64,000 bases of DNA from Sporopachydermia quercuum (Eukaryota): assembly GCA_001599295.1 (NCBI GenBank), contig BCGN01000002.1, positions 124,001 through 188,000 of the forward strand. The letters run 5' to 3'. The position numbers and the translations under genes are program-made. This document shows positions 1-64,000 of the stretch, piece after piece (the first letter of the stretch is position 1; each line of letters begins with the position of its first letter). Below the pieces are notes generated by a model. The model was not told where the DNA came from and made no database searches. It saw only the letters and a list, made by a program, of their open reading frames with translations.

Positions 1-649
1 TCGCGCCAATGGTCGCGGCAACAGCTTTTGCTAGCAATGTTTTACCAGTACCAGGAGGTCCATAGAGCAAAACACCTTTGGGAGGTTTGATGCCTACTCT
101 AATGAACAATTCTGGGTTCTTCAGAGGCAATTCAATTACTTCACGCAATTCTCTGATTTGTTCAGTCAAACCACCAATTCCCCCGAAGGAAACTTCACCA
201 GGCTCAAAAGTTGTCATATTATAAACCAAAGGATCCACTTCTCTTGGTAGAATTCTCATGATAGTAAGAGTAGTCATATCTAGAGCAACTCGGACTCCTT
301 GTTTCAACTGCGATTTTTTAACATTGGTACGACATCCAACAATATATCTAGGACCAGATGAAGCTTTCACAATGAAACGTTCGTCATCTAGTTGTTTTAA
401 TACTTCGCCAATGACCTGTCCTACAGATTGTAAAGCTTTCATGTCATCTTCAGTCTTCTCAAACTGTTTCTCCAGGTCCTGAATCCCTAGTCGTAGTTCT
501 TTCAAACGGCTATCCCAAGTTCGATGTTCTATCAGCTTCTTCTTGAAATGTTCTAAGGCTTTTTCTCGTTCGGGATCTGCACGTGTTTGAGCTTCCTGGG
601 GCATTCCTTCGTCCTGCTCCAAAGCAGAGAGTAAAGGATCTTGTTCCAT
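1..649 (-). CDS. RPT4: 26S proteasome regulatory AAA-ATPase subunit Rpt4 (5' part; runs off the window edge)
   Basis: Minus-strand translation from ATG at 649: [10 protein letters not shown]...KALQSVGQ...[97 protein letters not shown]. Walker A motif plus Rpt4-specific stretches. Absent from the ORF track because it has no stop in the window. Confidence 0.96.
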
Positions 650-1385
650 TGTTGGGATGTGAAGCGAGAAATCTGAGTGGAAATAAAGGATACGTAGTAG
701 TAATATGCTTTGATTTGTGNTTCAATAGAAGATATACAAAGCAGGTTTGTGATATTGATTAGATATGATTGTGATCACCTATGAAGTTGTGTTAAGTATG
801 TAGCGTATGAGCAGAGCAATTGGGCACGAAAGGTTGCGAGTATAATAGATAGATGAAAGGTAATACAATTCTATGTATGAGAACGTATGACTAACAGTCT
901 ATTAACAACACAATACTCAAAAAATGCCAAGCGTTGATTGATTATGAATACCAATCCTGCTTTCAATCATTCTATTGCATTCAGTTTACCCTCTTGATTC
1001 ATGTTGATGTATTTTGGTGTGGCAATTTACACTGGCTTTGCCTTTATGGACGCAGTAGAGGATGGGAAAGGAATGAGTAAATGGTGGCATGGGATATGAG
1101 ACAGTAGATATCCAAAGCATATGCCCTCACGTCTCCTCTTGATGCTCATGTGAACTTTTCAAAGGATGAAAAGTTACCCTGAAAAGACACAATTACTCAC
1201 TATAGGAAATTTGTGTCAATTTTCAATAACGATTAGAGTAGTGTGATATGCTACAGAGACTGGTTTTCTAGGGAGTCATTGAGTAGAAATAAAACTGCTT
1301 TATATGTTTTATCTTGTTTTCAGCACTATTAAATTTGTTATTTACCACAAATAAACCATATCCCATCCACAATCATCATCTCATT

Positions 1386-3227
1386 ATGGAGTTTCATGCT
1401 GTCATCCTCTGTGGGAAGGGCCATGGGCTCATCCCTTTGTCTTCCCTAAGACCAACTGGAGTTCCAAAAGCTTCGTTGCCAATTGCTAATAAGCCAATGA
1501 TCAATTATGTGCTAGATTGGTGTGCTGAAGCAGAATTCAAAGGTATGTCACGCTGTCGTTTCTTATCTTAAGGATTTTCTTACAGGATGTCAACCCCAAG
1601 CTGCTGCTAACGTAATATATAAAACACAGGTATTACCATTGTTACTGATACACAATCTTTGGTACCCATATCACAAACAGTAAAACAGTATCAAGAAACA
1701 AGCCCTTCAGGGAAACCCCAAACAACAGATCTAATTGGTCTGGACTATGAATTCACCGCGGACGTGATAAAAGCGCTTGCCAGCAAGCTAGTGCCTTCAG
1801 ACTTCGTGATTCTGCCTTGCGACTTCATCACTGACCTGCCTCCTCAGGTATTAATAGAAGAATATAGAAACAGAAGCGAGAATGACATAATGCTCACCGT
1901 AGCTTACTACAACAGTTTCGAGACCATCGATAAAAGCAATTTTGATACTAACTTTTTGATCCATACCCCACTGGGCGATGGGCCTGTGCAGCTGTTGGAT
2001 TTGTATTCAAAAGAGGCTATAGAAATAACAAAGAGTCTGAATCCCAGAACGCAAATGATCTGGCGTTTCCCAAANATTGTTGTGTCTACTAAACTACTAG
2101 AATCTTATATCACATTCTGTTCTCCTAAAGTGCTTCATTTGCTAGATCCAAGCTTGGTGCTTCCCCCTTCTGAGGAATCCTCTATAAACCCTTCAGTAGT
2201 AGGGTCTACCATTAGCTTGAACACGAAGTATACATTTAGTTCAAGCATCACTGGGCTCGCAGTATCTTCAAGCCCTTCAGTGGAAAATGACAAGGAATCA
2301 CGGCCATTACCAAAGACTGAGAACATCTCATGGACAAAGCTCATCAGAGACCTGGCTAGAAGGACATGGAGACACTCCGTAGCACAGGAAAATGTCCGGT
2401 TGTTTGTTCTGCCTAAACAGTGTACATTTGTTCGATCGCAGTCATTGCCGGCCTATTTGGAATCCAACCGTTGGATTATGAAGCAAGTGGCTATTGAGAA
2501 GAGCAAAGCAGCTGCTGGAGCGCCTCATGTGCAACTTAAAGGAGGTCCAGCTATTGGGGCGGATTCATTAGTTGGAGATAATACAGTTTTGGGAGAAAAA
2601 ACCAGCATTAAACGTAGTGTGGTTGGAAATAACTGTGTTATTGGGAAGAGATGTAAAGTGGTAGGATGTACGGTTCTTGATAATGTCGAAATAGCAGATG
2701 AGTAAGTATTGGTGAGGGTTTGGGTAATGGAAAATATTATTATTATACTCTGTTTGATCACATTAATACTAACATAGCTCAACTAACAGTGTTCATTTGG
2801 AAAACTGCATTATTGGAATTAATGCGATAATCGAAACAAAATCAAGACTTAACTCTTGTAATGTTGAAGGTGGATATAAAGTATTGAAAGGAAGTAAGTA
2901 CCATATGATTTGCAATTTTTTATTTTATTTTGATGAGCCTCTTATTTTCTACTATAATGTGCTTTTATTTATTGCTAATAATTCCATACCATACACATTA
3001 TAGTAGCCGATGCCCTATTATATGATACTAACATATCATTAGCTCAAAGCAAAGGTGAAACGCTACAAAACATTATTTTAGAAGGCATAGACGGCATTGA
3101 TTATCTACATTCTGATGAATACGATTCTGATGACAGTGCTGTTTCTGGTGCTGAGAGTTACTTAAGTTACAACGAAAAAGCAATTGATTCTGATGTGTTT
3201 TCTGATGATGATCCTTTTGCTAGGTGA
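1386..3227 (+). CDS. GCD1: Translation initiation factor eIF2B gamma subunit; 4 exons: 1386-1542, 1630-2701, 2790-2893, 3043-3227
   Basis: MEFHAVILCGKG...PKASLPIANKPMINYVLDWC nucleotidyltransferase-like N-terminus, DFVILPCDFITDLPP, C-terminal hexapeptide repeats and an acidic tail ending DDDPFAR*. Introns 1543-1629 (GTATGT..GCTAAC..CAG), 2702-2789 (GTAAGT..TACTAAC..CAG) and 2894-3042 (GTAAGT..TACTAAC..TAG) join in frame. Confidence 0.92.
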
Positions 3228-3915
3228 AGTTAATATAACCATGAAATNATGCTGCAAGTTAGAACAATAGACGTTTGGAGAAGAAATGGTAGATGAAACA
3301 GTAGTTAATGTGATGATGTATGAAAATAGGATTATATTATATTGTGGGAGTGTAGGATTTTAGTGTGTACTCCTATTATACTTCTATTGTGATACTAGAA
3401 TGAATAGTGAACTACTAATCCATATTATACTATTTAACATAACATCGCATACTACCATTAGTTTTGACATAGATAGAGCTCTAGTTGAAGAATTAACCAA
3501 ATTCACCACTACTACAATTCTCCTACAATTCAACTTTTATTCAGCCACTAATCTACTATTTTCTTATTAGTATTCAAATTTCATTAAACTTTTCTTTCAG
3601 ATATCAACTATATTTCCATGCTGATATCAATCATTATGTCCTTCCTGTATTCTGTATGTGCACTATCTGTTCAACCCGGAACCAAAGATCGGTTTTTCAG
3701 ATCATCTACTGCAAATATTTAATGCTCACCTAATCTTTTATTTCCTTCAGAGTGTACATATAATGTACACAACGCCATAGTACACACAATTAGGTATAAA
3801 CACAAATAGAGTTTGGAATATATAGTGTGTGAAATTAATATTACACAGTTAATTGTGATGATATAAAGGCTTTAAAGGTAACATTATAGTTAGAAAAAAA
3901 GGAAATAAACAAGGA

Positions 3916-4056
3916 AGTATCAGGCTTTTCATATTTGCATAAGAATATGTTGACAGTCACAAGAAACGTAAGTATAGAAGAACGGAAGATTGGACAAGGG
4001 CGACCTTGAATCTGTTCCCCGGCGGGCCATTCTCGGTTGTTGCATCATCATTTACT
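3916..4056 (-). ncRNA. Candidate box C/D snoRNA (~140 nt)
   Basis: Minus strand: AGTA-A-ATGATGA (box C at 4051-4045) ... CTGA (box D at 3923-3920)-TACT. The 4-bp terminal stem has canonical K-turn spacing, and the interior is GC-rich within an AT-rich intergenic region. Confidence 0.45.
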
Positions 4057-4610
4057 AATGTTGAACATTTCTTCAAGCTTCTGAAGTCTTCTGGTTGATA
4101 ATTTTCACACTTCTGCGAATCCTGTCAATTCTGCCTTTAGCACATCAACCTACTAAGATCAACAACAACCAGAAGTGAAAGAATTATGGTACATATCAAA
4201 ACGTTTGCAAATCAGACAATCCTAACCAAACAATGATACTATCAGCCCATCATATTCATATTATATAATCCATATCATATTAATTATCTTCTTAAACTGG
4301 TTCCTACCTCTTCCTATTTTTCCCAATGGAATACCTTCAATTACTTCCCTCTCATGAACAACTATTCGTCGCCTTACGTTCCAATCACATTTGTCTTTTC
4401 AATTCCTTATATAATTATGCTAATGAATGACTTTTAAACAGTACCAATTTGAACTGCTACATTGCGTCCTCTGTATAACCAACTTTAATTCCAATCTATG
4501 ATACTCCTGATCTACCGAATAATAGAATAACGTACCTCTATATTTCTGACAATNACAGACGTATATCAAACTCTTAATAGTATTAATTCATTACCAAGCT
4601 CATTATCTCA

Positions 4611-6584
4611 TCATAAACTAACACCAAACAGCCATCGGATCACCATGTAGAAAGCACTTTCACCACCGAAATTGCCTTGTTCATATAGCTTCAAATGGTT
4701 ACAGCTGAAAACATCATTTGGATCAACAAATAGATTTGGAACCACTTGTTTATTCTCACCAAATAAACCAATGCTAGGCTTACTATGAGGGGTCAGCAAC
4801 AACTCGTTATTAGCTATGATATTAAAATCGTTGAAGCTGGATTCAAATGGCAGAACTGTCAGCTGCAGGTTGTTTATTTCTACTATTTTTTGATCTAATG
4901 CTTTGTTTGTTGAATCAATGTTTTCGTATGATATCTTGAGCCATTGAGGACCTTTGATGATCGAATGAGGAGTAGGCTCATAACTTCCGAACAGTGAGAA
5001 ATAGGAAATGATAGGCTGAATATCATTGTTGGAGATTTGTGGAGAAATCCCGTAGATTATGATAGAAGTTGAGGACTTGTTTGTAGAGGAAACCGAAAGG
5101 GCAAGGGAAACGGAGACGGAATGTTGGTTGATGAGCTTAGGTTGGCTATAGCTTCCGGAATTCTGGACATTATTTCCGGAATTGCGGGTCAAGCTTCCGA
5201 AGTTTGAGCCATTAGTAGCAGAGACAGCGGAAATCGGGTTGTTCCGGTTGATTCTATGGGCTTCTTTATCCATCAGCTCGCTTAAACTTACTAAAGGAGG
5301 TAAATTGTTGAAATCAAACTGGCTATTGTTTCCGGTATTCATATTATTCTCTCCGATATTGAATTGGTTAATTCCGTAAGTTTTGTTTCCGATTGTTCCC
5401 GAACTTCCGGTATTGGCATTATTACTGTTGTTATTGCTATTGTTATTATTTCCGCTTCCGCCTTCAAACGAGTACTCGAAATCATCTCCGTCGTTAAACT
5501 CAATGTCATCATTACTAATAGTCATGAATCTCCGATATCCGGCATCATCTCCATCATCATCGTCGCCGGTATTTCCCGTACCATCAATTGATGAGAATGA
5601 TGACTTGGAAGCGCGCCGACTTCGGTTTCCGCTTTTTATGCGTCTATTCCGGTTTGTTAAGCCTCCCGTGCTGTCATCGCTGTGCCACAGCGAGTTCAGT
5701 ACTGCGTTTGACTTGGGCGAATTGGTATCAAAAGTGGTTGTTTTGTTCTTTTCGTCTATAATAGTGTTTAGCACAGTTGTGGCTGATTTGTAGGAAAGAA
5801 GTCTTTCTAATGATGGTACGTTCAATAGATTGTTCGATTGGTTTAGCTTGTGTAGAGGAGATTTGTCAAAAGGAACTATGGCTGATGTTGAGACTAAAGC
5901 TGGGGGAGGCGCTGAGCCTCCACCGGCAGAGGACAACAAATTCATCCCGAAACCAGCTGTGCTATCTGTAGCTGAGGTGGCTCGTTTTGGTGTCTCAATT
6001 GTAGAAACAGCGTCTATTACATCATTATGGTGCTTGGACATACGGAATGTTTGGTCAATAGAAGCTCTGGATTGGTTGTTTATACTATTTTGGGAGATGG
6101 TTAGAGGATTTTGCTGTAGCTGCACAGATTGAGACATTCCAAATGTACCTATAGAGAGGCCCGAAGCTGTTGTGGCCGACGGATTATTGCCGAAAACAGG
6201 GTTAGTACGAGTAGAAGAATTGGAAGCGTCACCTGTGGAACCGAAAGAAAATCCCGATGTTGCTCCTGAGTTGCCAAACGAGGAGATTTTATTACTAGTA
6301 CTGTTTGCGGTCGTATTCTGGGTGGTTGATCCCAATGCCGTGCTGGCTCCTCCTGGGCCTGACGGTTTGTTACCAAAAGAAAATCCGCTGGAAGGTCCAG
6401 TGGCCGAGTTACTCGCAGCCAGCGTATTTCCAGAGCTACTGCCGCCAAATAACGAGCCACCAGTGGCAGAATTCCCCGTCGTATTGCCAAATGAGAATCC
6501 TGTGCTTTTATTGATAGCATTGGCGCTCCCACCAGTGGCTATTGTTGAGTTGCCAGCTGTCTGATTACCAAAAGAAAATGACAT
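4611..6584 (-). CDS. NUP53: Nup53/Nup35 (Asm4)-like nucleoporin with N-terminal FG repeats
   Basis: Starts MSFSFG (ATG at 6584) with several FSFG/SFG/LFG repeats. C-terminal RRM-like segment IIIYGISP..ISYFSLFG..QWLKISYEN....KAL and terminal amphipathic helix FYMVIRWLFG, both typical of the Nup53 family. Confidence 0.7.
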   Translation of the reverse strand: MSFSFGNQTAGNSTIATGGSANAINKSTGFSFGNTTGNSATGGSLFGGSSSGNTLAASNSATGPSSGFSFGNKPSGPGGASTALGSTTQNTTANSTSNKISSFGNSGATSGFSFGSTGDASNSSTRTNPVFGNNPSATTASGLSIGTFGMSQSVQLQQNPLTISQNSINNQSRASIDQTFRMSKHHNDVIDAVSTIETPKRATSATDSTAGFGMNLLSSAGGGSAPPPALVSTSAIVPFDKSPLHKLNQSNNLLNVPSLERLLSYKSATTVLNTIIDEKNKTTTFDTNSPKSNAVLNSLWHSDDSTGGLTNRNRRIKSGNRSRRASKSSFSSIDGTGNTGDDDDGDDAGYRRFMTISNDDIEFNDGDDFEYSFEGGSGNNNNSNNNSNNANTGSSGTIGNKTYGINQFNIGENNMNTGNNSQFDFNNLPPLVSLSELMDKEAHRINRNNPISAVSATNGSNFGSLTRNSGNNVQNSGSYSQPKLINQHSVSVSLALSVSSTNKSSTSIIIYGISPQISNNDIQPIISYFSLFGSYEPTPHSIIKGPQWLKISYENIDSTNKALDQKIVEINNLQLTVLPFESSFNDFNIIANNELLLTPHSKPSIGLFGENKQVVPNLFVDPNDVFSCNHLKLYEQGNFGGESAFYMVIRWLFGVSL

Positions 6585-7508
6585 TTTGTAGTATGTTCTA
6601 CAATGCCAAAATATTCTAGAAAAATATGAAAGTTTTCTCTGATTTTTGATTGATTTGCCGATATTACACACAGTGCTTTGATTTGATTTATTGTTTGTTT
6701 GTTTTTGGTAGAAGAGAAAAATAAGATTTCCGTTGTAAAAGAGAATAGAATAATTTCCGGATTGAGGGGTGTTCTGCAGAGCTTTGCGAATACAATAATG
6801 AATTATGGAGATTATGATTAAGGTTCATATATGATGAAAACTTTCGGAACGATGTAGATGAAAGAATGAGATAGTCTCCGATATTATAATAATATTTCGG
6901 ATATTATAAATCAAACGAAGACAGTAGTATCAGAGAACTAGAATAATTTATCGTTATGCTACGAATTGCTATTACTATTGCTTCTATTTTGCCCCTAATT
7001 CTAGTATGATGATATTATTATTTTGTTTTCATTACTATTGTGAGATATATCTATATGATATATGATTAATAATAAACTCACTCAAACTAATAATGAACTT
7101 GTTATATTATACAAATCAGAGAACTACAATAAAGCCTTACTCAATTGCATTCTTCCATCATTTCGCTAATAAAATGCAGTGTAAACACAATATTTGGTTC
7201 TCTATACATTATCCAACAGAAAATCAAAGCAACAGCCAGAAATATAATGACTCCGCTCTAGTTCTTTTCTATCTAGTAGTTCTTTTCTGTTACTGCTACT
7301 TCCTATCGTCGTCAACTGCCTACCAATAATAAACAGAATAGAACTCAACATTAGCAATAGCAAGCGGCATTGCCCATACGTTTTCCATGTTTCCTTCTGC
7401 ATTAGCGTTATTCCTCCTTTCCTGCTTCTTATTAGTACACTCCGAATTATCCTTCACCTGTTCTACATATTTATAATCAAATCCTCTTTCATACTTTTCT
7501 TGCTACAG

Positions 7509-8759
7509 CTAGAAGTTCCTAAGAGCTCTCTCCAAATTCCGGTTTCGCACTGCCCATGAAGGAATAGGCGAATTGCTGCACCTCATATGTGCATTAGAAC
7601 TGAGATAATCAGCATCATCATTTAATGGACTAGACGCCCGTTGATTAACACCTTTTCCAATGTATATGTTGCTGTTGCCATCAATATTAGTAGCATAAAT
7701 AGAGCTACGGCCTGTACGTCGTTTGCCATTGACTCCATAGTTCTGGTTATTGAAATCACTTCTATCAGTACCATCATCATCATCCTCTGGACGAACTACT
7801 TTCATTTGCAGCTCACTCAATTGATCATTTGCTATGATTAGATCGTCGTGAATCAATTGCTGGAACCTTAGGGTATAGAAATATGTAGCTAGTGATGAGA
7901 CCACAAGCAATACTAACAGCTTTATATCGTCGTGAGACCATAAATATATCAATAATAAATGCACAGGCGAAAAGGAAGTCAAGATGAATAAGTTGAATGT
8001 TGGAGGAGCCCAGGAGTTCAGTTGCCATACTTCCTGAACCGCTGGTTCGTGCGCATGTGTGTTTGTCAGGAGGTTTATAAGGAAAACACGAATTCTATCC
8101 AGCAAAGATAGACAGCTGACCCGGTTATTGTTAGAGCCGCCAGCACCAGTCTTGGATCCCGTGGTATATCCTGTACTCGTTCTATTCCCTGCATTAGGCG
8201 GAATGTTTTTTTCCTTGATTACAGTACGTTTGACTGATCTCGAATGGATAAAGTCGTCAGAAGGCTTCGTGAACAGCCATCTGGTACTGGTTTTACTCCA
8301 GCAGTAACCGCAGTTGAGTATGTTGATAGACACCAATAGCCAATAGAATGTATATACAATTCCGGTAGCAGAAGATAGGGCGTAGCTAGAACTAGCATTG
8401 ATGTTGCCACTGGCTTGTAGAATATGCTTGCTTTTACTCAAATCAACCAGTTTGCCATTTACAACGCCAACAGTTGTGAATGGGAGTTCTATTTTGTCAA
8501 TTGACTGTTGAAACGTCTTAGAAATGTATACAGGAGCATTGGCGATTGAGGCATGCTTGTTTTCAAGGAAAAGGTCTATCAGAAGATATGATATTAGGAG
8601 AACAAAGCCAGTGATAAAACCTGTTACTCTTTCTATTGGTTCCCAATTGTAGTCAATGTTGATATGGAGATATGAAAGAAGGGTTGATAAAGATAATTTT
8701 GTTATTACCTGTAGGAGTTTCAATGGCGCTTTTAATGCTGATAGAAGTAGCTGATACAT
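7509..8759 (-). CDS. NUR1: Nuclear rim protein Nur1/Mug154 family (inner nuclear membrane protein)
   Basis: Hydrophobic TM segments and the family motif EVWQLNSWAPPTFNLFILTSFSPVHLLL. Confidence 0.75.
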   Translation of the reverse strand: MYQLLLSALKAPLKLLQVITKLSLSTLLSYLHINIDYNWEPIERVTGFITGFVLLISYLLIDLFLENKHASIANAPVYISKTFQQSIDKIELPFTTVGVVNGKLVDLSKSKHILQASGNINASSSYALSSATGIVYTFYWLLVSINILNCGYCWSKTSTRWLFTKPSDDFIHSRSVKRTVIKEKNIPPNAGNRTSTGYTTGSKTGAGGSNNNRVSCLSLLDRIRVFLINLLTNTHAHEPAVQEVWQLNSWAPPTFNLFILTSFSPVHLLLIYLWSHDDIKLLVLLVVSSLATYFYTLRFQQLIHDDLIIANDQLSELQMKVVRPEDDDDGTDRSDFNNQNYGVNGKRRTGRSSIYATNIDGNSNIYIGKGVNQRASSPLNDDADYLSSNAHMRCSNSPIPSWAVRNRNLERALRNF

Positions 8760-8786
8760 CGTGTGTTGTATATGTTGCAGGTGTTG

Positions 8787-8860
8787 TGTAGGTATAGATG
8801 CTATTATTAGCTGATTGAAGACTTGTAGGTTTAGATGCTACCATTAGCTGATTGAAGACT
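8787..8860. repeat. 37-bp tandem duplication (2 copies, 3 mismatches) just upstream of the NUR1 ATG
   Basis: TGTAGGTATAGATGCTATTATTAGCTGATTGAAGACT / TGTAGGTTTAGATGCTACCATTAGCTGATTGAAGACT. Confidence 0.9.
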
Positions 8861-9997
8861 GATCTTTGGTCTGATGCATAAAGAGTTGTAGTAGAAATAG
8901 TATGATGTCCAGTAAGTATAGGAATAGGAAGTTACTGATATACTACCAAACTGCTGGAAATGTTGAATTCAGTTACAGAGAAATGTCAATGTCGTGTAGT
9001 GAACTCTCCGCTTTAATTGTAGAGCTTCCTGTTGATCCTCTAATCCTTACAATGGAATTATATACTATGACAGTGTACAAATACAGTTGCTGATCGGTAA
9101 TTTTCTAATATCAGATATGCCTGCAGGATAGCGTTCATATGTTGAAATAAGGTAAATTGTAGTACTTTCCAGAAAATTAATTGAACATTCAATAGGTGGT
9201 TGACAACACGCTGTTAGGGCTATTTTGTGGAAAGGCGTAGAGACAGCTGAAAAAATGGTTGAATTGGTTTAAACCAGGTAAATAATCAAAATAGCATCAA
9301 TAACAGCCGTATACAATTGGTTTTTCCTGCCACTTTCAGGAGTCGACCATTTGGAATATTCACCAATAAGAAGAAATAATGAACAATGTAGGTGGAGTAG
9401 AGAAACTGAATGTACCACTATAAATCAACGTAGACTATTCTCCATCTAATGCGATGCGATGCAATTTTCACGACAATGTCAGCCCAACAACCAACTTCAA
9501 CTTCCAGAGGACTTTGCAGCTCATTTTTATCACAGAAGCACTCATTGAGCTTTCAAAATTTGTGGTAGTACTAAACGTCATTGTTTTGATATTGATGTAG
9601 AAAGACAATGATAGCGAAATACTGAAAATTGAGATGTGATGTGATGTTTGTATATAGATGATGAAATTTATTTCCGGAATTGGTGGATAGCGGCAATGAT
9701 GGATATGGATATCGAATGATAGAGAGGGGATGAGGAAAGATTACTTTGGTGGAATGATATGAGGTGAATGAATTTTATAATTCTAGAGAGTCTAAGAAGA
9801 AATAAAATTGTGAAGGTCAGTATTAAGAGCTATCAGAGTTTAAATATTCAATAACTTCTATTAGAAATGGCGTGTTCTAGTCCAGTTATTTCAGTGCTTC
9901 CTGCCCTATTCTTATGGTCTCTACTCTACCTCTCTCTTCAGCATTCTTGCTATTCACTACTTATTCATAATCTCCGTCCCTGTTACCTCTCAATTTG

Positions 9998-10009
9998 AAT
10001 CACGTGATT
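9998..10009. promoter_or_regulatory. Palindromic E-box (Cbf1/bHLH-type site)
   Basis: AATCACGTGATT, a perfect 12-bp palindrome containing RTCACGTG, ~325 bp upstream of the CofD-like ATG. Confidence 0.45.
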
Positions 10010-10332
10010 TAATATAAATCTGTCATCTCTTGTGACGCCTTTACATATTTTCATTTGTCCGGTGACCTGTAATTGTTATGCGTATTAAGCAATTGAAAGC
10101 TATTGTATTACCGTACAATCTTCTTATCAAGTAAATCTCAATTGCTCTAGAAACTCTTTGTTTGTTATTCTTCAATCAACCTGTCATACAAAGATTATAA
10201 TCATCCTCAGCAAGTCGTTATTACAGCTGAATTTTCGTATTTTCAGTCTGAATCAAGTGTTCCAGGTTTTATTGATTCATTCGAACTATTTCTGTTGCAC
10301 CTACAACGATAGCTTCTTATACAAAGCTTTCC

Positions 10333-12216
10333 ATGGATGATCTACAGAATCTACGTATTTCCGTCATATCAGGCGGAACAGCTACCAATGAGTTGGTTCC
10401 AATTCTCACATCTCTTACAAAACATCTAACTTTCATTCTACCAGTATCCGATAATGGAGGCTCTACCTCTGAACTGATCCGAGTCGTAGGTGGTCCAGCT
10501 ATCGGAGATCTCCGGTCTCGTATCACCCGACTGATTCCAGCTGAGGAAGAAGCTCTACGGAAGCTATTTTCATATAGGTTTCCCAGAGACGCTCGGAAGG
10601 CAAAACATGAATGGAACGACCTTGTAGAAGGGTCTCATTTTCTATGGAATGATGTCCAGCAACAACTGAAGGAGCTCTTGAGAGCTTTTCTTATTCACGT
10701 ACATGTCGAACTGTTGAAACGGAGTAGGCCTAATAGAGAGTTCCGCTTTGAGCTAGCCAGCGTGGGGAATTTGTTTCTCACAGGTGCACGTTTATTTTGC
10801 GGGAGTCTTGATAGTGCTATCGAGCTGTTTCTAAGGGTTGTACGGGTGCCTGAAGGCATAGAAGTGTTACCATGCTTGAATACTAACTTCACGCACCACA
10901 TATCTGCTTTGCTAGAGGATGGCACAGTAATAACAGGCCAGAGTCAAATTTCTCATCCAAGTGTACGTTCTGGAGGTACTGGAGGTACTGGAAGCTCTTG
11001 GGGGTCTGTCGGAGTGTCTGTAGTAACTCCTGGGGATACTCCTGGGAGCGGATCTGCTGTTGTTAATAGCTTACATGATAACTCCAGTGTATCATGCGAA
11101 GTGTGTAAATTCAGTGGTAAATACTGTACCAGCTGTAACACGGGAAACAGAGAATTATTGGTAAAAGCTGTCAAGAAATGCGCTAACAATTATCCTCATA
11201 CTCATGACGTTCACTGCGTATCCTTTGATAATGCTACCAATGCTCCACCAATTGACCCCACAAGACCTTCAACCCCTATGCCAAGATTGTCTTCCAATGG
11301 TGATTCATATAGGGCGTCGCTAGAAGAAGATGCTAATCCTCCCTATACTCATCCAGACCTCAGAATTTCACAACTGCATTTTTCAAAAACAGATGATCAA
11401 ATACCTTTACAGGCCCCTGTGAATCGTATATTTTATATATCACCATATGGTCAGGAGATACATCCTAGAGCTCATTCGCGTGTTATAGAAGCATTGGAAA
11501 ACTGTGACGTGGTGTTGTATAGTATTGGTAGCTTATTTACGTCTACAGTGCCAGTGCTTATATTACAAGGGGTTGGAGAAGCTATAAAGAATGATAGTTT
11601 CATAGATAGGAGGTCCGTTAGAAAGCCTGGTAGGGAAGGCACTATAAGCATCAGTAGTAGAAGTAACAGCAATAGGAGCAGCAATAGGAATATAGCTAGT
11701 GCTGATACCAATAATACGGTCAATACCGACAACTCAAAAACTACTACTTCTACTTCTGATTCTACTTCTACAGGTTCAAAATCTCCTAACCCAACTCCTA
11801 CGAAATCTCCACGACTGAGAATCCTGTTATTAAATGGAGCTCTTGATAGAGAAACATCTACGTTAGATGCTACAGGCTTTGTCCGTGCTATAGTAAATGC
11901 AGCTTTATATAGTATTAATGGATCATACGANGAACCGAGAGACTCAGCAGTGGTAAAATCTTCCTCTNCTTCTGTTTCTGACACCGATGCAGAAAACTGG
12001 GACTCTTTTATTACGCATATTCTTTATATTAATACTAATGCTGTGGGCAATCAAGCTGGAGTAGGAATTGGGATAAACATAGAAGAACTGAATGCCAGGG
12101 GAATAAAATGTTATTCTGTGAAAGGTGAGGTGAGTGGTCCGAACAGCACTTCAATTAGATATGATTTGGTTGATTTGAAGAATGTTCTATCGAATATAAT
12201 TACCGGAGAGAGGTAG
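10333..12216 (+). CDS. CofD/UPF0052 (YvcK-like) family protein, YNL011C-like
   Basis: ISGGTATN, LPVSDNGGSTSELIRVVGGPAIGDLRSR, SVGNLFLTGARLFCGSLDSAIELF, GQSQISHP, YSIGSLFTS and LLLNGALDRET motifs. Confidence 0.9.
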   Translation: MDDLQNLRISVISGGTATNELVPILTSLTKHLTFILPVSDNGGSTSELIRVVGGPAIGDLRSRITRLIPAEEEALRKLFSYRFPRDARKAKHEWNDLVEGSHFLWNDVQQQLKELLRAFLIHVHVELLKRSRPNREFRFELASVGNLFLTGARLFCGSLDSAIELFLRVVRVPEGIEVLPCLNTNFTHHISALLEDGTVITGQSQISHPSVRSGGTGGTGSSWGSVGVSVVTPGDTPGSGSAVVNSLHDNSSVSCEVCKFSGKYCTSCNTGNRELLVKAVKKCANNYPHTHDVHCVSFDNATNAPPIDPTRPSTPMPRLSSNGDSYRASLEEDANPPYTHPDLRISQLHFSKTDDQIPLQAPVNRIFYISPYGQEIHPRAHSRVIEALENCDVVLYSIGSLFTSTVPVLILQGVGEAIKNDSFIDRRSVRKPGREGTISISSRSNSNRSSNRNIASADTNNTVNTDNSKTTTSTSDSTSTGSKSPNPTPTKSPRLRILLLNGALDRETSTLDATGFVRAIVNAALYSINGSYXEPRDSAVVKSSSXSVSDTDAENWDSFITHILYINTNAVGNQAGVGIGINIEELNARGIKCYSVKGEVSGPNSTSIRYDLVDLKNVLSNIITGER

Positions 12217-14326
12217 GAAACTGGAGAAATATGGATGATGAGTTAGAAGAGTAAGAATAGGACTAGGATTAATGAACAGGAATACAATAAGACTTAGGAC
12301 AAGTAGGGTGGTACATTATGTGGTAGGGCATTGTATGCATAGTTTCATGGTACAATCCATATATCAAAAGATGAAAAAATCATTGTTTAAATTGAATGAT
12401 AATTGAACATCAGGAGAGAATAACGCTATTCTACTGTTAATATATTTCGATTGACATCCCGGAACCATTCTATCCTTACTTCTCCCTGAATTATATCGGA
12501 TTAATCCATTGACCTTCAATAATGAAACTCTGGAGTCTTTTGACTCACAACTGAACATTTCATGTTGATTGTGTTGATTGTATCAATAGTGATCTTTATC
12601 TTTTAGACAAATAGTGAACTACGTCCCTACTTCATCATGTGACATTCTGGTGTAAATGTAAAACGAATATCTGAATAGAGATTACCAAAACTGTATATAC
12701 AGCACAATATAAAACCGAAATTTCAGTTACAAATCTAGANCAATCTCTAAATTCATCTAGAAAAATAATTGTGCTTCTATTTCATGCTCAGAAAGCTTCG
12801 AAATTAACAGGTTTGTTAAAAAGAATTGGATAAAAGGATATACTTGATTTCCTTTAGATGGCAATTTCAATTATTCTTTGGTTTCCATTTAATTTACAGT
12901 TTATATGAAACTTCAGCTGTTATCGCTGTTTCCTATTTACCACGAAATTTCAATTCCTGGTTTTGTTTCTTTATTTGGTAGATAAACTCCACATGTATTG
13001 CTCTCTTTAGCTGTTAGATATTTTTTCTGTTACTATATTTATAGGTTCTGCTGGGAGATAATAGGGAGTTATTATATGCGGTAAGATAGTAATTGAGTCT
13101 CTCCTGAAGGTAGTAAAAGCAGTCTATAAGAACACTATNGTAGCTTTTTTCTGCTAACTATTAAAGATAAATGACGCTTGAAATATTGAATGGAAATCGG
13201 AACAATCGTATATTCAATAAGTCTTTTTGGTTTAAGTAGCAACTGACTCTATAACTAAGTTAAACTCCTTGCTGATCATAGGAAGCATACAGGGTTTCTA
13301 GATTGCAGTAATGTAATAGGTTTATTGAAAAATAATTACATGTTAATCGCGATTGATAGATGGAAGTAGTTTCTGATGAGGTAACAAATTTCTCTCTCCA
13401 TTGCTGCATTGGAGGCTGCATTGAAGGTAGCAAATAATTGGAACTATTTTATGAAAAAGCGATTCTTTGTAATTGAACACTGACATTGCACTTCAAGTAC
13501 AAGCTTATTACCTCACTAAACGGTCTGGATTCTAACTTTACAGCAAATTTTGTTATAATGCAGGAAGATAGTTCATTATAATACTGACAGCAACTGGGAA
13601 CCTTGCAAACGTGACGTTTAGAGTTAAGCGAATATGGCAACTAAACTCCACCTGAAATTGAGCTTCGGTGTTAAAACAAGTAATAATGATTACAGAAGGC
13701 TGTACCCAAACCTAACTTTAACCTTATTTTTTGCAAGAATAAAGCCAACTCCGTAGTTTTCAACTTCCTGTTTCTGGTAGTTATAGTGAAACTGAAATTT
13801 TCTAATTGCGCCACTCTCTAGAATATAGGAAATGTTTTTAACTAAAAATAGTACATTTTTGACATAAACTTCAACTAAATGCTCACTAGTACAACTTTAA
13901 TTAAAAAGCAACCTTCTCCAATCTAAACGCGTTTCTGATAAGAAAGTCAATTATTCATAGCTTTCATAACTTCTCGGGGGTCATTCTCGAGCTCATTTGC
14001 GTTTGTATGCATGTCATCTTGCCGCTGTAATTCTTCGCAGTTACACATTACGTGGAACTGAAAAGCTATGAACAATAGTACACAATACAATACATTACAA
14101 GTAAATAATTGCTAAAGAGCTTACCTTCTAATTTATCTGGGTTACTCTCATAAGACTACATGGGATTGATTGTTTAATCGATTGATTCGTTGATTGATGG
14201 TTTGATTCGTTTGTTGCTTATTGTCAATTGTTGATACCGATTAGTATTTGTTCGCATGAATCTACATTTAAATTCCATTCTGAATACACATATTCATATA
14301 TAAATACGAATAATTAATTTACAACA

Positions 14327-15160
14327 ATGCCTTCCAGTATTGAATCAAACCTGAAAGCACAAGCTGTTGTCTTTACAGATTTTGATGGAACTGTCACATT
14401 ACAAGATTCTAATGATTATATGACAGATACTCTTGGGTACGGTGTTGAAAGAAGACGATTCTTGAATCTACAATGTTTGGAAGGGAAATGGACTTTCAGA
14501 GATGCTTTCAAAGACATGTTGGATTCTGTTAACGAACCTTTTGACAAGTGCGTTGAGATTTTGAAAGAAAGTAAGTAAACGTCGAAAATCTTGGAGATCG
14601 ATGATATGCTTGTCTCTTTCCCTTCTCATAGAGCGGAATAACTAACTATTCCCTGATTAGATATTTCACTTGACCCAGGATTCAAAACATTTTACGATTA
14701 CTGTACAGAGAATGGAATTCCTGTTATTGTTGTATCGAGTGGCATGCAACCAATCATTAGAGCTTTGCTTGCGGAACTTGTAGGAGAAGAAGCAGCGAAA
14801 GATATTGAAATAATATCGAATGATGTTGATATTAAGCCTGATGGATCATGGGATATTGTCTATCGAGATGAAACATCGTTTGGACATGATAAGTCAAAAG
14901 CAATTAGACCATATAATGGTAAACCAGTTGGTGAAAGACCCATTTTATTCTATTGTGGTGACGGCGTTTCTGATTTGAGTGCTGCTCGCGAAACTGATTT
15001 ATTGTTTGCTAAGACTGGTAGAGATTTGGTAACTTACTGTGATCGTGAGCATGTTCCTTATACGCTATTTGATTCATTCGATGATATTTTAAAGAAAGTG
15101 AAAAAAGTTGTTGATGGAGAGGTTAGTGTTGATGGGTTGGTTGATAATAAAAAAAATTGA
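14327..15160 (+). CDS. PYP1: HAD-superfamily polyol (sugar alcohol) phosphate phosphatase, YNL010W-like; exons 14327-14570 and 14661-15160
   Basis: FTDFDGTVTLQDSND (HAD motif I), VVSSGMQPII, FGHDKS, YCGDGVSDLSAA. Intron 14571-14660 (GTAAGT..ACTAAC..TAG) restores the frame (KE-N-ISLDPGFK). Confidence 0.9.
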
Positions 15161-15761
15161 GAAAATTTTGAGAAATTTGTACGTTGATCTGAAATATTAT
15201 TATAGTGTTACACAACAAGGAAAGATTCTAAAGAAGGAGAGTCAAGAACGATGGAATATTGTTTAGTAAACAGTAATATGTATGAAAATTTGCACAACTG
15301 ATGGTTGTAATCATGGGAATATACATANATTGATGATTGAATAAAATAGGTGTAGTTGCTGTTGGTATAATATAGCTTCTATCTTGACTTTACATTCTCC
15401 TAATGTGAGTGGTATGATTTCCAGCAGAAATCGTTATTCAGGTTGATCAACGAACCTCCGAAGATACTGTTAAGCTATGGTTAACAGCATTAATACCGTT
15501 GAAGTTCAACTTCAATTTCAGTTTGAACTTCTAGTACGATCAAGAACATCTTTTTTGGTTGCTTTACGACTTATTTTCTACGAAACATTGATTGAAAAGA
15601 ANATCCCTTTATTAACCCACCGATAATTATAATATGTATGCAAATTGAAAATGAATGAATGAAGCGAATAATGCTAATAATGCTAATGCTAGTAGTTTGA
15701 TAATGCAGAGTTATGATACAACAGCTTCCAATGCTTCTATGATTATGTTCGTATTTGAAGT

Positions 15762-16970
15762 TCAATTCTTCCACGATCCAAGATATCCATGAGATACATA
15801 ACAATATTCGTGATGAGGTAAATAGTCAAAACATTTGAATGAAACTTCCGGTAATAAAACAACATCGTCAAATGCAATTGGTTCAACCATACCAGTCAGA
15901 TTCTTGTATGTTATCTGGTTTTCATGACCAGCAGGAATAGCAGGTCCATGAATCTCAGAAGGAGTGAAAGGTTTTGAATGGTAATCGACGATCTTGGGAT
16001 CATCTAATGAATTGAGGTATCTAAAAATTGTATCAGTAAACATACCAGGACCTGCCCAATCCATAACGTTAACACCTTGACTTAAAACATTTCTCGAATC
16101 GCTTTCCGGTCTTAGATGATTAACTTCGACGTATTGAGACATTCTTACTGCTTTTGAAATAAGCATTGCGACTAATGGGTGATGAGGTTTTGATCTGATT
16201 GTCCACTGAGTGAACTGAACTCTTCTTGGCATATATTCATAGAAATTATCCATGTTGTTATCGGCTTCAACTGCAGCATAAAAACCATAGTCAGAATTGT
16301 TAACTTGGATCCATTCATCAATTGGTTTAACTAATGAAACATCAACGTCTGCATAGACTCCACCAAAAATGTATAGCAATAGGTATCTTGCAAAATCTGC
16401 TCTAACAACATGATGAGGCATGCTCATGTAAGCAGCATAAACTTCAGGGATCTTTTTAGCAAAATTAGCTCTGATGATCTCTTCAACTTCAGCGTCAGTA
16501 AGTCTGGCATAGAAGTAATCAGAACCCATATCTTGCCATGTACCGACAGACTCTAATAAGTTGTCAGGAATTTCATGTTTTGAGAGATCTTGTTCAATAT
16601 TGTATTCGTTGATTTCATCACGTTTCACTTTTGTGTTTTCAGCTTCTGGCTTAGAGAAATCTAGCCATAATTGAATGATGTTCTTTGGCACTGGTGAGTT
16701 TTTAATATCATCTGTATAAGGGAAGTGTCTGGCTAGTTTTGCTTCAAGATCTTCTTGAATTGAGTATGAGATTGGTAATGATTGTTGATTCGTGAAGGGT
16801 AACTCCAATGTTGTGTTTCTAAGGAAAGCGTANTACAATAAAACTACTAGGGTGATTACTGGTAGACCGTAATCCCATACCAATGGCTTGATTTTTCTGA
16901 ACGTTTGAGATTTCTTTGAAGGTGTCTTGATACCATAAAATGGATCACCTTTTCTTGCTTGAGAAGCCAT
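15762..16970 (-). CDS. OCH1/HOC1-family alpha-1,6-mannosyltransferase (GT32), type II membrane protein
   Basis: N-terminal TM anchor, VPKNIIQLW, RADFARYLLLYIFGGVYADVD (DXD), QFTQWTI..KPHHP, WAGPGMFTD, HGYLGSWK. Confidence 0.88.
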   Translation of the reverse strand: MASQARKGDPFYGIKTPSKKSQTFRKIKPLVWDYGLPVITLVVLLXYAFLRNTTLELPFTNQQSLPISYSIQEDLEAKLARHFPYTDDIKNSPVPKNIIQLWLDFSKPEAENTKVKRDEINEYNIEQDLSKHEIPDNLLESVGTWQDMGSDYFYARLTDAEVEEIIRANFAKKIPEVYAAYMSMPHHVVRADFARYLLLYIFGGVYADVDVSLVKPIDEWIQVNNSDYGFYAAVEADNNMDNFYEYMPRRVQFTQWTIRSKPHHPLVAMLISKAVRMSQYVEVNHLRPESDSRNVLSQGVNVMDWAGPGMFTDTIFRYLNSLDDPKIVDYHSKPFTPSEIHGPAIPAGHENQITYKNLTGMVEPIAFDDVVLLPEVSFKCFDYLPHHEYCYVSHGYLGSWKN

Positions 16971-17641
16971 TATTCCTACGTGGGTTGAATTTCAATGTCT
17001 AGTGTGTCTATTGTGTGGTAGGATTTATTACTGTTCTTTGTGAAAGGAAATTGTTCTGATTGATATAGGAGAAGAAGAAGAGAGAAGAGGAATTGAAAGA
17101 ACCAGAGCAGAAAAATAGAAGCTAGCAGTTGGAGCTGGCAATAGTGGACCCCCTTCAATATATATAGAAGTTTTTTNTTTCAGTTCTTCAGAATGGAAAT
17201 AAATGGCTTACAATAGAGTGTCCCAAATATTGTTTCATCATTAAAGGAGCACTAAACTGTAATTAGCGTTAGAAACAAGTAATTATTTAAAGTTTAGGGA
17301 ATATCTTTGAAAGTGGACAGTGATGATAATATAAATAGTATTGCCCAATTAGTTTTTATCTGAAACATTACGCCAAGTTAATTTAAGGTTCGGTAAATCC
17401 GAGAGCAAATGAATCAATTGTTGTAGGAATAATATTGCTTAGATGTATTGAAACTTTAATTTTTATTTCACTAAGAAGCAATGCTAGTGATCCATTCAGG
17501 CAATAACTCTACGATACCAGTGAAATTACAAATAAACTCAACTCAGTAGAAATATCATATCCGTCGCAGGGTGATTGCGGATTAATTGCTTTAGTTGACG
17601 AAAATATAGTGGACAGGACAATCGAGAGAAAGCGGGCTGAC

Positions 17642-19400
17642 AATTCAATTGATATTGATGGAATACTGACATAGATTGCTGAAGAACATTCTGATATAGG
17701 AAAATATGGTCAGAGAGAGCAGCACAAAGGAACTTAACGCTTGCAGTGCAGCTTAAACTAATAGTAAGAGCAATGAAACGATTGTTGTTATAACAATTCA
17801 AAGCGAACTATTCATTTATCTGATGACGGTAACGTCTCATTGAGGACAGTGAAACGCTCAAAGAAACAAAAACTAAAGCACGTCCTATTCTCCACTACAT
17901 TTCCCTTCATTAACCAGAAAAGTGAAATATCTGGATCTAGAAGCAGATAAATTGTATTTCAGTGGCCGTAATAACAATGGAACAAGAATCATTATTACTT
18001 AAATAGGTGAAGGCATATAGCCAAGCTCCCATTTTGGTCCTTGCTACCACAGAAAAACTCCATTGTTGGCTAATGAAATTACAAGAGTCCCATTTTCGCT
18101 GAGATTCTACAAAGGTTACTTATTGTGGAAATGAATGAATTCTTGGTTAGTTCTAAAACTTTAATAATTTTGAACGATTTCCAAAATTGGGTATAGTAAA
18201 AACTTTATTGTATGTTTAATTGCCAAAGTCATTCAACAATATATGGAAATCTTTCAAAGACTTTTCATCGAAAGAAAAATGTTCCTGGTTTTGATCGGTG
18301 ACAGAATAAACTGACTTGCAAGAAAAAATTCACACTATTCACCCCACATTTGCTTGATAAAACATGATTCTAATCAATATTGTTTCAGCTTGATAGTATA
18401 AAATAGATATTCTATGTGAAAGTATACAACATTTATATGATGAGTCTCTCAGATATGCAGACAAATGCCTGTTATATCATACAAATAATGATTTGTTGTA
18501 ATGATCATATTAATTTGAACGACTATGGTTCGATTGAGGTTCACCTGGAGAGACATAAATTATAGAGGTCTACAATTCAATTAATATGAAACACGGTATA
18601 GTATATATCCATAAATGTGATAACTTCGAGTTTTATTAAATGAAGAGTGTTAAAATTCATTATTCCTTAAATCTAACTTCCACGAATTCTATTTGGAATT
18701 AACTTTGTTACCTAATTAGTAAGAAATTCTTCGCATTAGCCGGAAAAGGACCATTTGAGTAGATATACCTGAAATGACTGTGTAAAAGACATAATAGGTG
18801 AAATAGTCATTTAGAGAGAAGGAAAGTATAATAATAATGAATTGGAGAAACCAATTAGACTAATTCCATTGAAGAAGTATGGTAATTTCATTGTATAATC
18901 AACCGCGATATTGACTCCATATATATTAGAGCAATATTTGGAAGAAATGAAGTTTCATCAGTACCAAAACTACAGTCATTCTTGAATTATAATAGCGTAG
19001 GCAGATTCAACAACATGTTGTGAGAAATTGCAAAAGTTAAAACTCAGAGTTAAACTTTGAGGTTGTTCTTTGTATTATCCAGATTCAAATATCAAAATTA
19101 TTACGCAACTCCCTTCTCACACTGCGTACCTGTAAAACAAGGAAGTAGATGGAAAAGTAAGTAATATTAATGACGTTTACAAACAAAAGATACCAAATTA
19201 GGTAGAACGTTAAAAAACCGTTTGAACTTAAATCTTATGTGATATTTCTAGAAACTTATTCAACTGTTTGTCGTGGGCAAATGAAATTCATTCTAGTTGG
19301 TCTTCGATTCCAAGAAGAAAATGGCTATCATGGTTTCAATATACCTTTTCTGGTTTCTAGGTATGAACCATAATTCATTGGGATTTCACTACCCATTTAG
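17642..19400 (+). pseudogene. Decayed F-box-like gene relic A (3' end approximate)
   Basis: Stop-interrupted peptides: GILT*IAEEHSDIGKY (from 17660), KARPILHYISLH*PEK*NIWI (~17875-17935), IPN*VE (~19190). Resembles relics B and C. Confidence 0.3.
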
Positions 19401-19840
19401 ATATTATTAAGAGTCAAATTAATTTCCTCATTATAGCATGGAAAGGCATTTGAAATCGATATCGATAAAGAGATTAATGATAACAGTGAGTTGAAGCCAG
19501 GAAAGGTTAGCGCAAGTAAATCGAATCAGGAAGTCACTTTAATTTTAATTTGTTCACTATGAGATTATTTAGAAGACTAGTGAAAGTAAAATCACGAATA
19601 ACTAGACTATTACTGTTAAGGTCCAAATACAGTAGAGTAGTAGACGGTTCAGAACAAGAACATATATTATAAGCAAGGTGAACATTATATTATAGTCCTA
19701 CACTTGTACATTTCGAAACCTTCACCCTGATTTTTTCTTCTTCGTTTTCGCTCATAAGGCCAACAGTTGATGATGTATGATCTTAATGCATCTAGATTGA
19801 TAGGGCGATGTTTAGAGCGACTGTGTGGCATTCACTAACC

Positions 19841-19841
<1 letters not shown>

Positions 19842-19879
<38 letters not shown>

Positions 19880-19906
19880 ATAATAAAATAAAAATAAAAA
19901 TAAAAA
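19842..19906. repeat. 36-nt poly(dA) tract followed by TAAAA(A) repeats
   Basis: A36 at 19842-19877, then GAATAATAAAATAAAAATAAAAATAAAAA. Confidence 0.95.
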
Positions 19907-20799
19907 GATGTCAGAGATAAAGACCCCACTTATAAGCATTCTGGTTGATGCTATACATTGAATACTCGACTCGGGCAACGAATTTTCAAATCCCATTCAA
20001 TCAAAACGGTGTTCGAAAAACTCTCATTCATCTAAATGAACTCTTTCCTTATGATTCGGACTCCTTATACTGATAAAACCTGAGTAAGTACTACCTCAAT
20101 TACCTGGAAGAGTAGTACATGTACTTTTCTTACAGTTGATTCCCCATGTTATAGATAATTAGTAGTGCTACTATAATCTAATTTCAATCTAGTTAACTAC
20201 TCCACTTGGCTCCACAACGCGAAGGGACAGTAATACCTCCGAAATTTCCCACTGCAGTAATTTTACTCATTCTCCTTTCCTTTCCTGAAGGAAATAATTG
20301 TATATTTGAAGATATAGATAAGTTAGTTTTGCCTTTCAAATTCAAGCTTATAGATGTAAGGTACAAGAATGAAAGATTGTTTCTCTGAGCATAATTGAAA
20401 GAATAATATCGGAAAATTGAAGGGTTCAGGTTGTGAACTAAATGTTGTTCTTTTTTGGTGAAGCTATTGAGTCAAGTTTGTTCTTAAAGTTATGGTGTAA
20501 CTTGTACTTGAAATACTAAACTTAACTTATACTCCAATGAGTTTGATTGCCATTTTGAAGCAGTTTTAGAGTTTAGAAATTCTTCTACTTATGCTACCTA
20601 CCCTTTTAAGAAATCATAGAATGTCTACTACCAAACTAAGTAATTGTGGTATCAGAAAGTGGTGAAGTATTTCCTAAATAAGTAATACCAAATAAGAGTT
20701 ATATCCGATAATGGTATTTCACTTGACGATGGATTGAATCTCCGTAAACACTTGAGCCATATTGGAAGAAAGGGGACAAGAGAGAGAAGGAGAAAAGCT

Positions 20800-22125
20800 A
20801 TTATTNTGTTGGTCAGTTTACTCTGGGACATTCCTAGTAATATCTGCCTCCTTCTTGTGAAAAAACTCCCTATAATTCAATTCACAAGATGAAAGTACAT
20901 TGCATTTGAGATCATACTTCTTTGTCTGCTATACTTCGAAGGTTCATACATAGTTATGTATACTACATTAGATATATCTCATTCTCGTGAATTAGGCATA
21001 TTCAAGAGCTTTAGACAGAAAATATGAGTGATCTCGTCGACCTTAGAAATGACGAATTAAAGAATACTCTATAGGAAAGGCCAGATCTTCTTAACATACA
21101 GTTTAATACTCTTTCAGTGGCTTCCCTTTTTGAAATATAACTAATTCCATATCTGTAGCTCGTCCAAGACATAATGCCTTAGGAAATTCCTATTTCCACT
21201 TTCAAGAAACTAATCTTTGGAGGTGAGGCTCCCAAGCTTTGAAATGAGTCTTTGTTTCAAGGTTTCAATAGAGTTAATGTACCTCAAATTTGGAACTTAA
21301 CAGATTATTCTTCGATCAAACTGACACTAAACTCTCATTTACAATGTATTTTTCTTTTAGCATAAAAGTTAGCGCTGTCACCGTGGTTGATCATCAAATC
21401 AGGAAATTATAATACAATCGCGAGCTCTTTCATTAGTTTTCTGTGCAAAGGTCGTATATGTATGTGTCTTTATCTGGTAAAACCGAAGAATCCTTGGTTN
21501 CTCAAATAAATAATACAACGTAACAAAAATAGTTTAATACTCTTATACTGAACATCTCGCAAATCAGGCACACATTCGTCTTTTTTGTTGGGTTAACATA
21601 TTGGTCATCCTTCTATGTTTGCAGAGTATCAAATATATTTCAACTTACGTACTAAGATTGAATATCTTATAGAGATCTTCAACATCGAACCATCACTCGA
21701 TAAATAAAGACAAGTTCAGCAAAAAGATTACAGATAGTGGTTGAGAGATGGTTTCAATACAATGAACTCGCCTATTCTAGGGTATTGGGTTCAATACAAT
21801 TAAACCAATATATACTGGTAGATTCTTGACCTGACGAGAGCTACAGAGGTAGTTAGATGTTAATAATAAATGCATGTCGTTGTACATAAAGAGTCTTTTT
21901 TGTCTTTTCCAACTAAACAGGGAGATTCGATTGAATATACAACTTCAGCAGGAAACCACTACGTTTCCCAGGTTAATCTCACAATCTAACATTCTAATTC
22001 TTATTACCACCATAACAACCGTATTCCCTTGAAGTATTTGTAATTATGAATGTCCATCCTGATTCCATCTGTTTACTTCTTCTTGAACTTCCAAGGGAAA
22101 TCTATTCAGTCCCTTGGCGCAATGG
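20800..22125 (-). pseudogene. Decayed F-box-like gene relic B (3' end approximate)
   Basis: Minus-strand fragments with stops and frameshifts: KGLNRFPLEVQEEVNRW (F-box-like), *PGKRS/WFPAEVVYSI (frameshift), VPNLRYINSIETLKQRLISKL...D*FLESGNRNFLRHYVLDELQIWN* (from 21296). Confidence 0.35.
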
Positions 22126-22731
22126 TATTCTATTCAATTATTTACAAGTTTGAACTAAACCCACCAGTCAGAGGAACAGCCGTTATTTCAATTTCCACTT
22201 TCGATATAGCGCATTGAACTAAATCCACTGCTTAGAAGTAAACGCGTTAACCGTCTAACAACTCAGATTATCAGGCGAAAACATTGAAGAAGAGATTGAA
22301 TTTTTAATTTTTTTTTCCCTGATGACAATAGTAATACTTTTATTGAAGATACAATAATAATACTCATACACTCATAGTGAACATGCTATCGATTATTTTA
22401 ATTGCCTGATTAGGCGACTACTTTCATATGCAAAACCATGCATGTTTCAAAACAATATGTGCTTTGTGCATATGAATGAATAGTATCTAGATACTCTTTG
22501 GAAGGTGTTTGGATGTATTTAATGTACGCGATAATCAATCCATTCAACATCAATTTGCTTATTGTGTTCTATGAACAAACTATCTTCTCAATCTTCTTAA
22601 TTGAATATACGTATTTATAGTTATAGTCGTTATCGTCATTTAATTTCATACTGATGATTGTATTAGCATTGATGTCTGCAATACCGAAAAGCATTTTAGT
22701 CTAGAAAACTCACATACATTCAGTTTGCGTG

Positions 22732-23205
22732 ATGACAATACAGTACCTGCTTCTGCTATCCAGGCAGGGCAAAGTCCGATTGGCTAAATGGTATACTACA
22801 TTATCGACAAAAGAAAGGACTAAAATAATCAGAGAAGTTACGGCAATGGTTTTATCGAGAAAAGGTAGAATGTGTAATTTCTTGGAATATAAGGATTCCA
22901 AAGTTGTTTATAGAAGGTATGCATCATTATTCTTCGTTGCTGGGATTGATGCAAATGATAATGAGTTGATTATGTTAGAAGTTATCCACCGATATGTTGA
23001 ACAAATGGATAAATACTACGGAAACGTATGTGAGTTAGATATTATTTTCAATTTTCAAAGAGCTTATTATATACTAGATGAATTATTATTAGCAGGGAGG
23101 ATGCAGGAAAGTTCACGACGAGAGGTGCTAAGACGTGTCGCTCAACAGGATGGACTGGAGACGCAAGAGGAAGATGAACTCGGAGCTATGAAGGTATTGG
23201 GGTAG
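22732..23205 (+). CDS. APS1: AP-1 adaptor complex sigma subunit
   Basis: [21 protein letters not shown]...[22 protein letters not shown]...[30 protein letters not shown] at 22732 (the ORF track starts at an upstream GTG). Confidence 0.95.
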
Positions 23206-23699
23206 ATTTCATAATGGTGGAATCTGATAGAATGTGCTCCGAGTTCATGATGGTTGATGAAGCAAAATTAATTGGTTCCACTGTTAGGGAAGTTGATTTG
23301 TTATGAAACTGTTGGATTGAAGACAGATGACGTGCATATAAGTTGTGTATATTTACCACTGAGGTATGAAAGGAGTTTTTGAACAGGAGAGAGCTCAAAA
23401 GTNAATTCAATGCAACAAAATAAAGGATACAGGTTCTTAGAGTTATATTATTTCAGTTTTGGTGAATGTAAGTAGGATAGCACACATGATCATTTGAATT
23501 ATGATTTATATGCTGATGCTTGATTTATTGTTTTACATTTTGGAATACATATACTTAGGACGCTCAATTGTGCTACCTTTGTCTTCTAATGTTGATGATT
23601 TCAAGATAAATATTGGATATCAATTTACTTGTCACACTTTAACCAATTGAGGTTGTTTTTTTAAGTTTATGAAGAATAGATACATCATCCACAATGGTA

Positions 23700-25345
23700 A
23701 ATAAAAGCAAAGACTGGGAATGAGCAATTTCACATGCCAATAAGGCTGAATCACAATTCATCACCAGTGCCAAAATTTACAAGCTTGAATCCAATTTGCT
23801 CAGTGCTTTATGATCTTGTAAATCTAGACTGTCCCTTGCGAATCACTTTCCTTTTGATTTAACGGTTGCTTGATAGAGCAGACAATGCATCTTCGTGAAC
23901 CCTTCTGAAATTGAATCGCAGTTCGGTTGATACAGTAGGTGATGACATTGTTCTCATTTGAATTCCAGTTATTGTTCCATTATTCTAACAATTCGATGTC
24001 CTCTCAAGTGTTAAGGTTGCTGCTTTTTCTTATAAATGAAGGAGATTACCGTTTGCGAAAATTTTTGAGTCTAATTATTTAACGTTTGGAGCTTAAATCA
24101 GCAACCGTTTTTTCAACTTTAAATTTCTTACTTCTTCTCCAGATTAATTCAATGGATGACCAGTGTTGATCCAATTCCCATAAAGGTGCGCATTATTATC
24201 TTGCAGTCAATTGAAAACAATTTTGCAGATGCACTGAATAGGCAAATGGGTTCAGTCACAGTTATTTTGAAAGAAGATACTTTGATCATTTAGAGCTAAT
24301 GGGTTGCCGTATTTGGTTTCGAGGAATGGAATCACATCAAAGGTTGATACAATGGCAGTGACTGTTGGTAGGTAAACAGCCTCTAGAATAAGCAATAGGT
24401 GACTAGAACTGAAAGACCTAAAAGCGTTGAGACAAACACATTAGAGTTCAACTTTGGCTTTAAAACTCCATAAACCTTTGCTTTCCTGACAGGATGTACT
24501 ATTTACTGAGCATCTCGTATCTTTAGAGTCGGATCTTACTTTCATGATTAAACTGTTATTTTTATATCGTTTATTTATTAGAGACCACACAATTGATTCT
24601 AACTATCTCAATATCAGAGGAGATTTTGGCATAGGACCAAAAGAGATACCGCCTGACTTCTAAACAGCAATCCATCGGATTGAGAAGTCAACTATGGTTG
24701 ATGCACCATGGACCAATCGTACATGAATATAACTGATCAAAACCCACTGTCCTCCAGTTCAGGAAAATCAACTCTAATAAAAAATCCCATAAATTTTGAC
24801 TGATCTTCATACTAAGAAATACAGTTCTTCCTGAACTGAACTCCAAGTCGAGACCAGTTTTACTCTTTCTGAAGTCTATTAGTACTGCTTTCACTGTTAT
24901 GTCAAAAGTTACCAAATTTAAGAAACAAGTGCAAGCAATAGTTGAAAATTCGTTTGCTACAAGTTAAAAGCTAATATTACTTATGGTTATATTTTAAGCA
25001 CTAGTTCCTCTTCCAAAAAGTGTAAGACTAATAGCGTAGTGCAATAGTGATGATGAAAATGATACTTAAAAAATGACATGGATTATGGAGAGCGAAATTA
25101 GAGTTNGGAATTGTTTTTTTGAAATCAGATAATTTCACTTTAATTAAGGAACACCTTGAATAGCATTTCCCTCCTCTTAAAGCACGGATTGTTCCACTCT
25201 CAAAGATTTTTGTGAGGTTTCGGACACTCGTTGCTAGAAAGGAAAGGTCTTTCAACAAGAAACCAATGTGAGGTTAACCAAAGTTTAGTATATTGCTATT
25301 TCATGTTAATGTTCAATCTTAGTTTTAGCTAAGATGTTTATTTGT
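23700..25345 (-). pseudogene. Decayed F-box-like gene relic C (3' end approximate)
   Basis: Minus strand: INILAKTKIEH*HEIAIY*TLVNLTLVSC*KTF (F-box-like), KKTIPNSNFALHNP, APNVK*LD (from 24092). Confidence 0.33.
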
Positions 25346-26800
25346 CTCAAAAAATGGTATTGATTTTGAAACATCATTTAAAGGAATGATCACAAGTATA
25401 AATAAGAAGAAGAAAAAAAGAAATTAGGAAAACAGTAGCTTTATTGAAATCAAAAAGTTGTATTACCTTCCATAGATTTTCAAACATTAAGATTTTCTTT
25501 TGAGATGGTGGTTCTATAGTTGCAACAAGCAGAAGCAGAGTCTTTTCGAGAAATTTGAAACAAACTTTAGAGTTAAAGTGCACCAAAGTAGAACTCTAAT
25601 ATCTTACAGTTTGTTATATTGCATATATGGTAAGAAACCAATGATTTCGGGATAATCAAACGCTGGTTCATACATATTATAATTGATGTTTATGAATATA
25701 AGATTATTTTATTGGTTTGAGACTTGTAGGTTTTAATTTGATAGTTCTGATACTCGTGGGCAAGCTATTAAGACATCATTCAAATACGAGAAACCATAAC
25801 AACAGTTAATCCTCACTTGCTCTTTAGATTCCAACCGCCAGATTAGTACTACCCAAAGTAACCTCAACAAAATTGATTTCTTACTTTCATATTAATTTTT
25901 TCTCTCTTTTCTTGATGTTTATTAGTCTTTGACTAAGTTTAATAACATATTTCTAGTCGATTATCTTATGATATCTTATAAATCAGATAATGTCTTCTTG
26001 GAGTATGTTGATTGCCGAAGGTTTCTATGAACACATTACATTATATATCCGAAAAGTAAGCTTCATATGTAGTTGAATTCCAGTTGCATTTCCCACATTT
26101 CACATTTCACTCAAAGTTTATATTTAGTGTTAATTTAATATTCAAGCCACTCGTACAAATGTATTCGAAAATTTGATTCGAATACGCCAGAAGTTAGCGA
26201 AGTAGAATATCCAACATCAAGCATTCTGTTTTATCTACTATTATGCTGTAATATTAGTATTACATTAGCATTTGGCCCAATTCTCAACACTTCCAGGCTG
26301 AAACCCAATCTCAAGTAGTGTTTACTATTTTAGCAAACCTTTGTAAGGCTACTAGAACTTTATTTCGCAATTCAAAATTTGAGGATGAAGCCTAGAAAGA
26401 AGATAGCATCACCGTTTCTGGACCTTTGTACTGGAGTATCTGTTTCATCATCTATCTTTTGATTGACAACATTCTCACCAAACTATGATGATATAGAACT
26501 ACAAGACTCAACTCACTTCATCATTTACTATTCATGCTGTGTAACGAATCCCTTTATGTTTTTAGTTCAGATTTAATAGGGGCCAAATCTCTTATTTGCC
26601 CCAATCACATGCTAAGGCTATCTTATCCAACCTTCAGAAAGCAAATAGTTGACGATCATCTCTTTAATCCCATTATCTGGTCTTTCGGCGAATGAACCCA
26701 CTTCAGTCACCAAATATATGAACTCAAGTTTCGAAACTTTGACTGTTTCTGCAGCCATTCTTAACATTTCATACATCGAAATCTTTCACAGACTGGCATC

Positions 26801-28255
26801 ATGTACCCTTCAGGGAGAATAGTTAGACTTGGTCTTTTGATCTTGACAGTTATCCTGATAATGGTCATTATCACTGACACTGCAACCTCAAATAGCAGAG
26901 AAAGTTCTTCAGAATTTCCATATCCTTCGCTAAAAGATGCAATAACTCCTACTTCATCTTCATCTCAGCGAAGAGTTAACGAACAAACTCACCCATTACA
27001 AGGGAATGCTGCTCCTAAGGAGCAACGGGAAAACCAAGTTCCAAATGTTCCCATAGTAATTCCAGAGTTGGATACTAAATTAGAAGAACTAAAGAAACTT
27101 ATAAATTCAAAATTTGATGAATTAGAATTCCCACAGCCTACTATCGATATAGATACTTCATCAATTGAAAGATCAATAAAAGATCTATCAGCCAATATCA
27201 ATTCAAATCTACAACTCAGCAAGCAGCAATCAGGAAACAGTAATACTATTGAATTTGACGCGAATTATAAAAGAGAAAATGCCACTTTTGTTACATTAGC
27301 CAGAAACTCGGAATTGTATGACTTAGTTACTTCAATTAGGCACATTGAAGACAGGTTCAATCGTCAATTTCATTACGATTGGGTATTCCTTAATGATGAA
27401 CCATTTACTGATGAATTTATTACGATAACAAGAAATCTAGTCTCTGGAGATGCAAAATATGGGATGGTCCCGAAAGAACAATGGTCGTATCCTGATTTCA
27501 TTGACCAAGATCTTGCTGCAAAGAAAAGACAAGAATTAGAAGATAATGGTGTGATTTACGGTAGCTCAGAATCATATAGGCATATGTGCAGATTTCAATC
27601 AGGCTTTTTCTTTAACCATCCTTTAATGAAAGATTATAAATACTATTGGAGAATCGAACCTGGTATCAAAATTTTCTGTGATGTTCCTTATGACGTTTTT
27701 AAGTATATGAAAGATAATAACAAGAAGTATGGTTTTAATATGATTCAATATGAATTTGGAGCAACTATACCGACATTATGGGACACGGTCAAGGAATTTG
27801 TTAATCAGCATCCTGAATATTTGAATGAAAATAACCTAAAAGATTTCATTTCTAACAACGATATGGAGCAGTATTCCATGTGGCATTTCTGGTCAAATTT
27901 TGAGATTGCTGACATGGATTTTTGGAGAGATCATATTTACAGCGAGTTCTTTGAACACTTAGATAAAAGCGGAGGGTTTTTCTATGAAAGATGGGGAGAT
28001 GCACCAGTTCATTCTATAGCAGCAGGATTATTTTTAAATAAAGACCATCTACATTTTTTCAATGATATCGGTTATTTCCATCATCCATGCTACCAATGTC
28101 CAATCGATTTGGAAGTATGGACAGAAAGAAAATGTTCATGTAGCAGGCATTGGGATATTTCATGGAGTGGGTGGAGTGGAGTTCCTAGATATTTTGAAGC
28201 TCAAGGACTTGAGAAACCAAGCAATTGGGAAGAATTCATTAATCCTGAGATATAG
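26801..28255 (+). CDS. KRE2/KTR/MNT1-family alpha-1,2-mannosyltransferase (GT15), divergent paralog
   Basis: N-terminal TM anchor, RENATFVTLARN, SESYRHMCRF, YYWRIEPG, HFWSNFEI, GGFFYERWGDAPVHSIA. Confidence 0.95.
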   Translation: MYPSGRIVRLGLLILTVILIMVIITDTATSNSRESSSEFPYPSLKDAITPTSSSSQRRVNEQTHPLQGNAAPKEQRENQVPNVPIVIPELDTKLEELKKLINSKFDELEFPQPTIDIDTSSIERSIKDLSANINSNLQLSKQQSGNSNTIEFDANYKRENATFVTLARNSELYDLVTSIRHIEDRFNRQFHYDWVFLNDEPFTDEFITITRNLVSGDAKYGMVPKEQWSYPDFIDQDLAAKKRQELEDNGVIYGSSESYRHMCRFQSGFFFNHPLMKDYKYYWRIEPGIKIFCDVPYDVFKYMKDNNKKYGFNMIQYEFGATIPTLWDTVKEFVNQHPEYLNENNLKDFISNNDMEQYSMWHFWSNFEIADMDFWRDHIYSEFFEHLDKSGGFFYERWGDAPVHSIAAGLFLNKDHLHFFNDIGYFHHPCYQCPIDLEVWTERKCSCSRHWDISWSGWSGVPRYFEAQGLEKPSNWEEFINPEI

Positions 28256-28649
28256 GTTAAAGCAATGATATGATTTTATGTGAATGTATTGGAATAATAT
28301 ATAAAATTACTTATGATTATGCATTATAGTAATGTATGTAGTGTGTAGGTGCTCTGACGATAGTAACGAAAGGATATTCACTCTGGTGGTGGTTTTAGTT
28401 AATAATGTCCAGATATGCAGATCTTATAAAGTAATTGCACGTTGAACGATAGATATCGTAAACGTATTATCAACTACTAATATTATAGCTCTTTAACCAT
28501 TTTCTTTGACAGTCTTTCAAACGATAGACATCAGAAAAATCGAAATTCCTACGAGTCAACTTAGGTCCATTCACCATAGTATCAACATTCTACATTCTAT
28601 TCTTTATAGAAATACTAAATATGCACAAAGCACTCAAAAATCTTCCAGA

Positions 28650-30059
28650 CTAACTTGTATACTTCTCCCAATTTGTAGGTCTGTCCCATTTCATAAACTC
28701 ATAATATTTGCCAGTACAGCTATATCCTTGGAAGGTGAAATCAGAATAAGGATTGCAGCTACACCTTTGCTGATATCTCAAATCATCATCAAGTGGACAT
28801 TGAAAATAAGGCCCATGATAATAACCAACATCCTTGAAGAAGTGGACTTCATTCCTATTCAATAAGAATGCAGCTGCTATTGAATGCACTGGTGCATCTC
28901 CCCATCTTTCATAGAAAAACCCTCCAGTTTTATCCAAATGTTCGAAATAATCAACATAAGCTACTGATCTCCAAAGATTCATATCAGCAATTTCAAAATT
29001 TGACCAGAAATGACATAGATTATATGTTTCTCCACCGTCGTTTGAAATAAAATCGAGCAAGTTATTCTCCACAACATATTGAGGATGAGATTGGAAAAAA
29101 TTTTTGGTTTCTGCCCATAAGCTTTTAATTGTTGTTTCATATTCATACATACTTATAGTGAAGCCATACTTCAAGTTATTACGACGCATATATTTGAAAA
29201 CATCGTAATCAATGTCACAGTAAATCTTGATTCCTGGTTCAACTCTCCAATAATATCTGTATGGATTCATTAATGGGTGTCTCCAGAAAAAGCCAGATTC
29301 AAATCTGCACATATGTCTGTAAGATTCTGAATCAGCATAAATCACACCTTCATCAGATAACTCTTTTCTCTTCTTAGCAGCAAGATCTTGATCAATGAAA
29401 TCAGGATATGACCAATATTTTTTAGGAATCTCCCCAAATTTTGCATCACCAGAAACTAAAGCAGAGACTGTAGTGATGAATTCTTTGGTAAATGGTTCAT
29501 TGTTAAGAAAGACCCAATCATACCCAAACTTCCTGTTGAATCTATCCTCAACAGCCCTTATAGAATCTACAAGATCCCAAAGATCTGAATTTCTTGCTAA
29601 TGTAACAAAAGCTGCATTCTCACGAACTGCCATTGAAGAAGCAACTAACTTTTCACTAGATGCATCTTCAGAATCCTGCTTAATATTGGCCTTTTCATTA
29701 TTGGCTTTAAGCAATGATTCAAATTTATCATTCAATCTGTCAAAAGCCGATGTGATGCTATTTAAGAGATTCTGACTGGAAGATTCTTCTTGTTGATATA
29801 AATCCTCAATCTTTCCAAGGACTGAGTCAATTTTCTTAACTGTTTGACGGATGTTTCTTTGAACAAGTCCCAGAGCTTCTTGAGTTTCTTCATTCATAGA
29901 GTTGCGACCCAAGTATGATTTCAGTGACTGATGAGCCCCTGATATATAACTAGGCTCAGATGACGAACTCAACAATACTTTCTTCAAAAGGAAGAATAGA
30001 ATTATAATGTAGCACAGGTTTGCAAACCCCTTGATTGAAAATCTTGGTCTTGGGGGCAT
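28650..30059 (-). CDS. KRE2/KTR/MNT1-family alpha-1,2-mannosyltransferase (GT15)
   Basis: ATG at 30059 (MPPRPRF, then TM). RENAAFVTLARN, SESYRHMCRFESGFFWRHP, YYWRVEPG, YNLCHFWSNFEI, ERWGDAPVHSIA. Confidence 0.95.
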   Translation of the reverse strand: MPPRPRFSIKGFANLCYIIILFFLLKKVLLSSSSEPSYISGAHQSLKSYLGRNSMNEETQEALGLVQRNIRQTVKKIDSVLGKIEDLYQQEESSSQNLLNSITSAFDRLNDKFESLLKANNEKANIKQDSEDASSEKLVASSMAVRENAAFVTLARNSDLWDLVDSIRAVEDRFNRKFGYDWVFLNNEPFTKEFITTVSALVSGDAKFGEIPKKYWSYPDFIDQDLAAKKRKELSDEGVIYADSESYRHMCRFESGFFWRHPLMNPYRYYWRVEPGIKIYCDIDYDVFKYMRRNNLKYGFTISMYEYETTIKSLWAETKNFFQSHPQYVVENNLLDFISNDGGETYNLCHFWSNFEIADMNLWRSVAYVDYFEHLDKTGGFFYERWGDAPVHSIAAAFLLNRNEVHFFKDVGYYHGPYFQCPLDDDLRYQQRCSCNPYSDFTFQGYSCTGKYYEFMKWDRPTNWEKYTS

Positions 30060-33000
30060 TTCGAACGCTATATTTTGAAAAAGAAGGAGTGTATGGTATG
30101 ACAAGGATATGCTATTCTCACCATAGAATAGTAAGCATGGAATAAGCAATCAAACAACGAAGACAAACCTAAATTCGTTCAATGCTTTAGGCTTGGTTCA
30201 TATAAGGAGAAGTACAATAAACAATATATAGAATATCTACCAAAATTCTTATTATCAGAAGAGAAAACCAGACATTCTCTTCCTTTCCTTCAAACAGTCA
30301 CATGATCAAAACAATTACTTCGTTCTATTTTCCTAAAGTTGTTTACAGTAAATGAAGGGAGCAATCCTTCAGGAAACCGAAAGCAATTAATTGGATTAAA
30401 GACGAAACTGTTTGCTATGGGTTTTAACTGAATAAAGTTTTGCATTGTGGTCGAACCTTAGTCCTGTACCTCAAACTGTAATTCGATCTGAAACTGCTTG
30501 TTAAAGGAAGAATACAGTGACAAAACTGAAATTCTGCCCATGAAATAAAGTGTTTTTCAGAGTCTAAATGAGCACCTAACCTGTTATTTGAAATCATAGC
30601 AAGAATAAGCATGGTATTGCATACTAGAAGAAGTACTGAACGAAAACTGCAAGTATTGTTAGGGAAGCAAATAGTCTCTTTCTGATGATGTTGTTTTTAT
30701 AGCTAAAGTTTCTAGATAGTTAGTTGTATTATCGACTGTATAGCTGTTGTAGCTAAAGGATTAAGTATTTAAAGTTCTCATAATCTGAAACTTTATCTTA
30801 AGCCAGATTATACAGATTTATCGCTACAAAGTTTGATTCAATGGAGCATCTGAAGTTCATATAATCATCAAAAAAATTATAGATAGAACTGGAAACAACA
30901 GAGGATTTAGTTAGTTGATGAAGCTTGAAGAGTTAGATGTTAGAGAACTACCGAACTAATTCACCTTATTGTTCCTTAGTATTCACAAAAATACGGCGTG
31001 CCATCAAAAGAATAAGAATGGTTCTAACTTTTGATATAAACAATTGGAAGTATCGACAGTCGAACTCATCGTATATAAGCTAAATAAGATGATAACGGCT
31101 TTGCTTTATATTTTTAGCGTTGACATACATTGAATATTTTTGTAGGAAATAGTTGTTTATTCTTGTTTGTGTTCATGAAGGCAACAGACTCCATTGATTA
31201 TCTGGTTCGGAATGAACAATTATTACGTAAGATCCAAGAGATTTGGGGTTTATGTTATGCCAAAATGTTTATTTTCTTTACTGAGTTAATAAATTACTCT
31301 TGTGAGTTGTTATGATGCCAAATTAGAAGTTTTTGGAACCAATGGGCTAACGTATTTAGGTATCTATTGTATTTAGTCAGACTGTAATCGTGCACACATA
31401 TGTAGCAGTCGAAGTTCGTAGTGTTCAATGATTTGAACAAACTGTATAATGAACAAAGAATTGAGGAAATCTGACAGAAAAAGCATATTCAAAATGAGCT
31501 TTTATAATTATCGGTAAGAGTTCTACGATCACGTACAACCTAGCGGTTTGATATTAGCCAACCGATAGTAGTCGATTATGCACTCTTGGCTTGAATGAGA
31601 TAAAACTTTTTCAGGTGATAATATACAGGTATTCTACTTGTGCTTTGGGATACTTCTAGTGATTCACACTCCATTAAGAAACAAGAGTTTTATTAATATT
31701 TTATTTTAATTTATTTTTTTTTTATTTTTATTTTTTTGATATTTTGTACCTCATACTTCATACCCACCACAAGCAAGAATAACTATATGCTAGAGTAGCG
31801 CCCCTCGGACATTATTACAAAGGTTATGTAACATCTGCTATCTCAACTTACGTCAACGTCAACTACTTCATTTTCTGCGAGTTTCTTTTCAGTTTTTGAA
31901 ATCTCTCATATATAATCTTTCAAATTGCTTCAAATGTAACATACGGACAATTTACTACCTTACTTATATCATCTCTTCCATATATCTATCTCAATCTACA
32001 ACTCGAACTTTGACATAATACCCATAAATATCATATCTACATCTGATCAACAAGAATACAGTAAATTAGTATAATAATAATATGAGAGATCTCGCCAATA
32101 AAGTAAGAAGATTACCTTAATGTTTAATATATCATGAAGAACGAAATATAACGATTCTATAGTTCATTCATCCATAAGCCAGTCTTATCAGGAACGACAA
32201 GACATGCATGTATGCAAGATATGCGTCTTTTCTCAGACTATCACCTCCTTTGTATTTTCAGAAAACAGCCAATTTCAAACTTGATATAACCCCGATCATA
32301 TCATAACTACAAGAGATGATAGAACTCATGATAACAGTATAACATAACTACCAGCAGTTACCTGTTGCATTTCTATCACCCTCCGTGTTATAATCATACA
32401 TCCATTTACCCTGAAGAAACCATTACTGGAACAAACAAATCTACATTATAAACCGTGAGACCTCCATTGATAATACATATCACAAACAGAGTTACAAATT
32501 AAACGACTCATAAAATCATGAAATCCTAACAAGCTCATGAAACTCGATAGTCACTTAAAAAAGGTTTTACACATTTTTCTTCTTTCCTTCCCAATCATTT
32601 ATTTTCTTTTCTCAATGTATTGATCTCTCCGTCATCGGGTTCCCTTTCGTTCAAGTAAATTATTCTTGGGGTATTGAGACTGAAAAAAAAATGATTAAAG
32701 ATTCTTATTTATGAAAGGTTCAGTGTTTAGTGAATATTGTTTCTCAATTATATATTTTGCTGCCTACTCATTTATACGTTTAACCAAAGAAACATATGAA
32801 CTCATGTGATGATGCTCATTGATTGCAGGTGAATTTGTTGCATTAACTAGTATGCACACTTCAGCCCATTGTCGATTGCACATTATCACATGCGAGGAGT
32901 TGCTCTACTATGTTCTCCCAAACAATGCCTTTGCTTCGTTCTAGTTAGTAAGAGGAAAGTCAGAGTTTATCCGAGGGGACTGCTCCTGTTTCATATCCTA

Positions 33001-34338
33001 TGATATATAATCAAGAAAGAGGATTTGGGGGGATAAGTAATGCAATGACAAGATTAAATATTATGTATCGAATGAATCATGGACAAATCAAGTCTAACAG
33101 TTTGAGGGCAAGTACAAGGAATAGGGAATACATATAAAGCATAATAAAGTAGGATTTTTAAGATACTAAGTGATACTGCTGAGATCAACCTGTTTCATCA
33201 AAATCCGTAAAAGTCAATGAGCCTCACGTTCGTGGAAAGTGGGATCAACTCGCTACAGAGATAAATTCACTAAATGCATCTCGGATTGCCTATAGTGACG
33301 AGTACTCATCTCACGAAAACTATTCGGGAAATCTTCAATATAATCATTATTTGATCACTTCTCGCCATGTATTTCTTATCAGTAATTATTAATATTATTC
33401 CAGCAGAGCCGCTGCTCCACTCCACTGAATCTATCGACCAAGAAATCAGGTGGACTGCGGTCAAATAATAAGGCAATCACATTGGTAGGCAAACTCAATA
33501 AGATTTGAGATTTCACAGTAAAGTTTGAAATAAGAAAGATCATATCTCCGCTCTGGACAGTTATAATTAAATCCATTTATAGATTGTGTATAACGAATAA
33601 AGTACGTCGTGGTATATTGATCCTTTATCAGTCCATTTTATGAAGAAGTTATTAATCCATCCTTATAAAATAGTACTGAACGTTCAGGCCATCGCAGAGC
33701 TGAATTGTCCTCCTCCATTTCTTTATCTACATTACTCTGTGATCCCATCATCAGTTACCAATAAAGAGAAAGAAGGATGCCCTAATTAGAAGGCATTGTG
33801 CATAGAGTTCATGCAGGAAAGGCAACAATTTCACGTAAATCCTCAATCTCATACAAATTTCTCATTCATTTCTGGAGAAAAAACAAATAAGGTTCTTTTT
33901 GGCTCACTTAACGACTTCCAAACCTTATTTTATTATTCTGTCTTTCATCTATGACTTAATGTTCTCCTCTTATAAAACTAGATGTTTCCCCAGGATCGGC
34001 AATCATCCCAGATCTATTCTGTTTTAGTATAATTGTGTGGCACCAGAATAGATTTTGATATGACAAATAGTAGTTGAGTAGCATTCTCGGAACATAACAT
34101 CAGTTCTTCGATTAAATAGTATTAGAATAAGCAATACATAACATAGTATATTAATTACTATCATATAGTATTCCTTGTTATATTATAAAGTGCGTCTATG
34201 AAGTGTTATGACACCTGCTGGTTTCAGGATTTGAATTAATAATATAGAACAAGAGAGGCAAACAATAAACAACAATTGAAACGAAGTGAAACCGATTAAA
34301 AGGTAGAACTAAAGATACTATGAATAATAGATAACGTA

Positions 34339-35619
34339 ATGACTACCATATCAAGAACAATAACTGAAGCTTCTGCTTCAATATCAGGAATAGTGACAGT
34401 GACGAAGCTGATAGCACGGGATGGCGAATCAACTGTCCCCACATCAACATCTTCCAGTTTTCCTTCAACTATAACGTCAGCAGCAAGTACAACAACTTCA
34501 AGTTCACCACCGTCATCTTCATTTATTGGATCCTCATCATTTTTATTCTTTATCTCAATAGCTTTAGCCGTGCTTGTTCTTACTGCTTTTGCAGGATGTA
34601 CTATCAGATTTTATAGAAAGAAGAAAGCACCCGTTTCTCTTTGTTCTGACGGAGAGATAAATTATTATGAAACTAAGTTAAAAAATACTTTGGAAACCGA
34701 GAATTTACGTCACTCTCACGATGATGATAGATACCAACAAGTTGTTGGATATTTTGTTCAAAAAATAAATGCTTATNTCCAAACATCTGACACAATCACT
34801 ATTTATAGACCTAATGGTTTCAGCATGGGAGCCTTCAAACACACGTCTGGTAGAGCTTATGAAAGAGGAGGTAGATTTATATGGTCGCCAGAACTTTTCT
34901 GTACAATTTATGTTGATAATATTGATAGATATCGATCTGAGAGATTGATATTACGTCAAACAGCGGCTGGAGGTAGAAGAAAGAAGACCAAGCAAAGATT
35001 GTCTAAAGAAGAAGTTTCCACAAATTTCCCAGAAGTTAGATATTCTCAATGGACAGAAAAAGGATATACAGGTCCTTTGCATGATGTTTCTGTTAGCGAT
35101 TCCGATACTGAATCTGATGATAATACTGAAGTTTTATGCTCAACAGTATCTTATACTTCAAGCAAACTTACAGAGAGGAAGGTAGAGCAGGCTGAAGAAC
35201 GTGAATTGAATTCACTAGACTTGGCGGATAAACCTTCTGTTCAAGTTCACTTAGATCTCGATACATGTCCTATTTGTATTGATTCTTTCAATGATGACGA
35301 TAATGTTAGAAGTATGCCTTGTGAACATGTTTATCATACTGAATGTATTGATAAATGGCTAACAAAAAGAAATGGCTCTTGTCCTATGTGTAAAAGAAAC
35401 TATTATAAGATACTACATCCTGAATCTCAGCAAAGGGTGATAAATGAATCACAAGTTGCTCCTGAGTTAGCAATAGCAATATCTCAAGAAACTCGTGATT
35501 CTCTGGATTCTGAAGTCATCGAAGGGCTGAGAAGCGTAGAGAAAAAAAAGAAGAGAAAACGACTGATGTTACCATTCAGAAGAAGAAGGGAATGTAATGA
35601 TGAAAGTGATAATGTTTGA
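34339..35619 (+). CDS. Single-TM RING-H2 finger protein (putative membrane E3 ubiquitin ligase)
   Basis: Ser/Thr-rich N-terminus, TM FLFFISIALAVLVLTAFAGC, and RING-H2 CPICIDSF..VRSMPCEHVYHTECIDKWLTKRNGSCPMC. Confidence 0.85.
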   Translation: MTTISRTITEASASISGIVTVTKLIARDGESTVPTSTSSSFPSTITSAASTTTSSSPPSSSFIGSSSFLFFISIALAVLVLTAFAGCTIRFYRKKKAPVSLCSDGEINYYETKLKNTLETENLRHSHDDDRYQQVVGYFVQKINAYXQTSDTITIYRPNGFSMGAFKHTSGRAYERGGRFIWSPELFCTIYVDNIDRYRSERLILRQTAAGGRRKKTKQRLSKEEVSTNFPEVRYSQWTEKGYTGPLHDVSVSDSDTESDDNTEVLCSTVSYTSSKLTERKVEQAEERELNSLDLADKPSVQVHLDLDTCPICIDSFNDDDNVRSMPCEHVYHTECIDKWLTKRNGSCPMCKRNYYKILHPESQQRVINESQVAPELAIAISQETRDSLDSEVIEGLRSVEKKKKRKRLMLPFRRRRECNDESDNV

Positions 35620-35969
35620 AAGGATGGAATGAAGAAAAACTGGGGGAATGAGGAAAACTATACCACAGATGGAACGAAAGACAATGTTGTATTTTAATTT
35701 TATTATAGAAATATATATGTGTTTATTACGATATGCTTACGACGACACATTGATGAATTATTTTATTTTAATGATGAGATATAAATAACGTAGAAGCAAA
35801 GGATGTAAATGTTTCAACGTGTTTACCGTCTAATTTAAATCTAGCTTTCAGTGGCTCTTCAAAATTAATCCTTAAACCATTGGGTGAGTGGAATTTAGAC
35901 TAATACANTTTGAATTAATTGTATAAAACCATTGGTAGTTGAATTGATTCATTTATGATTTCAAAGACG

Positions 35970-36028
35970 TATTTTATTATCAGTTTCAGTACGACTTATT
36001 TTATTATCAGTTTCAGTACGACTTATTT
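35970..36028. repeat. Perfect 27-bp tandem duplication
   Basis: TATTTTATTATCAGTTTCAGTACGACT x2 plus a partial TATTT. Confidence 0.92.
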
Positions 36029-36490
36029 AGAGCTGGTAATATGTGATTTATTCATATGATACTTTAACTGAGAAAGTAGGGAAATCATCTAAACGAATGA
36101 ACTGTTAGGACTAATTGAATAGTAGCATTTGAAACTTTCAAATGATTAGAAGCTCGAAAAGATCATCAGTCGTATGAATGTTATAACTTGTAAAAAAACG
36201 TTCAGGTATAATGGCAAAGTTTTTAACTGTTACTTACAGCGACCTTACGAAAGTTAGAAAAAAACTTCTGCGTGGCACAACTATGTCTGAAACAGATAAT
36301 TAGTTAATATAGTTCCTTAAATGTTCATATGAATATAGGAATGAATTTACGAATGGGATAACAAATATATAACGTTTACGTTAAAAGATGGGATTTCGAA
36401 GCGATGCAGCCTAAACCAAACCATGAAAATACGGATAATATTTTATTCTATTTTCCGGAGTTATATATTTCTTCACTTTATCTTTTCAGA

Positions 36491-37735
36491 CTAAACCGAG
36501 CTAACTTTTTGAATGAGCATTGAGGTTGCAGCACCACCGCCATTACAAATAGCAGCTACACCGTATTCGCCTTCCTTCAATTCATGAATCAAAGAAACAA
36601 GAATTCTAGCACCAGAAGCACCAATTGGATGTCCTAATGCCACAGCACCGCCATTAGCATTAACCCTTTCAGCAACAGAGTCCAACTTGAGTCTTCTCAA
36701 ATTAGCAACACTAACACCGGCAAAAGCTTCATTAATTTCCCACTTTGCAATATCTTGAATTTCTAAACCAGCTTTCTTCAACAACTTAGGAATAGCAATT
36801 GATGGGGCAATCGTGAAATCAACAGGATAAGTTGCAGCATCTTGATATGCAATAACTTTTGCTAGTATGGGGGTACCAGGGTTTGACTTCAAGTATGTTT
36901 CAGAAGCTAAAGTAATGGCAGCTGCTCCATCATTTAATGAACTAGCGTTTGCAGCTGTAACAGTACCATCTTTTTTGAAAACAGGCTTCAAAGTAGGAAT
37001 TTTATCGAATTTGACTGCCTTTGGTTCTTCATCTTCTTCAAATAGTGCTTCTCCCTTTCTTGTCTTGATTTTTACGGGAACAATTTCCTTTTTGAAAACA
37101 CCGTTTTCAATGGATTTTAGAGCTCTTGTATAGGATTCAATAGTGTACTTATCTTGATCTTCTCTGCTAATTCCTTCACGTTCATTAGTGTTCTCACAAC
37201 AGTTACCCATGTGGAAATCATTGTAAACGTCCCAAAGGCCATCTTTAATGATAGAATCAACTGCTTGCTGATGACCAAAAGGTCCTAAACCTCTGGGTAA
37301 GTAATAAGGAGAATTACTCATTGATTCCATACCACCAGCAATTTCTAAATCATGTTCATTCAACTGAATGCTTTGAGCAGCTAAAGCAACTGCTTTTAGA
37401 CCAGATGCACATACTTTATTAATGGCAACAGCTTCTGTTGACTCAGGAAGTCCTGCTTTGATAACAACTTGTCTAGCTGGTGATTGCCCTACATTTCCTT
37501 GTAATACATGGCCGAATATGAGATCAGTGTATTGATCTTTTGGGATTCCTGATCTTTCAATAGCGGCTTCGGCTGCAATACTACCAAGTTCAGTGGCACC
37601 TAAACTCTTTAAACCACCAAAAATCTTACCTATAGGGGTTCTAGCTGCCCCTGTTATATAAACTTGAGTACCTGGAAGTGAGCTGACATACTTAGCTGTT
37701 GATGAGCTGAAAGATCGGATTAGTTGCCTAGACAT
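36491..37735 (-). CDS. Acetyl-CoA C-acetyltransferase (thiolase II), probably mitochondrial
   Basis: NKVCASG, NEAF, GHPIGASG and CNGGG catalytic motifs. The N-terminus MSRQLIRSFSSSTAKY resembles a mitochondrial presequence. Confidence 0.93.
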   Translation of the reverse strand: MSRQLIRSFSSSTAKYVSSLPGTQVYITGAARTPIGKIFGGLKSLGATELGSIAAEAAIERSGIPKDQYTDLIFGHVLQGNVGQSPARQVVIKAGLPESTEAVAINKVCASGLKAVALAAQSIQLNEHDLEIAGGMESMSNSPYYLPRGLGPFGHQQAVDSIIKDGLWDVYNDFHMGNCCENTNEREGISREDQDKYTIESYTRALKSIENGVFKKEIVPVKIKTRKGEALFEEDEEPKAVKFDKIPTLKPVFKKDGTVTAANASSLNDGAAAITLASETYLKSNPGTPILAKVIAYQDAATYPVDFTIAPSIAIPKLLKKAGLEIQDIAKWEINEAFAGVSVANLRRLKLDSVAERVNANGGAVALGHPIGASGARILVSLIHELKEGEYGVAAICNGGGAATSMLIQKVSSV

Positions 37736-38013
37736 CTTGTTATATATAATGATGATTTTTGATGCGTAGAAACGATTATGCTCAGATGATATTTGCTTGG
37801 ATAATAATGTGCCAGTTGTATCAGAGAAAGCAGTTAATGATTATTACAATGAAGAAAAGAAAAATAATATGAGAGAACTATGAATATTTATTGCTTCAGC
37901 AGAATCTGGTCGGATTTGAAATATGAAGTATGGGGAATTTCGGCCTTAAGTATAAATTGGGTTATACCATTTTTAGTGTGGATAAGTCATGTGATGCAGT
38001 GGGGAAGAAACTG

Positions 38014-38019
38014 CCGAGG
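38014..38019. promoter_or_regulatory. CCGAGG/CCTCGG motif (FarA/Ctf1/Por1-type fatty-acid response element) upstream of the thiolase
   Basis: CCGAGG ~280 bp upstream of the thiolase ATG; a second CCTCGG lies at 38586-38591. Confidence 0.35.
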
Positions 38020-38258
38020 AAGTTGAGAAACCAACCGGAAGTATCTAATATGGGACAAAGAGGTAGCTTACGGATGAAGTGAACATGAATTGATAGACAA
38101 ATAGAAGGATGCAGTAGCCAAGATCCTTATGTAACGGTTAGAATCTCGGATGCTATTGTAGTTTATTTGGGTATTTCAGTTTCTTCTTGATGTTATGGCT
38201 TGCTCTGCGAAGGTATAGTTGAAACCGGTCGGCAGAAGATACGATGTGCGACGGATCA

Positions 38259-38267
38259 ATCACGTGA
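38259..38267. promoter_or_regulatory. E-box ATCACGTGA (Cbf1/bHLH-type) in the thiolase / BED-gene divergent promoter
   Basis: RTCACGTG match. Similar sites at 47956-47963 and 57703-57710. Confidence 0.35.
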
Positions 38268-39197
38268 AAGAGTTCTCTCAACATCGGCTTCACTCACAGT
38301 GGTAGCAATACATCGGAAGCGATTGAAATGAAGAAGAAGATCATTTGGTGCCACAACAAGAATCGTGTAGTAATTTTTTTGTTTGAATGTCGGGAGAAAA
38401 GTGATATTCTAGCTAACCCTTTTCCAGATTGATACTCGCACCTGCTGTTTTCTTCTTTTATTATGCATATATCAACTGAAGTGATGAGCCACTACTATAT
38501 AAATTATGTTATTTATACCAGATTCTTCTTTTCAATCCAATAACAAGTTGCCTCCGATTAAGCTTACTGTAATTAGCTGCGAACCCCTCGGTCCCTCCCC
38601 CGGTACCCCTCCTCCATCTATCCAATACGGCAGAACCAAATGTCCCAAGTCCCACTTATTGTTCACTCATCAGTAATTCCAAATATATTATCGTAGTCAA
38701 TAATTATTATCTTTTCCAGTTTTTCTTCTGTTTCGCGTCTGAAATCAAGGGCTACCAAATCAAGTAAGCCAATACCTCAATCAGGTAACACGGCCAGGAA
38801 TAGTTCCAATTCAGTTCTCTCATACATTAACAGAACACCAAACTTTTACCTGTAGGAGATTTTCGATTTTCTCCTTCCTTCACCACATCCTAAATATTAC
38901 AAGTATATTGATCCTAAATTATCAAACCTGATTTTCTAAGTTTAAAAAAAATATTATCACATTCAATAACGCATCAGTAATACTATTTATATTCTGTCGA
39001 TTTTTCATTCCTTTGGATCAAAGATTATCCTGGTTGAGTGAAAAGCTCACAAACACGAGAAAAGAAGAAAAAAGGAAAAACAAGTTATAGTGGGGAACAA
39101 ACACGAACATTTACTCCCTCGAAGAACTGCTTGCCAATCAGATAAGCCACCCGAATCAATACGACTTCATCTGAAAACTGCATCACGAAACCTTCAA

Positions 39198-40721
39198 ATG
39201 TCATATACAAAACCTCAATTTCATTCTTGGGTGTTTCGGTACGCCACGCTAGGTCCTCAGATCACTGAAGGACCAAGACTATCAAAAGCTCGTGGTAAGT
39301 TATATGAAGCAAGATGTGAAATATGTTCTAAAACGTATATCTACGATACAGCTACTGGGCCGACAAATGTTATTGCTCACATGAAACGTAACCATCAATT
39401 ACAACGCGATTCTTCTGCTTCTTTGAATGATATTAGACAAGCAAGTGGGATGGAGCCTGTCAAAGTTGATAACTCTGACGGGTTCTTTCATTTTGTTTTA
39501 ACCCCAAACAGGAAACAGAAAAGCGAAAAAGTAAGAAAGTGGTTGACTATGACGCCTGACGACGAAGGAAGTGATAAATCCAAGCGAAGGAAAACCGTGA
39601 TGGCTTCACCCTTAGCTGGACCTAAACCCAGAAAGGCCAGAGTTAAGAAAACATCATTGGATAGCGGCTCCGAACAAATTACAATTGATCCTATCATCAA
39701 CCACGCCCATATTCCAAATCCAATACCCGTTCCTGGTCCCCAGGTTATTTGCGAACCTATTTCCCAACCTCTAACAGGAAATGTGCAACCAGGAGATCAA
39801 ATAGGGTTAAACGGTTTGAATGACCAATCAGTACACAGCATTGCCAGGGAAACAATTTCACATGCAACCCACCTCGATATTATTGGAAACAGCGAAGGGG
39901 CTCAACCTGAGATCAGTGCAAAAGAGCCATCTGTACAAGAACCAGAACNAGAACAAGCACAGGCCCATGAGCAAGTGTCAGGTTCAGCACCAGAGCCAAC
40001 ACAGGAATCAGCAAAAGAAAGAGTTTTGGAAAACGTGGAAGTGAGTGAAAAGATCTCTGTTATTTCATTTGTTGAAGAAGTGGCTTCTGATGTTAATGAG
40101 GACATTTCAGCAGCAACATCTACACCAACTCCTGATGGAGATAAGGAAACCGAAAGCACATCTGGAAACGGAAATATTTATCAAAAGATCAAAACAGCAA
40201 AGGAAGTTAAATTTGATACTGAAGAGCTGAAAAAATATAATAATGTCGAAGTTGAAGTTATCACGGCAGAAGTGACTGAAGTCTCAGAACAAGATGATTC
40301 ATTAAAGGAAGAGGCTGAAGAAGTATCAGTACAACAAAGTTTTCCACAGGGAGTTCAAATGCCCGAGAAAGATGTTGCGGAAGACGATTCTGAAACTGTA
40401 AGAGAAGCAGAAGACGACTCTAAGTCAGAATCTGATCCCCCCGCGATCAAATCAATCAAATCACCATCTGATAGTTCCAACACTGTAGCTAGAGGAACTC
40501 TCTATAATTACTTGAAACGTTTTGCAAGATCAGAGAAAATATCCATTGAAACATTAACATCAGAATCTTTCTTCGAACTATTGAAATTTGTCAATGACAG
40601 TGCTGTTCTTGAAAACAGTGATTCATTGCGATCAGTCATTGACACTGATAGATTAAAGACAGATTTACGTGATCGGAAATCCAGTAGTTTTTTTGATGCA
40701 TTTGCTAGATTTAGAAGGTAA
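39198..40721 (+). CDS. BED zinc-finger protein, probably derived from a hAT transposase
   Basis: ATG at 39198 (MSYTKPQ). W...ARCEICSKTY...GPTNVIAHMKRNH fits the BED C-x2-C...H-x4-H pattern. Long acidic low-complexity linker, then C-terminal LKRFARSEKISIETLTSESFFELLKFVN. Confidence 0.7.
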   Translation: MSYTKPQFHSWVFRYATLGPQITEGPRLSKARGKLYEARCEICSKTYIYDTATGPTNVIAHMKRNHQLQRDSSASLNDIRQASGMEPVKVDNSDGFFHFVLTPNRKQKSEKVRKWLTMTPDDEGSDKSKRRKTVMASPLAGPKPRKARVKKTSLDSGSEQITIDPIINHAHIPNPIPVPGPQVICEPISQPLTGNVQPGDQIGLNGLNDQSVHSIARETISHATHLDIIGNSEGAQPEISAKEPSVQEPEXEQAQAHEQVSGSAPEPTQESAKERVLENVEVSEKISVISFVEEVASDVNEDISAATSTPTPDGDKETESTSGNGNIYQKIKTAKEVKFDTEELKKYNNVEVEVITAEVTEVSEQDDSLKEEAEEVSVQQSFPQGVQMPEKDVAEDDSETVREAEDDSKSESDPPAIKSIKSPSDSSNTVARGTLYNYLKRFARSEKISIETLTSESFFELLKFVNDSAVLENSDSLRSVIDTDRLKTDLRDRKSSSFFDAFARFRR

Positions 40722-42662
40722 TTTTATCGTAATAGCGAATGGTTAATGTTTGTCTAATATGGGTGAGATGATGATTAAAAGTTGTGTTTGAGATGATGAT
40801 GTCGTAATACTGTATTGTTTATTAGTATATAGTATTGTATAGTATAGTACCATAAAGCATAGTGGAAGTAGTGGAACATGGAATAAAAATGGATATGAAC
40901 AAATTATCATAGATAATAGGATTGATGAATTCATTCTTTGGATGTTTGCAAATGGAGAGGAAATTGAATCTTCATATGGATTCGTTTGATGATAAACATA
41001 TTATACGAAAGCAGTAATAATCAGATAAATAATGTATTAGAATAGATGGTGACTGAGAAGATGGATGATACTCAGGAGCATTTCACTAGATATTAACAAA
41101 CGTCTGAGGAAATGAATTGCTTTGGAACTACGAGAAATGGAAACAACAGGGAACTTTTCTAGTGGATATGTCAAACAGCTTGCACACCTAGACAGCGAAT
41201 CATCAGTTCACTTTCAGTAGTTGAAGGCAGCAATTGGCAACCATAGATGGACTCATTTAGAATTACTTGTGATGAGAAGAAAAGGGAGATCAACCAAGTT
41301 ACAAAGACAGGATTTCTGGTCAAATTTTACTTGAAAGTTCGAATTTTATTGATGATTTTAGTTGTTGATTCATTACGGTAGTAGCGGTAATCCCTTTTTT
41401 TTTGCTTTCCTTTGCTTTCCTATCCTTCTATATAACTTATTAATGAACTCGTTCAATGATTGTAAGTTGGTATTTCAATTGCATAACATATCTGTTCCTA
41501 CATGCTAATGTATTCTTATATCTTACATCTATCATACTACAAAAGCGACAAAGTGTCACATTTCAGCAAAACTTCGGTACCAGTCAGATGATCATTTTCC
41601 AAACTTCTCCTTTATTTACAAAAATATTATCCTCATAAAAACACTCCAGGATACAAAGAAATGTATCATCTGTTTACAAGCATATTAATAGGACTCAATT
41701 ATCTGATCAAATTAACTTGTTAAACAAACGAGCAATAACATCAATCTTGGCTCAGATTGAATCCCCTGATCATTATCCAACCAACAGATCTTCGAAAGAG
41801 CCTTAGATTGTGAAGAAAATAAAAAGAAGCTCCAATCAAATGCTATTGGAGCGAGTGACAAAAAGAAAGAAAAAGCAAGATAAAGAAGAAAAATTTCTGT
41901 TTAAAAATGGAGAAAATAAGGTTTGGCTTTGAGGAGGTGAGAGATAAAAAGCCACTTGTTTTGAGACACAAATCAAAAATAGTGATTACATAATCTTGTG
42001 TATTATAATCTTAACTAGCTAGTGTCCCAAATCAGGTTAGTGATGAGACTAGTAAAACTCTTTCTTGATCTTTTCATTTAAACGTTAAAGTTCAACGCTA
42101 ATAATGCTTAAGGCTACTTAAAGTTAACGTATCATCAGAGTGCATTGTTTTGACAACAAGGAAATGAAATGACACAAGTAATCTAAATTAAATAATAAAT
42201 GCTCTCACAATCATCCTAAATTGTCAGTTTTTATCCTGAAACTCAAGCACTTTATTTATCCTCTTATCTGTTATCACACCTATATTTACACTTTTTGCAT
42301 CACTAATCAGCCTTCAATTGCCCCTCGTTTATAACGTTTTTCTCAGACTAAGCCGTCCTGACTCTATTAAAACCTTATTTGTCGTATATCCAAACCTTAT
42401 TGTATTCTTAAACCTTGTTGCACGCCAAAACATTTCTTTCTTTACTCTTCGTCATTTATTTACACTTTTTGTCATCCCTTTAAGTGGTATTCATCAAGGG
42501 AAAGGAAGTTATATAACAATGTCGTCTTTATAAAACACTTACTTCCTGATTTTCCCCCTTTTTTTTTTACCTCAAGTCATACAATTCTACTGTTTATTCC
42601 GGTTGGTTATGCTGTAAATACACTGTGAACAATGTTCTACAATTCCATGAAACACCATCATC

Positions 42663-44414
42663 ATGAATGGCCCTATAAATGACAATTATAATCAATCAAT
42701 GCTCGATTTCTACCATTACACAGTTTACTCCAACGGAACACTATCAAACCATACCAAATGCTACTTGTCATTCGGTGAATTCCAGCCAATTCTCCATCCC
42801 AATGGAACCGTTACCAATGGTATAAAATGCGACTATGCCTACTATGATGTCTCCGTAAGAGGTATCACTGCTATCACATGGAGTTGTCTTATGCTTGCTT
42901 CTCTCTGTTTTACAATGTTCAACCTCAGAAAACACGGAATGGAGTTCGTAAATCGGGTTAAAAATTTTCATTATCGATCCCGAAGATTCCAATGGTATTG
43001 GCTCATCATAATGCAACTATTTGCTGCCATTGCTGGCTTGTGCTCTGTTGATTATGATAGAGCTTATATTCAAGGCCAAGCGTCTCAGTTGGCTTCTGTT
43101 TTCTACTCGTTTGTTTTCGTTTTTGCCCAGCCTGTTTTGTGGGAATTAACTAGACATTGGGGCTCTTTCGAAGAAAGGAAACTATACGAAGATGACACCT
43201 ATAGGTTTGATAAATTACAGCTTAGAGCCTATATTCACATTCTAACCCCGATTTTCTATTATCTCTTCCTATTTCTCGTGTTTGCTCTAACTATAATTCG
43301 TAGCTGGACTAAACTTTACGCTTACGGCATGACGACTACTAAATTTCTAGACCGCAGATGGGAAGCTGGGATTTACTTTTCAATTCTGCTAATGGCGATT
43401 GTTTGCTTCCAGATTTGGTTTATCCGCCATCACTATGATAAACCCGGTATTCCAGTTATTATAATAATTGTTATGGTGATTGAAATGATAATGATTGCGT
43501 ACAATATAGTGGCAATGTATGATGATCGCTTTAATGCTTTGAATAACGATGCCAATGTTGTGTTTGTTGCGTGTATGGCATATTTGCCTAGTTTGCTGCT
43601 AGTAACTGCTATGAATGTTTCTGGGCTATTAAGAGAAAATGAGGATCGGATACTTATGCGATTAAGGTTTCTACGGAATAAAAAGCTTATGTCGGAGATA
43701 TATGTTAGTATGAAGCGCGCGGGCACCCTTCCAGTTAAGCCGAAGCCCTATGAAGTTGATCCGAAGTATCCCAAGCCGATATTAGAAGAATCGGAGGAAT
43801 CGGAAGGTAACTATAGTGGGACAGTCATTAAGGTTGGACACAAGGTTAAGGCTGAGATTGAGGCGGAGAATATAGGAAACAATGAAATAAAAGAAGCGCC
43901 AACTGAAACAGATACCGAGGTTTCGGGTACTTTAGTGGAAACCCTTTCCGAGAAAGAAAAAGAAGAGGAAGATGCCGCCGTAGAAGAGTTGCGAACCAAA
44001 TATGAAAACCTTCTACATCCGAAATCGGTTTTCTTCGGCTTGTTCAGGCTTTTCTATTCGGGGACTAATAACATTAACTCTCCGTTCCGGAATAATAAAC
44101 GGTATATTCCCAGACTTAAAAGCGGGAGGAATAAATTGCTTATTACCGAAGATGGAATAAAAGGTTCAAAGTATTCTAGTTCAACTCGGAGAAACTCCTT
44201 TAGAAATAAGGTCGGTACAAGGAATGTCGGCTCTTTTGTTCTTTTACCATGGCGGAAGCGGAGCGGCAACTCGCAGCATGATTTTGTACTGGACGAGTTT
44301 GATTTGGATGAAATGGAACTAAATATCGGAAACCATAACAAAAGTGAGAGCGGAAATGAAAAGGCATCACTGCCTAGTTACAATAAAGTGGTTCCAATAA
44401 CGGAAGAGGTTTGA
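42663..44414 (+). CDS. DUF2434-family fungal multi-pass membrane protein
   Basis: YTVYSNGTLSN..CYLSF, NGT..NG..C, NLRKHG, RRFQWYW and WELTRHWGSFEER motifs; multiple TM segments. Confidence 0.8.
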   Translation: MNGPINDNYNQSMLDFYHYTVYSNGTLSNHTKCYLSFGEFQPILHPNGTVTNGIKCDYAYYDVSVRGITAITWSCLMLASLCFTMFNLRKHGMEFVNRVKNFHYRSRRFQWYWLIIMQLFAAIAGLCSVDYDRAYIQGQASQLASVFYSFVFVFAQPVLWELTRHWGSFEERKLYEDDTYRFDKLQLRAYIHILTPIFYYLFLFLVFALTIIRSWTKLYAYGMTTTKFLDRRWEAGIYFSILLMAIVCFQIWFIRHHYDKPGIPVIIIIVMVIEMIMIAYNIVAMYDDRFNALNNDANVVFVACMAYLPSLLLVTAMNVSGLLRENEDRILMRLRFLRNKKLMSEIYVSMKRAGTLPVKPKPYEVDPKYPKPILEESEESEGNYSGTVIKVGHKVKAEIEAENIGNNEIKEAPTETDTEVSGTLVETLSEKEKEEEDAAVEELRTKYENLLHPKSVFFGLFRLFYSGTNNINSPFRNNKRYIPRLKSGRNKLLITEDGIKGSKYSSSTRRNSFRNKVGTRNVGSFVLLPWRKRSGNSQHDFVLDEFDLDEMELNIGNHNKSESGNEKASLPSYNKVVPITEEV

Positions 44415-45146
44415 TTAATAGCGAAGTATAGTAAAGAAGGTAATATAATAATTTGCTTCATTATAACAGAACGGGAAACGGTGCATATTTGTTTGTAGTA
44501 CTAAAATAAGGTTAAAGCTATGCAGGACTTTGGACTGAAAATGGAAATAATCCTAGGCTGGAGTAAGCCGTACTGATCTTCGTTCTCTTTAATTATATCC
44601 GATATTAAACTTTACTTCCCATAGGAGTTTTCCTCAACGTCAATACTGTCACTGAATGATCTCGGAACATAAGAGTTTCGGTTAAATTTCCAAATTGGGT
44701 CTAGTACCGATCTCACAATACCAAAGCCATAATTTAATATTGAACCATTTATTTGATTTATATACCAATTATTTATGCTAATGAATGACCAAAACAGGTC
44801 CAATTTGGACCTTATGCGAAATATACATTTCTGAATGAGGTGATAACTTCGGAACTAAAATATCACATACAACACTGGCTTTTCGATTATTTCTGTTAAG
44901 TACTAAATGTTTTCTACCTCTTTTGTCTGTATGCAACTATGCATTTTGTTGAGTTTGTATGGAAAGAGGAGTAAATATACGATCGTCTAATCATTAATTA
45001 TCTCAATTCGGAGATGGTAGAACCATTATGAATTCCGGTATGTGCTTTCCAAAAGATTTCTANTATTATTTCCGCTTTCCTCCGGTGTTATCTAAAGTTT
45101 ACCTTACCTCTGATGTTATCCTATATTCTTTATTTTTCCGCTTTTA

Positions 45147-47603
45147 TTAATTATAACCCCTCTTCAACCGATTAACTTCTTCCTGCAATGCCCGTAAATC
45201 GGACAAAATGTCTACCGAGTTTACAGGTTTATCCGAATTTAGGTTACCTAACTCCGAATTAATCACCGGACTTCCTCTTTCAGCTTTCAGAGCATCAATG
45301 TCGGCCTTTAAACTTTGTAAATCAACCATAACCTCTGAGTTGGACAACTGTGTCGGAAGCGGCGGCGGAGGTGGGGGCTGGGCCAATGGGACTGCGGAGC
45401 CGACTCCAACAGATTGTGCACGTTCAGTGCGAATATTTGGCACGGGTGAATTTATCGATCTCGGAACAGGAGGAAGGGGCGGAACAGGTGGAACGGTTCT
45501 CGGAATAAATGGTGCATCCATGCTGGAAACTGTCATTCTTCTCGGGGGTGGGGGCGGGGGGAATCTTACTGGTTCCACATTTGTTTCTTGTACATGTTCA
45601 TCGCCTCGGTAAGCATCTGAAACGGATTTCGAGCGGTTAGATCTTCGCGATTTTGGTGGTGCTGGGGGGGGAGGCGGAGACTTTGNAGCTCGGGACGGAA
45701 CCGGAGGCGGAACCGGAGGCTGAGGTATCATTGCATCTGAGTTATTACCAGTATCAGAAATACTTTGTACGACCGGAACTTCTCTCGGAACTAGAACCGG
45801 AGGCGGAACTGGAGCTGGAGTCAAAGTTGGAGTCGGGGTTCGGGAATTACCATAACTGGAACCAGAGATGTTTGTAATTGAGTCGCTTGATCCGTCGTTT
45901 AGGAAGAACTCGGGATTGATGTTTTGTGGTACACCATTCTGTAGCATGCTATCAATATTAACATTTCTGAAATGATTAATCGATGTGTCTAAATCTTTTA
46001 GTTCTTCTTCCACAATTTCATCGGCATCGGCATCGGCAGCGGCATTGGACCTTGGAACGGAATTGAATGGTTCCGTGACAGTGACGGATACTCTCGGAGG
46101 AGATGTCAGAGGATTGTACGTGTATGCTACCCTATTGTTGCCCACTTGGCTATGCAGCAATTGGTTCATTGGCACTTTTGTGATATCCGCTTTGACAAAA
46201 TTCGGAGCAATGTTAGATTGATCCGCGTTTTCTCCAGTTTCTATTTCCGCTACCGCTTCCGTTTCGTTAATGAAATCTGTGGTTCCATCATCAAAAGAAC
46301 ATTCCTCGGCAAATCTCACACTACGCTTCCGGGAACTTCTATCTTCTTCCGGAACAGCGTCCTCTTCCGATTCCGTATTCGAGCCTTGTTTGGCCAGTTC
46401 AATTGAACTTACAGACCGCGAAGGTTGCAACGGCTCGAACCGGTTCAACGGATTCAACGGATCGTTCTTTGGTAAATGGCCAGTCAACAGAAAGCTCGTG
46501 AAGCCGTCGATATCTAGTTTTGACTGTGGATCCTCCGAGGTTGACAAGCCTCTGCTCTTCCGACGATTCAGAATCGATTTAGGTTTCGGTATCGGAGCGG
46601 GCTCCAGCAAAAGTTTTTCGTCTATGGGTTTCCCGTTTGAAGCATGAGAAACAAGCCGAAGAAAAGCATAAAAATTAGACGGATCAAGGAAATTTTCGGG
46701 AAATATAGATTTGATTTTTTCCTTGGTTTCCTGTGAAAGTCTAAAGTTTGCTACAAACTCCAACGCATCTTGCAAAGATATCAATTCCGTTTTCTTCCTC
46801 AGAAGTAAGTTTCGGTACCATCGAGAGTAAGTGTGGATTTCTTCTGCGCTCAATTGGTGGACTAATAGAGACGGAATGATCTTGTGGAGATGAGAATGCG
46901 GGAACCGAGAAGGACTTGATCGGCCGGAGATATCCGAAGGTGATGTAGTCTCTGAGGGTCCAGATTCAAGGTGAAAGGATGGTTTCGGAAGGTTTGAGTC
47001 GGAAAAGAAGCCAGAATGAATACTAGGCTTCAAGATGTTCAGATGATTCGAGCTTAGTCCGTGTTTTCCCGCTTCTGGTGCTACATCATTTCCGTTACTA
47101 TTATCAGTTTTGAACCCAACGATATCTTCTATAGATAGGAACCCTTTCCGTTTTCCTTCATGAATTCCGTCATTGTTTCCAAAACTAGGAAATTTACGGG
47201 ATAATCCGGTTGCGTCCAGCTCAGAACCAGAGCTCGTTTCCGGGCCGGAACTGTTATCGCCATTAATATCGGAGCTCTGTTCTACTGCTAAAAATTGACT
47301 GGGATCGGAAGGCGAGGACGTGGGGTTTCCGAAGGAAATTCTCGGAGGAGGGGGAAGCGATATATTAGATCCGCTATTACCAACACTATTTGTTCCGCTA
47401 TCAAGTCTGCTGTGATTTCCGTTATCTCCCAGTTGCGCCTGATACTGCTGGCTATTCATGCCATTGTCAGAAGAAGACCTTGAAATTTCCTGTCGAACTC
47501 CGAGAAATTGCCCCGAGTTCGGATGAGCCGTTCCATTAGTAATGGGAGCCGCCAACATTGCGGCGAACTCCGCTGCTCCGAGCTTTCCACCGGAACCGCT
47601 CAT
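45147..47603 (-). CDS. SCD5: Scd5-like PP1-targeting endocytosis/cortical actin protein
   Basis: ATG at 47603. LSAEEIHTYSRWY, FYAFLRLVSHA, LDIDGFTSFLLTG, an RVxF-type PP1 docking motif RKRSVRF, and a Pro-rich C-terminus. Confidence 0.75.
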   Translation of the reverse strand: MSGSGGKLGAAEFAAMLAAPITNGTAHPNSGQFLGVRQEISRSSSDNGMNSQQYQAQLGDNGNHSRLDSGTNSVGNSGSNISLPPPPRISFGNPTSSPSDPSQFLAVEQSSDINGDNSSGPETSSGSELDATGLSRKFPSFGNNDGIHEGKRKGFLSIEDIVGFKTDNSNGNDVAPEAGKHGLSSNHLNILKPSIHSGFFSDSNLPKPSFHLESGPSETTSPSDISGRSSPSRFPHSHLHKIIPSLLVHQLSAEEIHTYSRWYRNLLLRKKTELISLQDALEFVANFRLSQETKEKIKSIFPENFLDPSNFYAFLRLVSHASNGKPIDEKLLLEPAPIPKPKSILNRRKSRGLSTSEDPQSKLDIDGFTSFLLTGHLPKNDPLNPLNRFEPLQPSRSVSSIELAKQGSNTESEEDAVPEEDRSSRKRSVRFAEECSFDDGTTDFINETEAVAEIETGENADQSNIAPNFVKADITKVPMNQLLHSQVGNNRVAYTYNPLTSPPRVSVTVTEPFNSVPRSNAAADADADEIVEEELKDLDTSINHFRNVNIDSMLQNGVPQNINPEFFLNDGSSDSITNISGSSYGNSRTPTPTLTPAPVPPPVLVPREVPVVQSISDTGNNSDAMIPQPPVPPPVPSRAXKSPPPPPAPPKSRRSNRSKSVSDAYRGDEHVQETNVEPVRFPPPPPPRRMTVSSMDAPFIPRTVPPVPPLPPVPRSINSPVPNIRTERAQSVGVGSAVPLAQPPPPPPLPTQLSNSEVMVDLQSLKADIDALKAERGSPVINSELGNLNSDKPVNSVDILSDLRALQEEVNRLKRGYN

Positions 47604-48674
47604 GATGCCTTTAGTATGAAAGAAATTAGGTTTTTCTGAAATCTCGGATTCTGATGTGATATGGGTATAGTAGCACTTAAGCCAAGTAAATGCGAATGCA
47701 GAACATACAGGAAGCACAAATGTCCGGAGCGGAAGAACTCGGGATTCAACGGAATCTTAATCAGTGTGTTGTTGTGTTTGCAATTGTTGAATTGTATTCC
47801 TATGATAAGAAGAACAAGAAAGTAACAATCGGATCAAGTCGAATTATCCCACTTCAGATCAATTCAGAGTCTAATTCCACGTTTCTCGGAATAGCACAAA
47901 ACTCCGGTTTTCCCGTTAAGCCATACAGCTTGTCTCTAGGCCTCAGGTCCGATTCTCACGTGAACTGCTCTTCTATCTACAAATAGAAACACTTAAACAG
48001 CTCCGACACCACAAACAGCACATCAAATCAAATGCTCAAAATGAGTCTGTAACGTCTAGAGTATTTCGATTTTTGATTTGTGTAGATAATGGAAGCTTTT
48101 GAAGGATCTGATAGGAAAAAAGGCAGTGAGAATGGATATATTTAGTGTCTTCATTAATTATATGAATATGTATATAATGTTAGAAGTGTTTGTGGTAATA
48201 ATGGTAAGAATAAAGTATGTACAAAAGCCTAAAGAAGTAATTTTTGATATGTTACCCGGATTGAAAAGAAGGGGGAATTACAGAAGATGGTATTAAAATA
48301 ATGAGAGGGAAGATAAAACTGGGACAACAATAATAAGTCAGGAAATTTATCTAGTAATACTATTATGGAGGGGGTAATTAAGTATTATCCAGTAATGATT
48401 TAATAATAAACATTTCTGTTTTGCCCAAATAATTCAATGTAATTGAAAGGTGCTCTCTTCTTTCACTATAAAGTAAGAAGCAGTTCAGGAGACCAGAAGA
48501 CAACTTTTGCAGTACATCCCATCTCGTCTCGTTTGCAGTCAGTACCACTTTACGCAGGAAAGGAAAATTACATATACAGATAAGAACAGTTCCGCTTTCT
48601 AGCTGGAAGGCGGCTCGGAAAATGGTGCGCCTACGGATAGTATCAGCCTATTTGGATATATTACACAACACAAA

Positions 48675-49757
48675 ATGAAACCTTCAGGGTTTAGATTGAA
48701 CCTAAAGTCAAGTAAGAAAACGAAGAAGGCAGAGAGTAAACCCAAAACCAATGTTTTCGGTATAGACGTGGCTTNCGAAGCATTTCCGGAAGCTCTCGGA
48801 ACAGAAGCATTACATAAAACTGGCTCTGTGATCTCTGAGAACACAAATGCAAAGTTTTTAACCCTGAAATCAATTCGGACTTCTAATTCGGAGTCTCGAA
48901 ACCATTCTGCTGATTTGGAACATTTATCAGTCTTTGCTTATGACGAAAGTTATGACGCCATGAAAGCGGGTCAAATCCTCAAAGAGCAGAAAAAGATCGA
49001 GCAGGAAAAAGCAGGATCGAAGTATCTTGATAAGTTGTTGGAATCCCGAGCGCAGAGAAAGAAAGATCTGGAGCGAGCTCGGGATCGAAGGATTCAGAAG
49101 GAGAATGCTGGTAGTGATGCTCAGCTCAATGATACAGAAGTTTTTGTAACTTCGGCATATTACAAACAGTTAGAAGAGCAGGAGTTAGAAGAGGCGGAAG
49201 AACAGAAAAGGATTTCAGAGCTTTCAGAACGGAAAAAATTGACCGGATTAGGTAAGATATATGAACAGATACTGGAAAGCGAAGAAGATAATGGGAATAG
49301 TGATAATCCAATTACCGAGAGAGAAGCAGCTGATTACCTAAAGGAGAAAAAGGTTCGGGAAGAGGAGTTACTCAATCGGGCAACTGAAATTAATAAAGCC
49401 GAAGGTTACAATAAGGTTGAACTCAATGATGACGGCGAAATAGTAGATGAGGGACAGGTGTTATCGGTGGGGTTAAATGTATTTGCCAAACCGAAAGGTG
49501 CGGTAATTTCAAATTCAGACGAGGAGGTAGCGGATAAAATATCGGATAGTAAAGCGGGAACGATTTTGAATCAGCCGGACGATCGGATATCGGAAACGGA
49601 ACAATTTTTGCGAAGCTTACAGCAACCGAAAGAAGAACATAGAAATACCACTGTGTTTGGAACAAAAACTGAAAATAAAGCACAAGACCGCAAAAGGATA
49701 TTAATCGCAGCTCGGGAGAAATATTGGAAGCGGAAAAAAACAGAACGATTACAATGA
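48675..49757 (+). CDS. NSRP1/CCDC55-like (DUF2040) coiled-coil splicing regulator
   Basis: SVFAYDESYDAMK, SKYLDKLL...RKKDLERA, IQKE and EVFVTSAY motifs. Confidence 0.8.
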   Translation: MKPSGFRLNLKSSKKTKKAESKPKTNVFGIDVAXEAFPEALGTEALHKTGSVISENTNAKFLTLKSIRTSNSESRNHSADLEHLSVFAYDESYDAMKAGQILKEQKKIEQEKAGSKYLDKLLESRAQRKKDLERARDRRIQKENAGSDAQLNDTEVFVTSAYYKQLEEQELEEAEEQKRISELSERKKLTGLGKIYEQILESEEDNGNSDNPITEREAADYLKEKKVREEELLNRATEINKAEGYNKVELNDDGEIVDEGQVLSVGLNVFAKPKGAVISNSDEEVADKISDSKAGTILNQPDDRISETEQFLRSLQQPKEEHRNTTVFGTKTENKAQDRKRILIAAREKYWKRKKTERLQ

Positions 49758-49913
49758 ATTACATAATAGGGTGTTGTTTTGGGTATGGTATATTATAATA
49801 CATATATTAATATTAGCATTGATTAGGCTTCATAAATTAATTAGGATGGTTCACCATGATTCATTAAACCTTGGTTTCTGGGTTCCGACAAATCCAGGAA
49901 AGTAGAACCAATT

Positions 49914-52900
49914 CTATCTGTAAATATTTAACAATTCTTCTTTCGTAAAGTCTTCAGCTACTTGAAGCGGGTCTTCGGCGAACCCTGAATTGTTCCTGAA
50001 CTCTATTCCATTCATAGGTACTCCCATGTCCAATTCCGATATATTTTCCGTAAATTTCTTATCATTTCCGCTACCCTGCAGCTTCTTATTATTGTAAGTC
50101 TTGCTTCTATGTTTATTTGTTTCTATAATCATATCTGTCTGTGGTATTCCGCTATCTGGTTCAAAACTCTCCATATTACTTCGGCAAATCCGTCCGTACT
50201 CAACTGGCTTTCCCTGCGTCAAATTTCGGTGCATTTGTCCGTACCAGGTCTCAATTTCCTGTATGCGATCTCCGGTTTGTTCCGTTTGAGCTTTCACAAA
50301 AGCCTCAAGATATAATTTCTCCTCATCCGACGAAAGCGGCTCCACAAACTTCTTACGAAGTTTGTACGGATACTCCATGAGCTTATCGTCAAACCCCATT
50401 TCTACGATTTTATCATCTAGCAACGGATCCGATTCCCGTTCCGCTTCGGCTTTCCATCTGGATTGTGTGTCGCTTTCCCTTTCTTCTCCCGGTTTTTTCC
50501 GAGATAGCAAATCTTGTATTGTCAAGGAAACCCCTGGTGGGATAGGATCAGGATTCGAAGGAGTAATACAATCCAAATACACTTCCTTCCGCAAAACTCT
50601 ATCTATGTCAATTGCTGAAAAAAAAGCACAACTTTGTGGAATATCATTAATCCCAACTTGTTCACAAAACAACGCTCGGGTCCACAGATTCGCAATTTGT
50701 AACGCCATGCTGGTTCTGTACTTATCCGCTTCCGAGCTGAAAAACCGAGCTTCGTCATGGACTGTTATGCACAGCCTAGTGTTTATGTGATACTTTTTGA
50801 TTAGGTAATCCATAGCTACTAGTAGTAAATGCAAATAATCTACGCCGGAAGATTGGATTGCCCAATTTACCCGGGAAGTTCCAAATTTGTTCCGATTAAG
50901 GTTTCGGGTTTGTAACGCTTCAGTTATCCCCGCGCCTAAGGCTGGAGTTTGTGGCTTTGGTGAAGCAGCTACCGCTTCTAATTTATTGAAAAGAATTGAT
51001 TCGGAACCGCCATGATAAAAATCGGGTTGTTTCCAGAACAAATCGGAATGAAATTTCTTGCCCTTTGTGGAAGAATAAAGCTTCGAAGCGGTGGAACTAA
51101 CCTCGGAATCAGATAGATTCGGATTGAACTGTTTTAGTAGCTGTCTGGCAAATCTCAGTCCTGCTCCGTATATGCGGCCATAGTTGAATATCTTGGCTTC
51201 ATTCCGAGAAATTCCCAGAAGCTCGGCTGTTTTAGAATGTAAATCAGTCTTCTCGGCTTTAGTTCCTTCTAGAGTCATCCATCCGATCGGAGATCCGCCA
51301 TGGATTCCGAATACCGAATCCCCGATAAGAGATGCTATCCATAATTCTTCCGAGTCGACGTCGGCTCCCACAAAGCAATATCCGGGCGGAGCTCGGATCA
51401 TGGCTTTTAGTTCCGATCCAATCCTATTCTTTTTGGAGTTTGAAGCGGTTAGCCATGTATTTTCGACTGCTCTTCGGGTAACTGTCCCCATGGGGATAAT
51501 ATTTGGGAGAATAATTCCGATCTTTTTCGGTTTATTTGCCAAATCAGTGCTTGAACTTTGCAACTTACTCTCATTGTCAACCTTGAACTTATTCTCTTCC
51601 TGAACTTCCACCACAAACTGACTCATAATCCTCTCCCGGGCCGAAACCCAATAAGAACACATAGTATTCATATCTAAAGCTTCCCTAGCTAACGGATACT
51701 CGGATGTGATTACATTCTTATCGAAATAAGGTTGGTATCCTTTAGCCATAACCGAGGTACACCTAGCGTTAATGCCGTCTTTGTGGGGAACTTTAACTAG
51801 GATAGAATTTTCGGGATTAAGTTCGGAATCGTAAGAGTTCGGAATTGGTTGATAAACATTAAACAGCTTTTCAGATAAGACCGGATCAAGATCAACGGGC
51901 AGAATTTTATAGTTTCGTGATTGATAATAAGGTTCATCTCGGATATGAATGACGAAACACCATCCGAATTCATCCGACCATAATAAAGGACGGGTGTTCC
52001 ATTGTAATTTTAATAACACCGGGGCAAGCCGAGATCTAACCGTGAGATTTAGATCCGAAAGTTGGGTTCTAGCCCCGGAAGAGAATAAACTTCGGTACCA
52101 ATTTGGGAATCCGGGAAGCTTTTGCCGAGCCACAGGAATAAGGTTTCCGTTCTTATCGGGGTTTTTCCGATATTTCACCGGGATGGTCGTCCAATCGAGT
52201 TGCATAAGCCATGGGTCGGAACGCCAGTTAAATTTCATTCCGGGATTTGGGCCATTTGAGCCATTTGTGGCAATTGAGTTATCATTACCTCCTTCTCCTT
52301 CTTTTGTTTCAATTCTCTCTTTGTCATTTCCGATTCCTTGGTCTCGCTTCCGCTTTTGCTTCTGCTTTTGATTGTCTGTTTCCCGGGTATCTTCTCCATT
52401 TTTCACAGGCTCTTCCGGTTTTTCCCGAAACTCAACCGCTTCAATCGCTAACGCTNTCAACCGATCAATAACTTCTTTCCGATGTTTTCCGTATAACTCT
52501 TCGGCAGACTTCACATATTTGTTCCATTTTTCATCTGTAGGAAGAAAACTCGAAGAGATATGCCGAAGCCCCGCAAAACTTACTGGATGCGGACATACTT
52601 GGAGAAACTTCGGAAGAACCTCCTTGAACACCAAATGGGTTAAATAAGTGTCATTAGCGCAATATGATACTAACTTATGGAATTCCTCGGGGAAGATCGC
52701 TCCGATATCTTCCTTTTCAAACTCTGATCGGAGAGATTTATCAGCATCTACCCCGCAATGTAATTTGGCCACATCGGCTAAATTATTTAATGCCGATTTC
52801 TCTACCCATGATCCATATTCCGAGCTTGACTCGGAATCATTTAAGTCCGATCCAAAAGTCGGCGAGTCATCTAAATGAGGGTTACCGAGTAATTCGCTTA

Positions 52901-53975
52901 ATCCGTCGGTCTTTGATTCTTTTAGGAAATCTGCTTTACTCTTTTGAGGTTTGGTAGCATCACTAGATTTCCGGACTTTATCCGATTTGGATTTTATCCA
53001 CATTGGCCGTTGACGGGAACACATACCAGAGACGGCAACATGTAAAGACATTGTGTCCAAAAACATAGCCTCTGAAAGTTTGAGGTTATATTCCGATTTC
53101 AGCCGAGCTCGGTCATAAGATACGTTATGTCCGACTAGAAGTCTCGGCTTCTCGAAAGTATCCAGTGGAATTAAGGTTTGCGGTATCTGCGGAGTCTGGG
53201 GGGTATTTTGAAAAATATCAGGTGAAACCCAAACATACCATGCCGCCGGAGAAGCCGCAGTTGCTATAACAGGATAAGGTGAAATCTTATACATAACCTC
53301 AGTATCAAACACTAATAATTCATCGGGAGGGTAGGGCACGGTCTCGGGAGCACACCCGGCTCTATATCGGGTCCATCCGGGTTGATAAATCCAGTCTTCA
53401 GAACTAGGTTTTGGGGGAAGATCTTGCTCGGCTAACGATTTCGCATACTGTAAATAAGGTTCCGCCGAGAATAAGCCAATCCTATGGAAGTGTTCGTCTA
53501 ACGACGATCCGAGGAGTTCCGGAGTCTTGAATGAGATCGGATCCGATATACATGTTTTCTTACCGAGAAGACCATTGTCGGCTAAAGCATTTTTTGAGAT
53601 TTGAATTAGCCGTTGGGAATGATCAGATAACACAGTCGGTGGTTGGGCTGTTGGGAACAGTTGCTTGTGAAGTTGGGAAGAAAGCAGTTGGATTCCGACT
53701 GGATTAATGCGGGGCGGCTCTATTGAATGTCCCGATTTGGATATGTCCGAAAACGCTGAGATTGTTTTGTGGCTGAATTCTCTAATCTGTATTGGGGCCA
53801 AATTAAGTAGTAGGACGTTATAAGTGTATGATGTATGGTAATAGTGATTGAGATAGTTTCTGGTACAAATCAGGTTCCGAGCAGGAATTCTGCCGGAACC
53901 AAAACCTGAACCCCCGCCTAAACACAAGACTATCCGAGCAGCGCTCCAGGAGTCTCCGATAATACGAAAAGCCAT
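49914..53975 (-). CDS. MIP1: Mitochondrial DNA polymerase gamma
   Basis: PRINPVGIQLLS; ExoI FDTE, ExoII GHNVSYDRAR, ExoIII YCAND; PolA VGADVDSEELW, PolB RNEAKIFNYGRIYGAG, PolC VHDE; SRVNWAIQSSGVDYLH. Confidence 0.98.
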   Translation of the reverse strand: MAFRIIGDSWSAARIVLCLGGGSGFGSGRIPARNLICTRNYLNHYYHTSYTYNVLLLNLAPIQIREFSHKTISAFSDISKSGHSIEPPRINPVGIQLLSSQLHKQLFPTAQPPTVLSDHSQRLIQISKNALADNGLLGKKTCISDPISFKTPELLGSSLDEHFHRIGLFSAEPYLQYAKSLAEQDLPPKPSSEDWIYQPGWTRYRAGCAPETVPYPPDELLVFDTEVMYKISPYPVIATAASPAAWYVWVSPDIFQNTPQTPQIPQTLIPLDTFEKPRLLVGHNVSYDRARLKSEYNLKLSEAMFLDTMSLHVAVSGMCSRQRPMWIKSKSDKVRKSSDATKPQKSKADFLKESKTDGLSELLGNPHLDDSPTFGSDLNDSESSSEYGSWVEKSALNNLADVAKLHCGVDADKSLRSEFEKEDIGAIFPEEFHKLVSYCANDTYLTHLVFKEVLPKFLQVCPHPVSFAGLRHISSSFLPTDEKWNKYVKSAEELYGKHRKEVIDRLXALAIEAVEFREKPEEPVKNGEDTRETDNQKQKQKRKRDQGIGNDKERIETKEGEGGNDNSIATNGSNGPNPGMKFNWRSDPWLMQLDWTTIPVKYRKNPDKNGNLIPVARQKLPGFPNWYRSLFSSGARTQLSDLNLTVRSRLAPVLLKLQWNTRPLLWSDEFGWCFVIHIRDEPYYQSRNYKILPVDLDPVLSEKLFNVYQPIPNSYDSELNPENSILVKVPHKDGINARCTSVMAKGYQPYFDKNVITSEYPLAREALDMNTMCSYWVSARERIMSQFVVEVQEENKFKVDNESKLQSSSTDLANKPKKIGIILPNIIPMGTVTRRAVENTWLTASNSKKNRIGSELKAMIRAPPGYCFVGADVDSEELWIASLIGDSVFGIHGGSPIGWMTLEGTKAEKTDLHSKTAELLGISRNEAKIFNYGRIYGAGLRFARQLLKQFNPNLSDSEVSSTASKLYSSTKGKKFHSDLFWKQPDFYHGGSESILFNKLEAVAASPKPQTPALGAGITEALQTRNLNRNKFGTSRVNWAIQSSGVDYLHLLLVAMDYLIKKYHINTRLCITVHDEARFFSSEADKYRTSMALQIANLWTRALFCEQVGINDIPQSCAFFSAIDIDRVLRKEVYLDCITPSNPDPIPPGVSLTIQDLLSRKKPGEERESDTQSRWKAEAERESDPLLDDKIVEMGFDDKLMEYPYKLRKKFVEPLSSDEEKLYLEAFVKAQTEQTGDRIQEIETWYGQMHRNLTQGKPVEYGRICRSNMESFEPDSGIPQTDMIIETNKHRSKTYNNKKLQGSGNDKKFTENISELDMGVPMNGIEFRNNSGFAEDPLQVAEDFTKEELLNIYR

Positions 53976-54931
53976 ACGATTCGCTTGAATCTGCTCTGGA
54001 AATCCCGATCGTATGCACAGGTATTAAAATTTCAGTAGTACTGGAAAGTCATCACAAGTACAAAACTAGTTGGTGAGTCGAACAATTAGTCCAACTTTCG
54101 GGTTTGTGAAGTAATTTCGAAAGCCAGAACATTGCCGAAATAGTTTCCTACATTTTGGTCTGAAGCTATAAGAAGGACTGTGCAATTTTGTTGCCCTTAA
54201 GATTTATCTTCCGCATTTTGTGATTATTTTTCATACAGACTAAGAATTTTATATGATTACGTGATATGTATTGAATTAGTTATTGAAATAAATGATAACA
54301 TAATCAGAAAACATCTCGTTTTGACTTAGCAACTTTACACCTATACACCATCTGCCAACGCACTGTATTTTTGTAACGTCCCCTACCACAGAGAACTGAC
54401 CTAGTATTAAAGTTTGTGCGAAGTTTGAGTTCTGTGCAGCCATCCACTACAGCCACAAACATTTACCAGCAGGAGACACAAAGTTAACTTGCACTTACTG
54501 ACAACCAACAATCTAATCATCACCTTTCAACGAATGCTACATACATTTACTACACAATCTTCCGTTTTTACAACATCACGACATCAATCAAACGATCAAT
54601 TCCACTCAATTTATTATAGTTAATATATTTTAATAAGTTGTTCTTATAGTTATCATAATAAGAAGCGAATTAGCTGAATTTCCATTCAATTGATTGTTTC
54701 CTATTCATATTCATAGTATCAACAAAAGAAGTACCTAATTTTATAGGAAGCCATTGACTGATTAGTTAATTAATTGCTCACTCACTTTCTAGTACTACAC
54801 GATACTATATAAACCAATTGTGATCTCCAACTGGAATTTAAACAGTTTGATTGATTTTCACAGGCATCTTTCTCCTTTCTTGCTATTCAATTGCTTTGAA
54901 TTCAACTCAGAAAACACAACTCATAATAACA

Positions 54932-56857
54932 ATGGCTCCAACACATGCTTTGAGCGATGATAAGGTATGTAAACAAACAAATTGGCTGCTTGGACGAAAT
55001 GATTAACTGGATCTTAATTCGATTGATCAAATTGATTGAACAAAGAAGGAATACTAACAATTTGTTCTTTCTTAAAAGGTCGCAGGAGAACTCCGAAAGA
55101 TGATGGAGTTCATTAAGAAGGAAGCTGATGAAAAGGCAAAGGAAATCCAACTTAAGGTATGTGCGATAGCTTGGAGATTGATTCTTCTTATGGATGTTAT
55201 TTTGCTGACTGGGTGATGAGTCGAAAGATAAAGATAATATATAGAGGATATATGGAAAAGGTTTTGTTTCGGTTTGGTGCAAGATGAATGAAGTAGAAGA
55301 AAGCAAAAAAATAAGAGAAAAACAAAGACACGGAATATTATGAAAAATGCGATCTAGGAGTGTGGTAGTTTGACTTTTCACTGCTTAAAATTTGATAAAA
55401 TGCTAGAACTACAGGTTGACAACAGCAAACTACGCCGAAAAGCACCTGCACCTGCGCCAAATTGTTATTACGTCTCGTGCGATGATATGAGAATATGAAT
55501 GGCAATATAAATGAAACGCCACTACCGTATATGATTGTATTATCGCTGCTATATGAAATGCTTTGTTCAGATATTTTGGCGATGAGATAATTGATGCAGT
55601 TTAACAGTTTGACAGATTGATCTTACAGTCCGATCCTTTGGCATTACAACTTACTATCATAATCTAATAGTATTTCCAGTATAATGAAGACAGTAATAAA
55701 CGACTATTACTTTGATTGCTGTCTAACTGTGCATCTGTCAAACAGTTAACCATCATATTGTACAATTGTACTTTGTTATTACCATAAACTCTCGTTGATT
55801 GACGATGTTTTGAGATCATAATGTATTTGACTATTGGAGATATTTGAAGCGAGGTTTGATACAATTTCGATTCCATTACCGATTAATATTTGCATATCTG
55901 CATATATGAATTTCAAATATTCTCTTGTCATTTATTATCTTGCCAGTATTATCAACATGAAAAATTAAACAAGCACAGACAAAAAGCCAGTGAAAGAGGC
56001 TCAGTTATTGTTAAGTTGAAGTGCAATGTTGCTCAAACTTTAAGTCAAACTGAACAAACCAAAAAAATAAAACCAAGTACCAACACATCTCACATTAAGC
56101 TACAGTTATTTCCTACGGTTATATCTGCTTAAACCTTGTCACTTCGTAACATTTTCAATTACAACTCGAACACAACAGCCTTTTCAATTAACCACCTATC
56201 CCTCTATTTTCCTCTATTTCCTCGTTCACTGATGTTACTACTTTTCCTTTTTCCTTGTACTAACAAATGTTCCAGGCTGATGAAGAATACGAGATTGAAA
56301 AATCTAACATTGTTAGATCCGAAACAGCAGCCATTGACGCTCTATATGAATTTAAATTAAAGAAAGCATCTTTAGCTCAGCAAATCACCAAATCAACCAT
56401 TGCGAATAAAACAAGATTGAAAATCCTTCAGGCACGTGAAGAGATCTTGGACTCTATTTTTGAAGAGGCCGGGGAGAAATTGAAGACTGTCAGCAAGGAT
56501 AAGAAACAGTATAGTACTGTTTTAAAAGGCCTTTTACTAGAGGGAGCTTATGCATTACTGGAACCCAAGATTACTGTGAAGGTAAGAAAAGCAGATGTTA
56601 AAGCGGTAGGGGAAGTAATTCCTGATGTCATTAAAACATATGAAGAAACAGCAAAGAAGCACCTTGAGATTAATGTTTCAGAGAATGAGTTTTTATCTTC
56701 TGAGTCCAGCGGTGGGGTTCTTGTTGCTGGTACCGGAGGTAGAATTGAGGTTAATAACACATTGGAAGAAAGGTTGCATTTACTTGGAGAAGATAGTTTA
56801 CCTGCTATTAGATATAAATTATTTGGTCCTAGTGAGACAAGAAAGTTTTTTGATTAA
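54932..56857 (+). CDS. VMA4: V-ATPase V1 subunit E; exons 54932-54964, 55079-55156, 56276-56857
   Basis: Spliced product MAPTHALSDDK|VAGELRKMMEFIKKEADEKAKEIQLK|ADEEYEIEKSNIVR...NTLEERL...LFGPSETRKFFD. Introns 54965-55078 (GTATGT..TACTAAC..AAG) and 55157-56275 (GTATGT..TACTAAC..CAG). Confidence 0.95.
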
Positions 56858-58568
56858 CGGAGAAAGGAAAATATTTGGAGATTTGATAGAAATTGAAAAG
56901 AACTAAAAGGAGGGAAGAAATCTGAGGAAAGAAATGATTTTGCTGATAATATATGCTGAATATAATTCTGTTATTGTTGAGAACAAATCGATGATCATTT
57001 CTAATAAGGTTAATCAATATGGGGTTGATGAGAGATATTGTTGCTGTTATTTATGCCATCTAATCACTGTATGAGAAAAATTGCAACTATCTCAATGAGC
57101 ATCAATGGCATAAACACATATTTACTATCAATATCACATGTTTCGACATTATTTAGGTCCATAATTTATTATAGGCGTTTAGTTTTCTACCTCTTCTTTT
57201 CATTCTTTTTTCCCCGTTTCAATTCTTTATTGTTTGTGATCCGTTCCTTCTTATCGCGCTTCTGATTATCGCCTATTCTCTGTTCATCAGAATATCCTCT
57301 ATTCTTTCTGTTTGATTGATGGGAAACGTAAAGGAGCATTTCCTGTTGTTTATCTGCTTGAATAAAAAACTTCCGGTATTTTATACATATTTTTGCTTTT
57401 CTAAGTAAACGTTTCCATTTAATCACTGTTACTTTTGANTAAATATGGCGGATTTGTGAGAAATGAAATGTAAACAATAATTGATATGGTTTGCAGTTAA
57501 TTGAATTTACTTCCAAATAGTTGATCAAATTCGTGCATTGATTTATCTTTGTTAACAGTAAATGAAAAAGTCTATACATTAATTGATTTCTGTTCATATT
57601 AATTGAGAAAATCCATGCATCAATTCATTTTCTATATACAGCAACTGCCCTAATGTATTTATTTCAATGATAGCAATGTTTGAGGCAGATGATTAGTAAA
57701 TAGTCACGTGGGAAAGAAAATTCTCTCAAACTCGATCTTCATTTAAGCCAGTTTGCCCCTTCTAAATACTAGACAATATTAATTGATTTCGATTAAAGAG
57801 TAAAATATATTCCTAAATGAATGGTAATGAATAGAAAGTTCGTAGCTATTTGAAAGTGTGAACTGATGTGAATTCAACTGTTATCATTACGGAAATGTTA
57901 CAGATTAATTTTTTGTTATTATCTCCGTTTTGTTTTCGAAGAAAATTCCATTGTTGTGATAATAGATTAAAGTCTGGATTCAATAAGCATTTTCTGTGGT
58001 ACTATTAATGTCGTGAAATTGAATGTGGCTTAAGATCAAGTTAATGATTCGGTTTATACGAATATAAGTATTTGGTTTCATTCCTTTTCATCCATATTCA
58101 GCATGTGAAGTACTTCCAACTCTCTTTATCTCATGTATATCCCGCTTTAAATTGAGGCGCTTATTCTTTGTTTTGAAACACATAATCTCCGAAATGCTCT
58201 ACCCAAATTTTCACTCAAATAATCTCCGCTTTTTCGCTTTTTCATCTCTTCTACTCATTTCACTTACCATCAATCAGGATTATCTATGGAAATGAAATAC
58301 TTCATTCTTCTTATGATTCAAGCGTATTACATTATCGGTAATAGTACTATCTCGCACGTGTAATTCGATTTACGGCAGTAGGTATATGTCAGCCTTCAGA
58401 ATACTTACCAGCATAGTATTACGACATATTTATTTTATTCATCTCTATTATTCATACTGTTCCTTTTCATNTATTTATATCCATTTCTCTACTTTTAATA
58501 CTAGAAAATGACCTACGAGTCCAGTTTAGCTTGGAAGCAGTGAGAAAACAATATTTTCAGTAAAAGAA

Positions 58569-60653
58569 ATGAGGCCTGGAAACAGCATCTGGGGGGGGTT
58601 ATACCAGTTTCCTGTTTCTTGTGTAACTCGAAGTAATAATGTACGGTCTTCATCAGAGATAATACACAGATGCAAGACCCAGGGACGAGTATCATTGTCA
58701 TTGTCATCAAACGGTTGTTTTCCCTTGTTTAACAAGAACAATACCAAATATTATACAAGCGCTAGTATAACTAAAGCTACAACTAGAACAGATGCCTGTA
58801 CAGATAGAGATACAAAGAGTATGCATACTAGAACTAGAAGAAAAAAAGGTACCTATTATGCTTACAGAACATATCAAAACCATGAAACGGGTACTCAGTG
58901 TTTTCACCGGAGCCCAATCACCTTTTGCACTAGATCATTTTTATCATGCTCTACAACCAATAATTCTAACAAACAGCAACATCAGAAACAGCTGCAGAAA
59001 CAACAGAATCAGTCAAAAAACCCTCATAATAGATCAGACTTTATTAATTCTTTAGAACAGCCAGACGTTATATCCAACGAAGAAGATCCTCTGAAGATCT
59101 CACATATGGATAATATAATGAACCATACTATTACAACTTCCTCAGATAATTTTCCAAACTATACCAATACCAACAATGATAACTTAACCGATAACATAGA
59201 GGAAGACTCGAACGATGATGAATCTGACATCACACCTTATCTTGGTGCCGATAAGTTCGTGCATTGCACTATTTTCAATAGTCATGGAAATGTAGCAGCT
59301 GTGTCCAAGAAGATATCTAAAGCCAAGATCCTTAAGCAGTTTGGTTTGTTTGCTCGTGATTTGAGAAAAATCGATAACTCATCTATCGATATTGTTCCTG
59401 CTATAGCTGTTCGGGATACGTGTATAATAGTGAATCTTCTGCATATCAAAGCTATTGTAAAAGAGAATACATTGATGATATTTGATGTCAATAAGCCGGA
59501 TGCTACCAGGAAGCTTAGTTTGTTTATCTATGATTTAGAGAACAAACTGAAATCAGCTAATACAACAACTGGTAATACTTCAGCAACAGGTAATAATGAC
59601 AGTTGGTCGCAGGCTTTCGAACATAAGGTGTTGGAATCAATACTGATAAACATCCTGTCAGTACTTGAAGCTGAGATGATGGAGTTCCAGAACGTTTTCA
59701 CGGAGATATTAGATGATCTGGAAGACCAGTTGAATCGAAATAAGCTGAGAGAACTGCTGATTCGGTCAAAAGTACTTTCTGGTTTCTATCAAAGAGTTCT
59801 CCTCATCAGAAATGTATTTGACGAGCTGTTGGAAGATGACAGTTCGCTCAACAGGATATATTTGACGGAGAACAAAAGGCTGAGAGAGAAAAATGGCCCT
59901 AATAGTTTAGTGTCGAACCATGAAGAAGTAGAGATGATGTTTGAAACGTATTATAAGCAATGTGATGAGGTTGTTCAGAAGTCTCTTTCCTTGCTATCCA
60001 ACATTCGGTCCACGGAGGAGATTGTGAATATTATTCTTGATGCTAATAGGAACTCATTGATGTTGTTTGAACTCAAAATATCTATATATACACTTGGTTT
60101 CACCGTGGCTGCGTTCATTGCAGCCTTGTATGGAATGAATTTGGACATCAGTATAGAACATTGGGATTATGGATTCGCTGTGGTGGCGTCTGGTTCAATT
60201 TTGCTTGCTCTGTTAATAACACGGTTGAATCTGAGACGTCTGAAAAGTGTACAAAGATTGACGATGATGAAGCAGACTAGAACTGCCACTAGGCGACCTG
60301 CTTCATTGTCATCGGTTCCAGTTAGTGGATTGCTTTTAGGTGCTCCATCCAAAACGNCTTCTGGTCCAAGCAGAGCCAGCAAGTTCGTGAGCTCTCTATT
60401 GCCCCGAAGAAAGTATAAGATAGAGAACAAGGAGTTGAATGAAATGATAGACAGGAAGATGCAGAGTATAGCCAATGCAATAGAAGAGAAGTCATATTCG
60501 AATAGTAATGCGCATGATCTGGTTAATAACAAGCATTTGCCTGCTGTGATTGAAAAGAAGGGTTCATTGGTTGACGAGTATCGCAAGAAAGTGAGAGCAG
60601 ATCTAATGACACAAGCTCAGTTGAAAAGGAGGAAATGGATGCTGTTCAAGTGA
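58569..60653 (+). CDS. MRS2: Mitochondrial Mg2+ transporter (CorA/Mrs2 family)
   Basis: RDLRKIDNSSIDIVP, IVNLLHIKA, FEHKVLE, STEEIVNIILDANRNSLML, YGMN signature and two TM helices. The true start within the long basic N-terminus is uncertain. Confidence 0.9.
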   Translation: MRPGNSIWGGLYQFPVSCVTRSNNVRSSSEIIHRCKTQGRVSLSLSSNGCFPLFNKNNTKYYTSASITKATTRTDACTDRDTKSMHTRTRRKKGTYYAYRTYQNHETGTQCFHRSPITFCTRSFLSCSTTNNSNKQQHQKQLQKQQNQSKNPHNRSDFINSLEQPDVISNEEDPLKISHMDNIMNHTITTSSDNFPNYTNTNNDNLTDNIEEDSNDDESDITPYLGADKFVHCTIFNSHGNVAAVSKKISKAKILKQFGLFARDLRKIDNSSIDIVPAIAVRDTCIIVNLLHIKAIVKENTLMIFDVNKPDATRKLSLFIYDLENKLKSANTTTGNTSATGNNDSWSQAFEHKVLESILINILSVLEAEMMEFQNVFTEILDDLEDQLNRNKLRELLIRSKVLSGFYQRVLLIRNVFDELLEDDSSLNRIYLTENKRLREKNGPNSLVSNHEEVEMMFETYYKQCDEVVQKSLSLLSNIRSTEEIVNIILDANRNSLMLFELKISIYTLGFTVAAFIAALYGMNLDISIEHWDYGFAVVASGSILLALLITRLNLRRLKSVQRLTMMKQTRTATRRPASLSSVPVSGLLLGAPSKTXSGPSRASKFVSSLLPRRKYKIENKELNEMIDRKMQSIANAIEEKSYSNSNAHDLVNNKHLPAVIEKKGSLVDEYRKKVRADLMTQAQLKRRKWMLFK

Positions 60654-61162
60654 AAGTTAATGCATTCTATCGTCAGACCTTGGGGAAAAGCAGTGATCCT
60701 GCTGTGCATAGGAAACATAAGGAGAAGCTCTGGAGATGGGTAACTAAAAAGCAATAGAAATGAAAGGAATATGGTGAATGGGAATGAAATGGAATTATTG
60801 ATGTGATAGGGTGTGTTGTTGAAAAGAGTAAGGAGCAGTCGTTAGATAGCATTACGTACTTTCAAAGTTAGTTAACTGGTGTAGAAGGTATTAGACAATA
60901 TAAAAGTAATTACTCATGAAACAAACTACTAATGAAACAAACACCTGTATGTAATTGATTATTAGTTTGTTTTGGTTTCTCATGATGAAATAGTGTAGCA
61001 AATGAGTTTTTGTCAAGGTATGATAGACATATTGACTGTTCGTATGTTTTGCCAAGTCTTTCGTTGATAATAGCTGCTATTATTGTAATGAATGTCAGTA
61101 CCAGTGGTTGTTGTAGTATTGGTATCATACTGTAGTGATGATGTTATGATGGAATTTCTTCA

Positions 61163-62693
61163 TTAAGATAGTGATGTAAATTCATTTATAAACTCTTCAA
61201 ACTTGACTTCCTCATTTCTCTGCGATTCCTCAGTTTCAACATTTGATGTACCATCTACAATCATTCCTTCCATTAAACTACTGAATCCTATATGATTTGA
61301 TGAAAAATCCAGGTCTTTGAGATTGATAGCACTGCTATAAATCATACTAAGATGGGGATATCCTCCTTCTCCTGGTACGAAATCACCACTGGACTCCCAA
61401 AACATGACGCCGCCTAACTTTAGCATCATAACATAATCACATTTCTCTCGCAAGCTGAACAGATTTTCAAACTGAATAATATAATTTCTGGTGGGGTTTA
61501 TAGTGAAGACTGATCTTGTGATAGGTTCAATTGACGCCGGATCACTATTCATTACGATGTCCTTATATCCAGCCTTATCAAAATCTCCTTTGTGTGTATA
61601 AGGAGTGCCAAGAGAGATACTACCACCAAATGAGCGACCATACAAAGGAATNCCTATAACGATCTTATTATGGGGTATTCTCTGAGCAAGTAGTATTTTC
61701 ACTGCAGTATCGACAGAATCAACACAGCTGGTGTCCATGGCTCCTGCTATGTATAAGTTGCTTACTGGTTTCACTGTTGTGCACCATGGTTCAGGTGCTG
61801 CGAAGTCATATGTCATGAGATTCCAGAAATCTATATACTCATCCAATGCTTTAGATTGAAGTTTTTCAAGGTAGAATTGGCTCCCCGGTGCAGCAATTGA
61901 TATTAGAAACCGTTTTCCATATTTCTCGTGCAATTTGTTAAACCCATTACGCAGTAGTCTTACTGCCGATAGAAGTATACGGTTATCTTCTGCTGTTTCA
62001 ACGTATTCCCAGTCGATATCAACACCATCGGCACCGTATTGCTCTAGTACGTTTATAACGGAGTTTACAAAGCTTACTCGCTGGGGTTGTGAATTCAAAT
62101 ATGCGCGGAAATGACGTCTGAATGACCATCCCCCGATAGACAGCATTGTTTTCAAATGCGGATACTTCCGTTTTGCTTGGAATAGCTGTTGAAAATTACA
62201 ATCTTTTCCCATAGGTCCTTTTGTCGTTGTGGCTCCTAGGTCCCCCCAGAGGTCTGATAGAGCTAATTGTCCACTAGGAGCAATATCTAGGAACGCATAA
62301 ATGAGATGAGTAATTTTGTCCAAAGGTAGATTTTTGATATGATGCTGTTTGTAGCGCATCCAGCTAGCATTTGTTAGTATTGTTGAATATGGTGGGATTC
62401 TGAAGTCGAAATGAGAGAAAAGAATAGGAAGCAGCATGGGAGTTCGTGATGAACACTGGAAAAACGAATGTTACCCGTATGTATCTAACAGTGGAAATAC
62501 AATATAGATAGTTGCACATATCAAAGGACGGGACAATTAGCATAAACTTCTCTGGTGGGTTTTCTGGCCCTTGACTATCTGCTTTTCTTCTAATCTCTTC
62601 AACTTTTTCACATGATATTAAATCATTCACACAATCAGCTTAGTATACATACCCTCCATAGTAAACGACTTGTCTGTATTCCGTTTTTGACAT
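61163..62693 (-). CDS. CTS2: GH18 chitinase without signal peptide (Cts2-like); exons 62693-62653 and 62363-61163
   Basis: Spliced N-terminus MSKTEYRQVVYYGG|WMRYKQH..LPLDKITHLIYAF via intron 62652-62364 (GTATGT..TACTAAC..TAG). KTMLSIGGW, DGVDIDWE catalytic motif, NLMTYDF, GGVMFWE. Confidence 0.85.
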
Positions 62694-64000
62694 TGTTATT
62701 GGGTAAAATCACTGATATGTCTTTACTTTGTTTCACTTGCAATTAATCGAAGCTCTGCTGATGACGGTGAGAGGGCGTGAAATAAGACAAATTGGCTCGT
62801 CTTGAAATCCACCTGATGAAGGAAGAGAACTGCAAATACTTGCGAGGCAGTAAATGGCAACAACAACTTTGCTCTCAGAGGCAATACTATTGATTGGACA
62901 GGACTTGTACAGCTGTGATCTGCTTACCAAGAATCAAGATGAACCTTGAAACAATCTTTTTATTCAGCAGTAACTGATTCAGAATTGCGAAACTACTAAA
63001 ATTGCTGTATTCTGTAAGATCAAGTTCGCTAGTGTTCCTATAAGTTATTACAGCAGTATTAGTTGGCAGACACAAGTTACCAGGTAGCCTACTTTCCAGC
63101 AATAGTTCAAGTGCTGGTAAATTACCCCCAGTTATTTACCGCTAACTGACCAAACTGATTGCTAACTGATAAATCAACAAAGAGCTACCTACCTAATAAA
63201 TTATTTATTCTACGAGTAATAAACAGATACAACTACCTAAAGCACCAATCACAATATTCTGTTGCCCTTTTGATTTACCGTTTAAGTAAGTTACACATAG
63301 CAATACTGGCAGTTCAATAGATCAAATCTCAAAGCAAAAAGGAAACCTAGAAGACACTGAAAAGCCAATATTGACGAGTATGTTTATGGGTNCCACTAGT
63401 AATAGGGAAAAAGAATAGGATGTCTTTATTGGCGAGCTTCTTTTGACCGTTGCGAAAATGAATACAAATGATATACTAAGCGAACACAGAAATCCNAAAA
63501 GACTGACACAGAAATAAGGGGAGTAGAGTTTTATATCAAATAGTTTATTTGTGGTTGGAGAACTTAATTTTGAGACATCAATAAGATCGATATAGCTTGT
63601 TTTGAGAGGTTGAGAATGTAGTATATAGGGTTGGAAACAAATTTAATGGTCAACGATATTAACAATTGCTTTGCGTTGTCATTTTAATAGGGAATTTTTT
63701 ATAAAAAATGCTTCTATTTCAAGCGCACATTGAGAGCTTCGATCATTTTTGTATGTTTTCAATGGCAAATAACGTTACAGTTAAGCTTAGTTATATTATT
63801 ATTCTATATTGAGCAAAACGTTAATTCTTCTTCATAAACTTAAAACTCTTCCCTCTACATAATTGCATTTCTCGATTCCTGTCACATTATCTTTATTTTC
63901 CTTTTCCTTTCTTTTCTATTTCTTTTGAATGTCTCTACTTTCCGTCTTTGCTTTTCCTTGTAATATATCTCACATTCTACTTCTCATTATCAAGTTACGG

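Follow-up and report, generated by a model that had tools for sequence, protein, structure and literature searches.

Kilobase patches of a single trinucleotide, CCG/CGG, point to an undescribed DNA-level process in Sporopachydermia quercuum

We analysed a stretch of 64,000 nt of Sporopachydermia quercuum (positions 124,001-188,000 of the forward strand of contig BCGN01000002.1, assembly GCA_001599295.1), hereafter the window. An earlier inspection of its letters, the original prediction, had singled out one CCG/CGG-rich domain of about 10.5 kb, from the middle of a DUF2434 gene to just upstream of MIP1. We called patches of CCG/CGG triplets with a two-state HMM on 100-bp bins (background of 6.3 triplets per kb) and also drew the density profile at 200-bp resolution. 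This revealed six patches of 0.3-5.5 kb, together 20% of the window, with densities of 30-41 per kb, a similarity that the HMM favours by construction. The patches, which have no strand, and the genes concerned are the following, in window positions.

4611-6584, minus strand: Nup53/35-like nucleoporin gene
5001-6500: patch in the Nup53/35-like nucleoporin gene, 54 triplets, 36 per kb
10301-10600: small patch at the 5' end of a CofD-family gene (ATG at 10333), 10 triplets, 33 per kb
37901-38400: small non-coding patch in the intergenic DNA of a thiolase gene and a BED-finger gene, 15 triplets, 30 per kb
42663-44414, plus strand: DUF2434-family gene (Pfam PF10361, E=1.3e-67, domain at aa 22-294)
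43601-48000: large patch A, 182 triplets, 41.4 per kb (HMM)
45147-47603, minus strand: SCD5-like gene, proline-rich (atlas match 'Protein SCD5 family' at 0.86, short of the 0.9 level)
48001-48600: gap over the divergent promoter that separates the SCD5-like gene from the NSRP1-like gene, 4 triplets in 600 bp, low state of the HMM
48601-54100: large patch B, 220 triplets, 40.0 per kb (HMM)
48675-49757, plus strand: NSRP1_N-domain gene (Pfam PF09745, E=1.1e-22)
49914-53975, minus strand: MIP1, mitochondrial DNA polymerase gamma (Pfam PF18136, PF00476)
61801-62200: small patch inside a GH18 chitinase gene, 12 triplets, 30 per kb

Patch A comprises 800 bp at the 3' end of the DUF2434 gene, the intergenic DNA between this gene and its convergent neighbour (more weakly) and the SCD5-like gene, and extends ~400 bp upstream of the ATG of the latter. 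Patch B covers the NSRP1_N-domain gene and the whole of MIP1, and ends ~125 bp upstream of the MIP1 ATG. The enrichment of the predicted domain was thus retrieved, but not its unity: two patches are split by a 600-bp gap at baseline, and four more lie elsewhere. We keep the word domain for the interval at 43.6-54.1 kb. The borders are sharp at a resolution of 100-200 bp. Gene boundaries were said to be ignored, which holds for the borders within genes (the left border of patch A at 43.6 kb, where the enrichment switches on inside the DUF2434 gene as predicted, and both borders of the chitinase patch), but not for the intergenic dips and the borders near ORF starts. In a post hoc test on 12 borders, four are at most 150 bp from an ORF start (p=0.019 against random placement) and eight at most 450 bp (p=0.004), while every border is more than 400 bp from any stop. 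Among tRNA genes, Rfam families and repeats we found no border markers, apart from the KTR paralogue pair.

We expressed the CCG/CGG content of coding DNA as a share of its synonymous (silent) maximum, per protein and in blocks of 100 codons. This saturation is 0.35-0.46 per protein inside the domain and 0.03-0.16 outside. Blocks range from 0.31 to 0.57 in MIP1, from 0.34 to 0.50 in the SCD5-like gene and from 0.27 to 0.46 in the NSRP1_N-domain gene. They are 0.32, 0.09, 0.31, 0.29, 0.50 and 0.43 in the DUF2434 gene, where the left border of patch A is near the end of the Pfam domain. The patch of the Nup53/35-like gene has a core of ~600 bp at codons 300-500 (blocks of 0.53 and 0.63, flanked by 0.12-0.25), and block 2 of the GH18 chitinase gene has 10 of its 29 attainable triplets. 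The patch at 37901-38400 has no ORF of more than 65 aa; its plus strand carries 12 CGG versus 3 CCG (nominal p=0.035).

The MIP1 protein is intact, keeping 415 of 498 conserved alignment columns. Its arginines fall on conserved arginines in 14 of 37 cases when encoded by CGG/CGA and in 9 of 32 when encoded by other codons. The SCD5-like protein matches no Pfam family and its name is a lead only; its gene adjoins MIP1, as YOR329C does in S. cerevisiae. The best named relative of MIP1, inside the domain, has 49% identity (Pachysolen) and those of MRS2, outside it, 50-53% (Wickerhamomyces, Pachysolen), in a database that holds no close relative. Pachysolen and Naumovozyma each carry the two genes side by side on a single contig, the arrangement found here at the right border; this ancestral order speaks against a non-homologous insertion. 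No second diverged copy of the region was found at 80% likeness in two read sets. From the relatives of MIP1 and MRS2, the shared neighbourhood and the lack of a second copy, the genes appear to be in their ancestral place. Contigs from the two read sets (2016 and 2023) match the window exactly across both domain borders, which speaks against an assembly chimera, and the sole difference is a 2-base gap at 42559 in one of them.

The domain (43601-54100) holds 405 CCG/CGG triplets, versus 412 in the remaining 53.5 kb of the window (Poisson log10 p = -144), i.e. about six times the density. The words TCCG, CGGA, CCGA and TCGG, said to saturate it, together reach 37.3 per kb at 43640-54220, as against 5.5 per kb in the rest of the window; 366 of the 501 CpG of that interval are in a CCG/CGG context. 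Counts made by eye for the original prediction were reproduced exactly, both at 52021-52200 (13 CpG, 11 in CCG/CGG) and at 27301-27480 (5 CpG, 2 in CCG/CGG), and the non-coding stretch 45000-45140 is enriched as claimed (5 CpG, 5 in CCG/CGG).

The signal is specific to one word. Among trinucleotides, CCG/CGG is enriched 5.7x in the domain, the runner-up 2.2x and ACG/CGT 1.04x. When CpG is resolved by both neighbours (NCGN), the rise is restricted to words in which the CpG follows a C or precedes a G: CCGA (7.9x), CCGC (6.8x), CCGG (7.8x) and CCGT (2.5x), against TCGA (1.0x), GCGA (1.2x), ACGA (0.8x), ACGT (0.5x) and GCGC (2.4x) outside this context. The word is favoured most when no A precedes and no T follows it, and its commonest forms are TCCGA/TCGGA and TTCCG/CGGAA. 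Other all-G/C words are up ~2-2.7x, as a higher GC predicts, while those containing CCG/CGG are up 6.5-8.4x. This, together with the silent sites unable to form the word (see below), rules out a general habit of placing G/C next to G/C. With CCG/CGG masked, the GC of coding DNA falls to 0.360 in the domain (0.439 unmasked) and to 0.372 outside it (0.388 unmasked); the entire GC excess of the domain is the CCG/CGG triplet. A classical gBGC or GC3-rich region is not supported in view of these masked values and of the lack of shift in contexts unable to form CCG/CGG, nor is a tract foreign in overall composition, since only sites able to form the word differ.

Like vertebrate CpG islands, the domain is a kilobase stretch with a CpG O/E of about 1 in a CpG-poor genome. 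Unlike them, it is enriched in CCG/CGG only, has a GC of 0.42, covers gene bodies and dips at the promoter. A CpG island is therefore not supported, given the flat or depleted TCGA, ACGA and ACGT, the low GC and the promoter at baseline. Simple protection of CpG from mutation, as first put forward, does not fit either, because other CpG contexts are flat and CCG/CGG stands at about twice its random expectation in the domain (median O/E of 1.97).

The pattern is rare in other fungi. Our control set comprised 80 fungal loci from a metagenome scan with a MIP1 alignment (1,911 one-kb windows, 1.02 Mb). Their best segment identity is at most 57%, and therefore none of them is a close relative. None of these windows exceeds an O/E of 1.6 (maximum 1.52). 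MIP1 itself has an O/E of 2.19 here and of 0.48-0.96 in 31 other fungal loci, which rules out a property specific to this gene. Two other organisms of the same sequencing study yielded pieces of 31-53 bases with 3-8 differences, and no usable orthologues. In the full-text literature searched, we found no description of a regional enrichment specific to CCG/CGG in a yeast.

The enrichment persists after correction for GC and amino-acid composition; with the sharp borders, this is in line with the regional process that had been proposed. Synonymous sites able to form CCG/CGG differ strongly between inside and outside (p=1.2e-43), whereas those unable to form it do not (p=0.084 for four-fold, 0.65 for Y and 0.41 for R sites). 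Usage of two-fold codons does not differ between the domain and the rest, and C at two-fold Y sites is up only before a codon starting with GG (0.56 vs 0.27). Triplets across codon boundaries exceed synonymous shuffles in MIP1 (130 observed vs 84+-6, z=7.5) and in the SCD5-like gene (z=4.3), with z between -1.5 and -0.4 in seven outside genes. Phase counts show all three phases enriched about 4-10x, and the sense strand is richer in CCG as well as in CGG. Density is ~44 per kb in the coding DNA of the domain and 17.2 per kb in its intergenic DNA, the latter 3.3x the 5.2 per kb of non-coding DNA outside. Codon usage inside reaches 35% CCG for proline and 30% CGG for arginine. Hence, the claim that both strands, all codon positions and non-coding DNA are affected was borne out, as was the view that gene-specific codon usage is not involved. 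The force is not translational, as indicated by the boundary triplets, the two words on the sense strand, the non-coding enrichment and the one wholly non-coding patch, and a translational codon or codon-pair class is not supported, on the same grounds.

Silent routes into the word are used more inside the domain, five of six clearly, and cover all three positions of the triplet. The odds ratios (inside/outside) are 8.8 for CC[N] to CCG, 6.9 for C[N]G to CGG, 3.5 for C[N]G to CCG, 5.2 for [N]GG to CGG and 3.0 for CG[N] to CGG. For the route AGA to CGA after a C, the counts are 17 of 36 inside and 4 of 50 outside. Since all these routes are raised, a single context-specific type of mutation cannot yield the pattern, but a bias for the finished word can.

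The triplets are spaced almost at random (CV 1.2), there are no direct repeats of at least 40 nt, and the most frequent 8-mer occurs 9 times, which argues against a repeat family, a triplet-repeat array or a transposon remnant. CGG/CCG spacing shows no preference or dyad beyond multiples of three and overlapping CCGG, and an array of Zn2Cys6 dimer sites (CGG-Nx-CCG) is accordingly not supported. Selection of local RNA structure through CCG/CGG pairing is rejected by the structure z in 150-nt windows, with means of -0.35 in MIP1, +0.34 in the SCD5-like gene and -0.21 in the NSRP1-like gene, versus -0.44 to +0.11 in five outside genes.

Taken as a whole, the patches point to an undescribed process at the DNA level that favours one three-letter word. 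We favour a recombination-linked fixation bias for CCG/CGG acting in place in this lineage, to which we give a probability of roughly 35%. The double-stranded word would be favoured as a unit on an otherwise ordinary AT-rich background, with heteroduplexes resolved toward the CCG/CGG strand by a biased gene conversion that depends on context, or by mismatch correction in short patches. The action would be limited to sites of frequent heteroduplex, i.e. tracts running from promoter break sites into gene bodies. Selection on proteins would pass silent changes only, so that genes would be recoded to ~35-55% of their silent maximum with their proteins conserved. The logic would be that of GC-biased gene conversion, with a word specificity like that of Vsr very-short-patch repair in E. 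coli. Patch geometry resembles that of conversion tracts, with six patches of 0.3-5.5 kb and borders near ORF starts. From these patterns we infer a bias of fixation rather than of mutation, a tie to recombination and an action in place.

Vsr repair shapes the frequencies of CCWGG-related words in E. coli. As in the repair proposed here, a bias toward a short word lifts its frequency regardless of frame, and the word is indeed over-represented in all frames of the domain, with no clear depletion of the mismatch products (CTG/CAG at 0.90x). Vsr acts at one T:G mismatch position, genome-wide and paired with Dcm methylation, whereas here all three positions are favoured and the pattern is patchy. 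Both Vsr and TDG/MBD4 act at one position only, and we know of no enzyme whose mismatch correction favours a three-base word at each of its positions.

Several observations run against the recombination-linked bias. The promoter at 48001-48600 is at baseline, though ordinary tracts should cover the break site; this would need a constraint on the promoter sequence. The profile is a flat plateau with sharp edges, with no gradient falling off from promoters. Patch A on its left and the chitinase patch on both sides end within genes. The like density of all patches fits one shared equilibrium, as expected under mosaic ancestry. Only a little less likely than this bias is the more specific proposal of a previously undescribed, drive-like trinucleotide-biased gene conversion or word-restoring repair, which would write kilobase tracts, anchored at promoters, into genes.

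Mosaic ancestry is the main rival, though itself rather unlikely. The patches would be conversion or introgression tracts, brought by homologous replacement from a lineage or haplotype in which the CCG/CGG force had acted genome-wide, into a recipient without it. A single event per patch would suffice, and the sharp-edged plateaus, the densities of 30-41 per kb despite sizes of 0.3-5.5 kb, the borders within genes and the retained gene order are all as expected from it. There is also a precedent in budding yeasts for introgressed regions of distinct composition. The left arm of Lachancea kluyveri chromosome C is a region of ~1 Mb with a global rise in GC. Like the patches, this arm is a tract with its own codon usage in an otherwise uniform yeast genome, and its high GC is read as introgression in passages of PMC9246145. 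Unlike it, the patches are kilobase-scale and word-specific, conserve gene order and share the background of their flanks. Mosaic ancestry still requires the same unexplained word-specific force, plus hybridisation, and a donor equal to the recipient at every other silent site. No such signature was found in the 1,911 fungal windows. The two read sets contain no homeologous copy, and a recent hybrid is therefore unlikely. Short tracts suggest an old event, yet the products of CpG decay are not in excess in the domain (CTG/CAG 0.90x, CCA/TGG 1.11x), which is a weak test. MIP1 and MRS2 share their phylogenetic affinity across the border, a comparison that has little power with this database.

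It is less likely that a CGG-reading DNA-binding protein, with Zn2Cys6-type and BED-finger or hAT-derived proteins as candidates, accounts for the patches. Its sites would be selected as a chromatin mark, or bound words would mutate more slowly, and cooperative binding would make the patches self-reinforcing and sharp-edged. A strand-symmetric, frame-independent word fits the recognition of double-stranded DNA, and the raising of all routes is expected for a favoured finished word or a slow-decaying sink. The CGGA/CGGAA-type flanks resemble zinc-cluster half-sites. hAT elements carry arrays of subterminal CGG-type motifs, and a BED-type domain could read the dense CGG words of the patches, which nevertheless code for conserved proteins of the host, in genes that keep their ancestral order, and show no transposon features or repeats. 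Passages of Yellan et al. 2021 (PMC8097297) describe CGG-binding proteins derived repeatedly from zf-BED/hAT transposase domains, fungi included. The BED-finger gene of the window lies 2.9 kb from patch A, with the non-coding patch upstream. Its zf-BED match is weak (E=1.4e-4), and we found in it no further domain, neither hAT nor Hermes, nor a solved relative; its position beside the domain may be chance, and we keep it as a lead. Such a protein would need ~400 sites in 10 kb, mostly in ORFs and each of tiny selective value, in an arrangement lacking preferred spacing. Promoters, the usual place of factor sites, are the least enriched. Protection alone must slow mutation ~7-fold at all three positions.

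A regional mutation bias, e.g. one linked to transcription or to a repair polymerase, with neighbour-dependent misincorporation or template slippage in certain transcription units, seems improbable. Patches do start near the 5' ends of genes, coding DNA and the DNA beside the SCD5-like ORF are richer than the central promoter, and passages of PMC12288878 report a slippage-type signature in CCG context in yeast (methylglyoxal, cCg to cGg). This signature merely interconverts CCG and CGG, and no single mechanism covers at least five raised silent routes that include transversions (CCT to CCG) and the first-position AGA to CGA. There is also no clear sense/antisense asymmetry, the non-coding pieces showing no strand bias except 37901-38400, and the DUF2434 and Nup53-like genes are partly covered with no consistent 5' or 3' polarity. 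An ordinary cause (a gene-specific preference for certain codons or codon pairs, the amino-acid make-up of the proteins, a gBGC region, a family of repeats, misassembly or contamination) is barely tenable: the SCD5-like protein is proline-rich, proline makes up 7.3% of residues inside and 4.5% outside, and the enrichment is stronger in coding than in non-coding DNA, but the saturation normalised per protein, the unchanged two-fold codons, the out-of-frame and non-coding triplets, the lack of repeats, the identical contigs of both read sets and the low O/E of MIP1 in other fungi all contradict it. Among the mechanisms offered by the original prediction, the analysis retains a context-specific process at the DNA level; simple CpG protection misfits, and binding-site-like spacing is lacking.

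Regional shifts at silent sites are commonly attributed to GC-biased conversion, replication timing or introgression. As here, known GC3 shifts are non-adaptive and run across neighbouring genes on both strands, and their cause is debated, with recombination, replication timing and introgression proposed. They are general changes in GC3, sometimes across hundreds of genes, whereas the shift described here concerns one trinucleotide over 0.3-5.5 kb. Here, the regional signal is a single word, on a background otherwise unaltered, and one force is thereby isolated whose signature is unusually clean. Gains and losses of the word can be scored directly, which makes it testable whether fixation bias, mutation bias or ancestry is at work. 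In about one-fifth of the window, codon usage would be misleading for models of translational selection and for screens of foreign DNA. If the drive-like conversion or repair exists, the density of CCG/CGG along the chromosome would be a fossil map of recombination initiation, and conversion bias could be specific to a word, beyond a mere bias toward GC.

We took the trinucleotide CCG/CGG, read on both strands, as the word under study. The original prediction rested on by-eye counts of CpG and CCG/CGG, which our recount reproduced exactly. In 1-kb windows from ~43.5 to 54 kb, the observed/expected ratio (O/E) of CpG is 0.77-1.27 and 48-83% of CpG lie within CCG/CGG, against 0.3-0.9 and 8-50% in most of those elsewhere. 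In 200-bp bins, CCG/CGG passes from 0-3 to 7-16 per bin at the domain, and CpG in other contexts stays at ~2-3 per bin all along the window. Of the 817 CCG/CGG in the window, 405 fall within 43601-54100 (Poisson log10 p = -144).

For word statistics we compared this domain with a "rest" made of 6601-37000, 38601 or 38801 to 42500 or 43500, and 54201-64000. We omitted 1-6600 and about 37-38.8 kb on account of the further patches they contain; two small ones, at 10.3 and 61.8 kb, stay within the rest. CCG/CGG is enriched 5.7x, followed by CGC/GCG (2.2x) and CCC/GGG (2.1x), with ACG/CGT at 1.04x. The matrix of NCGN tetranucleotides is decisive for word specificity: forms that bear the word rise (CCGA 7.9x, CCGG 7.8x, CCGC 6.8x, CCGT 2.5x) and the others do not follow (TCGA 1.0x, TCGC and GCGA 1.2x, ACGA 0.8x, ACGT 0.5x). 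The seeming rise of TCG and GCG therefore stems wholly from TCGG and GCGG. A preceding A or a following T is disfavoured ~3-fold. The commonest extended forms are CGGAA/TTCCG (102 vs 39) and TCCGA/TCGGA (95 vs 38), TTCCGA/TCGGAA leads the hexamers (44 vs 9), and 8-mers occur 9 times at most.

The following genes lie in the domain, the first with its C-terminal part only.

42663..44414, + strand, DUF2434 gene
45147..47603, - strand, SCD5-like gene
48675..49757, + strand, NSRP1_N-domain (NSRP1-like) gene
49914..53975, - strand, MIP1

The last three formed our inside gene set, to which the C-terminal part of DUF2434 was added from the two-fold Y-site test on; in that test alone, its N-terminal part (42663-43601) was counted among outside genes. 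The outside set comprises 12 ORFs (1890-2705, 7509-8759, 10333-12216, 15762-16970, 26801-28255, 28650-30059, 34339-35619, 36491-37735, 39198-40721, 56267-56857, 58569-60653 and 61163-62437). A Nup53/35-like gene (4611-6584, minus strand) and ORFs 2-649 and 22732-23205 are in neither set.

All two-fold codons and the Leu, Ile and Val codons are used equally inside and outside. The codons that change, from outside to inside, are Pro CCG (0.06 to 0.35), Arg CGG (0.08 to 0.30), Arg CGA (0.07 to 0.20), Ser TCG (0.05 to 0.20) and Ala GCG (0.06 to 0.22). Phase counts give an enrichment of ~4-10x for CCG and for CGG in each of the three codon phases. The C share of two-fold Y sites is 0.35 inside vs 0.38 outside overall, and 0.56 vs 0.27 before a codon starting with GG. 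Words spanning codon boundaries exceed synonymous shuffles in MIP1 (130 vs 84.4+-6.1 in 300 shuffles, z=7.5) and in the SCD5-like gene (77 vs 55.4+-5.0, z=4.3); z in seven outside genes runs from -1.5 to -0.4. Saturation, the count relative to the maximum reachable by silent changes, is 0.35-0.46 in inside genes and 0.03-0.16 in outside genes. Masking all CCG/CGG lowers coding GC from 0.439 to 0.360 inside and from 0.388 to 0.372 outside; the GC excess inside is CCG/CGG and nothing more. At silent sites unable to form the word, we found no difference between inside and outside, whether four-fold (p=0.084; C 0.14 to 0.16, G 0.14 to 0.17) or two-fold (Y p=0.65, R p=0.41), whereas word-capable sites differ (four-fold p=1.2e-43, Y sites p=0.003). 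The enrichment is thus not one of codon usage, amino-acid content or general GC.

A two-state HMM over 100-bp bins called six high-density segments, or patches, with 30-41 words per kb over a background of 6.3 per kb, which jointly cover 20% of the window.

Patches of high CCG/CGG density (both strands)
5001-6500
10301-10600
37901-38400
43601-48000
48601-54100
61801-62200

The single domain originally described coincides with the two largest patches, but a gap of 600 bp at baseline density, lying over the divergent promoter of the SCD5-like and NSRP1-like genes, splits it in two, and four smaller patches lie elsewhere. In blocks of 100 codons, saturation forms a plateau inside (0.34-0.50 in the SCD5-like gene, 0.31-0.57 in MIP1). 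Inside the Nup53-like gene, a core of ~600 bp reaches 0.53-0.63 between flanks at 0.12-0.25. The largest ORF in patch 37901-38400 is at most 65 aa, and the effect can therefore arise outside coding DNA. Non-coding DNA in the domain has 17.2 CCG/CGG per kb vs 5.2 in outside ORF-free DNA. Among the 12 patch borders, four are no more than 150 bp away from an ORF start (p=0.019 under random placement), eight no more than 450 bp (p=0.004), and none comes within 400 bp of a stop, a hint, from a post hoc test on few borders, that patches are anchored at the 5' ends of genes. Scans for tRNA genes, Rfam families and repeats came up empty at and within the patches, and searches for a preferred CGG/CCG spacing and for excess local RNA structure gave none. 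Strand bias in the non-coding pieces was not significant, except nominally at 37901-38400 (p=0.035).

Silent routes to all three positions of the word are used more inside than outside. This is the case for CC[N] to CCG (0.35 vs 0.06), C[N]G to CGG (0.33 vs 0.07) or CCG (0.25 vs 0.09), [N]GG to CGG (0.56 vs 0.19), CG[N] to CGG (0.52 vs 0.26) and, in small numbers, [N]CG to CCG (0.41 vs 0.35). The first-position change of AGA to CGA after a preceding C is found in 17/36 cases inside vs 4/50 outside. Transitions and transversions both contribute; for example, CCT drops more than CCA. No single context-specific type of mutation yields such a pattern; a finished word that is either favoured or lost more slowly can.

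When aligned to 14 homologues from yeasts, MIP1 retains 415 of the 498 conserved columns, and its Arg residues fall on conserved Arg in 14/37 cases when encoded by CGG/CGA vs 9/32 for other codons. Hence, the recoding is truly silent and not a sequence error. Pro content (6.2%) is the highest among the 15 aligned sequences, and P, R, G, A or S make up 33% of deviating residues at conserved columns vs 12-29% in eight controls; the push on amino acids would be mild at most. The SCD5-like and MIP1 genes contain ATG-started antisense ORFs of 125-140 aa, likely a result of a recoded sense strand poor in TCA, TTA and CTA (TCA/TGA 0.64x).

Antisense ORFs
45208-45612, + strand
46270-46647, + strand
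50377-50790, + strand
51949-52371, + strand

Two read sets, of 2016 and 2023, have Logan contigs that match the window exactly across 40001-60000 and span both borders. This excludes an assembly chimera; both sets possibly come from the source strain and so are not independent biology. Neither set yielded a second, diverged copy of the region at 80% likeness. At 42559, a non-coding site upstream of the DUF2434 gene, the contig of one sequencing run (X2) is 2 bases short relative to the window and the other run (X1). There are 29 isolated single N bases scattered window-wide (e.g. 720, 45063, 45686, 52456), which bear no relation to the patches; that at 45063 coincides with a contig break in X2.

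Metagenomes supplied 31 other fungal MIP1 loci for comparison. There, CCG+CGG O/E ranges over 0.48-0.96 within the gene and 0.50-1.01 for its flanks, and 33-47% of the CpG in the gene and 30-46% of those in the flanks belong to CCG/CGG; MIP1 of this window has 2.19 and 77%. Across 80 fungal loci (1.02 Mb, 1,911 one-kb windows) the median O/E is 0.79, the 99th percentile 1.27 and the maximum 1.52, against a median of 1.97 (range 1.19-2.64) in 19 one-kb windows of the domain.

The window is AT-rich (GC ~0.35 outside the domain) and carries ordinary budding-yeast genes. Those identified with Pfam include two KTR-type mannosyltransferases, a thiolase, the DUF2434 and NSRP1_N proteins, the mitochondrial DNA polymerase MIP1, V-ATPase subunit E, the magnesium transporter MRS2 and a GH18 chitinase. 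The closest named relatives of MIP1 and MRS2 are only ~50% identical and come from Pachysolen, Wickerhamomyces and other Saccharomycotina, which indicates a budding yeast without a close relative in the protein collection. In Pachysolen and Naumovozyma, MIP1 and MRS2 (YOR330C and YOR334W in the source names) adjoin on a single contig; the order SCD5-like, (NSRP1-like), MIP1, VMA4, MRS2 is therefore ancestral, and it continues unbroken across the right border of the domain. SCD5 and VMA4 correspond to YOR329C and YOR332W. At 45147-62437, the order SCD5-like, MIP1, V-ATPase E, MRS2 agrees with S. cerevisiae YOR329C-YOR334W; the NSRP1_N gene sits inserted between the first two, and the DUF2434 gene lies to their left.

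The KTR-type (GT15) pair (27275-29621) consists of inverted tail-to-tail paralogues with arms 70-77% complementary across stretches of 120-345 nt; both genes are outside patches and have the window's lowest saturation (0.03-0.08). Stretches 12217-15761, 16971-22731, 23206-26800 and 30060-34338 are unusually long for a budding yeast and have few stop-to-stop ORFs of at least 90 aa (a single one, of 92 aa, in the 5.7 kb of 16971-22731); they could be long intergenic DNA, intron-bearing genes or decayed genes. Between patch 37901-38400 and the domain, 2.9 kb from the latter, lies a 507-aa ORF (39198-40721, + strand) whose only domain hit is to zf-BED and is weak (E=1.4e-4, aa 36-67); searches for a hAT domain, a Hermes domain and a solved relative found none. 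Its position near patches may be chance.

The observations require a force that is double-stranded, specific to CCG/CGG, blind to reading frame, confined to patches at the kilobase scale, strong at silent sites and weak against amino-acid selection. We put first, at a probability of 0.35, a fixation bias that would be linked to recombination and act in place. Word-specific biased gene conversion or short-patch mismatch correction would raise CCG/CGG in tracts that would begin at promoters, which would explain the patchiness, why borders lie near the starts of genes and why every route into the word is used. One unknown force would suffice, and the ancestral gene order and the lack of a second copy in the read sets speak for it. 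Against it, the promoter gap and the flat, sharp-edged plateau are unlike simple conversion-gradient predictions, and we know of no enzyme that would restore a word at each of its three positions.

The equal plateau across patches that differ greatly in size, and the presence of borders within genes, would suit the main rival, a mosaic ancestry in which tracts were copied from a relative where the same force acted genome-wide. We rate it as somewhat less probable: it calls for a hybridisation event on top of the same unexplained force, and for a donor equal to the recipient at every other silent site. No such genome appeared among 1 Mb of other fungal DNA, and signs of decay were not found, in what is a weak test. 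Less likely is a protein that reads CGG and either protects its sites or causes them to be selected. Proteins derived from zf-BED/hAT are often CGG-binding, according to PMC8097297, but nothing ties the weak zf-BED gene to the patches. A regional mutation bias is improbable, as the route pattern is beyond any single context-specific mutation type. Ordinary explanations are very improbable; a classical gBGC or GC3 region, a CpG island, a codon-usage class and a repeat family were each tested and did not match.

In the literature searched, we found no report of a regional enrichment specific to CCG/CGG in a yeast. The nearest published parallel we came across is in Saccharomycotina, where GC3-rich and GC3-poor genes cluster physically, from a cause that PMC9246145 leaves open. 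Unlike the clusters described there, the patches involve a single trinucleotide and have a kilobase grain. We place them with regional non-adaptive compositional heterogeneity, and their signature is clean enough for the mechanism to be testable.
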